A DNA stretch of 64,000 nt from Monocercomonoides exilis PA203. Lineage: Eukaryota > Protista > Preaxostyla. The translations under genes were made by a program, and so were the position numbers. The notes under the pieces are model-generated. The model did not search any database and was not told where the DNA came from. It was given only the letters and a program-made list of their open reading frames with translations. Shown piece after piece: positions 1 to 64,000 of the stretch. Within the stretch, counting starts at the first letter, position 1. The number at the start of each line of letters is the position of its first letter. Location: the NCBI GenBank assembly GCA_001643675.2, contig LSRY02000016.1, positions 124,001-188,000 on the forward strand, given 5' to 3'.

Positions 1-3000
1 CAAAATCGCTGCCTTTCCCTCTTTTCCACATTGCAGAATCAGCTGCTGCTCCATTGTCAGAATATGAGGTCTTTCTGAAAGACAACATTGAGCAGCTTCT
101 GTCGCTTTCGTTTCCTCTTCATTTGATAAGAAAGCTGTTTGATGACTGCACCAAACACAGATTTGAGAGTGGAGAGCATCTTATTTCAATGCCAATTGAA
201 GATCTCAATGAAGATAGCGAAAATGAAGAAAATGAAGAAGAGGCAAGCGAGCAAAATGCGCCGTCTGCTTTGCTGATTGATGAAAACGTGATTTCGCCTC
301 AGCTTTTGGTGACTTGTGTTCGACCAGACATCCAAACAGTTTCGACAAATGGCTCTTCATTTTCATCAGCCACTTCATCAGCAAATCGGCTGCAGCCAGC
401 AATCAAGCAGGAGTCAACACTGTTCTTGTTTTCACACAATTATTCATTGTGCACTTCTTCGTCTTCTTCAAACACAGATTATACATCCACATCACAGTGT
501 GTGTCGACAGATCTTCGGGAAAACAGCGACATTCTGAAGTTCGTTGAGAGAGCAACAGGTGTTGACTATCATTTTGACGGAGATGAAGACGAAGGTTGTG
601 ATGAAAATGATGATGAGCAGACTGAGGAAGCAAATGAAGAAGAAGAAAATGAAACTGAAGAAGATGAAAATGAACCATCTGAAGTTATTGAGACGGTGGA
701 GCAACTCATGGAAATGATCAAGACTGTTAGTCTGCCATTTTCTGTTGACAATCATATTTCATCAGCTGAATCATCATCGTCGTCTTCAAGTTCCTCATCT
801 TCAAGCGAAGACAGTTCTGCATATTCACTCACACTCGATGACACACAACTCTCTGAAAGTGTCCTCTGTGCATTTGCCAGTTTAAATGATACAGCTTCTC
901 AATCAAGCTCCTCCTGCCAGACAGAATTCAAAGAGCTTTTCGAAAAGCTGAACCATGTCGTTTCACTTTCATTGTGCAGATGCAACATTCTTCGTGTTCC
1001 AGATGCACTTCGTTCATTACTTTTGTTGTGTGCACCGTCTCTCACTGCGCTCTGGCTGAAAGATCGTATTTCTCTGGAACAGCTTCAAAAGGAAAGTTCA
1101 TTGAAAGCAGATGAGCAAGATTCAAAACAGAAAAAACAACCAATTTCTGAAGCAGAAGTTCAGACGCTATGCAAACGTATTGAGATGCTAAATGGGCATT
1201 TCTTAGACAACTACACAGAACGAGGTGTGTTGTGTGTAGCTGAAATGACTCTCAATCGTGTTCCATCTGTTTGTGAATCTGAATTGCCATCAAATGTTGA
1301 TGAAAAAAGCGAAAAAACGGAGACTGAACAGGAAGAAGGCAATGCTGAAGACGATGACTGTGATGATGAGTTCGCGTATCATCCATATTGCTCATCAATA
1401 ACAACACAGAACCGTATTTCTTGTCACAAGTTTGTACCAAATTGTCGTCCTCTTCTTTCTCTGCATCCAGATGATTTGTGTTTGGAGCACTTAAGTTCAA
1501 TCTCATTGACTAACAGGAATCTTTCTTCACTTTCTCCATCTGTTTTCTCTCGATGCCTTAACTTGCGAGTGTTGAATGTTTCACAAAATCCAAAATTAGC
1601 ATTGAAACTGTATGAAGAGTATATTTCATTGGTGAAAATGAGTGAATCAGAAAAGAAGGATGAAAATGTTGGACAGCGCACTCCAACTTTAGCAGTTTTG
1701 AATTATTTGATTGAGTGTGGAAATTTGACACGTTTGGAGTGGACTGATTTGAGTGTGACTGTACTTCCAAAATTGATACAGGAAGACAATTCACTTTCAG
1801 AGGAAAAGAAAAAACTGTATCAACAAATTCTATCAACTGAAAATTCGGATAAGAAATCATCATTGCCTCTGTCTGCCTCTCAATTCGAAGAACTTTCAAC
1901 AATCTATCAAGAATTTGTGACTCGTGTGTTCCCTTGCCTTCAACAGTTCAATGGTGTATCACCACATACTCATTACAACTTTGCTAAAGTTTTTGAGTCA
2001 AAATGTTCAAAGCGCAATAAATTTGAGGATCCTTTTGTTCTTCTTGCTGAGCACGAAGCGAGAGTGATGAGAGGCACAAGTGCATTCTGGAGGATCTCTC
2101 AGAGCTACGATGTTATCATCAAGAATACCTCAAGTTCTGCTTCTTCATCATCTGACCATTCAAATTCAGAGAATGAAGAGCCATCAAGCACACTTGTCAC
2201 GCAGCACTGGTGGTTCCTTCCTGATGAGCTGGGATCGGGTATTGCGCACAACAGTCAGTGCCCAAATGTTGCTTGTCGGAATCTTTGTGTTATTCTCAGA
2301 ACAAAAGAAAAGTCTGATGGTTCAACAAAAACGAGCGAGAAGGTGCAGAATGTGATGGTCATGGCATGCTGGCCATTACGTGACCTGTGGAAGGGAGAGG
2401 TGTTAACACGAGATTATTGGGATGGACTAATATTCTCAGAAAAGAAAGAAGAGCAGTGCACAGTGACGAAGTACAAGCAAATACTAGACAAATTGTTGAA
2501 GGGAGTACCAGCAACAAACAAGACAAAGAAAATTGAAGATATGAAGCTTGAAGTAAATGCTCAACATTCTAAACAAGCAGAAACTGTGAAATTATCGTTA
2601 TCATCAGCATCATCTTCGAGTTCTCCGCATTCATCAAAATATATCCATTTACCGATTACGTCTTCAATTCCTTCATCCGGTAGTGGATCAAAAATCAAAA
2701 TATACACAGATTCTTCTCTTGTTGCAACGTATTTATCTGCTCCTCAGTTTGAGCTTACAGAAAATCCTCTTGATGCACATATCCTCTGGATTACACAGGA
2801 TATCAGAAGCTTTTTAAGAGAGCACTCAGACATTATTACCCAATTAAAAAGCAAGATTGGGCCATTCTTTTCAAACAGCTCAAACACTGAAAAGCAAACA
2901 AATTCTCCAGAAGCGTCTGTTGCAGAAGCTGTTGATCTCTTTTCTAAGAAGTATGATGAATGGAACGAAAAATTCAAATCTGGCCAGAGTGATTTGAAAG

Positions 3001-4376
3001 AGTTTCCATTCATCTTTGTTGATCAATATCCAGGTGAAGAAAGATTTCTATACAAGCATTTCCTTCCTCAAGTACTCCAATCGTCTCCTTCCTCGTCCCC
3101 TTCGCCTTTCTTCTTACCAACATTCCGCCTGAGTGAGCCAAATGCTGAAGCAAAAGTCAAACAGCTGGTTGCCTTTTTGAATGAGTTGTCTGCACCTGCT
3201 CTGAGCGAAGACTCATCATTTGCTCCATCGTCCGTGTGGATAAGCAAGCCCTGGAACATGGCGCGCTCAATGAACATAGTGATTGCTCCATGCTATTTGC
3301 CTTATCCAAACTCTCCATTATTAACTGAAGGAGCATCTCTGTTCATTGCACATAAACAAAATTCGGTCAAGCAAGGTACTTCATCTGTCTTGCAGTCTAG
3401 TTTCTATCCTTTTGAATCTCAGTTTGTCCCATTTTCTGCATGCTCATCGTCTCCATTAACCCACATCAAACTCCAAAGCGAACTTACCGTTCCTCGAATT
3501 TCATCTCTTTATCTTTCTTCTCCTCTTTTGTCTCCGGTTCCATTTTCGGAGCTTTCTCCGAATCAGTCGCTGCCATTTCCATTCCACAACCAGCCGCCTC
3601 TTCACAAGTTTGATCTTCGATTTATTGTTCTCCTTCATTCACTTCCATCGCAAGATCATCCAGAACCAGTAGTGCTGATGTACAATCGGTTCTGGATTCG
3701 GTTGGCAAATGTTCCTTATTCACTTGATACATTTGACAATTACGAAAAGCACTTTACTGTGATGAACTATGCTAATGATGAAGAAGGGCCAAATGTTCAG
3801 TCGAAGAAGAAAGTGAAGTGGATGCAGATGGATTACACAGAATTTATTGATCTTTACAACAAAGAGAACAACAGGCGCTGCAGATTAAATGAATGTATGC
3901 AAAAATTAAATACAGCTTCACACAAAGTGTTCAGTTCAGAGAAGTCTATTTTGATTGATGATAACAATACTTGGGAAGAAGTTTTGGGAAAAATTCAAAC
4001 AATGGTTGTTGAACTTTTCACAAGAGCATCAACTACATCAGCAGAAAATGAAAATAAAGAGAATAAGCAAAAACCTAATCAGTACACTCCACCAGAGTTA
4101 ATTTCTGCTCCAAATTGCAGAGCAATGTATGGATTGGATATAATGTTAGAGAGAAGTGTAAAGGAAGAGATTGTAGATGGCATACGCCACTTTGTGTATT
4201 CTGTTTCTCCAATTCTTGTTGAATGCAATTATCAGCCTGATTGCCTTCGCGCATGCCTTAATAGTCCTAATCACTCTTTCTACAACGACGTTTTTACATC
4301 ATTATTTTGCTGGAATGGATGTGATTCTACACTTCCAAAATCTTTTACAGTGTTGAAAAAGAAAGTAGCAGAATAA
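1..4376 (+). CDS. TTLL12: Tubulin-tyrosine ligase-like 12 (TTLL12)-like protein with LRR and SET-like region; 5' end lies upstream of the window
   Basis: The frame is open from position 3, so the TTG at 54 is not a true start. TTL motifs WISKPWNMARS, KFDLRFIVLL, YEKHFTVMNY, RAMYGLDIML and ECNYQPDC are present. SET-like segment DELGSGIAH...WPLRDLWKGEVLTRDY. LRR-like LRVLNVSQNP. Confidence 0.85.
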   Translation, partial: KSLPFPLFHIAESAAAPLSEYEVFLKDNIEQLLSLSFPLHLIRKLFDDCTKHRFESGEHLISMPIEDLNEDSENEENEEEASEQNAPSALLIDENVISPQLLVTCVRPDIQTVSTNGSSFSSATSSANRLQPAIKQESTLFLFSHNYSLCTSSSSSNTDYTSTSQCVSTDLRENSDILKFVERATGVDYHFDGDEDEGCDENDDEQTEEANEEEENETEEDENEPSEVIETVEQLMEMIKTVSLPFSVDNHISSAESSSSSSSSSSSSEDSSAYSLTLDDTQLSESVLCAFASLNDTASQSSSSCQTEFKELFEKLNHVVSLSLCRCNILRVPDALRSLLLLCAPSLTALWLKDRISLEQLQKESSLKADEQDSKQKKQPISEAEVQTLCKRIEMLNGHFLDNYTERGVLCVAEMTLNRVPSVCESELPSNVDEKSEKTETEQEEGNAEDDDCDDEFAYHPYCSSITTQNRISCHKFVPNCRPLLSLHPDDLCLEHLSSISLTNRNLSSLSPSVFSRCLNLRVLNVSQNPKLALKLYEEYISLVKMSESEKKDENVGQRTPTLAVLNYLIECGNLTRLEWTDLSVTVLPKLIQEDNSLSEEKKKLYQQILSTENSDKKSSLPLSASQFEELSTIYQEFVTRVFPCLQQFNGVSPHTHYNFAKVFESKCSKRNKFEDPFVLLAEHEARVMRGTSAFWRISQSYDVIIKNTSSSASSSSDHSNSENEEPSSTLVTQHWWFLPDELGSGIAHNSQCPNVACRNLCVILRTKEKSDGSTKTSEKVQNVMVMACWPLRDLWKGEVLTRDYWDGLIFSEKKEEQCTVTKYKQILDKLLKGVPATNKTKKIEDMKLEVNAQHSKQAETVKLSLSSASSSSSPHSSKYIHLPITSSIPSSGSGSKIKIYTDSSLVATYLSAPQFELTENPLDAHILWITQDIRSFLREHSDIITQLKSKIGPFFSNSSNTEKQTNSPEASVAEAVDLFSKKYDEWNEKFKSGQSDLKEFPFIFVDQYPGEERFLYKHFLPQVLQSSPSSSPSPFFLPTFRLSEPNAEAKVKQLVAFLNELSAPALSEDSSFAPSSVWISKPWNMARSMNIVIAPCYLPYPNSPLLTEGASLFIAHKQNSVKQGTSSVLQSSFYPFESQFVPFSACSSSPLTHIKLQSELTVPRISSLYLSSPLLSPVPFSELSPNQSLPFPFHNQPPLHKFDLRFIVLLHSLPSQDHPEPVVLMYNRFWIRLANVPYSLDTFDNYEKHFTVMNYANDEEGPNVQSKKKVKWMQMDYTEFIDLYNKENNRRCRLNECMQKLNTASHKVFSSEKSILIDDNNTWEEVLGKIQTMVVELFTRASTTSAENENKENKQKPNQYTPPELISAPNCRAMYGLDIMLERSVKEEIVDGIRHFVYSVSPILVECNYQPDCLRACLNSPNHSFYNDVFTSLFCWNGCDSTLPKSFTVLKKKVAE

Positions 4377-4722
4377 TGCATTTCGTCAAATTTTTATTTG
4401 TGTTAGTCATGTTTAAATTGGTAGAGAAATTATTTGATTGTTGAAACTTTCCTGGTTGTTTTTTTGCTAAAAGAACATTATTTTCACAATGAAAAATTAT
4501 GGATATTTATTGGTTATTAAGGTTTTTTTTTTTTTTTTTTTTTGGTTGATGATAACTTACACCAAAAATTATTCAAAATCGAAAATTTTTCATTCAAATT
4601 TCAAATGTTTATCTGTCGTTTCAAACGCTTATGTTTGATTTGAAAAAAAGTTGATTCGTCACAAAACAGATCTATCACTTTTCAGGGTTCATTTATGAAT
4701 ATTCATAACATATGGAGGGAAA

Positions 4723-4982
4723 TAAGGGCAAGTTGAGTAGATCATGGTCCCAAGGTAATCCGACTCACTATTTATATCATTTTCATTTTGAAAATCTTTT
4801 CTTGGGTTAACCCTAACCCTTATTTTGCTAGGAAAAACCCAAATCCATCACAATATCCAATATGAACTTGTTTAATCCGTCAAAACCCTAAAACCTTATA
4901 AGTACAACAAGAGAATATTATAAAATTCTTTAAATTAATGGCATTGATCATGTGGTACCAGGATCTTCTCCATTTGCCATTA
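4723..4982. mobile_element. MITE-like element (family E) with imperfect ~30-bp TIRs and internal telomere-like TAACCC motifs
   Basis: Left end taagggcaagttgagtagatcatggtccca versus reverse complement of right end taatggcaaatggagaagatcctggtacca. Internal gggttaaccctaaccct at ~4804-4820. Confidence 0.55.
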
Positions 4983-4984
4983 TG

Positions 4985-5080
4985 CGGACTTTCAAGCTTT
5001 TTTTTGCACAAATCATATTATTTTCGTTTCACTCACAACTTTATTTAACTCACTCAGATTTCAAAATAAATCGGACTTTC
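4985..5080 (+). repeat. Partial copy of dispersed repeat family C
   Basis: ggactttcaagcttttttttgcaca...aactttattt...aaaataaatcgga matches the 5' third of the copies at 6024 and 50989. Confidence 0.55.
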
Positions 5081-5100
5081 CTATCAGCTATTAATATATA

Positions 5101-5358
5101 TGGGTGATTATTTTTGTAATCATATCTTTTTTCGGGGTGTTGATTTTTCAAAGATTGAAAGTCTTTCGAAAGAAATATTTTGTTTCAAAAGAAAAGAAGC
5201 ATGATAATTGTATTAAAAATCAAGGATTTTTTCAAAATATGAGATGAAAATGTCTTCAAAAACCTATTCACTTTTCAATTTTTTTTATCGATATTTAAGA
5301 AATATATTTGCGCCGAAATTTTTGTATAAAAAAATATGATTTCAAGAATAATCACCCA
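5101..5358 (+). mobile_element. MITE-like element family B (258 bp, ~25-bp TIRs)
   Basis: Left end tgggtgattatttttgtaatcatat; right end reverse complement tgggtgattattcttgaaatcatat. A second, inverted copy lies at 7529-7785. Confidence 0.7.
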
Positions 5359-5365
5359 CGTGTGT

Positions 5366-5597
5366 AATTCTTTTTGAAAAGTTACAAATGCATAATCTTC
5401 AAATAAATCAAGATTTTCAAATTTTGCTCAAATTTTTGTTGACACACACCAAACTTTCCAAATATGGAATCCATTATTGGATAATGCTATTTCATGCATT
5501 CAAGTGAAGTTACGTGAATGTTAAATAATATTTGAGCAAAAAATGAAGATTAAACATTATTTGAAAATTAAACATTTGCGACTTTTCAAAAAGAATT
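5366..5597. mobile_element. Degenerate foldback/MITE-like element family D
   Basis: Left aattctttttgaaaagttacaaatgcataatcttcaaataa versus right-end reverse complement aattctttttgaaaagtcgcaaatgtttaattttcaaataa. Inner ttttgctcaaat/atttgagcaaaa also pair. Confidence 0.6.
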
Positions 5598-6023
5598 TCC
5601 CATAAATATATATATATATATACCGTTGATATAATAACATCATTTTTTGAAATAAGCTTGATGTCACACTACATTAATTAATTTTTTTTTTTATCACAAA
5701 AATTTAATTAAAAGTTCATAATTTTTTATTGAAAATTCTTAAATGACAATATTTTGCTCCATATCTTCAAACCGACATATTTAATGAAAAAATTGGGGGT
5801 AAAAAAATAATCACACATAAAAACATAATAAAAATATTTTCTAACCTTTTATTGATTTTCGCCGACTTTTTGAAAATTTAAAGTTTTTCCAACTTTCGAC
5901 TTCGTTTGAAAGTTTTTCGATTTTAATTTAATTTTGATGTATTTTTTCATCACAAATAATTTTTATTCTAATTTTTAAAAATATGTTTTAATAAAAAATA
6001 TGACAATATTGCTTAACTGCATA

Positions 6024-6290
6024 GGGGAAAATACGGACTATCAAGCTTTATATCCACTAAACATTAAATATTTGTTTAGCTCATCACTTTAAACATATTT
6101 CTAAGATTTCTAAATAAATTGGATTTTAATTTCCTTTTTCAGACATCGTTGAAATAAATACATAAAGTATTCCAACATTTCACGAACGTCAAAAAACGAT
6201 CCCATTTTAATTGTATTTTTTAATCTCAAAAAGTCAATGAAAAGTTCAAAATAATTCAAAGAAAATGTATGAAGTTAAATATTAAGCCCC
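6024..6290 (+). mobile_element. Dispersed 267-bp repeat family C (GGGG...CCCC termini, MITE-like)
   Basis: Collinear with 50989-51255 (shared ggggaaaata, tcaagcttt, atctcaaaaagtcaatgaaaagt, gcccc) and the same length. Confidence 0.7.
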
Positions 6291-6606
6291 ATATTATAAA
6301 AAAAAGAAAAAATTAAATAATTTTTGCAATTGCATTCCATTCAAACAAGCCGATAAAAAATTAACCCAAATTATTAAATATTCAAAATCGGATATAATCA
6401 CATCTGTTTTAGCATGACTTTTTGTGACTATTTCTTATTGTGATTATATGTGATGTTGCTTAACACAGAAAAAAATAAATATCAATTTATTCATTAATTA
6501 ATTATGTGTCAATTTTTTATTTTTGAAAATTCTTCACAAAAACAATTTTTTCAATAGAAACTGCTTTTTTTGTGTATTATTGTATTATTCAGATTTTTTA
6601 ACATTT

Positions 6607-6874
6607 TGGACAAAATATTTGACTTCAGGCATTTTCATAGAAAAATTATGCACCAGAGATGAACTTTTTGTGATAAAAAAATTTGTTATAAATGGGATTA
6701 TTTTTTGAAATACATAAGAGGTCACAAAACATAATGTTTTAATATCAATGACATTTGTTTTCAGTAATGAAAATCGAATTAATTTTAATATTTGAGAAAG
6801 CGAAATAAAGTTATAAGTAAAACTATTTTTTCATTCTTTGTGCACAAAAAGCTTGAAAGTCCATATTTTCCCCC
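6607..6874 (-). mobile_element. Dispersed repeat family C, inverted copy
   Basis: Its end gcttgaaagtccatattttccccc is the reverse complement of the start at 50988. Its start acttcaggcattttcatagaaaaattatgcac matches the reverse complement of the 51210-51255 end. Confidence 0.75.
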
Positions 6875-7528
6875 ATTTGTTCCCAATATCAGATTCATCT
6901 TTCTTGTGTCTTCATGGGCAAGAAAAATTGATTCATTAGCACATAAAATCATTGAAGAATACTTTTCATACACATATTAAGTTAAATGAGATTTTCATGA
7001 AATAATGCTTTGTTCAAATATTTTCATTCTTTTTTCGTTTCTCACTCTTGAAAAGACGATCATCAATTCCTCGCTATGCCTTTTTTGAATGTCGAATGAA
7101 AATTGTGAGAAGGCGTTTTATGACAAACTTTCGCAACAACGGCTCTTAGCGTTTTCGGTGTGATTTGCTTTCTATTATCTCTCAAAATTTTCAGTAGTTC
7201 CTGACTCGTTTTTCTTGTTTTCGAGTCATCAACATGTTTTTTTTCTCAATAACCTTTTTCCTTATATATCCGGTTCGAACCTGGCAGACAAGGCTCGGTG
7301 TGCAGTTGAGGGCCTTTGCAATTAGTACGTTTGAAGGTATTTTCACCTTTCTAAATTTGCAGGTGTTGAAGAAGGAACCAATTAATGAAACTTTTGTTTT
7401 TGAAGTTTTTAATGACAAGAAGGATTAAATGAAGTGCAGGTCTAATTTTGGATTTAATCCTGTTAAAACTGTTTCAAATGAAGATGTTCAAAAAGTTGAT
7501 AATACAAAAGACATTTCCAGTAAAAAGA

Positions 7529-7785
7529 TGGGTGATAATTTTTGAAGTCATATTTTTTCATTCAAAAATTTCAGTTCAAGAATTTCCTTTGAATATGAAT
7601 TAATGATCACTGAAGAGTGAAAAGGCTCAATAAAGACATTTGAATATTGATTTCAGCTGATTCACTTAATCCTAAAACAGTTGTGATAAATCAAGCATTT
7701 TAATTCAAAAGCTCTTTTCAATGACAAGCAAATTTTGAAAAGTCTGCAACCCGAAAAAAGTTATGATTTCAAAAATAATCACCCA
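7529..7785 (-). mobile_element. MITE-like element family B, inverted copy (257 bp)
   Basis: TIRs tgggtgataatttttgaagtcata / tatgatttcaaaaataatcaccca. Sub-terminal cccgaaaaaag mirrors cttttttcggg of the copy at 5101. Confidence 0.7.
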
Positions 7786-7888
7786 GATAGACAAATTTGC
7801 TTAACCGAAATAACCATAATAATAAAAGAATTAATATTTCCAACTTTAACAATTAGCATGAATGGTGAGTGACTGTCGATACAACATC

Positions 7889-8248
7889 CAGTTTGTGCAA
7901 AAAATACCGGACAAGATCGATATCTCAATAACTGCAAAAAGAAAAATTCTGACAAATTTCCTCAAAAATATATCTCATCAATACAAACTCATGTGACATA
8001 CAAGACTTTCATAACTTCCTTGTTTATGCACAGAAAAAATATATATCGAAATCTCGGAGTAATAGGATTTTGACTTACTCCGATATTTCAAAAAAAAATT
8101 TTTTTTGTGTACAAATGATGCAATTTTGAAAGTTTTGGCCATCAATTGAATTTGCATTGATGAGATGTATTTAGAGGAAAATTATCAGAATTATTACACA
8201 TGCTGTTATTGAGATATTGATCTTGTCAGGTATTTTTTGCACAAACTG
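7889..8248. mobile_element. Foldback (palindromic) element family A, diverged copy (360 bp)
   Basis: Arms cagtttgtgcaaaaaatacc...ggtattttttgcacaaactg. Central stem tcggagtaa/ttactccga around loop taggattttgac (8063-8074). Homologous to 50266-50659. Confidence 0.8.
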
Positions 8249-8571
8249 TTAATTTATTAAGGTAACAATTGCATCTTGTGTTTTGATCTAAATAATCTTA
8301 TTTTTGAAAAATTATTTTTTTATTATTTTTTTCAAAAGCGTTTTTTGGAGCCAGAAAATTTTGTTCCCGATAAAAAAAAAAGCCGCGATAAAATCCTCTA
8401 ACTTATCAAATATAAAAGATACCGAAAATAATTCAAAGACTTGAAATATCTAAAATTTTCAATTCTGAAAACATAAGCTTAACATGAATTTGAATACTAT
8501 TCAAAATGTTGTTCAGTTCGACAAGTTTTTTGTTCAATCATATTTTATTATGCTTTACATGATCTGAGAAA

Positions 8572-11500
8572 ATGAAAAGATGCATTTTTGTATTTTGCGT
8601 GATAGTTTGCCTGTACGAAGCAAAATGTGATGAACATAATTGTTGCTCAATTATTTCTGCAAAAGTTGATGCGACTAACTCAACAGTTGATTTTCATTTT
8701 CACACATTCATAAACCTACCTCACAGCCCAATAATTCGATGCAGGAAATCTTCAAGAATAAGCTTTAAAAACAGCTTGTTAAGAAATTGTATCGATGTTG
8801 AATGCTTGTTAGAAATTAACGAAGGGTTAATAGATTGCTCAAATATTTCCTTTTCGCACTCTGGTAGACCGACAAATGTATTTCCTTCCTTTGCATTATC
8901 GCCTTTTCAATGGTCAAATTTCATACTTCAATATTCAGCCATTACAAATTTAGTAGTCGAAGATTATTCGTATCTTTTTAAAGGAATGTTTGCTTATAAC
9001 TCAATGAAATTCAACTGCTTCTCGAATATTTCGTCAAATTTTTTACCAAAACAAAATGAAAAAAATGAATCTTTAGTAAGTTCAATCTCTTTAGAAACAA
9101 TTATTAAATGCAGCAACTTTAGAAGAGCAGATGAAAACTTAAATTGGATTATGCCAACACAAAGGAGTCAGTACAAATTATTGAAAGCTTTGAACAGCAC
9201 ATTTGTTGAATGCAAACATTCTTTAAACAGTGGAACCCGCGAAATGTTGAATGAGACGACCATATTGAATGATTGTTCATGGTCAGATTGTTCGGCCGAA
9301 GGATTAACTGTAAAGGAAGCTAACGGAGGAGCAATATATTTATATGGTAATGGAACAGCAGATCTTTCTATAAACAACTGCACATTTAGCAATTGCAGCA
9401 GCTTAAATTCTGGAGGTGCTATATATGCAGATAATGTTGGCACTATAAATGTTAATGAATCAAGATTTATGCAATGCCAAGCTGGAAATTTTGGAGGATC
9501 TATATCAGTTCGTGATATTCAAACAAAATATAGTTATTGCTTCAACAATTTTGAAAATTGTACAGCGCTTATTTTCGGTGGTGCTGTATACTTCAAGAAC
9601 TATACAGCCAATAATCAGGTGAATATGAATGTTGCAAAAAATTGCTCTTCAAGTAGTTATGGTGGAGGATTTATGCATCATGATTCAGACTATCCAGCTC
9701 CCTTTTTTAATACATTGACAATGAATTGCTCATCAATAACTGGAGGAGGATTATATCTTTTTTTTCAAAAAATACCACAAAATTCGGAAATTCAGCTCTT
9801 CTTTTTTTGCGCTTTTTTCAACAATACGGCAGAAAGTGGAAACGACATTCGTCTTTATAATAAAGATAATTTAACTGATGAATTAAATCCCACTGTTGGA
9901 TGCTTAACAACTTCAGTTGAAAATCAAGTCTGCATGTGGGCTACTGAAGAAGAAATTGTTAATTGGATACCAACGACACTTGAATCACGCTTGGTGAATT
10001 TTGAGAATGGTTTAGATATTGATGTTTGTGGGCTTGAAATCAAAAAATGCAGAACAATAGGGTTCACTGTGACACAAGCTCGACCGTCGACCAACTTTTC
10101 GATCATTCTGGAGAGCGCTCTGATAAAAGAAACACAGATAATAATTGGCGAAAACATTGTTTGTATCAGTCGAAAAAACGAAACATTCGTTCCAGAGATA
10201 GAATGTTGTTCAACAAATGGATCTTTCTTTCAAGTTGGGACAGGGTCTCTGAAAATCGAAAATATCGTTATTGTTTTGAGTCAAAATGCTTCTCCAGAAA
10301 TTACCATTTTTCATAGCACGAACTCAGGCGAGCTTATTATACACAATTGCATTATCAAAGGAAGCTGTCCTCCCACTTCAAATAGCCTGACCGCAGCTAT
10401 TTTTTCTGGATGTAATTCAAAAACAGAAATTGGAATGTGTAATGTTTCTTCTTTTTTCCTTTCTGGCAAGCCTGTTTTTGATATTAAGCCATGCTCTTTA
10501 CAAGCACCTTCACTTAATATTTCTAATACAACATTTTCAGACATTTCAAGAAAGACCGGAAGCGGATGTATCTTTGAAAAAGTTATTGAAAGCGATGAAC
10601 TGTTTTCAGTAAATGATGTTATTATTGAGGATTGCACAACAGAAGATGGAAATGGTGGTGGATTTTGGATTGAGTCGAATTATGGAAGTTCGCTGAGAAT
10701 TGGCGTGAGCGAAAAAGAGACCTCATTCAGCAGGTGCTCATGCAAGAATTTATTACCAGGAAACGGATATGGTGGAGGAATGTACCTTAAGTTTGACAAA
10801 GGTGCAAGCGATTTTATTGTGACAAGCACTTCCTTCACTGAATGCAGCGCATCAAAAGGAGGATCAAATATCTTCATCGAATGTTGGTGCCTGAAGGAAT
10901 TAATAAATGCAACTTCTTTAAACTTTTCGCGAGAAGATATGCTAAACAGGGATTTAATGGGATTTGAGGAAGGAAATGAAAACGCTCCAATCGAATTAGA
11001 AGCATTTTTTGTTGAATTTAATGGAACTGGATATGTTTGCGGAGATAATGGTTGTGACTTTAGTGGTTGTGGAACATATTCATATCCTTGTGCATCATTA
11101 TCACATCTTATTTCCTTACGATTTGAATTGATAGATAGAAATATAATTATAAATTCAATAGTGACGCTTGAAGAAGCAATTGAGATGAACGATTTTGAAT
11201 GCGAAATGACTGGTGTAACAACTACTACTCAATTCGATGTTTATCCTTCTTCAAGTATTTCTTCAGGGAATGTTATTAGTATTAGAAATAATGCAAATCT
11301 AATAAATTTATGCTTTTCTCTTCATCCAAGTTTTTCTTCTGCATCTGCTTTCATAAAATTTGTACCATCAATTGAAGAAGACAAATTATTAAGGATCTTT
11401 TCTTGCTCTTTTTCTGGTATCTCTGGATCTGAGATATCATATGCCATTATTTCATCAACAAATGGAAAGATAACAATCAGTGAATGCACTTTATCTGAAT

Positions 11501-14500
11501 TATTATCATCATCTTCACTGATGCTATTTGAATCTACAGTTGAAATAAATCAATCACATTTCCGAGATACTTGCGCGCCAAGCAGTGTTAAAGGTGGGGC
11601 GTTAAGCGTTTATTTAAAAAAGGGTCAATGTTTTTCTTTGAATGAATCAAGTAGCAACAACTGTGAATGCTCAAATACATCTGGAAAAGGAGGTTTTGTA
11701 TACTTGAATGCGTTCCTTTCAATTCTTGAAGAGCCGTTTCTATTTAAGACATGCAGTTTTGAAGGAAATTCTGCATTTCTTGGGAAAAACATATTTTTAG
11801 AAGTTAACAATCTGAGTAAGTCTGTATCGATGAATACTTTAAATATAAATTTCGATGGCATGAATTACGATGAGAACCTTTTGATTGGAAACGACATAAT
11901 TTTTACCAAGCCTATAGATCTCCTTCACTTTTTCATCCCTCGTGTGTATTCTAATGTTTATCTTTCGACTGTAAGTTTCGATCTGATAGGCTGTGGAAGT
12001 GTGGATGTGCCGTGCAAATCATTCGGAAAGGCAATAAATCAAAGAGATATGAATCTTTCAGAATGGACAATTTATGTAGGAGATACTGCTATAATTAATG
12101 ATCACTTTAATCTTTCAAATTGCTTTTTAAAGCCTAAGTTGCAAGAAAACAATAAAGATAGTGTCAGATTTTATCTTCAATCTCACGCATCAACGGGAGA
12201 AGTTCCTTCAATGAGTAATGAAGGAAGTCTTTCATTTTTGGATATAGCCTTTCGAATAGAAGCTGTTGGAACAAATACTCTAAAAACAATTGTGATAAAT
12301 TCAGGTGATTTGCTTTCATTTGCTCATTGTTCTTTTGAAAATGTTGGAAATGAGGCGGATCAAAACGATTATTCTATCGTTATTATGAAGAAGGGAAAGC
12401 TTCAAATTGATGATATTTCGATTCAAAACAACAAGAACAAAAAAGATGCTTTTGTAATTTCATTTGGATGCGAATCTGCTTTTAATAATTTGGAGATTAT
12501 TTCAAGTTTTATCGATGAAGGAGGTGCTATTCGCATTGGTGCTGATCAAGAATCGTTTCATAATGAGCAAATAATAATTACACATATACTTATCAATGGA
12601 TCAACTTTCAGATCGATTGAAAGAAGCAACAAAGGAGCAAGTGTTATCCAGTCTGAAAAGGAAGGAGAGCAAGTTGATTTAAACATAAATGATACTTCTT
12701 TTGAATCTTGTTCTGCTCCTTCTTCAACAAGAGGAGGCGCAGTGATGTTTTCATTGCATGAAGGAAGATCTCTGAGGATTACCGACAGTACCTTTACGCA
12801 ATGCAATTGTAGTTACTCGAATGGAAGAGGAGGTGCATTGTTCATTTCAGCGAAATCTCACAAAGAGCTCGATTTTCTTTTAAATCGCGTATCTTTTGCG
12901 TATAATCTGGCTCATGTTGGCTGGAACGTATTTGTGGAATGCTATAACATATCCTCGCAGATCAATGAAACACAATTTAAACTCGATTTCAGAACAATTC
13001 CATCGCAGCTGCATTTGTTCTCTGGTTGTGATACAACAGATCACACTGATGATACAGATCTGATGCAGTTTATTACGATCTATCAGGATTCCACCATCGT
13101 AGTGTCAAATGCACCAAACAAATCTTCCACAAATTCGAGGCTATGCGGAAGTTACGAACAGCCTTGCATTTCTTTGGGTTATGCACTTGAACACTTGGTC
13201 CACACATTCGAGAGCAGGCTAATGATTGACCAGCAAACGTTCATTGAAAGCGAAATTGATTTGAAAAACCTTTCAATGCATGCGCTTAGCACAGAACAAA
13301 GCAATGTGAGTTTTTCATCAGATCTTTCGAAGACTCGTGATTCACTTTTGAACACATTCTCAAGAGTTATTATTGAATCCATTTCATTTAAGTTTTCTCC
13401 TCAGACGCATTTAATGCATAACGTTATTTTCTATGCTGTGAATGGATCTTTGAAGATTTTGTCATCCACATTTGAATCGACTGATTTGACTTCAATTGCT
13501 TTTGCTTCGCAATTATTTCGAATATCTGCAGCATCATTAATTATGGAAAAGGTCAGATACCAATTGTTATCGCTTCATTCTATTGTCAATTTTCAAGTTG
13601 AGAGTTCTTCATTAAGCATTTCGGACATTATATTATCCTCGCTCATCTTATCGGATAATGCAATAAACTTTTTCAAAATATCTGAAACGACATTCGTCAC
13701 CAATGTTAGAGTTTTTAACACCAGCCTGCTTGGAGGCTCAATCATTTATTTTCATTCTTCTGGCAATGCACATCTTGAGGTTAGCAAACACACAAGAACA
13801 TCTTTTTCTCTTCTAAATTTTGCAAACATTTCATCTGCTGGTCCATCTGGTTGTGCTGTTTTTATCGAAAAGTTAACTGACGCTCCTCTTGACATAATTA
13901 ATTGTTCTTTCAACAATTGTTCTTCATCGAGTGAAAAAGGGAATACAATTTCAATTCATTCTTCAAAAGATATTTTGTTCTCATCGTGCTCTATCAGCGG
14001 AAGCAATGACCTCCCAGAAACGGATGAGAAAAATCATGAAACGAATGAAAAATTTGGAGAAATATGCAAATGGAGCGGATCTCTTGTGGATGCAGTGAAC
14101 AGCTCTGTTGCGTTGAAAGATACAACAATCGAAAATTCATCTACTGGAGGCATGACCATTTCTGGAGGGAATATACTTGTTGAAAAAGGAGAATTTATAA
14201 ATAACAGCCCGTCAGTAGAGAAGTATCCATCTGTTCGCAGAAACATCATCTGCGCAGATTCTGGAGAATTGAATGTTATCAGCTATAAAAATGGAGATGG
14301 ATTAATGAACGATACATCATTTTGGATTCTGAATGAAGGATGCCAACTGAAAGGAATTATCAGTGATGTGTCTTCAGTTTTGTTTATTCCTTCTCTTCGT
14401 CATGTGAAGGCTGTTGAAGAAGACGATGTGTTGAAACTTAATTGCACAGGATCTCTTCTTTTGCCTTGTGGACTATCTTTGCTCTTCATCACGAAAGTGG

Positions 14501-16110
14501 AAGATCTTCATATTAAAGAAAACTATACTTTCGGAGATGAGGATTATGTTTCAGAAACGGAAGTACATGCAAATATTCCATCATCAGCAATTTCTTCTGC
14601 ACCTGCAGAAGCTGAAGTTTTTATTTCAATTCAATTTGGTGGGCTTTCATCATCATCAACAACAGCACAATGGATTTTAAAGAACAAGACAGAAGTGCAG
14701 ACAAATTTAACAGACAATATTGTTAAAGGAGAAAAGAGTTCAAGTTCATTGTGGATAATAATTGTGATAGTGATGTCAGTAATCCTTTTTATTATTCTGA
14801 TAATTGCGGTTGCTTTTATTGTTCGGTGGAAGAAAGCAAAGAGAAGAACAGAAGAGCTTGAGGTGATCGTGGAAGATACAGTGAGGAAGGATCCAAAGCT
14901 GATTGAGATGATGACGATGGAGATGTCGCCAGAGGAGCAATGGCGAAGAACAAAAAGGGAGGAAGCGAAAAAGAATGAAGAGAGGATTAAGAAGAGAGTG
15001 TACGAGAAAACAATTCAGCATTCAGAATCATCAGAGTATTTGTTGAGCGAGAGCGGTTCAACTGAATACATCCTTGGGAGAGATTCAGACAAGATTCCAG
15101 AATGGGTGCTGGAGAAAGTTGATGAGAAGGAAGAAGATGTTATTTCAAGGAAGCGAACTCCATCACCATCCATTTCATCCACTTCAACCACAGACACTTC
15201 AGATACAGAATCCACATTTGTTCGATCAGAGAGTCTGTGCCCAACCACGTCATCCATGTCGAATCTGGTGGATGCAATGGCATGCTCATCGCCACATGAG
15301 AAGCTGATTGTGGACCTTAGGGATTCGCTGTTCATGTTGCTTCACGGAAGGAACGAGAAGAAAGAAATGGCAATTGACACTCTTCAGGAGAGAGAGCAAA
15401 CAGCTGCTCAAATCCTGTTCTGGGTGGCTAATCTCGCGCTCCACTCATTTGATGAAATGGATAATCCTCTTTCTTCACTTGCCAATCTCAGTCCTCACAT
15501 TGTTCTGTTCTCCGAGCATATGGTCATCGCCATTGCTATGCACTCTGATTGTTCTTCAGACTCAGATTCATCTTCCATCTCTTCTGCCTCGACAATTGTT
15601 TCATCCTCCTCTGATCAGAAATCCTCAAATAGAAATGGAAAAAGTTCACCACCACCTTCATCTGCATTTGAGGATGATGAAGACAACAGGAAGGAGTGTA
15701 TGAGATGGAAGGCACCAGAGCTGATGATTAACAGAAATGCAACAGCTTCAAAAAAAACAGTTTCATTCTCGATTGGGATGATGCTTTGGGAATGTCTAAC
15801 ACTCCAAATCCCATTTGGAGAATATGAGGCAGAGGTTGCTGGACAGAAGATTGTCAACGGAGAGAGGCCAAGCTTGGAAGCAATTGATTCTTCTACTTAT
15901 TTTGAGTCAGTTAGATCCTGCTTATCAGAAAATTATGATGACAGACAAAGCTTAATTAGATTGAAACGAGAATTTATTCAGCACTTCCCAGCTGGTGCTG
16001 TGATAATGACAGTATCCGATGCCGTCGACTTTGCAATCAGCGGCAGAGATAAAAAGAGTGACTACGCTTCGACAGAAGCTGAAGATTTGTCATGTAGTTC
16101 CTTTTTTTAA
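8572..16110 (+). CDS. Large type I membrane protein (2512 aa): signal peptide, beta-helix/pmp-like GGA(I/V) repeats, CG..x..PC repeats, one TM helix, cytoplasmic degenerate kinase C-lobe
   Basis: Hydrophobic N-terminus; repeated (N/S)GGAIY, GGGxY and GGAL motifs; CGTYSYPC, CGSVDVPC and CGSYEQPC; TM LWIIIVIVMSVILFIILIIAVAFIV followed by RWKK; kinase subdomain VIII-XI remnants RWKAPE, FSIGMMLWECLTLQIPF and GERP. Confidence 0.8.
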   Translation: MKRCIFVFCVIVCLYEAKCDEHNCCSIISAKVDATNSTVDFHFHTFINLPHSPIIRCRKSSRISFKNSLLRNCIDVECLLEINEGLIDCSNISFSHSGRPTNVFPSFALSPFQWSNFILQYSAITNLVVEDYSYLFKGMFAYNSMKFNCFSNISSNFLPKQNEKNESLVSSISLETIIKCSNFRRADENLNWIMPTQRSQYKLLKALNSTFVECKHSLNSGTREMLNETTILNDCSWSDCSAEGLTVKEANGGAIYLYGNGTADLSINNCTFSNCSSLNSGGAIYADNVGTINVNESRFMQCQAGNFGGSISVRDIQTKYSYCFNNFENCTALIFGGAVYFKNYTANNQVNMNVAKNCSSSSYGGGFMHHDSDYPAPFFNTLTMNCSSITGGGLYLFFQKIPQNSEIQLFFFCAFFNNTAESGNDIRLYNKDNLTDELNPTVGCLTTSVENQVCMWATEEEIVNWIPTTLESRLVNFENGLDIDVCGLEIKKCRTIGFTVTQARPSTNFSIILESALIKETQIIIGENIVCISRKNETFVPEIECCSTNGSFFQVGTGSLKIENIVIVLSQNASPEITIFHSTNSGELIIHNCIIKGSCPPTSNSLTAAIFSGCNSKTEIGMCNVSSFFLSGKPVFDIKPCSLQAPSLNISNTTFSDISRKTGSGCIFEKVIESDELFSVNDVIIEDCTTEDGNGGGFWIESNYGSSLRIGVSEKETSFSRCSCKNLLPGNGYGGGMYLKFDKGASDFIVTSTSFTECSASKGGSNIFIECWCLKELINATSLNFSREDMLNRDLMGFEEGNENAPIELEAFFVEFNGTGYVCGDNGCDFSGCGTYSYPCASLSHLISLRFELIDRNIIINSIVTLEEAIEMNDFECEMTGVTTTTQFDVYPSSSISSGNVISIRNNANLINLCFSLHPSFSSASAFIKFVPSIEEDKLLRIFSCSFSGISGSEISYAIISSTNGKITISECTLSELLSSSSLMLFESTVEINQSHFRDTCAPSSVKGGALSVYLKKGQCFSLNESSSNNCECSNTSGKGGFVYLNAFLSILEEPFLFKTCSFEGNSAFLGKNIFLEVNNLSKSVSMNTLNINFDGMNYDENLLIGNDIIFTKPIDLLHFFIPRVYSNVYLSTVSFDLIGCGSVDVPCKSFGKAINQRDMNLSEWTIYVGDTAIINDHFNLSNCFLKPKLQENNKDSVRFYLQSHASTGEVPSMSNEGSLSFLDIAFRIEAVGTNTLKTIVINSGDLLSFAHCSFENVGNEADQNDYSIVIMKKGKLQIDDISIQNNKNKKDAFVISFGCESAFNNLEIISSFIDEGGAIRIGADQESFHNEQIIITHILINGSTFRSIERSNKGASVIQSEKEGEQVDLNINDTSFESCSAPSSTRGGAVMFSLHEGRSLRITDSTFTQCNCSYSNGRGGALFISAKSHKELDFLLNRVSFAYNLAHVGWNVFVECYNISSQINETQFKLDFRTIPSQLHLFSGCDTTDHTDDTDLMQFITIYQDSTIVVSNAPNKSSTNSRLCGSYEQPCISLGYALEHLVHTFESRLMIDQQTFIESEIDLKNLSMHALSTEQSNVSFSSDLSKTRDSLLNTFSRVIIESISFKFSPQTHLMHNVIFYAVNGSLKILSSTFESTDLTSIAFASQLFRISAASLIMEKVRYQLLSLHSIVNFQVESSSLSISDIILSSLILSDNAINFFKISETTFVTNVRVFNTSLLGGSIIYFHSSGNAHLEVSKHTRTSFSLLNFANISSAGPSGCAVFIEKLTDAPLDIINCSFNNCSSSSEKGNTISIHSSKDILFSSCSISGSNDLPETDEKNHETNEKFGEICKWSGSLVDAVNSSVALKDTTIENSSTGGMTISGGNILVEKGEFINNSPSVEKYPSVRRNIICADSGELNVISYKNGDGLMNDTSFWILNEGCQLKGIISDVSSVLFIPSLRHVKAVEEDDVLKLNCTGSLLLPCGLSLLFITKVEDLHIKENYTFGDEDYVSETEVHANIPSSAISSAPAEAEVFISIQFGGLSSSSTTAQWILKNKTEVQTNLTDNIVKGEKSSSSLWIIIVIVMSVILFIILIIAVAFIVRWKKAKRRTEELEVIVEDTVRKDPKLIEMMTMEMSPEEQWRRTKREEAKKNEERIKKRVYEKTIQHSESSEYLLSESGSTEYILGRDSDKIPEWVLEKVDEKEEDVISRKRTPSPSISSTSTTDTSDTESTFVRSESLCPTTSSMSNLVDAMACSSPHEKLIVDLRDSLFMLLHGRNEKKEMAIDTLQEREQTAAQILFWVANLALHSFDEMDNPLSSLANLSPHIVLFSEHMVIAIAMHSDCSSDSDSSSISSASTIVSSSSDQKSSNRNGKSSPPPSSAFEDDEDNRKECMRWKAPELMINRNATASKKTVSFSIGMMLWECLTLQIPFGEYEAEVAGQKIVNGERPSLEAIDSSTYFESVRSCLSENYDDRQSLIRLKREFIQHFPAGAVIMTVSDAVDFAISGRDKKSDYASTEAEDLSCSSFF

Positions 16111-16853
16111 AATGAAAAGATGAATTTTTTGCAGTTATACTCAGATTAAGTTATTGTAATTTCTGATAAAATTATTTTGGATTTAGAACTATTAGTCTTT
16201 GTGATGGAGAATTCATTCGTTTGTTTGTTTAGAATTTTCAAAAAATTTTCGTTTATTAGCTTTTGAAACACCTTTTGCTGATTGATTTGTTGTAATATTA
16301 GACTTCTAATCTCTTTTTTTTTGGAAGGAAAATTTGAATTTAGTACTGATTATTTTTCTTTCAAAAAAAGTTTTCAGTGTTTGTTTTCATTTCACCTTAG
16401 TGATTATCTTCTCTCTCAAATTTTGTATATATTTTTTCGTTCATAACATTTTTTATCTGTATTCAATTTCTGTTGTGATATCATTAACTGTTACAAATTT
16501 TTAATTAAAATTGAATTATTGTAATAAATAGAAAACTTCTTTTCATGAGATTACATTAATTTTTTGAACATGAATTAATAGTTGAAATGCACGATCATCT
16601 CATTTCAGAATTGGCAATGACTAATATGACATTTGAACTTATTTGGAGAAGATGATTATTCAGATTTTGAATGATTAAACACTTATGTCTTATAACCATC
16701 ATTCGGTTCAAGGCAATTTTATATTTATTCATTGACAATTGGGATGAATGAAATAGAAAAAGATTCATTATTATTATTTTCAAAATTTCCATTTAACCAT
16801 TATCATGTTTATCTGATTGCAAATTAATCTTTTATAGTTTTTTAGAATGAGAA

Positions 16854-18953
16854 ATGTCATACGGTTATGAAAATAATGCGGTATCAATTGCATTTTTAAG
16901 GTCTTTATGATTTTTGTTTTCTGCTTGTATTCTACTTCCTCGTTGCCGTTTTATTCTGAAGATTCTTTCACATGAATTATCCAGTGAGCTTTTCCAAAAA
17001 GAATTATCACAAAAAAGTTATGATGAAAAAAGCATAAAGTTTGCTTTCGGAGATAGGCAGGAGGAAGCAAAATCCCCATTTCAGAAAATAATTGTTGAAC
17101 AAGAACATATTTTACAAAACCCTTTTTATGGTCTTTCGAAATACAGCTCCGAAACATCAGCAAGCAGTTTTTTTTCTTCAACTCCTTTTATTGAGATTGA
17201 CAAAAAGAGTTTTAAGCCAGAAGACGAAATTGGACATGACAAAGGCATTTACCAAAAAAGCTTGCAAAAGGACAGCAGCGCTTCTAGTTATTTGTCAAAT
17301 GAATTTTTTAATGACACTACTTCTTCAAGAGAAATGGATAGATGTTCTCAATCGTCGAGAAGTGCATCTCACTATTTTTTGAGAACAGATGAAAGTTACA
17401 ATTATATAAGAAAGGAACGGTTCAAGGAAAATAATGATGTGAATCACTCGCTTCCATTCGATATTAATAAATTTAGTTGTGGACATACGAAAAATTTGCA
17501 TTGGAAAGATGGAACAACCATTTCTGCCTTTGATAACAGCATTAATTGTACTGAAAGTGAAAATGAATTTGGAGATATCGATATTGCAAAAGACACAATG
17601 AAAATGAGCTCTAAAATGTATAAAAGCTATGAAAGTCCGGAGGCAATTCTCAGAGAAGTTATTGATAGTTTGCGCTTTAAGTGGAAGACAGATGATTCAA
17701 AGCTTTCTGAAAAAAGGGGAAGTTGGAGTCAGTTGCTCGCAGATGGCAGTACAACTACGAAGCGCATACTAAAAAAGAAAGAAAGAAATCTTGTTGATGA
17801 AAACGTGTTGAAGATTGTTCGGCAACAGATTGCGGAAGCAGTCGAAATGAAGCTGAAATATGGAGTTTGGGTAAAAAAGGACTGGATATTGAGCGATTGG
17901 GAGCAAGAGATGTGGAACAAAGCGGAACGAAGCATGAATGCCGATGAAATCCGTGATTGCTACGATGTTGAAAAGGGATGCGCTGCTGATTTGACAATGG
18001 AAGAGATTAAACAGGAACTTCACGAAGCCTTGGAACTTGGCAATGAGAAGAATAGGAAAGAATTAAACGATCTTTTTGCAATCAAAGAGAAAGAAATGGA
18101 AGACGAGGAAAGAATAGCTTCAAAAAGTTGGAAGGGGGGCAAAGATGAATTATGCGGTAAAAACCATGAAGAGCACAACATTACAAACAAAAAAGAAAAC
18201 GAAGACGTAACTAATGAACATCGGAAAATGTTTATTGGAGGAATAAAACAAAATGAGCAATTGACAAGAAACCACAAAATTTCCCGCATTAAATTCACTC
18301 TCGCAAGCACTTGTCGCAATGGACTGTATCAAAAGGAACCACTCTGCACACGTTCTGAAAAGACAGTAGATTTTTCTTACCAGCAAAGTACAGATGCACG
18401 TCAAATACATGATAGAAGAAATTATACCATTGTACCAGCTTATGATAACAAAAAAGGAAGCAATTATTTTATGTTCTCCGCAATTCCAGAGAATGAAATG
18501 GAAGAGGCATCATTTTCTATTGCAAATAAAGGGAAAAAACTACCAATATTTTGCGGTAAAGGGGTTGTTTCTATTGATGAAATTAGAGGAATAGACAACG
18601 ATTCGAAACTTGAACTCTATATCATTCAAAGACAGACTAAAAGCAGAGAGATCTTACCTTTAGAAAATGAGGACGAAGAGAAAGTGCTTATTACATCATT
18701 TTTCGGATGTATGCATTATCACAGACCAATCTTATGCGATAGCATTCATCAAAATGATAAAGATTGTTGTTATTCAAGGATGAAATTTGGTAATAGTAAT
18801 CTATTTTTGAATTGTAGAAAAGAAAAATCAAATATGATGCGAAAAAAGCTTATTGACCGAATTCGAATCGAAAAGAAAATGATAATGATAAGAGGTATTG
18901 ATGTATTTATATTTCCTTCTTCGCGCCCTCCACTTCTTGCTAAACCTCATTGA
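16854..18953 (+). CDS. Hypothetical protein, 2 exons (16854-16880, 16962-18953)
   Basis: 679-codon ORF. An upstream ATG at 16854 joins it through a phase-0 GT-AG intron 16881-16961 that removes an in-frame TGA. Glu/Lys-rich helical middle; no family recognised. Confidence 0.6.
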
Positions 18954-19873
18954 TAATCGAAATGCTATTGGTTTGGATTAAGTGTGATTTGATAATTATT
19001 TTAAACAGAAATTTGAAACACACAATGAAATTGCATTCTTTTTTGAATCTTTCGTCAAAGCAAAATAGCTTTTAGGAAATTTCCCTTTTAATCCGAATGA
19101 TACACCAAAAACAATTCAAAATGCGAATTTTTGCAATTGAATTGTTAATTTCAAATACTTTCAATTTTTAATATATTTAATGAAAGAAATACATTTAAGA
19201 GAAAAAAATAAAAATTTTCGAATTATTTTCTCACTCGTAAAGTTTATTTCAAAGTCATAATAATTCCAATGATTTTGCAAATTTTGATTTTTGAAAAAAG
19301 TTTCATGTCGCAACTAAAAATGATCACTTGGACATCAGTCATTATTTCGAATACAAAAATGAAACATAATATTAATTTCTTAAAATAAGTTTTTTGGGAT
19401 TAATATGTGTTTATTCAAAAATTCAATAGCATAACATTAGAATATATTGCTTAATTAATTATCTATCTTGTTGAAATGAAGATAGAATAACAAAAATAAA
19501 ACCTGAAAAGAAGAAAAGTTTAACTTCGATGTGATTGCTTAAACCTTATGATTAAAGATATTCACTGAATAGCCAGCAATACAATAATCATAAAATATGA
19601 ATGAATAAATAAAATTCTTTAACTCTTGAAAAACTGAAAATACAGTTGAAAAAATGAAAAGAAAAGAAAAAAGAAAATAATTCGCAAAAACTAACATTTC
19701 TAGTTACGATTCACAGGCCACAAGCTCGTATAAAGCCGCAGTCAGTGTTGAAATAAAAGAAAAGTTGACAAAAAAAAAAAAAAGAAACATTAATCAAATT
19801 AAAGTCCTACTGAAAATACGAATCAAAAAAGATCTGGAAAATACATTACATATTCAAAAAGGACGCCACAAAT

Positions 19874-22800
19874 TTATCCTTTCTTTTCTATATTTGGCAG
19901 AATTGATTGTTCCATCAATCCTTCTTTTGTTGCGGTTATTTGAACGTTTTGCTCTCGATCTTGAATGCCATCAAGACGCTGTTTAAGTTCTGAGAAAGAC
20001 ACATTTGGCTCTTTCTGCATAATTTCAATCATATGCTTTGAAAGCCATCCTGTTTGTGTTCCATCACCAAACGTAAGTTGTATTGCTGATTGATCGGCAG
20101 CAGAAGCGCCAATGTGAATGGCATTGAGTAGCTGCTTGTCTCTCCGCACATTTCTAAGCTTTACCATTTTATCAAGATTGAACAACGAGCCTGCATGGCA
20201 GCACTCAGAGATTAGTACGATTCGAGTGTTTATGGATGCTTTGTTGAGGATGAGATCGAACAAACACCAATCAATCACCATTCCTGAAAACACACCTCGT
20301 GCTGTCGATTGAAAAGGAAAACAATCAGAGAAGAGAGATGAGGACAAAGAAGTATCTGCTTGCGAAGATGAAGCACTCAATGCAGTCTTGTTTGCATCAG
20401 TCATTTCCGTTGTGTTCAATTGAGCCTGCTCTTCTTTTTTTGGAAATGAATAAAATGAACTCTTCCCTGTTTCATTTAATCCTGTCGGATCTGAAATTTG
20501 CCCTCCATGTCCAGAAAAGTATTGAACAAATTCTTTTCCAGAATGATCAACAAGATATTCCATCCACCGATAATACTCAGCTGCTGAACTGTCACACGAA
20601 TAAAAGACCACAAACCCCCTGCTTTTCAACAATTCGGCAATTAATATTCCATCAGTTAGAGGGCCGATTCCCAAACTATTCGATTTTCCTTCATAAGGAT
20701 TGAGAAACAAAGCAGCTAAACGAGAAAATCGAAGTGTTTTTGGAAGTTGTGTTTCGCAAATGCGCTTCAGATTGATGCATCCCAAAGAATCCAAACGCTC
20801 GAGGTATTTTGAATGCTCAGTGAAAGAATAATCAAAAGGCTTTTTCAGAAATGCGAGTAAATTCACCCATTGCTTTTTTTGTTGTTCTCTTTCTATTTTG
20901 GAGGGCGATGCATTTGCTGTTGTTGGTTTCCGTTGAGAAGAACACTGTGCGGAAAGAAGAGGCTTTGCAGATGGTGAAGAGTTTTGAGAGCAATTACTGC
21001 CATGCGTTTTCATTGATGTTGCACTTGCATCTGAAGCGGCAGAACCTAAAACTCTTTGGCAAAGCTGATCAGTTAAATCACTGACTTGAATTTCTCTCTC
21101 TTTTCCTTCAAGACATCGAATAATTGGAGTTTTTAGCAATGCTGAGTTTGTCGTTGTTATTTGAGGATGCATTGAATCTTCCAAAGATCGATTCAAATAC
21201 TGCAAGATATCTTTCCATTGAATTTCAACGTGCTTTTCAAGAATAGAAATAAAACTGAAAAAAAATGAATCGAAATAATCGTCATTTGAATAACCCATCA
21301 TGGACAATCCTTCTTCAGATGAACAAGCGCTGATATGGATTGCATTCCAACGTGTTGCTCTTTCAATCATCAGCATCTCATCATTTTCATATTCCCTGCT
21401 CAATCCATCCTTTGAAAACTTTTCTCCTTCTTCAAGAAGAAATACATCGCCAGCATAAGAAGCTAGAGTTACAAGGACAATTCGTGCACCAGCACAATGA
21501 GGGTTCTTTTTAAACAGCTTGTGCAGAACATCCTCTGCGAGATAATCTTCTCCATTTCCAAGAAGAGGCTTTCTCATCCCTTTCCCAAAGAAAGTTGTTG
21601 TTGTTGCAGTATCAAGCCCAGCTTGAATAGCTTCCTTTTTCCATTTATCTTTTTCGTCTTCAGGCATAAAGCAAAGGGCTTTCTTTTTCTTTTTTTCTTT
21701 ATTGTTCGTAGTTATTGCAACAACTTCTCCAATAAAAATTGATGCCAATTCTTTTTTTACAGTTCGTAGAAGCCATTCCATCCAGTGATAATACTCAGTT
21801 GCAGTGGGATTCACAAAATACAGCACTCGATATCCTCTCTTTTGGTAAAGCCGGGCAGTTTGAATTGCTTGATTCATCTTCTCTTTAATCCTTGTTTCTG
21901 GAGAAACCAAACGTTTTTCAGATTCCTGTGGTGCTGCTTGTGGAGATGAGGTCGAAGCAGTAGTCGATGCTGAAGAAGAAGTCGATGCGGAAGAAGACTT
22001 GTTGATAGAATCACGAAACTAAGACATATCATTCGTGGCAGCTGCTGGCACAACAAGGAAAATTGCGCAAACATATCTGAGTGAAATTGATGGGAATGTT
22101 TTTGGAGTTATACGATCGAGATTGAAGAAGCCTTCAAAATCAAGACGCTGCAAAAATGGATTCAATACAGTAAAATATTTCACAGGCTTCTTCATTTCGA
22201 ATGAAAACTTTATAAAGCGAGATAATTGGTCTTTGGAAGTGTCAGGAGAAGAGAATGAAGTATGACGAATGAGAAGTTGTTCCATATCGTTCAAGTCGTC
22301 ATACACATCGTCTTCTTCTTCTTCAGGCGAAGTTTGCTTCGGAGAACCCATCAAATTCAAATAAAACTTGTTTGTGATATCGCTAAGTTGAAGCTCCCTT
22401 TGAGATTTTGAGAGTCGGCAAACAATTTTACTCTCAAGTAATTCATCAGCTGTTGCAGATAATTGCGGGTGCTGATCGAGTGGCATTAGTGGCTGAAGCG
22501 AGCTTAGCAGCTGTTTCCAATTGAGTTCCATATTTGCATCAAGCAGCTCAACAAATTTCAAAGCAAATGAATCAATAGATGAATCTTTGGTTATCACAAA
22601 GTTGGCAGTTTCCCCAATATTGCAAGAGCTAATGTGAACAATTTTTGGTATTTGTTTGCGAGATTTATTTAAAAGTCCTTCAGAGTTATGCTGATTGTCT
22701 GTTGCTAGTTTTGAAGTAAATTGTCTAAGATTATAAATATCGCCACCAGATGGCGCAGAAGTAATAAAAGTCAGCTTTGCAACTGAGTTTCTTGAATTTT

Positions 22801-25800
22801 TCGTCACAAGATGATGCAAAAATCCTTCCGTAATATTATTATTAATTCCAGTAACTTTTGTCCTTATTCCTTTTCCATACGGAACAGCTGCTGAAATTTG
22901 TGACGCACCTTTCCCGTATTTTTTCTTCAGTGCTGCCAGCCACTCATCCTTCACGCTCTCCTCCACAAAACATAATCCACTTGACGTATTTGACGAGCGT
23001 AGTGTATATCCTCCTGATACGCTGACTGTTGTCCCACAATAAATGCAAACAAGATCTGTCTGAACAGCATTCATCAGCCACTTGACCCAGCTGAGATATT
23101 CCGTTGCTGTCGGATGCATCGAATACAAAACACGATATCCTCTTTTGACGAAGAATTCAGCCAAAAATAGCCCACTTCCAACAGGGCGTGAACACGTTGA
23201 AGAAGAAGAGGAGGAGGAGGAAGAGGAAGAAGCAGCTTGACGATGCGAAATATTCTCTGCTGATGGAACCATAAAAATTGCGCAAACATAACGAAAAGAA
23301 AGAAGTGGAAATGTTCTTGGCGTAATTCTATCAAGATTTATACAGCCCATTTTATCTAATTCTCTTTCTTGTTCAGCCCAAATGGAGTCATAATCAACCG
23401 TCTGACTCATCTTCAATGCAAAGTCTATGAATTGTCGCTTGCGCTCGTCTGTGTTATCTTGCAATGCAAATTGCTTTGCTTGAAGCTCGAAGATATCATC
23501 ATCATCTTTTTCTTCTTCCTCCTCTTCTTCTTCAATACCTCCCACTAATTCAACAGATCCAACACATCTTATGCATTTATTAGACGATGGCTTTGGACAG
23601 CCAAGCACTTTCATATGTAAATTATTTGTGATTTCTGTTGCTTGCAGTTCTCTTTCTTTCTTAGAAAGAAGAGGCAGCACAGGCAATTCTTCAAGAGTGC
23701 TATTTGCAGCAGTAATCTCCGCATGCTGTGAGTTCCCCAGCAGCAGCTGGATGTGTGAAGCCATTTCTTTCCAGTCAATCAGCGGGTCAATTTCCAGAAG
23801 AGATAAAAAGTGTTTGGTGAAAGAATCTTCTTTTCCTCCATCAGGCTTAAAACTTACGTAGCGTGACTCGTCCGCTCTACTCGATGCAATATGAATAATG
23901 TTTGGTCTCGACAAAATTGAGTCACCTGAAGATCTTTCGCTCGAAGATGGCAAATGACCATCTCCGGAGAATTGAACCAAAGGACGAGACATCGTTTTGT
24001 TTGAAGAATCGTCTGAAGCAGCAGATGCACTTAAGCACTCATCAATCTGCGATAATCCAAAAATATCACCCACACCAGATGAGCAAGTAATTAACACCAC
24101 GCGCAATCCTGGTTTGGGCTTATTCTTCATTAAAAGCTCACGCAGATAGCTGGTGCGGATGTAATTGCAGCTTCCGATGCCCTCCACCTGCTTCCTCATT
24201 CCCTCTCCGCTCAGCTCGGCAACTATTCCCACTTCTCTCCTTTCACTTCTCATTCGATTTATCCATCTGTCTTTTTCCTTGTCATTCATAAAACACAAAG
24301 CTGCTTCTGAATTACTTGAAGTATTCGCAGCGGAAGATGCAGAACTTGACTGTAACGTAGATGACTTCTTTGTGCTGTCTATAATATCGACAGTGATGCC
24401 AACGTAGACAGAAACAAAGTCAACTTGCACATTCTGCAGAAGCCACTCCATCCAGCGATAGTATTCAGATGCCGTTGGGTCTGCAAAATAACCAACGCGA
24501 TAGCCTCTCCTGACAAAAAGCTGCACATAACTCATTCCTTGTTCCATTGCTTCGTTCATCTTCTCCTTCATCTTGCTTCTTTCTCCTGCATCAACAGGCT
24601 TTCCATCCGATTCGGTTGCATCATCTGGGTCAAGATGGTATCGGGATGTGACAATAAACACGGCTGCAAAGTGGCCAAGGCGAATCGAAGGGAAAGTATC
24701 TAAAGTGAACCTGTTGAGGTTTATGCAGCCCAACCTGTCAAGCTGAACCATGTATTTTGCACAAGCAGATGGATATGCAAAGGATTGTTGCATTTCCAAC
24801 AGAAAGGAGATTTCTCGTTTCAGTTCCGCTTTTCGTTGAACTGTAAAAGATTCAAGAATGTTTTGCGTTTTTTGTTCCCTTTTCTGCTTCTTTTTTTCTT
24901 TGTGCAAGCTTTCCTCTTCATTCGCATCACTTTTTTCTTTCGAATTTGTGGAAGAACGCTTTTCGGGTATTTTTTCGTCCAATGTTGGATTTCGATTAGG
25001 TTGCCCCTTTCCAGATATTTCTGCAAACATGGCTCTATTTTTCTCTCTCAGCTTGTCTATTTCACTTGCATTTCCCCTGCTTTTGTCACTTTCCATCAAA
25101 TTTAACTCTTTTTCTTTTGATTTCTTGCTATTTTGTATTCTCTTTTCATTTTCTATTTCATTGTTTGTTTTCCTTTCTCCTTTCAATTGCTCTGCTTCTT
25201 TTCCTTCATCCTTGTCTCTTTCCTTTTTCTCTTTTTTCTTGTTGTTACTCAAGTTTGAAGGATTAACACGAAGATCTCCACCAACCTTAGGCTTTTTTGA
25301 ATCAACTAAAATGTTACTCTGCTGCTCTTTATTTTCTTCATCATCTCCTTTTTTTCCTTCTTCCTTCGGTTTTAGTGAAAAATTCCCGCTATCACTTTTT
25401 CCTTTATCTAAATTTTCTTTCCTTCTTCGGAATCTTTCCCGATTTGTGTAAAGTTCATGTGTCACATCATCATCTGAATCAGGTTTTGCGGGATTATTAT
25501 CAACATTTTGATCATTGTTACGCTTATTTTCCTTTTTGCATTCACCAAAAGCTCCGCCTTTGTTCCCAATCTGACTTCTTGCTCTTTCATCTTTCCCTGT
25601 TTTGTTCTGTCTGTCTTCCCTCTTCAATTCGCATGAAGAAGATGCTTCTGTTGCTTCTGGAGCATCCGAAGATTCTTTTCTCAGCCATTTTGCTTGGCAT
25701 CCGTTGAAGTGCACATCAAATAATTTCTTTGAGAAGAATTCTGTGTTGCACATGCAGCAGAGCAGATGAGTCTTATCGGAAACTGGTTTTTCTTCCGTCA

Positions 25801-27735
25801 GCTGAACTTTTCTTTTTGTGCTTTCCTGATTCCTTTCACGTGACCTCTCTTTCTTTTGGCTGCTGCATTCATCTTGCTCATCGTTTGACAATGGAAGTAC
25901 TGATTTGCTCGGAACAGACCGCAAGCTGTTTAGAGAAACATCTTGCTTCACTGTTACTTCAAGAGCAGATGGAAAAGTTGGAAATGGAAAGGAAGGTGAA
26001 GGCGATGATGAGTGAGACGAGTTAGAAGAAGATGGAGAAGGCAGTGCTTGATTCTCCGCACGAGGAATGCGTGTGTGAGCATGATGTTTTTGCTGAGTTT
26101 CAGTGTCTGCATTTGGAATATGAGAAGTCTGGACTATTTCAACAGTAGTCTTTGTTGGAGTGTGATTAGCAATGTCTGCAGAAGATGATGTTGGCTGAGG
26201 GGAACGTGGTGCTCCATTGGCTGCCGTGCGAAGGCCCTGTTGAATGCGATTTTTGCTTTCTCCTGTTTTTGCTCCTGTTTTAAAAGTTGCCTTTTCATCT
26301 GTGATTTCTCCACTGGTTTTTTCTGGTTTTTCGGGTTTCTCCTTCTTTGCTCCTTCTTTTCTCGCTGAAGGTCTGTCATCTATTTTATTCTCTGTCAGCC
26401 CACCATCACAATCACTAGAGAATGTGCTAGCCGTTGAACGCGTTTTTGAATACTCCTCTTTTGCCTCTGAAGTTGCTCGTCTCTTTTTGAGTGATGGTGC
26501 AGGAACCCTCAACTGTGGCGAATACGAAGACGAAGAAGTTGAAGAAGAAGTTGATGTTGATGATTCTGCATCTGCTGAATGCACAGAATGCTTCAATGGA
26601 AATCTGAATGTTCTGAGCCTTTCGCTAAGCTGAGATAGTGTTGGTCGCTTTTTTGGATTCTTATTGCATTATCATGTTTTTTAACAATGAAAATTCAAGA
26701 TCATAAAAGTGAACTTCTGGTTAAAATCCTCTAAAATATTATTTAGCGTCAAACTTCTTCCAGAGTGTCGATAAATAACTGCATCAGCGGTTCTGAAGGA
26801 TCAGTAATATCATTTTTACTGAAATTTTTCATCGATTCTCTAACCGCATTTGAATCAATTCCTGTAAAAATGGGTTTTTTCGAATGAGCATAAAATATCA
26901 GTGATCCTAATGAAAACGCATCGCTTGCGATTGTAGGCCTTTCATTTAAACAAACATGCATCAAGATATTTTTTGTTAAAACATTCAAACCTACAACCAT
27001 CAATTATCTCGGGAGCAATGAAAGATAATGTAAAAGGTGATGAATGAGATGATAGAAACTTTGACGGAAAAAAGGATGCCAATCCAAAATCATCTTTCTC
27101 AAAAATTAATCGAAGGAATTTTAAAACAATTCAAACTTATTTTCATATCCATGTTTTCATTGATAAAAACATTTTCAGGATGGAGCCTTCCATGCACGAT
27201 ACCAAAGGAAGCAATGTAATTAAGTGCATCAATTGCTTGCATTGCAAATTTTAAGATGAACTGCAAAAAAATAAAATATTTTATTAAATTGAATTATCAA
27301 ACTTTCGAAGAAATAAGTGTTGCAATTTCCGGATTATTTATTGCTGCGAAAAGCGAAGTATCTCCTTGATCTTCTGTTAATGCGTGACACATACGCTCAG
27401 TTATTATGCACCGTGTATAACGAACAATTCCCTTGTTATGATAGTGAGTCAGATTCGTAAATTTAGATTTGTTATCCTTGTCTAAATTTATATTTTCTCG
27501 TTTTATTCGTTTCCAAATAGATATTTCGCCTGTTTTCGTATATCTTACTCTTGAAGAGGAACCAAGAGTTCCTTTTTTGAGAGAATTTACAACCTCATCT
27601 GAAAAATTAGTAATTTTTATTCAAAAATAATATTAACTTCATAGCCATAAAATAAAAAAGAATATTTATACAATCATTTCCCGATTTTTTTGCTGGTGAA
27701 TCCGGTTTAGCAACTTCACTCATGATCTTGCCCAT
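19874..27735 (-). CDS. Pseudokinase + C2HC zinc finger + four tandem metacaspase-like (peptidase C14) domains; single in-frame TAG at 22019-22021
   Basis: Predicted exons 27735-27672, 27598-27303, 27260-27137, 27093-26991, 26938-26755 and 26659-19874 splice in frame through GT-AG introns. They give a kinase fold (KGTLG, IWKR, VHGRLHPEN, DFG, APE, SDAFSLG, LEE|NPKKRPT). Four repeats begin with LDxxG(C/F)(I/F)NLxR; only repeat 4 has YFSGHGG and SECCHAG. ORFs 22019..26596 and 19874..21910 are in the same frame, separated only by the TAG and 36 sense codons. Confidence 0.8.
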
Positions 27736-27878
27736 TTCTAAAAATATCTCTTCAAAAAAAGTAAATTCGAGCTAAATACTTATTACAGTAACATTAGTGA
27801 GTATGATGATGATCTTTATTAAAATTAGAGTAAAATAAATATTAATAAACTCCAACTCCAAAAGAAAAATCAAAAATA

Positions 27879-30102
27879 TTATTGTTCTTTTGGAAGTGGA
27901 TTCTTTTTTGAACTTATTCTTTGACTTTTTAATTCACTTGCTAAGGTTCTTGAAGTTCTTCTAGAAGATAATGCAGAAGGGGAAGATGAGATCTGGCTTT
28001 GCCTCATTTCCTTCAGTATTTGCAATTCGCTTTCAAGGCGGTTGCATTCGCTTGCCAATTGGACGTTTCGTTTTCTCAAAGCATCTGCCCCTTTCTTCTC
28101 TATTCTAATTTCTTCCTCTTTCTTTTGCAGCTCCCTTTTAGTTTTTGCTCCTTCTTTTTCTTCTCTCTGCAGCTCTTTCTCGATTTCCCTTTCTCTCCGC
28201 TCTGCCGCCGAGGCTGAAGACTCTGCAAGCTTCTGCTGGTGCCTTAGAAGCAGCGTCTCAGCTTTGCTGCGCCGAAGAAGCACAGAAAGTGAATGGGGCA
28301 TTTTCGTGGTGCTCAGCGAAGACTGCCGGAAATTCAAATTTCTCGGATGGTGCGGCTGATGCTGTTTGGAAGACAGGGGAAGAGATGAACTGGATGAAGT
28401 TGAAGCAGATGATGATGCTGATGATGATGATTTCTTAATAAGCGCATCTATTTCATCTTTTGAGAAGCATTGGAGATGATATGGAGATGCAGTTCTTGTG
28501 TTGGCTTTTGATGTCTTTTTGCTTTTCTTCTTCTTCTTCTTCTTCTTCTTTAACTTGTCCATTTGAAGTGATTTTAGTTGAAGATTTTTAATGTTCATTG
28601 GTGAAATGATTCCCGTGTTTGCTTTGGATTTGTGTGAAGATCCTAACTGTGATTGCATCTGATGTGCTTCGTCCGGAGCTGAATGCAAACTTTTGTCATA
28701 TTCATTACAAGCAATCACAGAACAATTTGCAAAAGAATCGTCTCTTTCAAATTCATCGTTATCATCGTCTTCTTCTGAGTTATCATCTTTGTCTTTTTCT
28801 CTTGTTTCTCTGGCTTCTATCTTTAGCTCCTCTTTCTTTCGGTGCTTTTCACGTTCCCACAATATCGACAGCAGCGTGTGCATCATTGCTTCAACTGTTT
28901 GTGGAGAAAGCGAAGAATCAGACTGTTCTTGGGAAGCACTTTCTGCTCGCATAGTTCCTGTCGATGTGTTTGAATAGCCAGAAGGCGATGAGAGAGGAGA
29001 AGGACGAAAAGTGGAAGAGTTCTCGAAATTTGAGCTTGGCATAGTTTTGTTCATAGACTTCCATTCTGCAGGTGCATCAACTGCCGCAGGGCTTCCAGAC
29101 AGAGGAGATCGATAAGGGCTGTCTGACGTAATTGGCTTCAAGGAAGTTGGTGTTATTGTTGATTGAGGTATCGCTTCAGTTATTGAATTAGCCAACTTCG
29201 AATTAGATTGGTATTTATGATCGGAACTATCGTGAGAATTCGTTGCAAAAACAGATCCAAGCATTGGCGAATGGATTTCTTCTTTGGTCACATTTTGATA
29301 AGAGTCTGTAATGTTTGATGTTGGATTAAAAATTTTATTATCTAATCTACTTGCAGATTTTATCGAGTCATGTGAGTTCATTGTGGAATGAAGTGCCGTT
29401 GGGGATGTAGACATTGAAGAAGCAAAATCTGCAGGAGATGGCGAACTTGAATGGCCAAAATCCAAAGGCAATGAGTTGGATACAGTCAAATATTTATTTG
29501 ATTCGTGAAATGAATGAAATGAAAATTGTGATGATATAGGTGGCGGTGGAGGTGGAGGAGGCAGCAACAATTCAAAAGAGGTGGATACTATGTTTCGCTG
29601 ATATGTTTCTTGGCCAGTATTTTGTTCGAAAGCACCTGATGATTTTAAAAATGAAAATGAAGAAATTCCATCTTGCTGAGAAAAATTAAAAATAAAACAT
29701 TTGTTCCTAAAAAGAATTACGTACAGTAGGTGAGTTCGGGTGGATGTACACATCATCTTCTATTTGCTTCTGAATGAAAGAATCTTTTGAATTTTGATCA
29801 ATTTCTCTTTTCTCCGTTCTTTGAGTTTGATCAAAATCATAAAGACTAGAAGGGAAGCGTGGAATATGGATGCGATGTCTCAAATGCTCTTTACGTTTTT
29901 CATCATTTCGTTCAAAAGAAAAGAAAGTTGAAAGTGGTTGAATTAACTTTGGTTCGATTGTTTCTTTCGTGGGAAAATCAAATTGTGAATATAAATGATC
30001 GAAAATGCAAACTGTATTGCATGTTATTCAGACGGTCGAACTTTTTGCAATTTAAAAACAGAACACTTATTTAAATAATTTTAGCATTGATCGACTTTCC
30101 AT
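27879..30102 (-). CDS. Hypothetical Ser/Pro-rich protein with C-terminal coiled coil; multi-exon, start uncertain
   Basis: 625-codon ORF. A GT-AG intron 29724-29676 joins it to an upstream open exon (...DDVYIHPNSPT|QDGISS). The ATG at 30102 is only a candidate start. Confidence 0.55.
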
Positions 30103-30189
30103 AAAAAAATATTTACAAAAATTTAAAAATCATTCTTTATCACAAACATAACAAAAAACCGAATCAGGTTATTTACAATTAAAGTTAAA

Positions 30190-31890
30190 ATATAAAGTGC
30201 ATTGCATGCTGTGCAACAAGATTATTTCTTTTAGGCTTTATTTCCAACGAAAAATATTCTATATTCTTGTGATTTGGCAAGCAACACATGCATTCTAATT
30301 AAATCTTCCAATATTGACTTCGTTGTCTATCGTATTTTTGAGTGCTTTAAATTCTCATAAAAATAAGTGTCTCCTCAAAATAGTCAAAGTTCGTGAAACT
30401 AAACTCAACCACTCTTCTCTTTTCCTCGTTTCCCTTTTCCATCATCTTTCGACTCTTTCTCTCCATCTCATCTATTTTATGTTTTCCCATCGCCCATAAG
30501 CACCTTTTCAGCTCCGTGGAAACTGATTTCTCTTCAAACCTTCTTCTCCTGCAGACATTTCAAATGAATGGTTTTTATTGATTGATTCTCTAATTTCTCT
30601 AAGAATTGACCAAAATTCTCATTTCCTAACATAAAACAAGCATTTTCTCGTATCCTACAGCTTTCTCTGTCTTTTTTGGGCAAGGCATTATTTCTGTTCC
30701 AAGTGACAAAGAAAATGATTAATCATTCATTGAATAGTCCTTCAGGCATTGAGCTAACATCTTGTCAAAATATCTTCTAATTCAATAAAAAGAAGTTAAG
30801 CCGTTTGCATCATTTGCGAGCGCTCATTATGCATTGCGCTTCGAATATCTGTTGAATGCATGTACAAAAATTGGTCGTTCTTTTTCGAGGAAGCACTTCA
30901 CGGATGGAGTTCTGGTTGATTATGTGAATGATTTCAAATGCTCTTCAGATGTCTCAAATTTTAGTCTGAAGCAACAAAATGACTGAATCATTCGAAGATA
31001 CCTTTTCGTTTGACGGAAACTTCTTTCTTTCTTTTCCATCTTTGCTGCCATCTGATATAAAATTCGATTCATTTCACTCTCAACTGAGCCGATCCAATAT
31101 AAAAGGTTTCGAGCAAAAACTTCTTCATTTATTTCTTTGTCCACGCAATACACTTCCTCATCTTAACTCTTCTTTTGTTCTGCTATGTTTGCTTCATTAC
31201 ACTTTCGTCTTAATCTGTGAAGTTTTTTCTATTTTTGCATCGCAACTGCTATTTTGCAAAATCTGTCAAGAAATTGAATAAAATGAATTCCGTTTAATTC
31301 AAAATGGAATCCATGCAATATTCCATGTTGGAATAATATAAAATAAATGTATGTTGTTCGTTATAAAATGAATATGCTTTGTGGTTATCACTTTTCATGC
31401 TCACAACAAGTTACAAAAAGAAATCACGTAATCAGTTTGGTTGTTCTGTCAGATAAACTCCCTTGTAATTTTTTTTTTCATCTTCTGTACTCAGCCACTT
31501 CTGTTTCTTGTCTGACCTTCTCTCTTGCTTGCGCAATTTTCTTCATCTCTATCTTTTGCATTTGAGCCTTCCTCTTTTTATTTCCCTTCTCAGAAATTTT
31601 TGCTATTTGCTTAAATGATTGCGTTTAGTTGTGAGTTTCTCTTTGAGTTTTGCTAAATAACAGTCATTTTAGAAATAATGTTATAAATTGCACAAAATGC
31701 GAAAATTTTGTACAGCTGCAAGGTCTTGTTGCACGGAAATCGAACTTTGGAAGTCATTGTATTTTTCTCGTTTTCAAATTTGAATTATCTGAATTCTTTC
31801 TTTTGCTAAATATCACCAAATTGTTTTATGACCTTAATCAATTTCCCTTTCGTAATGTGTTTGTTTGAGCATTAATCCATCTTCAGTTTA
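30190..31890 (-). pseudogene. Possible decayed gene (purine-rich, coding-like composition, no long ORF)
   Basis: The minus strand gives K/E/R-rich protein-like stretches in more than one frame, interrupted by many stops. No homology recognised. Confidence 0.25.
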
Positions 31891-32347
31891 GTGTTAATTT
31901 CTGAACAGGAAATACAGCACGCTATGGCCTGCTTCCTTTTTTGATGAAAAAACTGCTTTCAAAAGATTTTCGTCAAAATGTTACTGGCAAAGCATAAAAA
32001 AATTTAGCTTTCATTTCAAGAAAAGCTATTTTTTAATTCTTTGGCACTCTTTAAATTGTAGGCACAAATTGAACAGTACAATTCTTTTTTCATTTTCATT
32101 ACACAATTTAATAACAAATATAACATGAGGAAATTCTTGAAAGTTCTCTTCGAAATAATAACTAGTGAAAAAACATGAAATTATATCTAACCAATTTTTT
32201 TTTTTTCTTTAACTCCAGAAAAAATTTTTGATGTGGTAATTCTTTTTAAATAAAATATTGCAATAATTTTATGAAAAAATTTTAGAAAAATCAAACGACA
32301 TCTCATTTACCATAAGAAAAATGTCTTTAACCATTCTTTAGAATTCG

Positions 32348-33188
32348 ATGAATTGTCTTATCTGCTGGTTTTGCTTATTTTTTGTACATTGTGGGAACAT
32401 TAACGATTATAAAACAGAAGAACTTATAAGAGAAGAGTATGAAACTTTTGAATAATTAATTGCTTCGGGTGAGTATTTGCTTTTTTTAATTTTTATTTTT
32501 GATTTTTGATTTTAGAGATGATCCTTACACAGCGGGTGGACTTTTCACTCTGAGATATAATTTTGCACATAAAGTTGGACCATATGGAAAAAATAAGCTT
32601 ATATGCCAAACAACTGACTGCGTTGCTCAAGCAGTTTTCAGTGATACTCAATGTATTTGTTTGGGTGATTTGAGCACAGAAAAAATTTCATTTTTCGACA
32701 ATAGGGAAGGATTTACGTATCAATGTTTGCATTTATAGTTAAATTCAATATTTGAAAAAGGTTATTTTTGAAGATAAAGGATATTCAGATTCAGAGAAAA
32801 GATCATTCGTTTGGTCTGTTGAATGTTCACACGATCTCGTTTCAAATGTTTCTATGGATGTGTTTGATTGATTTTTAAAATAAGTTTAAACATTTTTTTA
32901 TAACAATATTCAATTTCAATTATTTATGACTTTTTTTTTTGAAGTGATAATGACATTTACCGAATAAATGTCTTAACAAAAGGTCCTGTTGGCTGCAAAG
33001 GTCATGTTGATCCAGGAAACGGAAAAAATGAAACCAACATAACTATTACAACAACCCCCAATTTATCGGGAGGTGTAATTGCAGTAATTATTATTGTTGT
33101 TGTTCTGTTTATTGGAGGAGTAATTGGTGTTGGGGTATTTTTGTTTATCCGCTTTAAAAAGAGGGCAAAATATGATGCATTAAAATAA
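32348..33188 (+). CDS. Small type I membrane protein (209 aa), MRH/ATG27/CD-MPR-like lumenal domain with C-terminal YxxL
   Basis: Exons 32348-32436, 32516-32724, 32774-32861 and 32945-33188 give 630 nt in frame. Signal peptide; pattern CICLGDL...GFTYQYKG...RSFVWSVEC...YRINVLT..GC; TM GGVIAVIIIVVVLFIGGVIGVGVFLFI; tail RFKKRAKYDALK. Confidence 0.6.
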
Positions 33189-34688
33189 TTTGTATTTGTG
33201 ATTATTCAAGTCCAGGAAATGGGCTTTGTTTTGTTTGTGACTCCCTCACGCAGAGTTAAGAGTTCTTTCTTAAATTGTTTTTCAAATTTTTTTTATTTTT
33301 CGATTTTGTCTTTTGATTTCCATACTTTGGAGTGTCTCTGTGTTTATTGTAAGTCCATTAACATTTTTATGAGCATTTATGAGTGATACAAATATTGATG
33401 AATGTTAATCCTTTTCATCTACAAAATATTTTGCGGAATGACTTTCGCATTATCCATTAGTACGAAACATCAAGTATAGATTTGAATTTATTTGTTTTGT
33501 TTGTTTTTGTTTTATTTTTTATTTTTATTTTTATTTTATTTTTTATTTTTTATTTGCGAATTTCATGAAGAATTCAGAGTTAATTTTCTGCTTTTTGGAA
33601 AAAATTCCACGATATTTTCCAAACTTTTTCTTCTTTCATATCATAATAATGTAAAAATTATTATGCAAAAAAGAATCTAGTGAATTTTTTGAATTACGAA
33701 AAGGATTCTAAAATGTTTTAAGGAACATTTTTTTGAAAGATAAAAAAACAGAACCAAATTTTCAAGATCAAAAAATTGTTATTTACGGAGAGGAATTACA
33801 AAGTTCTACAGTTGTGAAGAAATATTCCCATATTGTGTAGATTAAAAAATATACGTTCGCAAGGATTTCTCTAAGTGTTTATTGTTTTCATTCATGCAAA
33901 AATATTCCATTGACAATAAATCCATGTGTTGCGCAAATATCATCATAAATTTGCCAAGTGAATAAATAAGAATTGAAGATCTAAATTTTGTTTCCTTAAC
34001 TTCCTTCTTGTTTCATTAAACTGCTGCAAAAAATATCGCAACCTGAAAGTCACATTATTGATAATATCAAATATCTCTTTAATGAATTAAATCATTCATA
34101 ATCTCTTCTGAAAAAACAATATATCTTCGTAATTCAAAAATGTAAAACTGTCAATAATTCTTTTCTTTTAACTTTTTTTTCATTTTCTATTTTTTGAATG
34201 TCAATGACATCAAAAAAGCAATTTCAACGCTCAATTCTATTTTATATTTCTTTTTTGCAATTTTATAAAAACATAAATATATTTTGTGTTATCAACAAAC
34301 AATTCGTTCAAGAATTGGATAAATTATTTTTGTAATACAATAATTGATCAAATGAACTTAACAATATATTTTTTTTTTCATTTTATCTGTTGTATTTCCA
34401 AATTAATGCATAACTTTCATTATGATTTAATGAATTCTAATAAAGAGATCCTTGAAGGAGGAAATTGGTTCTCCACGTTGGCGGAATTTCTGATAATTTA
34501 AAACTTAAGTCAACAGGTGTTCCATTGCTATGATTCTTTGTTTAGAATCAAAAATAATTGTATTACAATTAAGAAAGCATCAAGAAAGCATTTTCATTCT
34601 ATCAGATATTATCATGATATTTTGACTTGACGATTTTTTTATTTGAAGATATCGTGGTTGTGATCATTAATTTAAGATTTAAACAAAG

Positions 34689-35773
34689 ATGATAGTTATA
34701 TTATATCTAGTATTCATCAAATATTCATACATGAGCCTTTTATCTTCATCTTCTTTGGATATATGTGTTAAAGATGGCAATTCCACAAATTTAAATATCA
34801 ATTGCGAAAAGAAAATTGTAATGGCGTTGACGTTAGATGGGGGGCAGGTACAATTGCACTGTACATTTTAACAATTGTAACTTTTATTTTTCTTTATTTT
34901 ATTTTTTTGTGTTATATTTTTATTTCAATTTATATTAATTGCGAAGGATTCTACGGAAGAATTTGAATTTGAAATGACAAATATTACTGATACAAACGGA
35001 GAAAATTATATTCTTGATAAATCAATTAGTATTACATGCAAAAAATCAGTTCCATCTTACTATTATCCATTGACTAGTCAACAGATTTACTATTTTAGTA
35101 CTTATGAGAAAGTAATTGTTCCATCATCAACAATGAGCAGTTGTATAGCAGACTACAGCGCAATGCAACCAACATGCGGGCATCAATATGATCCTGCAAC
35201 AGGATACAAAATTCCATATTCCTTCGGGTTTTGTTGTGATTGCTCAATGAATTTATATTTATCGACAAAAGGAAACAACACGAGAACAAAAGTATATATC
35301 ATGATTCATGTTGCATTCAAATAACATATCTTGTTTCTAAACTTCGATCTTATACGAATTTCTTATTTTTTTCTTTCACCTCGCTTACACACATTTTCTC
35401 TCTCTCTTTCTCTCTCTCTCTCATTCTCATTCTCATTCTCTCTCTCCTTCTCCCTCTTCATTTTCCTCTCCCTCTCTCATTCACTCACTCAAACTTTGTT
35501 TTCATCGTTATTTTATGTGAATGTGGGTGGGTGTGCAAATGCATTTTAAAAATTTTACAGCCTGCTTGCGATAAAGGCATTGGGGCATCATCGGCTCATT
35601 GCCTGCGATTTATTGAGCCTAAATTTTTAGGAATGACAATCAAACCTCCTTCTACGCAATGGGATATTTCATGCTCAGTAAAAACAACAAACATGAACAC
35701 AAACCTGCAAGAAAGAGTTTGTTTTGGAAAAAAAAATCTTTTTGTTTTATTTTATTTTATTCTATTTTATTCT

Positions 35774-35835
<62 letters not shown>

Positions 35836-38226
35836 GATTTAATTCTGCTTGTGTTTGACTTTTTAACATATTTTTAATTAATGAATTTGTTCATTATTTG
35901 CGATTCTCTAAAACATTTGTAACTTTTTATACATACTAGGAGATTGTCAAATTATCAACAAGCAAGCATACTTTTATAACAGAAAATAAAACAGTTGCGG
36001 GAGAAGTTATTGGGGATTTTATGCCAACCACGCATCCAGAAACACTTGAGTCAAAGATATTGCTCTTCCCATTTGAACCAGCAACACACGAAATGACGAA
36101 AAATGCAGGGAACTATACTATTCTTGTGGACAAAACTCAAGTTGACTCGACGGGAACACAGTGCAACAAGATAGGAACAAGCTACGAAGCCTTTTGGCAG
36201 CAGGGCAATCGATGCGAGGCGCAAATGGGAAACTGCTTGAATAACCAGATTGAAGAATTCATCAATGGTGATCAAAACAGAATAGCAAAAGGAGAAAAGC
36301 CACTTTACCTTCTCAACCGCTTTGAAGGCTGGGATTTCATGAAAAGTAACACATCAGATGTTTGAGTTAACTATATTTTATTCAAAGTTTTTCACTTTTG
36401 TGGTATATTTATTCTGTGTTTCTGTTCTATTTCTTTTTCATCTGCCTTATGGTTTTCAGTCAACATTGCGGCTGCAATACAGAGAGCGTTCGCCAACACT
36501 TATCACACTCACAGTTTCGGCTGATAATGTTCGGATGTATAAAAATCGACCTGTTGGGAGAATTCAAGACTGTTACATTGAGAACTTTGAAGCATTGACA
36601 GAAGGAACGGTCCATGTGACATTGGAAAACACTGGATATGTGGATGGAGATTTTGATGTATGCAGCTTTGAATGAGCTTCTTTATTTTAAAATTTTAATG
36701 AAAAGGTTTTTCATGATAAAAAAGAAAGAAATGAGAGAGAAAATTAAAATTAAATGAATAAAATGAAAGATTATTTTTGAAAACGCAAAAGATTATTTTT
36801 TACAAAAAATAAGCACTCAAACTATTCTTTAATCGTTTTGTTTCTATTTCGTTTATTTTTAATCAGATTGCAGTCAGAAACTGCACCGACAACATCACAC
36901 CATCGCCATCTCAAAGAGTCTTTGTGGCCAAGAAAGAGGCACACAGCACCACGTTTTCTGTTCGCACAGGCACTCAGTTCTCAACAGAGAACAAATGTGT
37001 GGCATATCTCTCAAACACACTGGGAGACGAGCTGGATGAGTGGGAGTTGCAGTTCAACACAACACAGTCGAATCCGAAGGATCCAGTCATTTCTATTACC
37101 CCACACGAGAACAACACTGAAATAGGAGTCCAGGAAGCGAGCAACGAATGCATTTGTGAATTGTGTGTTGTAATATTTAAGAGAGAGTGTGTGTGTGTGT
37201 GTGTGTGTGTGGATGAACTAATGGCGCAGTTATATTCTTTAATGTTTAATTCTCGAATTGTTTGGTATTTATAAAGTGGTATTTGCATCATACTTCAAAA
37301 TAATATTTCATTTTTCTTTTTTCTTTCTTTTTTTTTTTGAATACAATTTTCACAGCTACAATTTGGTGTGCATTTGCCTTTCTCTTTCAATTTGCTGGCG
37401 TCGCCTGCTTAACGTGGCGCTGATAGTTGTTGGCATTCTGGTGACTATTTTTGTGATTATTCCAATCATCGTCAAAATTATAAGAAGAAGAAATAAAAGA
37501 AAACAGGAAGAGCGAATAACGTGTGTCAAAGAGATTCAACAAGAAGTGATAGCAAAACAATCAACAAAGTCGAAAAAGCGCAGCCGTAAATCAGCCGAGT
37601 CAGAGCTTCTGGCTGTTCTGAAGGGAGTTGCTGTTCAGTCTCTTCAGAAATCAGAAGGGAAACGGAATGGCAAATCCAAAGCAGCTAAAAAGAAAAAGAA
37701 GATTGGAAAAAAAGGGAAAGGGAAAATCAACAGAAGAGACGATAGCAGCGAGGAAGATGAGGAGTCAAGCTCTGAAAACAGCAACGTATCAGATGTAGAC
37801 GAGGATGAGAGTGAAAGCGAGGCAGAGAAGAGAAAACTGATGGAACTTCTGAAAGAAGTGTATGGAATTGACATTGAAAATGAAAATGATGAAGAAGAAG
37901 AGGAAGAGGAAGAAGATGATGAAGATGAAGATGATGAAGACGAATATGCTTATGATGATGAAGAGGAAGCTGAAAGTGAATGCGACAAAGAAATCAACTG
38001 CTGTGCTTATGATAGCGATGAAAGTTCTGCTTCATCGAACACTCCGCTGCCTGTTAACAGAGTAAGTGAAGATGATTCAGAATTGCCAGTCAAAGGGAAA
38101 AAAGCAAACAAACAAAAAAACAAAAGAATGCTGAAATATCAGGTTCTGAAGGAGAACAACATCAAAGCCCAAAAGATTCCGAGATCTCTGAAATCTTCAA
38201 AAAGCAGAGCGATAATTGTCTCGTAA
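34689..38226 (+). CDS. HAP2: HAP2/GCS1 gamete fusogen (class II fusion protein), ~7 exons
   Basis: Signal peptide, then LLSSSSLDIC...CEKKIVMAL; PTCG...IPYSFGFCCDC; SAHCLRF; HAP2-GCS1 motif CNKIGTSYEAFWQQGNRCEAQMGNCLNNQ; Ig-like domain III (FEALTEG, NTG..GDF); Cys-rich stem, TM and basic tail. Approximate exons 34689-34847, 34947-35291, 35561-35716, 35940-36359, 36460-36657, 36867-~37162, 37356-38226. Confidence 0.92.
35778..35834. repeat. (TG)n microsatellite in a HAP2 intron
   Basis: About 28 uninterrupted TG units. A shorter (TG)n lies at ~37187-37211 and a CT/CTCATT tract at ~35397-35450, in other HAP2 introns. Confidence 0.95.
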
Positions 38227-39088
38227 ATGTTTTATATTATTTCTTTTAATTTTCTAGTGTAGTTCTCATTATTAAAGAAAATAGCATTTCATTTGTTGTT
38301 TTTATAAACCTTATTTTCTTTTCATATCAATTTTGTCTCTTTTTTTTTAACCTTTGCTTTTTTTGTGTTTTGCTTCTATTTCTTCAATTTTTATTTTAAA
38401 AAATTAGTAAAGTTGAATTCACATTACGAATGTTTTTTTTTATAAATTCTATAAGCAAATAGCATTTTAATGCCCTGTTCATAAATCTATTCACAAATAA
38501 ATAGATTTCACTGAAAGAATGATTCTATTACAATCATTAATGGATGCTCATGAACAAAAAGTAATTTAAAAGCTTAAAAAAATAGCAGAGGGAATGGAAT
38601 AAATGATTACTAATAAACAAAAAAAAATTAATAAAAGAAAAAAATAAGCCATAAGATTGATTCTAATCCAAAAGTCGCAAAAATAAATATAATTTCGGGT
38701 GTTTATCATGGCAACAGACAGTCAAATTAAAACATATCAATATAAATAAACATTCAGATTCGAATAATCAAAACGAAGTGGAGTAATAGCAATACACACT
38801 AAAACATGCATATTTATTAACGTATGACGTGGTTGCAGAATTAAGGCGTATACAAAATATCAATAAATAGAATGATGGGCAATAAAGCAACTGTATCAAA
38901 GTTGCGGAATGTGTTGAAAAGAAAAATAAAATAAAAATTTTACGAGAGCTGAATAACAAAAAAGACATTTCAATAAATAAATAATAAAGAACTATTTAGA
39001 ATAATTGATTGGGATATATTTTTTTTGCCCGATAAAACAGAAAAATAGATGGAAAATCACAGAATGCAAACTCATCACAAAAAGAAAT

Positions 39089-42000
39089 TCAAGTAGGCTC
39101 TTTTGATACCGAAATTTCGCGAACTTTGCGGAGAAAATGCTTCGAAACACGGCAATACGAATGGAAAATTTTGCGGTCCTCGCTTTTTGCATCGTCAGAA
39201 TTGATGAAGACAAGCAGCGAGGGCGGAAAGCAGATGTTGTAGAAGTCGAGCGAGTCAACTTCTTTCTCCAGCACGGACAGCGGCGCGTTCTCCTTCAAAT
39301 ACGTCGCTGCCTCGCGGTCTATTTTCATCACGTGCTCCGAAAGCCACGCCCGGATGAAGTGCACCAGATGCTCCAGGGCCTTGTCTGAGTCCAGCTTCTT
39401 TGTGCCCAGCTCCATCAGCCGCATGGCCATGACGATGTGGTGCGCCTCGTGCTGCCTGAGGAACGAGTGGGGCAGAGAATACGCCTGCATCAGCTGCTCC
39501 TCGTTGGCAAAGTTGCCCAGCATCACATTCACAAAGCGCAGGAACGCCACATGCGTCTCAGCCGCATCCTCTCCTTCCATCGCCACAGCTGCATCCAGCG
39601 CAGCGTTGCAGGCAACCAGATGGGCAGAGTCGAAGAGGTTGGCATCGATGTTGTACTTCTCGTTCCACCGCATCGTGTCAAATGTCGTGTCATTCACTGG
39701 ATCCAGCTCCATAATCGTCCCTGTCGTTTTGGAGATGTAGAAGACGTGCCGTCGCATGGGAATCATGCACACAACATACGAAACAAGAAGTATCACCCAG
39801 TGGATCACAAACATCAGTATGAGCAGCACTCGATACGAATTCACAATGCTTTTCTGCTCGCGGATGAGAGCGACGCTGAACTTGTTGATTCCGCCTGTCA
39901 GATCATATTGTATTGCAGTGTGCACCATCTGCAGCCTCGTGTCATTCAGCATCAATTTCGACACATTCGTTTCTGAGGCAAATGACTGTGACTGTGTCAG
40001 AAACGCTGTGATGAGCCCTTCCAAACCAGCATACGGCGGCTTCATCCCATAAATCCTGTCTTTGTTGTCGCAGTCTGCTCTCCAGGGGTTCTCCAGGCAG
40101 TTTGTCTGGTCCATCATCAGCTTGCTGAAAGAAGACTGAGGCACCAGCGTCTTCCGCACAGAAAGCCCATCAATTAGCTCGTCTCCAGTGATTGCACCGT
40201 ATTTGGATGGCTTTGCACCTTCGCACAGCCGCTGGTGGATGAGAGTGAAAAAGGAGATGGTTTGGTTGATCAGCACAAGCTGCAGCGTCTTGTTGGGCGA
40301 CATGTGGGACAAGTCGTGCCAGAGAGGGGCGGTTCCATATGGATACTCGTAGTTCACAGGAAGATCTTCCAAAACAGGATCAGCTGCATTCACCATCGAC
40401 GACGCACAATGCCCGACAAGAATGAAACGATATGCTGACAGCAAAACAGCAGAGTTCATGTCTCCACACGCCTTGGCTGTTATGATGGCAATGATGTAAA
40501 AGGCCTCAGCTGACCCGATGATGAGGATGGCGCCAGAGAGAATCTCAAAAAAAAGCCGAGGTGACAATACCATCACATTCTTGCTGATCTGCGCAGCACG
40601 CTCCTCCCGCAGCTCCTCGTCTCGTTTCTCTTTCAGCTGCTGCTGGTGCTCTTCGGACTCTTTCAGTCCGTATGGATCAGTTGACATGTGCTCTGTCTTG
40701 TTCTTTGGTGTCAGCGGAGGAATTCGCGAACTCTGTGCAGATGAAGTGCTGCTGGCCACTTTGATGGCATCTTGTTTGGCTTCCAGATGATGAGGTGTTT
40801 TCTGCTCGTGTTGTGATGCAGTGTTGGGAGACAAATATTCGTGTGTGTGGAATCCACTGGGGTAATTCATCGATTCGTCTGCTTTGCTCTCGTGTCTGCT
40901 TCTGCTGCTCTTCTTGTTGCTGTTGCCTTCTGCGGCAGATGATGTCGACAGGCTGTTGTTGTTCAGAGGAATCAGATAGAATGGCTGGGTGTCTGCTGTC
41001 TGCACAGTGGGCGCTGTTGATCGAGATGCATTTGAAGTGTGGCTGTGAGTGCTTTGGGGAGTTGTTGGGAGGAAATGAGGTGATGCTCTGTTGGGTGTGC
41101 GTGAAGGTGAAGGAATAGCTGGGGGAGAACCTGAAGGTGAATTGGAAGAAGAAGCAGAAGAGGATGATGATGAGGAAGAAGAAGAAGATGGTTGAGAAAT
41201 GGCATGTTGTGGAAGATTGCTTCGATGGTTTTGAGGTGTTTTTGAAGTGCTCATCAGAATATCCAATCTCTTGTTAAACATTTCGTTGTAGTCGTCATTC
41301 ACCATCTCAATGTCCTTCAGGAGTTTTGAGCTGGATGCTCTGCTCATCCAAGTTGCTGTGTGTTCGGTGAATGAAGCAAGAGCAGCGTCGTGCAAAGAGC
41401 CGCCTTCTTCTCCTTTCTCGTCGTCTGGGTCAAAACCCGGGTCCATTTTCTGCCGATTGATCAGCTTCAGCACTTTCTTCTTCGGAGCAGAAAAGAACTC
41501 TTCGAGCACATACCTCCGCTCCACCGACAGCTTCCGCACAGATTTGAACACCTCAAACCAGAACAGCACGCAGGCAAAGAAAGTGATGGTTATCCCGACG
41601 ACAGAGGTGATGATGTAGTATAAGTTGATGTCCTTCTGTGCGTGGATGATGCAGATGACGATCAGCTCCTTCAGATGCTCCATCATCGTCACAGGCACAT
41701 TCGCCTTCAACCACACGATGATGTCCACTGCCATCTGCAGCGTCAGCACCGCTGTGTCTGTCTGCGGCAGGTCGAGCGCCCAGTTCTGCACATTCTTCAC
41801 CATTTCGATGATGTTCGCCTTTCGCCATGTCAAGTCTTCCACTCTTGTGCGGTGGAGGTGGATGACAATTTGGTCGAGCACTTCTCTTTCGAGCATCCTT
41901 CGCTCGTGCTCGTGTGGGATGAACATGTTGCTATAGAGCAGCCGCTGAGAGAGTGTGTTGGAGTCCATGTGAAGTGCATCAGAAATAACAGAGTGAGATG

Positions 42001-44622
42001 GAATGAAAACGAGATTGTCGATGTCAACAGGAGGGGACAACGTGTAGTAATAATATTTCGCATAGACAAAGACATGATATGTCTGAAGCTGCAGTTGTGA
42101 GACGTTCTTGATGAGGTCCGTGTAAGTGGCAGCTCTGTTAAAAGTGATGAACGAGTATAAGAAGATTGAGATACCAGGGATAACAACAAGAAAGAGACAG
42201 GTGAACATGATTTTCCGGAAGTGGGGCAATATCTTCCGCTGCTCATTGGCCAAGTCGAGGTTCTTCTTCTTCCCTTTGATCGACGACTGCAGAGTGATCG
42301 CGGCTCGCTTCTGCATCACCGCCCGTGTCTGCTTCTGCGCTCCCTTTTCGTGGCTCAGAATGATGTTCTTCATCAGCGGTGCCAGTCGAGATGCTCCTGT
42401 GCTGCTCTTCGTGCTGCTCTTGTCGCTGAGTGCCAGTCTGCTCTTCTCCTCGTCAGACAGCAGGCTCTGCTGCTGCATCTCGCTCAGCTCTTCCTCCAGC
42501 TCTGACACATACTGCAGCAGCATCTGTGCTTCGTCGTCGTGCCGCTCCACAACAACCAGATGGGACGCGTATGACCGGAGGATGCGGATGCTCGTGGGGT
42601 GGTCGCCCAGCAGAGAGATGTACAGCTTGGTGGCACGCTGGTTGGCAGCCACCACTTCGTTGAGGAGGAACACTGAGCGGCTGATGTCGATGTTCTCGCG
42701 CAGCATTCCCACCCACAGCTGCATCAGATACCCTTTCGCCTTCTCCGACTCTTCCTCTGCCTGCTGCAGCCCTTCCATGTTCCCGAAGAACTGCACCCGG
42801 TTGTTCAATGCGTTGAACTCTTCGTCGTCGCTCCGTGCTCGCTCAGGGTGGAGTGCAAGATGACGCTGCCACATCAGCATTTCTGTCTCTGCCGTCAGCT
42901 CTGAAGCCAGCCACCTCTCCACAAACGTCGGCGCACACTGCCGCATGATCCGCACACACTCGTCGACAGACGACAGCTTCTTTGTGACGTAGCGGTGGAA
43001 CAACGCAGTGGCTATCCAGAGCATCGACGATCCTTTCAGCCGCTGCGTCGCATCGACAAGAATCGCCTCGGCCAAGTCGATGCACTCCTTCCGCTTGAAG
43101 AAAGGCGGGTTGAACACAAACAGGACGGCTTGCAGCACACGCAGAGGGGACTGGTATTTCGGTAGGACACGGGGCTTGAGTGTGTGAAGTGGGAGTTGAG
43201 CCTGCTGTGAATGTGCAGGCAAGGAAGCGAGGGGAGGGAGGGATGTGGTGGACATTGTGACTGTCTGGTTCTGGGAAGATGCCTGCAGACTTGATGGGAA
43301 TCCAGCATATGCTCCACCTGGGAAGAGCAGGACTTGATCATCGGCTTCTGCGTAAGTCGTTCTATTCTTCCTTTTCTGAGGCAGAATTGGCACTTCTTCT
43401 CCATCTCGCATGGCCCACAGCGATCTTCCTTTTATCTTTGTCACCCAGCCAGCCAGAAAGGCAAATATGACGCTGAATATTACCCAGATGATCAGCGCAA
43501 AGCCAGAAATAAGCTCAGACAGATCGCGTCCGTGGACAGCAGTGTGAACGATGGCTGCAAGCAGGAAAGGAATGCGCGCTGTGATAAAGCCAGACATCAG
43601 GGCATTTCCTTTAAGTTGATAAAACGGCTGCACAAAAAATAAAATGAGAAGCTGGAGAACTGTAACTCCAAGTGCGGTGGAACATGTGGCAAGCGGGTGA
43701 TAAGGAAAGACGGTGTTAATAACGACGCTTATTGTTGTGAAAACAACAGATAAAGCATCCATAAGGCCAGATTGCGAAGAAAAAAGTGAGCTGCCATTTC
43801 CACGAGGTGCATAATTAAACAAAAATAGACGGTGAATGAGTGTTGATAAAAAATGAACAACTGCAAGGCAAAGGCCTACTACTAGTAAAGGTAAATGTGC
43901 ATCGTCATTGCATCCCAAAGCTTCATTGGTTGAGGGATCTTCCGACGTATAGCATAACAATGGAGTTAAATACACGTTTAAAACAGGAATAAAAAGAATG
44001 CTAGTTGTAATAGACCCAATGAGCGTCGTGATTTTTAGAAAAATCTGCAGTTTATTGCGTATATTCGGGAAAAACCCAAGAACAGTTGTTCCACCCAAGC
44101 CAAATATAAGCATTATTGTGCACAAAATAAACATTACCAAAAATGTTGTCTTGCTTATCCAGCAAAATGTAAAATCAAATAAGCTGTCATTCAAAAGATA
44201 ATAAAATAATAATCATCGCGAAGATAAGAAAAGCACACGTGAGAAATGGAATATTTTGTGAATTAAAATAAGTAAAGGATTTTAGCGGAAATGATGATTT
44301 TGCGAATGCTATCCATTGAATGGTTATTACCAAATATTTCCATATAGAAGCAGGTGTAGAAAAAAAGCAATTCTTTTACAAAAGCAAAGTTAAAAATAAA
44401 ATAAAATAAATGTTTAGAAAATGCGTACCTTATAAATTTGGTGGAGAAGCGAAAAAAAACTAAAATAATTTAAAAATACATTTAGCTAATTTTTAAATTA
44501 AAAAATATAGCAAACAAGTTCATTCTCCTTCCAAAATTAACGTTCTCTACGGCACGACGTCCTTTTGATTGTCCTAAAAGGGACAAACGTAAATACTCGG
44601 CATCATCGTCAGATGAAGCCAT
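39089..44622 (-). CDS. TmcB/TmcC-like multi-pass membrane protein with helical (TPR-like) region and C-terminal hemerythrin domain
   Basis: 1701-codon ORF plus short 5' exons from the ATG at 44622. N-terminal TM bundle (LFFVQPFYQLKGN); helical region (LLGDHPTSIRILRSYASHL); further TM pairs; C-terminal FDSAH...NFANEEQLM...HEAHH...WLSEHVMKID hemerythrin pattern. Confidence 0.75.
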
Positions 44623-44767
44623 TTGAGTAAAGAAGCACTGCTATATCTTTATTTTTCTGATCCTTAACCCATGCTATGTTTTTTATTTGAAGTTTTTTAA
44701 TCTTCAGAACGAATTATTACGGGCAATAAAGACTATTCGAAACTAAATACGAGGGAGTCATTTATAA
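44623..44767. promoter_or_regulatory. Compact divergent (bidirectional) promoter region
   Basis: Only 145 bp separate the divergent ATGs at 44622 (-) and 44768 (+). Confidence 0.45.
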
Positions 44768-47700
44768 ATGTCACGTGAAACTCCATGGGTAAATAAATCA
44801 GATGAATCTACTGATGCACTCCTTCAACTTGCTTCACATTCTGGATTGCTTGTTATACAAAATGTTGGACCTTTATCTTTTGTAATTCGAGATGCAAATG
44901 GTCGTAAAAATAAAGTTTCTCTGGGAGGCGTAAATATATGTTCGTGCCAAAAGAGAAGAGGGGATTTATGCGTACATATTGCTTTTGTTGTTACAAGAGT
45001 ATTTCGAATTCCAACAACAAATCCTTTAGCTTGGCAAAGGGGGTACATTGATCGTGAACTTACTCAGCTATTGAAGGGTTCAGTTATATCGCAACAACAA
45101 GAAATGATTCATCACCGCAGATCCTCATCTCCTGCAAGTCATTCATCGTCATCCTCTTCTTCTTCAAACAAAGAGCGACCAGTTGTCGAACAAAGAGCGA
45201 TAGGACCTGATTCAATTTGTGCAATTTGTCAAGAAGAAATGAACATTAAGCAGCCTCTGTCTTATTGCAGGTTTGGATGTGGAAACAGTGTTCATACTAG
45301 ATGTTTAGGATTTTGGGCTCAACACAATAAATCAATTGGTAACACTATTAACTGTCCGTTTTGTCGCGCGGAATGGGGACCGATTGAGACGGCAGCTCCT
45401 CCGCGGTCGACTTGTCCATTTGTTCATTCTCGTTCGTCGTGTTCAGAATGCCGCATGTCTCCAATAGTAGGTCCTAAATTGCGATGCATGATATGCAGTG
45501 ATTATAATCTCTGTGTAGAATGCTATCGCAGAGGGGCGCATTCTAGACACTCTTTTCAATGCTATGACACAAACAGCTGTATGCCTCGTCTTCTTTCAGG
45601 CAGTGCTTTGGGAGGGAGAACGAGAATAGATGGCCTTTCTCCCAGTGAGATTTCTGAGTTGCAGCAGAGAGAGATCACACCAGAAGACTATGCTCTGCTA
45701 CTCCAGCTGGACGAGGTGCATACTCAAGCACGGAAGTTCCCTCTTTCTTTGCGCCTTATCACTCTTCTTCTGGATGCATCTTCTTCATCTGAGCAATCAC
45801 AGTCCATTGGTACCTGTGCTGTGTGTCACAACGAATTGTATCCTGCTGAAGGAGAAACCGACCCAAGCAAGCGCATTCGCAGTCTCGCCTGTGGCCATCT
45901 GTTCCATGCAGGATGTATCGACAAGCAGCTCCTACTGTCTGATTTATGCCCCATTGATAATATGCCTGCCATCGACTATGCATCTCTTGTGGATGTTGAA
46001 GATGCTGTGAAAGAAAAAATAATGGCAGCACGCAAAAGCAAACCGCATTCGCATCCATCTTCTCCACATTTATCAACAAAGGATTCGCCCTCATCTTCTT
46101 CGTCTTCGTCTTCATTTTCATCTTCATCAGCAGAACAGCACATTGGACACCTGAAATCTGGGCATCTTCGCGATGAGCATCTGACGAAAATGGAAAGTGG
46201 CATTCCAAATCTGATGCTGGATGGGATATCTATTGAGGCACATCATTCAAAGAATGGATCGTCTGATATGACTTCTTCCTCTTCCATTTCACAGCTGTCT
46301 TCTCCAACAGCCACTTCACTCTCTGCATCTCCTCAGCCACATTCCCAATCTTCAGACCAATTAGATCTCAATCTCTTTGCTAGCACACCACACTCCACTC
46401 ACATCGATCCTTTTATTCCTCCGCCGCTTCGTCTTCCTTCTCGTTCTCGTTCGCAGTCACGTCATTCACATCAGCCACAACAGCTCCAGCCGCAAAAGCC
46501 TGGTTCATTGGGGAGAGTTGCCAGGGGACGTTCTCTCATTTCTCCATTTCGCTCGGCCTCAGCAAGCAGAGAGAAGTCTGCCTCTCCTGGTACCTTCTCA
46601 TCGGCTCAGCGTTTTACTCCAGTGGCACGCGAAGATGTTTCCTCGTTGGTTCTTGCTCCGTTTCAGCAGCCTGACTTGCACATTGGCCAATCATCGGGAG
46701 CAGACACGCAAACGAGGAACTTATCGAGCAACAGATACGACAGAACACGCCAGCTTCAAAATGAATATCATGCGACTTCTGAAAGGCGTCCCAAGCAGAA
46801 TCCACACACCCCGCCTTCGATGCAGACGAGGACTGCGCTTCTGTTTGAGGTGATGGGAAGACGCCTCGACGGAGGAGCAGAGCAAGCAGCACCAACAAGT
46901 CAGAGAAGGACTCCTCAGAGTGAACAGACAAGGGCAGCATTGCACACACAAAGGGCGATGAAGATGAGGCAGGCAAACCCGACAAGACACAGCTCGCAAA
47001 GCGGAACACCTCCTTCTATTGTTGCAGAGCGGATTCTGCCTCTGCTCCAGCCGATTGTGACTGCACAGGCACCAACATTCACACGCACAACTGACACTGC
47101 TGGAGGAAGTTTTCCTTCATCTTTTCCATCTTCTTCTGCAAGTATGCAACTTTTACAACAAAATCTAATGTTATCTTCTCCTTCTGGTTTTGCACTGTCA
47201 CCTGAAAACAGCTTCTCTTCAGGTGAAATGCAAACAGACTCTGCGAACATCACATCCATCCAGCTGGATCCAATTGCAGACGATGAAGATCATCATCTTG
47301 AATCAGGTTCCTCCACATCGCGTCCGTCTTCGCAGGAGTATCATCTTTTGAGTGCAGCGCGAATAAACAGATCAGCCGATCAAAAACCAGGAGGCACTTT
47401 GTATCGAGGGCATGTTGGGCTGTCTGCTCATTCTTCTTCTTCTTCTTCTTCTTCTTTGAATGTGCTGGAATCAGATTATGAGAATGCCTTGGCTGATGAA
47501 AGGAGCAATTACTATGCAAATGGCGGGGGAGAGGTTAATAATGAGTCTCATTCACAACAGTTTCAGAGAACTTCAAGCTTCGATAAAAGTGCAATGCAGC
47601 CTTCTGTTATCATTGGCAGTGCTAAAAGCAGAAGTCGCAGAGGATCGGACAGTTTGGCCGCAGCTGGCCCGTTTTATTCAGCTGCCAATGCAACTAGAGA

Positions 47701-49651
47701 GTTCACAGAAGAAGACAGAAACGAGGGATTCCTGTCATTTGACTCTGGGAAAGCCAGCTTCAATGGGGATCCAACACTCCAATCCTATTCTGAGGATGAA
47801 AGCTTTCCTACCAGCCAGTTCTACATGAGTGAGAAAGGGGCCAGTGACAATTCAGTCCTTCAGCAACCGCTGATGCTGCCTCCACCTCCTCCTCTTCCGC
47901 ACTCGCCCCGCAGCTGCCCACCTGCTTCTCCTATTCTTCCTCCTCAGCCACATCAAACACCCTTTTCAGACTACACCCCAGACTCTGTTCTTTGTTCACC
48001 CCAGTTTGAAAGCACCCAAAGCTCAGACAAATTCGCATATCCAATCAGTAATAATAATAATACTAGCTCATATCACAATCCTTCAATGGAAATGGCTCCT
48101 CAATGCTCAACTGCTTTATCATCCACTCAATCCAAACCTGCTCAAATTCTGTCTGACACATTGGCATGCTCCCGCGGCTGCATCGCGCGGGGCCCAGTTC
48201 TTTCGTGTGAAGTGGATGATGAGGGAAACCTGACTCCCAGAAGACGCATTTTGACGATGCAAGACGAAGCAGGTGTGTCACAGCCATCGCTGAGACAGAC
48301 AGGAAGAAAGCCTCCTTCACAGCAGCTGATCAGAGGGAGGTTTTTGGCTGCTGCAAAAGAAAAGAAAGAAGAAGGAGAAGGAGAAGGAGAAGGAGACAAA
48401 GAATGTCCAGCACTTGTGCTAAAAGGAGAAGTGGTTCCTTCAAAACTCTCTTCAGAATCATTTCTACCAAGTTTAACAGTCGCCCCTACCCATTCGCTCC
48501 ATCTTGATTCGACTATTCCTCATCAGCCACCAGCAACACCTGAGCTCGAAGAGGAGGAACTGTCATCGACCACTCAAACACATTCATTGCCTCATACTGA
48601 CTCTGCCCCATTTCCATCTCCTTCTACTCCTCCTTCTTCCTCTCCACGTTCTTTTGCTGTTAACGCTTTTTCTCCTGCTTCTGTTTCAGAGAAGCATCAA
48701 AATACTTCCTCTTCGCCTTCAAATGACAATTCAGATTCAATTTCTGTCTCTTCTCAAAATCAATGTTCTTCTTCAAGTTCTCCATCAACTTCTCCTTCGG
48801 ATGCCTCTCAAACTGATTGTCAGGTTGCACAAGACTCCACTTCATCACCCAACATTTCATCTCTTTCTTCATCTCATCCATCATCTCCAAAAGACGACTC
48901 CCAAATAAGTTCATCTGAAGGCAAAGATGCAAACAGCACTTCAGATAGCCAATTGCAGTCTTCACCTTCACTTTCACCTTCATCTTCTCCTTCTCCTTCT
49001 CCTCCTGCTGCTGCACAGCTGTCAAAGACATTGTCACATCCGAGTCTCCGGTCGCCAAATAAATCAAATTCTTCCTCCAATTTGAGGCATCTGAGCAACA
49101 CTCTGGATGATGCGCCATCTGCTCGTAAGCAACACAATCTGAGCAAAACAGCCACACAGCCAACGATGCAGATGGCGAGCGGGCATCCTCTCATTGGAGA
49201 CAAGTCTGTTGGGCTGCGCCCTTTGATTGAGTTCGAAGGCGAGGCACGACAAGATCTTCGGCAGCGGCACACCGCCAACCGCCTTTCAAGAAGCCAGAGC
49301 GAGAATGTGTTTTCAGACCTGACGACAAGCATCCGTGTGAAAGGGCAGCCCAAAATATACACTCCTTCTTTCCCCACTTCTGCAGAAGACTATCACCAAT
49401 GCACAAAATCTGCAACAAATTCGTCCTTAGCGGCAGTTCAGTCTCCAAGACGCTTCTCTGTTAAGCAGCTGACAGATACAACTGACAGAGCAGATGATAA
49501 TGCAGCAACGAGCTCAACTTCTTCATTGGCTTTTTTGTGCTTATCGGGAAAGCCACTTTCCTCTCCAAATGGAGAATCGTCTGCTCAATCTGTGGTTGAA
49601 AGGAATTCTGATCGTCCTCTTCCTCGTTTTCAAAAAGAAAATTTGGCTTAA
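44768..49651 (+). CDS. ZSWIM2: ZSWIM2/MEX-like E3 ubiquitin ligase (SWIM, RING, ZZ, RING-H2) with long disordered tail
   Basis: SWIM CSC...LCVHI; RING CAICQEE...CRFGCGNSVH..C...CPFC; ZZ CSEC..PIVG.KLRCMICSDYNLCVEC; LQQREITPEDYALLLQLD; RING-H2 CAVC...CGHLFHAGC...CPID. Confidence 0.85.
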   Translation: MSRETPWVNKSDESTDALLQLASHSGLLVIQNVGPLSFVIRDANGRKNKVSLGGVNICSCQKRRGDLCVHIAFVVTRVFRIPTTNPLAWQRGYIDRELTQLLKGSVISQQQEMIHHRRSSSPASHSSSSSSSSNKERPVVEQRAIGPDSICAICQEEMNIKQPLSYCRFGCGNSVHTRCLGFWAQHNKSIGNTINCPFCRAEWGPIETAAPPRSTCPFVHSRSSCSECRMSPIVGPKLRCMICSDYNLCVECYRRGAHSRHSFQCYDTNSCMPRLLSGSALGGRTRIDGLSPSEISELQQREITPEDYALLLQLDEVHTQARKFPLSLRLITLLLDASSSSEQSQSIGTCAVCHNELYPAEGETDPSKRIRSLACGHLFHAGCIDKQLLLSDLCPIDNMPAIDYASLVDVEDAVKEKIMAARKSKPHSHPSSPHLSTKDSPSSSSSSSSFSSSSAEQHIGHLKSGHLRDEHLTKMESGIPNLMLDGISIEAHHSKNGSSDMTSSSSISQLSSPTATSLSASPQPHSQSSDQLDLNLFASTPHSTHIDPFIPPPLRLPSRSRSQSRHSHQPQQLQPQKPGSLGRVARGRSLISPFRSASASREKSASPGTFSSAQRFTPVAREDVSSLVLAPFQQPDLHIGQSSGADTQTRNLSSNRYDRTRQLQNEYHATSERRPKQNPHTPPSMQTRTALLFEVMGRRLDGGAEQAAPTSQRRTPQSEQTRAALHTQRAMKMRQANPTRHSSQSGTPPSIVAERILPLLQPIVTAQAPTFTRTTDTAGGSFPSSFPSSSASMQLLQQNLMLSSPSGFALSPENSFSSGEMQTDSANITSIQLDPIADDEDHHLESGSSTSRPSSQEYHLLSAARINRSADQKPGGTLYRGHVGLSAHSSSSSSSSLNVLESDYENALADERSNYYANGGGEVNNESHSQQFQRTSSFDKSAMQPSVIIGSAKSRSRRGSDSLAAAGPFYSAANATREFTEEDRNEGFLSFDSGKASFNGDPTLQSYSEDESFPTSQFYMSEKGASDNSVLQQPLMLPPPPPLPHSPRSCPPASPILPPQPHQTPFSDYTPDSVLCSPQFESTQSSDKFAYPISNNNNTSSYHNPSMEMAPQCSTALSSTQSKPAQILSDTLACSRGCIARGPVLSCEVDDEGNLTPRRRILTMQDEAGVSQPSLRQTGRKPPSQQLIRGRFLAAAKEKKEEGEGEGEGDKECPALVLKGEVVPSKLSSESFLPSLTVAPTHSLHLDSTIPHQPPATPELEEEELSSTTQTHSLPHTDSAPFPSPSTPPSSSPRSFAVNAFSPASVSEKHQNTSSSPSNDNSDSISVSSQNQCSSSSSPSTSPSDASQTDCQVAQDSTSSPNISSLSSSHPSSPKDDSQISSSEGKDANSTSDSQLQSSPSLSPSSSPSPSPPAAAQLSKTLSHPSLRSPNKSNSSSNLRHLSNTLDDAPSARKQHNLSKTATQPTMQMASGHPLIGDKSVGLRPLIEFEGEARQDLRQRHTANRLSRSQSENVFSDLTTSIRVKGQPKIYTPSFPTSAEDYHQCTKSATNSSLAAVQSPRRFSVKQLTDTTDRADDNAATSSTSSLAFLCLSGKPLSSPNGESSAQSVVERNSDRPLPRFQKENLA

Positions 49652-50265
49652 ATAATTTTTAATTTACATATAAATAAAATGATTTATTCACTGGGCTTTT
49701 ATGATTGCTTGTGATTTCAATTATGCAAAAAATCCACTAATCTTTCAAATCAGTTTAAACCTAAGTGTTTTCAATGCATTGATATCGAGCATTAGTTTCA
49801 CAATATCCGCATTTTGTGGATATCTTTTTATTGTATTTTGTTCAGGTGAAAATATTCTTTTGTTGTTATTTCAAAATTAGAAAATTTTTTGAAAATTTCA
49901 GAATTTTATTATTACAATGAATTTTGCATTTTAAGTTATTAACAGATGGATTTCAAATAAAAATTTGCTGTACAAATTATTTTTTTTCATTTTTTTAAAT
50001 GAGTTTTCCAAAATGAAGTAATCAGAGACTTTTATGATGAAAGATTTTTTTTTTTTTTTTTCATCAAAAATTTTTGCTTTTAACTTTCCAAAAATTTTGT
50101 TTAACTTTCATAAATTATCAATCAGATTATTTCAGTCAACGCAAAATCAATGAAGATAGGCATTTTTTATTTTTTTGATGTTTTGCATCCCGAAATAAAT
50201 AAAAAACTTGTTCTCCACTTTAATTATTCGTTGATATTAACAATTTTATTTCATGGAAAATGCAT

Positions 50266-50659
50266 ATATTGCATTAAATACCGGACATCGCACAAAATAC
50301 AGGACAAGATCGATTTCTCAATAACTGCAAGAGGAATAATTCTGACAATTTTCCTCAAAATATATCTCATCAATGAAAACTCATTTGATATTGAAAAACT
50401 TTCAAAAATGCTTCATTTGTGCTCAGAAAAAAGTTATTTTTAAAATCTCGAAGAAATAGGATTTTGAGTTTCTCAGAGATTTTAAAAATAACTTTTTTCT
50501 GAGCACAAATGAAGCATTTTTGAAAGTTTTTCAATATCAAATGAGTTTTCATTGATGAGATATATTTTGAGGAAAATTGTCAGAATTATTCCTCTTGCAG
50601 TTATTGAGAAATCGATCTTGTCCTGTATTTTGTGCGATGTCCGGCATTTTATGCAATAT
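50266..50659. mobile_element. Foldback element family A with perfect 169-bp inverted arms
   Basis: 50281-50449 is the exact reverse complement of 50476-50644. The 26-nt spacer contains loop taggattttgag. Imperfect pairing extends to 50266/50659. Confidence 0.9.
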
Positions 50660-50988
50660 CTGTGCGAATTTTCATCAAATTTCTGTGCTTACTAATAAAA
50701 CGTCACTGAAATGGAAGCAAAACGAAAACAACGTTGTTATTTCCGTTATCGTGAAGTTACTTGAGTGGGAACAAAAAATTAATAAAAATGCGAAGTTTTT
50801 GTTTTATTTGAAATTCAAGCAAAAGGAAGTTTAAAAAAAAAATCAGTCAATTGTTTATTTTTCGAACCTTTTTGTATTGCTCTATATAAAATTTATATGA
50901 ACAAACTATAAAAAAAATTATTATTGTCTTTTTTTTTTGATTCTCTTTATTAAGGACACACCAGCACTTTCCATTTTTAACATACGTG

Positions 50989-51255
50989 GGGGAAAATATG
51001 GACTTTCAAGCTTTTTTTGCCCAAGGCATTGAAAAATTGCTTTTCTCATAACTTTATTTCACTTTCTCGGATTACAAAATAAATTTGATTTTCATATCTG
51101 CAAACAGGCATTGTTGAAATCAAAACACAATGTTTTGTGACATTGCTCGTATTTCATAAAATGAACCCATTTTTATTATGTTTTTTGATCTCAAAAAGTC
51201 AATGAAAAGTGCATAATTTTTCAATGAAAATGCCTGAAGTGAAGTATTTTGCCCC
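50989..51255 (+). mobile_element. Dispersed repeat family C (267 bp)
   Basis: Termini ggggaaaata / tattttgcccc. Homologous to 6024-6290 and 6607-6874. Confidence 0.75.
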
Positions 51256-51442
51256 TTGTGAAAAAAAAAAAAAAAAAGAAAAAATTTAAATTGAATATAT
51301 TTCATTTATTCTTTTTCACATTAAAAATTAAGAATTATGTCCACCAATTGAATTTGAATCCGAAATAACAATTAAAAAGAAAAAAATTCAACAATAAATA
51401 TAAACTATATAACCGAAGATGTAAATCAGGTTTTCCGCATTA

Positions 51443-51515
51443 GGGGTGTTAGCTCAATTGGTAGATCGCTCGCTTCGCATGCGAGAGGCAGCGGGATCGA
51501 AGCCCGCACACTCCA
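51443..51515 (+). tRNA. tRNA-Ala (anticodon CGC)
   Basis: Cloverleaf: acceptor GGGGTGT/ACACTCC with the G3:U70 Ala determinant; anticodon stem CTCGC/GCGAG with loop TT-CGC-AT; T stem GCGGG/CCCGC with loop ATCGAAG; discriminator A. Confidence 0.95.
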
Positions 51516-51518
51516 AGC

Positions 51519-51529
51519 TTTTTCTTTTT
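51519..51529 (+). terminator. Pol III oligo-T terminator of tRNA-Ala
   Basis: tttttcttttt begins 4 nt after the tRNA 3' end. Confidence 0.65.
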
Positions 51530-52256
51530 GTAATTTGTTCTTTTAATGATAATCATCTCTTTTTTCGTCGAACATAAAAATATTTTTTTGCTGAGCTGTT
51601 AATAAAAGTTATAATATATTGTTAGCTATTTCTCTATGTTTTTAGACAATTCATTCCTTTCATTAATTAAAAAGTATTAATTATTATTGTCACATAAGTC
51701 TTTGTTTTTAATTGTAATATTGATGAAATGAGAAATTCATATTAAATAAAAACTGAAGAAAAAATATTAATATAGTTTAATAAAAGAACATTAATATGAA
51801 AACACTAAAATGAAAACAATTATTTCTTGGAAAAAATGAAAGAAATTTCAGTAGGAAGACAGCAGATAGCACAGGTATCTTCATGTTGATTCTGGCACTT
51901 TGTGCATTCATCACAATTTCTTTTTCACAACACAAAAAACATCAAATTTTTATCATACATTTATTTCTTTCCGCTCAAGAAGATCTGTTGTAAATTTTGT
52001 TGCATCAAAAAGCTCTTTGTCTTTTTTGAAATACAAATATAGAAATTATTTGATTTTAAATGTTTAAAATCAATATATTCCTTCACAACATCCAATGATC
52101 ATTTTATCCCATAGTTTCATCGTGTTCATTATGATTTATGGGATTATTTCTTTGATGAAGGAGATGTAAATAAAAAAAAAATTTTTTTTTTAAAAAGTGT
52201 GTTTTGATTATGTTATAAACATAAAAATAATTCTTAAAACATTATATTTTTCAATT

Positions 52257-54329
52257 CTAAATACTCTCAGAAACAATAGAATTTTTGCTTTGTCTATAAA
52301 GAATGCCAAGTTCTTTCATCATTTCTTTTCCAGATAACCCAGGATGCTTGGTCTTAAAATCTTCTCTATTGCGTTTCACAAATTCCATGAAAGGATTTAA
52401 CTTTTGATTCCTTACATTTTCTTCATTCTCGGTTTGATTTTTGCTGTTTTCATCATTTTCCATATGAGTTGAGGATTTTGCTTTTTCCTTCTTTTGAGTG
52501 GGAATAAAAACCAATTTCCCCGAACATACTCCGCAACGAACCTTTTCAACATCAATCGATTTAGAATGGCGCCTGTACATTTGTCCGCAAATTTCACACT
52601 TCCATTGATATTTGTATTGTATTTCATAATGGTGATATGTGCTCACTTCCACGCCAATTCGACTTTTTGTTCTTCTCCCCCATTTTCTAAAGGTTTGCCC
52701 ATGATGCCTCGTGTCGTGCTCTTTGTCAATGAAGCTTTTAGCTAAATGACACATCTCGTGTGCCATTGTAGAGACAAGACTATCAAAGTTCGTTATAACT
52801 TTTGTAGACAATGCAATTCTTGCGGATTCTGGAATTTCAATAACTTCTTCAAGGCTTTGCATTGAATTTTCTGTTGAAGCAGCACAAGAACTTTCACATT
52901 CGCTTTTTTTCTCGCTGATTTTTTTAATTTTCTTCCATGTTGTAAAGGCTGTTCCAGCTGTTGTTCGAAGGGTTTTAGACCATTCAATCTTCGTTTCACT
53001 TGGAAGACGATCGTCAAATACTCGCTTGTTTATGAAAGCGAAAACAGCAGCTGCCAACTCGTTTCTGTGGCGAGCAAATTGATACTCACTATACATTCGA
53101 GGCGATGAAGGGAGTTTTGATAGCATAGCAAATGCGGCTGGTGTCAGCGGAGTTGGAATATGCTTTGGCTTACGTAATGGAGTTGATTTTTTCGTTGAAG
53201 AAATTATAAAAGATTGCGAAGGCTTACCAGATTGACTTTCCATTATCTTGTTCATTGGAGTGCTGGAAATAAAAGAAGAATGTGTGGCAGAAGGCAATGA
53301 AGAAGAAGATGGTTCTAATAATGAAGAAGGCGTAGAAGAAAATGGATTGGTTCTATCTTTTGATTTAATAGAAGGCGTGACAAAAATTGGAAATTCATCA
53401 GAAAGTGTTGATATTTTGGATTCAATCGTTTTCAAAGGGGAGGAATTTTCATTTTTATGTTGAGATAAAATTTGAGGCAAATGAAAACGAGGAGGTGGAG
53501 GCGTAAGAACATTCGAAAGAAACAAGTCTCCGGACGATGTTGGTTTTAGAAGAAAAGAAGATAACATAACATCTGAAGCAGCGTCATTTTGCAAAGTTAG
53601 TGGAGGAGCAAATCTTTTTTGAGAAATGCATTTCGAATTTGGTATAATATTTCTTATTGCTGGCTGCTCTCTTTGAGGCGTCTTTTTTGGATAAAGTTCT
53701 TCTAACGATGAATCACCACTTTCATTTTCACTTTCACTATCCTCGTCGGTGAAAATATCTGGATTATTCTTCAGAAAAAATTCATAAGAATCGCTATCAT
53801 CTTCACTTTCCTCTTCAACAGATTCAAAAATTTCTTTTTCCTTATCCCTAAATCTTCTTTTTTCAGAAACGGAAGGTTGACTTATGTTCTTTATGAACGC
53901 TTCTTTTGGTTCAAAATCCATTTTTTCAGTTTCAAAAATGACATCAGAAATATCTTCATTCTCTTTTTGAGAAGAATGTTCACTATGTGTAAAATTTGTG
54001 CATTCTTTTTCATTCTTTTTATCACTTTCATCTTCGAAATCATGTAAGTCCAAAAGAGCAGGAGAATCACAAGTTTGATTCAAATAAAAGTCACCACCAT
54101 GTAAAATTTTTTCTTGAAATTCTTCTTCAGAAATAGGTTCTGGCTGGACTATATCAGTTTCGGATATAAGCATTGGCTCATCGTCATCATCGTCATCATC
54201 ATAAATAGATTCTCGAATTTCATCTTCCTTTGACTTCGCATCAACTAATAAAACAATAAAAAATGACAAAAGCAAGTCAAGGCTCACAAACAATTCATTA
54301 TCTAACAACAAACGTTTAATTGAAGACAT
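52257..54329 (-). CDS. GCNA: GCNA/ACRC-like SprT metalloprotease: acidic disordered N-terminus, SprT HExxH, zinc ribbon, HMG-box-like C-terminus
   Basis: IEWSKTLRTTAG; ARIALSTKV; TMAHEMCH; HGQTFRKW; HHYEIQYKYQWKCEICGQMYRRHSKSID...CGVC; NPFMEFVK...K..HPG HMG-like box. Probable start ATG 54329 with in-frame intron 54313-54245; alternative start at 54386. Confidence 0.85.
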   Translation of the reverse strand: MSSIKRLLLDNELFVSLDLLLSFFIVLLVDAKSKEDEIRESIYDDDDDDDEPMLISETDIVQPEPISEEEFQEKILHGGDFYLNQTCDSPALLDLHDFEDESDKKNEKECTNFTHSEHSSQKENEDISDVIFETEKMDFEPKEAFIKNISQPSVSEKRRFRDKEKEIFESVEEESEDDSDSYEFFLKNNPDIFTDEDSESENESGDSSLEELYPKKTPQREQPAIRNIIPNSKCISQKRFAPPLTLQNDAASDVMLSSFLLKPTSSGDLFLSNVLTPPPPRFHLPQILSQHKNENSSPLKTIESKISTLSDEFPIFVTPSIKSKDRTNPFSSTPSSLLEPSSSSLPSATHSSFISSTPMNKIMESQSGKPSQSFIISSTKKSTPLRKPKHIPTPLTPAAFAMLSKLPSSPRMYSEYQFARHRNELAAAVFAFINKRVFDDRLPSETKIEWSKTLRTTAGTAFTTWKKIKKISEKKSECESSCAASTENSMQSLEEVIEIPESARIALSTKVITNFDSLVSTMAHEMCHLAKSFIDKEHDTRHHGQTFRKWGRRTKSRIGVEVSTYHHYEIQYKYQWKCEICGQMYRRHSKSIDVEKVRCGVCSGKLVFIPTQKKEKAKSSTHMENDENSKNQTENEENVRNQKLNPFMEFVKRNREDFKTKHPGLSGKEMMKELGILYRQSKNSIVSESI

Positions 54330-54576
54330 CCAAGCATAGTTTTCGCATAATCGCTGCAATAAAGCTTTTGAATTCGGTGAATTCATCAATCCACAATTTT
54401 TAAAATCTGTTCATGAATAAATTATGGAAGGCTTTGTTTCTGGATCAAACTTGTAAGGGATTTTCCTCTTGGTAAAAATTTGTTTGTATTTTCTTTATAA
54501 CACAAAAATTTTGTTAAAAAGTAATGTGTTTCCATTTTATTTATTATATTACTATATATACATAAAGAACAGATAC

Positions 54577-55414
54577 ATGGGACGTGTTATTCGTTCGCAA
54601 AGGAAAGGAGGGAGCGCTTTATTCAAATCCCACGTTCACAACCGAAAAGGTTCTGCAAAATTGCGTGCTATTGATTACGCAGAAAAGCACGGATATATCA
54701 AGGGAGTTGTCAGAAGAATTATCCATGATCCAGGGCGTGGAGCACCTCTTGCAATTGTTGAGTTCCGTCACCCATATAAGTACAAGAAGAGACATGCAAC
54801 TTTCATTGCAACTGAAGGAATGTACACAGGACAATTCATTTACTGCGGAAAGAAAGGTATTTTTTGATTTTTAAGTTTATCGTTGATTAAAGATATTATT
54901 AATAATAATTTTTCTCATACCGTCAGCTGCCATCGATGTGGGAAATGTTCTTCCAGTTTCATCACTGCCAGAAGGTACAGTCATCTGCAACGTTGAATCA
55001 AAAGCTGGAGACCGTGGTGTTCTTGCTCGCTGCTCTGGAAACTCTGCAGCCGTTGTTAGCCACAACCACGAAACAGGAAAGACACGTCTTCGTCTTCCAT
55101 CAGGTTCAAAAAAGATTATTCCTTCATCATGCCGTGCAATGATCGGTATTGTTGCTGGAGGTGGTCGTAATGAGAAGCCAATCATGAAGGCTGGTGTTTG
55201 CTATCACAAATACAAGGCAAAGCGTAGAGGATGGCCAGCAGTGCGTGGTGTTGCAATGAACCCTGTCGATCACCCTCATGGTGGTGGTAACCATCAACAC
55301 ATTGGTGTGCCAACAACAGTCGCCAGAAACAGGCCAGCTGGTCAGAAGATTGGTCTTATTGCTGCCCGTAGAACAGGTCGTCGTCTGGGTCGTGTACAGG
55401 CAAAGAACGAGTAA
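54577..55414 (+). CDS. RPL8: 60S ribosomal protein L8 (uL2), exons 54577-54856 and 54927-55414
   Basis: [45 protein letters not shown] and [10 protein letters not shown] phase-1 GT-AG intron 54857-54926 restores the frame. Confidence 0.98.
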
Positions 55415-55702
55415 TTGATTTTAATCATTTATACTCGAATTTTTCCTTTGCTGTAAAATTAATAAAAATAATTTATCAAAAAAATTAGAAATATTTTTAT
55501 CCAGTTCGAAATAAAAGCATTTATAAAAAATGAAAAAGAAAAGAAAGAAAGGTCATGAAAAAACATTTCACTTGCTAAGCATTTTGCTTTCCGTTGTGCG
55601 AGTTTCAAACAAAGATAACAAATGATTGACTGAAAAATCACACCCATCATAAAAAAGAGTGCACGTTGTTTTTTTCAGTATTTGCTGGATTTCTTTTGGT
55701 GT

Positions 55703-58700
55703 ATGGATCCTACGCAGAAAAAGGCGGAACGTAGATCAGTAACACCTAATTCTACACAGAAAAATTCCGCCGTACCATTGAATACACTCGTTCCACCTCG
55801 TTCTTTGTCTCCTCCAATAAAACCCCGTGCAAAAAATTATATTGAAGGAAAATCAAAAAGTACTGTATTCTTTAAAAGAAACTTGGAAAGTACGGGAAGA
55901 TATAGTCCATTTCATCCTCCAAAGAATCTTGAAAAATCAGGAGTTATTCCAATTCGCTTTCATCCACCAACCCTAGACGTATAGAAATTTTGATTTATTT
56001 TGAGACTTTACATTTTTCATTTTCATTTTTTAATGTTTATTGATTTCAACAACAGAGAACTTACTTTGAAGCACCACCCGAAGCAAAATTCAACTTAAAA
56101 ACAATTTTGAAGCCTTTTGAGCAAGTTCAACGTCAAAGTGTTAATTTATCGCAATCTGATACGAGTCAGTTACCACTAACAACTCTTAAAGAAACAACTT
56201 CAAAGAAAACGGATAATGCATTTCTCAACCAACAATATTCTGCATATCCTGATATCTCTCATCAAGCTCCGCTTCCAAATTCAAAAAGAGCATCTTCTTC
56301 GCGAGGGAGTTATGCGTACAATAGAAGGTCATCGTGCCACGATCAAATTTCTTCAAGTTTTGGTGCATCTAGATCTTCTTCACCTGGACTTAATGCAAAT
56401 AAATTACAGAATTCATTTTCTGTATCCTCATCAACTCGACTTCCTCCGCTGGCAGACAAGTTATCTGCAACTGTTTCAGCGTCTCTTCTCTTTCCTTCTC
56501 ACCCCCATTCCAGATCTTCTTCTCCATCTCCACTTGTATCTCAAACTACATCTTCTTCTCCTTCTTCATCACGCTCCATCAGAGATCAACATGAAACGTC
56601 AAACGGTGCATCATCAGAAACAAGATACAGCAAAACAGCTCAGCTTAACAATAACCAGGCACTTGAAGCAGAAGACGAATACCAGGGAGAAGGATACCAG
56701 AGAGATCTGAAGCCCGAAAGCGACTTCATTGAAGATTCTGCATTTCGCCCACATTTTCTCCAAACAGACACGGCACAACAGTCAACGTCGCATCCTGTGA
56801 AAGATTCTTTGAAAGGAACTGCGCCAGGCTTGTCGCCAGTTCCTGGTCTTCAATTCGGAGGCTCGCCGTTCTTGCAGCTCACTCCCTTTGACGACAGGAC
56901 GCTCGCCGGATTCACACCGCGTAATGAAGAAGGGCGGGTGAAGCTGCCAGCAGAAGGCGAGTCGAAATGGCTCACTGCAGAAGGGTGGGAGTGGAGGCCG
57001 TGCACAGTTCTGCGGGCGATCGACGAGCGGAATAGACACAAAACAGCCAATGCGGAACACAAAGCAAAAGAGCTGGGAAAAAACGGAGAAAAAACTACAG
57101 ACAGAACAAATGGCACAGGCACATCAACAGAAGAAGCATTGACACAGGGGCAAATAAGCACAGGAGACAATATGTCTGGACAAGAAACCACAGCACCAAC
57201 TGCAAACAACACCAATCAATCTTCTTCAGCTTCAACCTCGACTTCTTCTTCTTCTGCTTCTGCTTCTTCTTCTTCTCTGTCTATTGATATTCCAACACCT
57301 TTGCCATCCAACTCACTAGATGTCTCTCAAAAGGCACCTTTAAAAAGCCCCAAATCAATCATCGCGCAAACAGCACAACAACTGCAAGATTCCCAACAGC
57401 AGAAGCAATCACAAGACATCAACGGAATATCCATCCCAGCTGACGAGCAGGCTTCTTCCGACCCGTTTGACCAGAACGACCTCAACGGCTTTCTCCCTTC
57501 TACCCGCACCGAATACAGCCCAACTGCGCGTTCTTCGCTGATGTCACCGAAGTCCCCCCACAGTTCAGACGAGTTTGACGGCTCTTCTGAAGCACAGACA
57601 GCTGAGCTGCATCAGCCAACATACTTTCTGATCGAGTGGCATCACATCAAAAAACGCAAAATTGTGTCTCGGCTAAACTTGAGATTTTCCTCAGACGATC
57701 CAGACATTTTCGCAGAGAGGCTGTTTCGCTCTCAACTGTACAGATACAACGCAGAGCAGCGCATTCGCCATGCTATTTCTGTCTCTCTCTTTTCAGCTAA
57801 GACGATGTCTGGCGCTGGATCGAATTCTCCTTCTGGCACTTCTGCCTCTCTTTTGGCTACTGCTTATTCTGTCTCTCCGCTCAGCCAACTGTCCTCTCTG
57901 CAAACAAACAGCCCTTCCTCTTTCTCTTCCTCAGCTGCTGCAGCCATTGCCAGCTCATCTGCAAATACCACTGGCACATCAATTCATCTGTCAGACGAGC
58001 ACGTCTTGCTGATCCTCCTTCGCAGCGGACTGCCACTTCCACACCGCTTTTTGGGAGGCATTGGATTGGATGCACTTGGAGGCCTTTCTGTTGCTGAAGG
58101 GACAATGGCTGCATACACACTGACATCAGCACCGAACTTTCTGACACAGAAAACAAAGGCTATTCAATTGAGGAAAGCATCTAAGCAAACTGGAGCAAGT
58201 CAGATGCAGCAAATTGACATTGAGAAGATCCACCAGCTGCAAAGGAAAGCGTCGCTGACACACGAAGAGGCTGCTGAGCTGGCTGCGCTGCATCCGTATC
58301 TTCCGTCGTATGTGAAGCCCAATTATTCACCTGAACTTAGCCGCATCCCCGCCGAAGTCATCAATCGGGTGGTTGGAGCACAGTGGTGGAACAGCGCAGC
58401 AACAGCTGTCTCACGAGGGGTGAAAGGGAGAGTGAAGGCACCTCGATTGCGAGTGCATTTGGAGTCGATTCTGCAGCGGTTTGGGGTGAGAGGAGAGGAG
58501 GATGGGACGAACATCGCAATCACAGGGCTTTTGCGAGAGAAGATTAATCCGAGAACAGGAATCATCAAGCATCCCTCGACAGAAGAGCAGAACACGAAGG
58601 TGGTGGATGTGAAGGAGCAGGTGGAGAAGATGAAGAAGAGGCACTTGGAGAGACAAGGATTTGCAAATGATGAGAAAGGACGAGGAGCTGATGACTCAGA

Positions 58701-61700
58701 AAGAAGCAGTGATGGAGATGAAGATAATGAAGATGAAGAGGAAAGTGAAGATGAATATAACGTTTATTACATTGAAGGGGAGAAAAAGAAAAAGAAGGGA
58801 ACTAAAAATGGAGGGAAAAAAGATAAGAAAAATGAAAAAGGAGAAGATTCCAAGCAGAAAAAAGGTACTGAAAGAGGGAAAAAACAAGGTGAAAACAAAC
58901 CGTTTGTGTCAAGTATTCTTCGTCCAAAGAAAGACAAAGAGACAGACGAAGAGAGACGAAGCAGAAAGCGGCGGACGAAGCTTGTTGCAGCCGAAAGAGA
59001 AAGAAAACGGAGAGAGCGAGAAATACAACTAGCACAGGAGGAAGAGCAGGCTGATGATCCCGATGCGCAGATCCGGAAGAAGTACGCTGAAGGCATCGAA
59101 GGCTTCTTGGAGAAAGACTCAATTCCATATGAAGCGCTTCCACCGTTTTCGTCAGTCATCAACCCGAAGTGGGCGCACCACAGCGGGCTGTCGAATCTCG
59201 GGGTGCATGTGACATCTGACATCTTCATGAAGCCAGATGTATTTGACCGCACAGGACTGACGCCGGAGGAGATGAGACACGTGGCACATATTGGGAAGGT
59301 AGTGGCAGAGTACATGGTGGAGGTGAGGCAGCAGTATGAGTATGTGGTGAAGATGGAGATACACGACTCAATTGCACTGGAGAAACAGGAGCAGAAGAGG
59401 AAAGAGAAACTGCAGCTGAAGAATAGGCTATTTGGAAAATCCAAAGCAATAACAGATGGAAAAGAAGATAACAAAAACGAAAAAGAGAGCAAATATGATA
59501 CTCAAGAAAATGACAATCATGATCCTGATATTGCAAACAATGCTGCTGACGTTTCTATGACTCCATTACAATTATCAGCACAGGCAACTTCACAAACATC
59601 ACCACTTTCATACACTTCTCCATATGCCGCTCTCTTTTCTTCGACATTCACACCCAGATCAATCCAGTCACTTTCTGCCACATCGACTTTCCCGCAAAAC
59701 GCATCCAATATCTCTTCAATGACAGCGGCAGGTTCATCGTCATCATTCTCCTCTCCATCAAGCATTTCCTCCTTCGACGTTACCAATCCGACCTCTGCTC
59801 TTCTCCCTGCCCATCTCAGAACCGTCCCACCACACTCCGAATGGTCTGCCATCGATGAGCTCCTGTCTGTGCGCCACCGCTTCCGCAGCTCCATCCACCA
59901 CCTCCAGCTCACCTTCCACTTATCACACCCAGTCATACTGAAGGCTGCCCAGCGCGCCTGGAGTGCCATCCACGCAATGCAGTTCCGATCTTTCCTGTGG
60001 ATTCCTGCGCCTTTCCCATCGCCCATCGACCCAGACCTGATTCCTCCGCCTCCGAAGATCAAAACACTCGCCATGATGTTTGAGGAGGAAGAGCGGAACC
60101 AGCTGCGGCTGAAGCTGAAGAAGGATGCTGAAGAAGCTTCAAGACAAATAGGAGATGGAGACGATGAAGAAGGAAAGAGCGGAGCAGATGGCACAACCCT
60201 TTCTGGCACTTCTTTGAGGCCTGGCTCGATGAATGCGTCGAAGACAGTCCAGCTGCATGGGCCAATTGGAGCAGACGATGCACTTGCACTTCTCAGCGGA
60301 GGCTCGTTGCACGGTGGCAGCGGACTGTCTGTACTTTCAGTCAGCACAATGTTCAACCCTCCCGTTCGCCCATCGCCAATTCCAGCAGCACCTCCGATGA
60401 TCCCTGCAGGAAATAAAGCAGCGCATCAGACGCTTCCTGTACAGCAATCTGCTTCTGCCTCATCTTCGTCGAACTCTGCAACCAGCACAGACAATGCAGT
60501 CGTCAGCGGATTAGCAACCGTCGACCCAACAACAGGAGCACTGGTGTTTCAGGACTCGCTCACCACAACCGACGAGGATGCGCTTTCGCAGCCAATCCCA
60601 CTCGATTTGCCGCGCTATCGTCGTGCGCTGTCTGCTGCCTTAGACACAGCCATCTCCTTTGTGAATGTGGTGACACTCGAAGCATTAGGCTCATTGGTGA
60701 TGGACGCCCACGAGCGCATTAAGGACAAAGGGAATTTGGCTCGCTCGCAGCCGTTGCTGATGAAGCTGGTGGCTGTTATCAATTACATGCTGGAGCATAC
60801 AGTTGGTTTTACACTGACAGAGTCATTCAGATTGTTCATTGCGATGTTCCGACAGTTCAGAGACTCATTTCCACAGGATTATTTACCGAATATAAGACAA
60901 TCACAGGCACTTGCATTGGAGGAAAGACGAGCAAAAGAGAGAGAAAGAGAAAGAGAGAGGCGAGAAAAGCTCAGAGAAATGAGAAGAATCAGACAGTTAA
61001 AACGGTTGGAAGCACAGATGAAAAGAGAAAACGGAGAATACGGCAGTGGAGATGAGGATGACGCATTGGTATCTTTCTCATCAAGCCAGTCGCCCAGACA
61101 GCCTGAACACTCAACAAGCCCGTTTCAATCAACTCTCAAGAGACAAAACCGGCCATCATCTGCACCGAGGCAGCAGAACACGTTTCTGCATCCATCAGAT
61201 GTCCAGTTCATTGATGATCTTTCAGTGGACAATCCACCAGAATACCAAGGAAGGAGGCACAGGAAGGGCAACACAAGAGACAGCCATCGGATGTACCACT
61301 CGCAAGACCCAGCAGACAGAGGAAGAGGAGGAAGGAGAGATGATCGAGGTGGAGATAACAGAAGCCCTTATGCAATGAACGACCCATTGCGCCAGTTTGC
61401 TTTGCATTCTGCCCTTTCGATGGAGGAAGTTGTGGCGTTAGTGACGAAATGCAGCTCTGAGCTGCCGCCTCTGTTCCTCATCAATGTTGTGATGAAGAAG
61501 TCCACATTTGCCTTCGATCCTCCAATCACCTCGTTCCGCGACGCCACCTGCCGCGCCATCGACAGAGCAGTGCACGTGGCGAATGTGTTTCCTGTGTTTG
61601 AGATTCCTTCTCTGCCTGCACACACCAAAAGGCAATTCCTCAACATCGTGCACGATCAATCGCTGCTCGACTCCTCCCGCTCTGTTGTGAACGCGCTCTT

Positions 61701-64000
61701 TGACGAATTGGAGGCTGGCCCCATCGCCCTTGTTGCCTCGTTCAGCCGCTATGCCCCATTTCTGACGCTTCCACCAGCCGAGTTCCGCAAAGTGCTGTTC
61801 TCTCGCTCCACAGTTGTGAGCGACATTGCCGCAGAAATCAAGTCAATTGAAGCGACACTCGAAGAAGTGGCAGTTAACATTCCACCATTTCTGATTGTTG
61901 GCATCTTCTGCATCGACTTCCGCAAAACAAGACAATCCTTCTTCAATGCACTCGGTGCTCTGAGACAAGAACTGCTGGAGGCGCTCTCAAATGAATGCTC
62001 TGATGAATGCAGATCGATCATCGCAGAATTCAAGGGATATGACGAAGAACTGTCACAGCTTCCGAAAACAACAGAAGAGCTGTTTGCACTGAACAATCGT
62101 GTGGATGAGCTGATGGGCATTATCCAACAGAGAGAAAGAGACATTGCAATGCTTGGCTCTCGCTACAAGGTTCTCGAGTCCTTCCATTTCCCTCCGTCAC
62201 AAGAAGATTCCCAAGTTCGATGGGAATGCTTTGTTGCACCAGCAAAGCTTACAAAGAAGATTCAGGGCCTGCCCCGCATCATCAGATCCCTTCGAGCAGG
62301 AATGGTGGCACAGCTGCAGAAGAGTCAGGAGGCGCTGAAGCAAAGGGTGATTGAACTGACAACCTCTGCATCGCACTTTGATCTTGTGGACGACTTCGAC
62401 CAGGCAGACACACACGCACAGGAGGCAGCGTTGGTTCTGGCGCAGATCGACGAGGCGCGGAGTCTGGCTGAGAAGTATGCGAACCAGGAGGAGATGCTGA
62501 AGCTCCCGCAGCACACACACCCAGAAGCTGATCTGCTGCGAGACACGTTTGAGCCCGTGGCGACACTGTGGAAGGCGATCAGCGAGTGGTCAAAGTGCAC
62601 GTTCACTTGGACAAACACCTCCTTCCACGAAATAGACGCATACAACATCGCAGTCACCACAGACAACATTGAGCAGGTTCTGTCGCGTATCATCGCACTC
62701 TTTGCAGACGACAAGAAGAAGTCCATTTTGGCTGATCTGGCAATGCAGGTGAAGCAGCAGGTCGATGCCTTCCAGACAAGAATACCAATGGTGCTGAAAA
62801 TGTCGAATCCTTCTATTAAGGCACGCCATTGGCAGCTGATTGCAAAGGAAATCCGCAAGCCCATCCAATACGGTGCGCCAGACTTTACTCTGGGGACGAT
62901 GCTGGAGATGAAGCTGGAGAAGTACCCGAAGATCCTAACAATCGCAGACAATGCCACAGCCGAGCATGCAATAGAGACAGGACTCGACCGGATGTCATCT
63001 GAGCTGAGCCAGGCATGCTTCTCTGTGGTGCCCTACAAATCCACAGGCACCTTCGTCATCTCGCAGACCCGCGACATCACAATGCTGATCGACGAGCAGC
63101 GGGCAGCTGTGCAGACATTCCTCTCTTCTCCACTGATCGATCAATACGAGTCCCGTGCGCAGAACTGGCTCGCCATCCTCAGCCGCATCAGCGCTACAGT
63201 CGCTGCGTGGGTGCGCTGCCAGAAGCTGTGGCTGTTCTACGCGCCTGTCTTCCAGGGCGCAGACATCGTCCAGCGGAGGCCACACGAAGTGCGAAAGTTC
63301 CAAGCTGTAGACACCGCCTGGCGTAAGCTGATGGCTGTGGCTGCAAACAACCCCCATGTGCTGGCGGTGTGTGGGCCACAGGGAAGGAGCAAAGCATACT
63401 CCACTCTGGTTGAGTGCAACCAGCTGCTGGAGTCGGTGCGGGTGGGGCTGGGGAAGTATTTGGATGGGAAGCGCATTGCCTTCCCTCGGTTGTACTTCCT
63501 CTCAAACGAGGAGCTGCTCGACCTTCTCTCACGCGCACGCGATCCAACAGAGAACGTGCCGCACATTGCAAAAGTGTTCAACAGTGTGTCTTCAGTCGTG
63601 CTGGCGAACAACAAGATTGTGGCGCTATCGTCTCCAGGCAACGAGAGGTTGCAGTTGCAGAATGAGGTTGTTGTGGAAGGGTTTGATGCTGACCAGTGGC
63701 TGCTTTCGGTGCAGTCCTCGATGAGAGCGACACTCAGCATTCAGATCACAACAGCACTCGCAATGATTGGATATGCCATCACGTCTCAGATGCTCTTCCA
63801 GTCAACTGTTTCTTCCTCTTCCTCTTCTTCCTCTTCAGCATCTTCCTCATCAAACACCACTTCATCCACATTCGCCACTTCATCCACCGCACAACCCATG
63901 TTTTCACCTCAGCCTTCACTTCAATCGTCTCCCTTGGAATCATTTCATTCATCTCATTCATTGGCACAAACAGATGCATTACGAGGTGCCCAAGAACAAA
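55703..64000 (+). CDS. Axonemal dynein heavy chain (inner-arm, DNAH1-like), 5' part; continues beyond the window
   Basis: Exon 55703-55978, intron 55979-56055, then a frame from 56056 that appears open to the window end (spot-checked; absent from the ORF track because it has no stop). N-terminal YFLIEW...SRLNLRFSSDDPDIFAERL; DHC_N2 motifs NPSIKARHW, CQKLWLFYAPVF and KRIAFPRLYFLSNEELLDLLS. Confidence 0.9.

Follow-up and report, generated by a model that had tools for sequence, protein, structure and literature searches.

Known relatives of the protein reported here include the type I/II metacaspases (TbMCA2, Yca1, AtMC4 and AtMC9; MEROPS C14B), which gave its best sequence match (E 1.5e-17) and best fold match (Z 23.9) and have the SGHG and D/E-x-C-H motifs in common with it. 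In clan CD, inactive domains also accompany active ones: caspase-8 pairs with cFLIP-L, and separase and Csx29 have pseudo-protease as well as active domains. Metacaspases in Monocercomonoides exilis were known already, without the fusions described below (PMC7539657), and a published survey counted two of them. Our literature search found no paper describing these pseudokinase-metacaspase fusions.

We analysed a 64,000-nucleotide stretch of M. exilis DNA (the window); the host is an oxymonad, as the first-pass annotation had surmised. On the minus strand, the window contains one copy (C10) of a six-exon gene with 2518 codons in one frame, from the ATG at 27735 to the TAA at 19876. The frame comprises, in this order, a pseudokinase, a charged linker with a C2HC finger, and four repeats of C14 fold:

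27672..27735, minus strand: exon 1, with the ATG at 27735; the same exon is in the public gene model of a paralog on contig 30 (C30)
27599..27671, minus strand: intron 1, 73 nt, phase 1; position common to the paralog annotation and Streblomastix strix
27303..27598, minus strand: exon 2, kinase N-lobe; from the spliced model
27261..27302, minus strand: intron 2, 42 nt, phase 0; RNA joint in 2 runs; common to S. strix
27137..27260, minus strand: exon 3, kinase catalytic loop; Pfam kinase match
27094..27136, minus strand: intron 3, 43 nt, phase 1, directly before DFG; RNA joint in 4 runs; also in S. strix
26991..27093, minus strand: exon 4, with DFG and APE retained; from the spliced model
26939..26990, minus strand: intron 4, 52 nt, phase 2; RNA joint in 3 runs; absent from S. 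strix
26755..26938, minus strand: exon 5, kinase C-lobe; from the spliced model
26660..26754, minus strand: intron 5, 95 nt, phase 0; RNA joint in 3 runs, with paralog letters; also in S. strix
19874..26659, minus strand: exon 6, kinase end, charged linker, finger and four repeats, with one internal TAG
25697..25759, minus strand: C2HC zinc-finger motif C-x2-C-x12-H-x3-C, from sequence
23660..24826, minus strand: repeat 1, pseudo-metacaspase, His to Ile and Cys to Ser; family profile E 6.5e-21
22406..23446, minus strand: repeat 2, pseudo-metacaspase, His to Thr and Cys to Pro; family profile E 8.6e-37
21090..22228, minus strand: repeat 3, pseudo-metacaspase, His to Glu and Cys to Ser, split by the TAG; family profile E 1.8e-27
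19883..20881, minus strand: repeat 4, metacaspase-like with dyad; family profile E 3e-120

The five GT-AG introns proposed by the first-pass annotation form one continuous splice frame and have a GC content of 0.14-0.25, against 0.32-0.41 in the exons. Excision of intron 5 takes out the TGA at 26749 and links the kinase to the long exon 6, and the exon 5/6 junction restores LEE followed by NPKKRPT, rebuilding kinase subdomain XI as had been predicted. The suggested RNA check succeeded in part: RNA contigs splice introns 2-5, including the 26755/26659 junction, but their letters match C30 (40/40), so the spliced RNA comes from that paralog. Exon 1 and intron 1 had no RNA coverage; the intron agrees with the public C30 gene model. 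A kinase ending at the TGA at 26749 is ruled out for C30, whose spliced contigs run into exon 6.

The C30 gene (MONOS_9428; XP_067724273.1 / KAH7820415.1) is intact and spliced. It is 93% identical to the window copy (87% in amino acids), and has likewise six exons, the finger and four repeats; an open frame of 2333 aa was found there. It differs in having a Lys at position 1804, without a stop, and a longer poly-Ser stretch. The public gene model departs from ours only in a poly-Ser stretch. Its public annotation is 'putative Protein kinase domain' only; the C14 repeats had gone unrecognised. The fusion proposed earlier exists intact in C30 and in Streblomastix, but the window copy as assembled does not encode the single ~2518-aa chain claimed: its 2518-codon frame is interrupted by an in-frame TAG at 22021-22019.

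The kinase domain has the PF00069 fold with subdomains I-XI. The full-length match (E 3e-29 over 1-258/263) is that of the C30 database paralog; profile matches in the window come from separate exons or pieces, exon 3 alone giving a Pfam kinase E of 8.4e-5 to 1e-4. The catalytic loop reads HGRLHPEN in both copies, with Arg145 replacing the catalytic Asp, which is Asn in a third locus, C29, and in the S. strix kinase fusions (loop HLNLWPAN). Judged by the missing HRD Asp, the window and C30 kinases are predicted pseudokinases, as first annotated. They retain the β3 Lys51 (IWK), the catalytic-loop Asn (PEN), DFG (NDFG) and APE; by eye, the αC Glu is apparently lost from the N-lobe. The finger noticed earlier in the charged, disordered linker keeps its spacing in the three M. 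exilis paralogs (window, C30 and C29) and is absent from the S. strix fusion proteins. Pfam gives weak zf-C2H2_jaz matches to it, below the cut-off; it is a candidate C2HC/UBZ-like finger.

All four tandem repeats match the family profile near the positions first assigned to them. Pfam Peptidase_C14 matches repeat 4 above the cut-off (E 1.8e-6) and leaves repeats 1-3 undetected. The predicted C14 fold was borne out by comparison with Arabidopsis metacaspase 9 (8a53), which gave Z 20.6 for repeat 2 (rmsd 2.7, 214 aligned) and Z 23.9 for repeat 4 of C30 (rmsd 2.3, 217 aligned). In repeats 1 and 3, the caspase/haemoglobinase fold was assigned by profile and secondary-structure order, without a Z score; the modelled order in repeat 1 is that of repeat 2. 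His-Cys motifs had been named as the mark of C14 peptidases. Repeat 4 has them, with its His at 20509-20507 (SGHG) and Cys at 20200-20198 (ECCH; the column was verified with the Cys mutants 4f6p and 4afr), but repeats 1-3 carry I/S, T/P and E/S there. By these columns, a single domain bears the dyad and the other three are pseudo-domains; the repeats are not four proteases. Among the complete tandem homologues examined, all keep the dyad in the last repeat, while the first is often degenerate; in all five complete kinase fusions, His and Cys are present in the last repeat and lost from every upstream one.

At the S1 columns (TbMCA2 Asp95/Asp211, the former positioned by motif), the dyad-bearing repeat has D/E in the window, N/E in C30, N/D in C29 and D/D in S. 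strix. In repeat 4, the calcium-site columns 173, 189, 190 and 220 read S, D, W and N, with Asp only at 189; erosion of this site is strongest in the kinase-fused clade. In TbMCA2, two additional strands belonging to the monomeric fold follow the catalytic Cys, whereas the repeats described here reach the next core strand after 22-29 residues with no predicted strand. This segment is predicted as helix or coil in 4/4 modelled repeats, from models without coordinates. Packing between repeats was judged from pTM alone, without PAE and from a shallow 22-row alignment: 0.66 for repeats 3+4 (173 of 784 residues disordered) and 0.56 for repeats 1+2.

Five C14 loci were found in M. exilis, all tandem; three are pseudokinase fusions, C29 with two repeats and C30 and the window copy with four. 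The proposed search of other Preaxostyla recovered kinase fusions with dead (dyad-less) and live repeats in S. strix (EZS28_006526, EZS28_024266 and EZS28_021491). These and C29 resemble the window gene in the Asp-less kinase, the long linker and the order of dead then live repeat, but number only two repeats, not four (EZS28_021491 being partial), and have Asp replaced by Asn instead of Arg. EZS28_006526 and the window gene have 4/5 intron positions in common. Some common intron positions may be general to oxymonad kinases. In our repeat tree, a quick search in which fast-evolving repeats may attract each other, one clade (SH-aLRT 99) unites the live repeats of kinase fusions and another (95) the dead repeats; repeats 1-3 cluster with each other (99), adjoining the C29 dead repeat, and the kinase-fused repeats sit on long branches. 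The Streblomastix versions, with their four common intron positions, and the grouping of the repeats indicate an old fusion in oxymonads. The four-repeat form arose by triplication of the dead repeat; a later duplication, at DNA level, copied the whole four-repeat gene together with its introns. A doubled dead-live pair is ruled out by the tree, and a retrocopy by the retained introns. The long-protein homologue search matched the C30 paralog only; fusions may occur elsewhere, including Blattamonas.

On balance we favor a joint explanation, an oxymonad family of pseudokinase, dead repeat(s) and live repeat in which the window copy is broken and the intact form is a regulated protease. The intact protein would be a signalling protease or protease-scaffold. 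Repeat 4 would cut, probably after basic residues, and by analogy with other dead/live pairs of clan CD the adjoining dead repeat may pack against it as an internal partner that stabilises or restrains it, with the extra dead repeats supplying more binding surface. The kinase lacks the catalytic Asp but retains Lys, Asn and DFG, and could be a nucleotide-binding or docking module. It would stand where sister proteins carry C2 or EF-hand+C2 modules, in keeping with the erosion of the calcium site in the kinase-fused clade.

Against the protease step, the S1 pocket is altered, with Asp211 to Glu in both copies and Asp95 to Asn in C30. These changes, together with Asp190 to Trp, Asp220 to Asn, Asp173 to Ser and the long branches, would also suit a (nearly) non-catalytic scaffold in which the dyad survives while the pocket and calcium site have decayed. 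We regard such a scaffold as possible but rather unlikely, since the dyad is kept in the last repeat and lost upstream throughout the complete kinase fusions, which points to selection for catalysis, and S. strix retains both S1 aspartates.

The TAG of the window copy (codon 1804) falls in repeat 3, in a loop of low confidence that follows strand 1, upstream of repeat 4, the only dyad-bearing domain. C30 has AAA (Lys) there, two substitutions from TAG, and C29 and S. strix also lack the stop. The window copy has no frameshifts and no excess of changes. Its dN/dS against C30 is 0.35 (0.28-0.42), and 0.31 past the stop, and one stop is seen where about 36 are expected under neutrality, which rules out a long-dead pseudogene and points to either a recent break or a misassembly. 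An alternative genetic code is ruled out by the single TAG in 2518 codons and by the long window ORFs that end in TAA and TAG; S. strix differs here, with 77 TAA/TAG codons in frame. We infer a recent nonsense change; the copy would then be a young pseudogene or make a chain of ~1803 aa at most, without the protease. It seems unlikely that the TAG results from misassembly or marks a minor allele and that the locus encodes the full 2518-aa fusion. Purifying selection on both sides of an otherwise undisturbed frame agrees with an error, as does RNA with window letters upstream of the stop (a contig with 0 differences to the window, where C30 differs at 24) and downstream at 21951; reads covering the TAG itself were not seen. 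According to the authors of the assembly, polishing was imperfect where regions are multi-copy (PMC8767320). However, the codon requires two substitutions, two more lie within 16 nt, and there is no indel or homopolymer; the assembly was polished with ten Pilon rounds, and the ~7% divergence between copies lets 300-nt reads map apart.

It is improbable that the fusion triggers mitochondrion-independent cell death as a one-chain analogue of RIPK, cFLIP and caspase-8. Its parts list resembles death-signalling platforms, but many metacaspases have non-death roles. Apoptosis-associated genes occur in M. exilis, although regulated death there is untested according to the same study (PMC7539657). 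The genes adjoining the window copy are unrelated. The least probable proposal is that the stop is used, with readthrough, a cryptic in-frame intron or separate downstream expression (first ATG at 21877) gating the active domain: the disordered loop would tolerate an inserted residue or a 19-codon loss (22054-21998), repeat 4 of the window has the more canonical S1 residue (Asp95) and selection continues beyond the stop, but no RNA joint lies near 22021, candidate introns have a GC of 0.43-0.52 and weak donors against 0.14-0.25 in true introns, TAG terminates other long ORFs in the window, the related loci have no such stop, and the TTT 3' of the TAG is not known as a leaky context.

The gene to study is that on contig 30, not the window copy. 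The family is a natural series, live-live, dead-live and dead-dead-dead-live, with C2, EF-hand+C2, Pro-rich or pseudokinase heads, suited to studying the origin of pseudo-protease partners and the ways in which a metacaspase can escape control by calcium. It also supplies concrete targets for the question of caspase-like signalling or regulated death in an amitochondriate, in which five C14 loci now stand against the two metacaspases of the survey and the intact fusion is publicly named only as a kinase. More speculatively, and with considerable doubt, oxymonad metacaspase-like proteins might lack the monomer-keeping strands and act as single-chain caspase-style dimers of one dead and one live protomer. 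The switch would then be a fused pseudokinase that senses nucleotides, and not calcium, and the window copy might serve as a decoy that has no protease. If true, an amitochondriate cell would have a kinase/pseudo-caspase/caspase signalling platform within a single polypeptide.

Compared with type I/II metacaspases, the oxymonad proteins are tandem and kinase-fused and have partly lost the calcium aspartates. The nearest outgroup in sequence is formed by parabasalid-type proteins, Tritrichomonas musculus KAK8845013.1 and the termite-derived AFZ78842.1. They have the N-terminal motif that had been called trichomonad-like, and a short post-Cys loop as in the window repeats, but are single domains of ~280-360 aa with better kept calcium aspartates and no kinase. 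The dead/live pairs of clan CD have distant folds (Z 15, 9 and 8), cFLIP is a separate chain, and no pair has a kinase domain or three dead repeats; their likeness to the oxymonad fusion, in which an inactive domain of caspase fold likewise adjoins an active one, is a functional analogy.

The five short GT-AG introns proposed in the first-pass annotation are present at the lengths claimed. They are AT-rich (GC 0.14-0.25), and once they are removed a single reading frame, 2518 codons long, runs from position 27735 to position 19876 of the window, which was located on contig 10. The single ~2518-residue chain also claimed stands in length but not as unbroken coding: one in-frame stop (TAG, 22021-22019, codon 1804) lies within repeat 3. 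The intron model is independently backed by EZS28_006526 of the oxymonad Streblomastix strix, since its introns match introns 1, 2, 3 and 5 in position and phase. This gene starts 144 nt behind the preceding ORF (27879-29756). Other ORFs in the window include:

54-4376, plus strand: tubulin-tyrosine-ligase-like ORF
8572-16110, plus strand: 2512-aa ORF, likely membrane segment, partial tyrosine-kinase-like match at the C-terminus
39089-44194, minus strand: TmcB-like TPR ORF
44768-49651, plus strand: RING-ZZ-RING ORF
52257-54389, minus strand: SprT-Zn ribbon-HMG ORF (GCNA/Spartan-like)

A search of the M. exilis genome for paralogs (82,301,135 bases, 101 contigs) revealed a 2333-aa open frame on contig 30, carrying AAA where the window copy has TAG:

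Contig 30, 1056022-1064089, minus strand: intact paralog MONOS_9428, TCT/TCA poly-Ser tract far longer than in the window copy

Similarity is confined to 19489-27752 of the window, with 91-92% DNA identity, introns included. The duplicated block begins just 17 nt upstream of the ATG; the upstream DNA is therefore not common to the two copies. The public protein (P0017, 2499 aa, named 'putative Protein kinase domain') equals our contig 30 model except for an 88-residue Ser-rich stretch, so the public annotation uses the same five introns. The public model lacks these 88 residues, probably through a false intron within the open frame.

Assembled RNA contigs from four metatranscriptome runs of one study were compared over 21900-27800 of the window (5,901 letters). 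RNA joints are present for introns 2-5, and coverage does not reach intron 1. The predicted 26755/26659 junction was found spliced in three runs, in RNA with contig 30 letters, and a single 1,059-nt contig extends from the kinase exons to 400 nt inside exon 6. Splice-crossing contigs were assigned to contig 30, because they carry its letters at 40/40 listed variants and most long pieces show difference counts equal to those between the copies. A few contigs are window-type (23842-24104, zero differences where contig 30 has 24) and window letters were observed at 21951, which hints that the window copy is transcribed at a lower level. Among the listed rows of the four runs, no assembled contig lies over the TAG and no joint skips it.

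The TAG is probably real and disabling. It differs from the contig 30 codon by two substitutions without an indel, which favours a real stop; an assembly error or allele is unlikely, although the authors of the M. exilis assembly caution about multi-copy regions (PMC8767320). The break is recent or not real, since one stop is observed against ~36 expected under neutrality since duplication, and comparison of the copies found no frameshifts or surplus amino-acid change in the window copy. The dN/dS between them is 0.35 (0.28-0.42) over domains and 0.31 downstream of the TAG. A regulated TAG is very improbable: the cryptic introns able to remove it are GC-rich and without RNA support. If translated, the window copy would yield the kinase, the finger and two repeats lacking the His-Cys dyad (dead repeats), with no protease.

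The contig 30 kinase matches Pkinase across the whole domain (E 3e-29). The β3 Lys, catalytic-loop Asn, DFG and APE are kept; the catalytic Asp is replaced by Arg (HGRLHPEN), and the αC Glu and first loop Gly, judged by eye, are gone. The contig 29 and three S. strix kinase fusions have Asn at the catalytic Asp position. Because the catalytic base is absent in 6/6 kinase fusions, the proposed name pseudokinase is borne out as a fair one on sequence. ATP binding is plausible.

With exons and fragments of the gene searched separately, repeat 4 alone among the four repeats exceeds the Pfam C14 cut-off. A profile built from last repeats detects 4/4, with Yca1, Candida Mca1 and TbMCA2 as its best matches. 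AlphaFold models of contig 30 repeats 3+4 (pLDDT 72, pTM 0.66) and window repeats 1+2 (pLDDT 71, pTM 0.56) show the same strand-helix order in every repeat, and repeats 4 and 2 match the AtMC9 fold (Z 23.9 and 20.6, respectively). Four C14-like repeats are thus upheld, but the claimed His-Cys dyad is kept only in repeat 4 and gone from repeats 1-3. In TbMCA2 numbering (PMC4357240), the S1 aspartate positions of repeat 4 are D/E in the window copy and N/E in contig 30, and 3/4 calcium aspartates are lost.

All five M. exilis C14 loci (contigs 13, 26, 29, 30 and 10) are tandem. Besides the two four-repeat copies, they are:

Contig 13: C2 head, live-live
Contig 26: dead-live
Contig 29: pseudokinase, finger, dead-live

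Blattamonas, Streblomastix and metagenome proteins have two repeats each, headed by a C2, EF-hand+C2, Pro-rich or kinase module; P0013 (Logan SRR14212508) combines EF-hand, C2, dead and live repeats. The last repeat retains the dyad in all complete tandem relatives examined. Parabasalid-type relatives have one domain each. In a quick ML tree, kinase-fusion repeats of both genera form one live group (support 99) and one dead group (95), and repeats 1-3 form one group (99) adjoining the contig 29 dead repeat. These groupings suggest that the kinase-metacaspase fusion predates the Monocercomonoides-Streblomastix split and that the dead repeat was triplicated afterwards to give the four-repeat form. 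They could also be a product of long-branch attraction. The intact kinase fusions on contigs 29 (1.089-1.094 Mb) and 30 (1.056-1.064 Mb) each lie within ~23-32 kb of a contig end. Between finger and repeat 1, the contig 29 gene has short acidic EAL-type helices like ubiquitin-interacting motifs (L021:4571-5191, minus strand), with no match in Pfam.

The intact copy joins kinase, finger and four repeats, is spliced, and selectively retains one dyad. Its protein may be a regulated protease, in which a dead repeat beside the protease domain would act as partner or brake and the pseudokinase head would substitute for the calcium-sensing heads of sister proteins. A cell-death role is possible but unsupported; two metacaspases are reported in M. 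exilis, where regulated death is yet to be tested (PMC7539657). None of the papers in the literature searched describes tandem or kinase-fused metacaspases from oxymonads. The individual parts are not new, and there are precedents for dead/live pairs in clan CD. In TbMCA2, extra strands of the monomeric sheet sit at the post-Cys segment, whereas in the modelled repeats this segment is only 22-29 residues long with no predicted strands, which suggests that each may be a caspase-like six-stranded unit capable of pairing.
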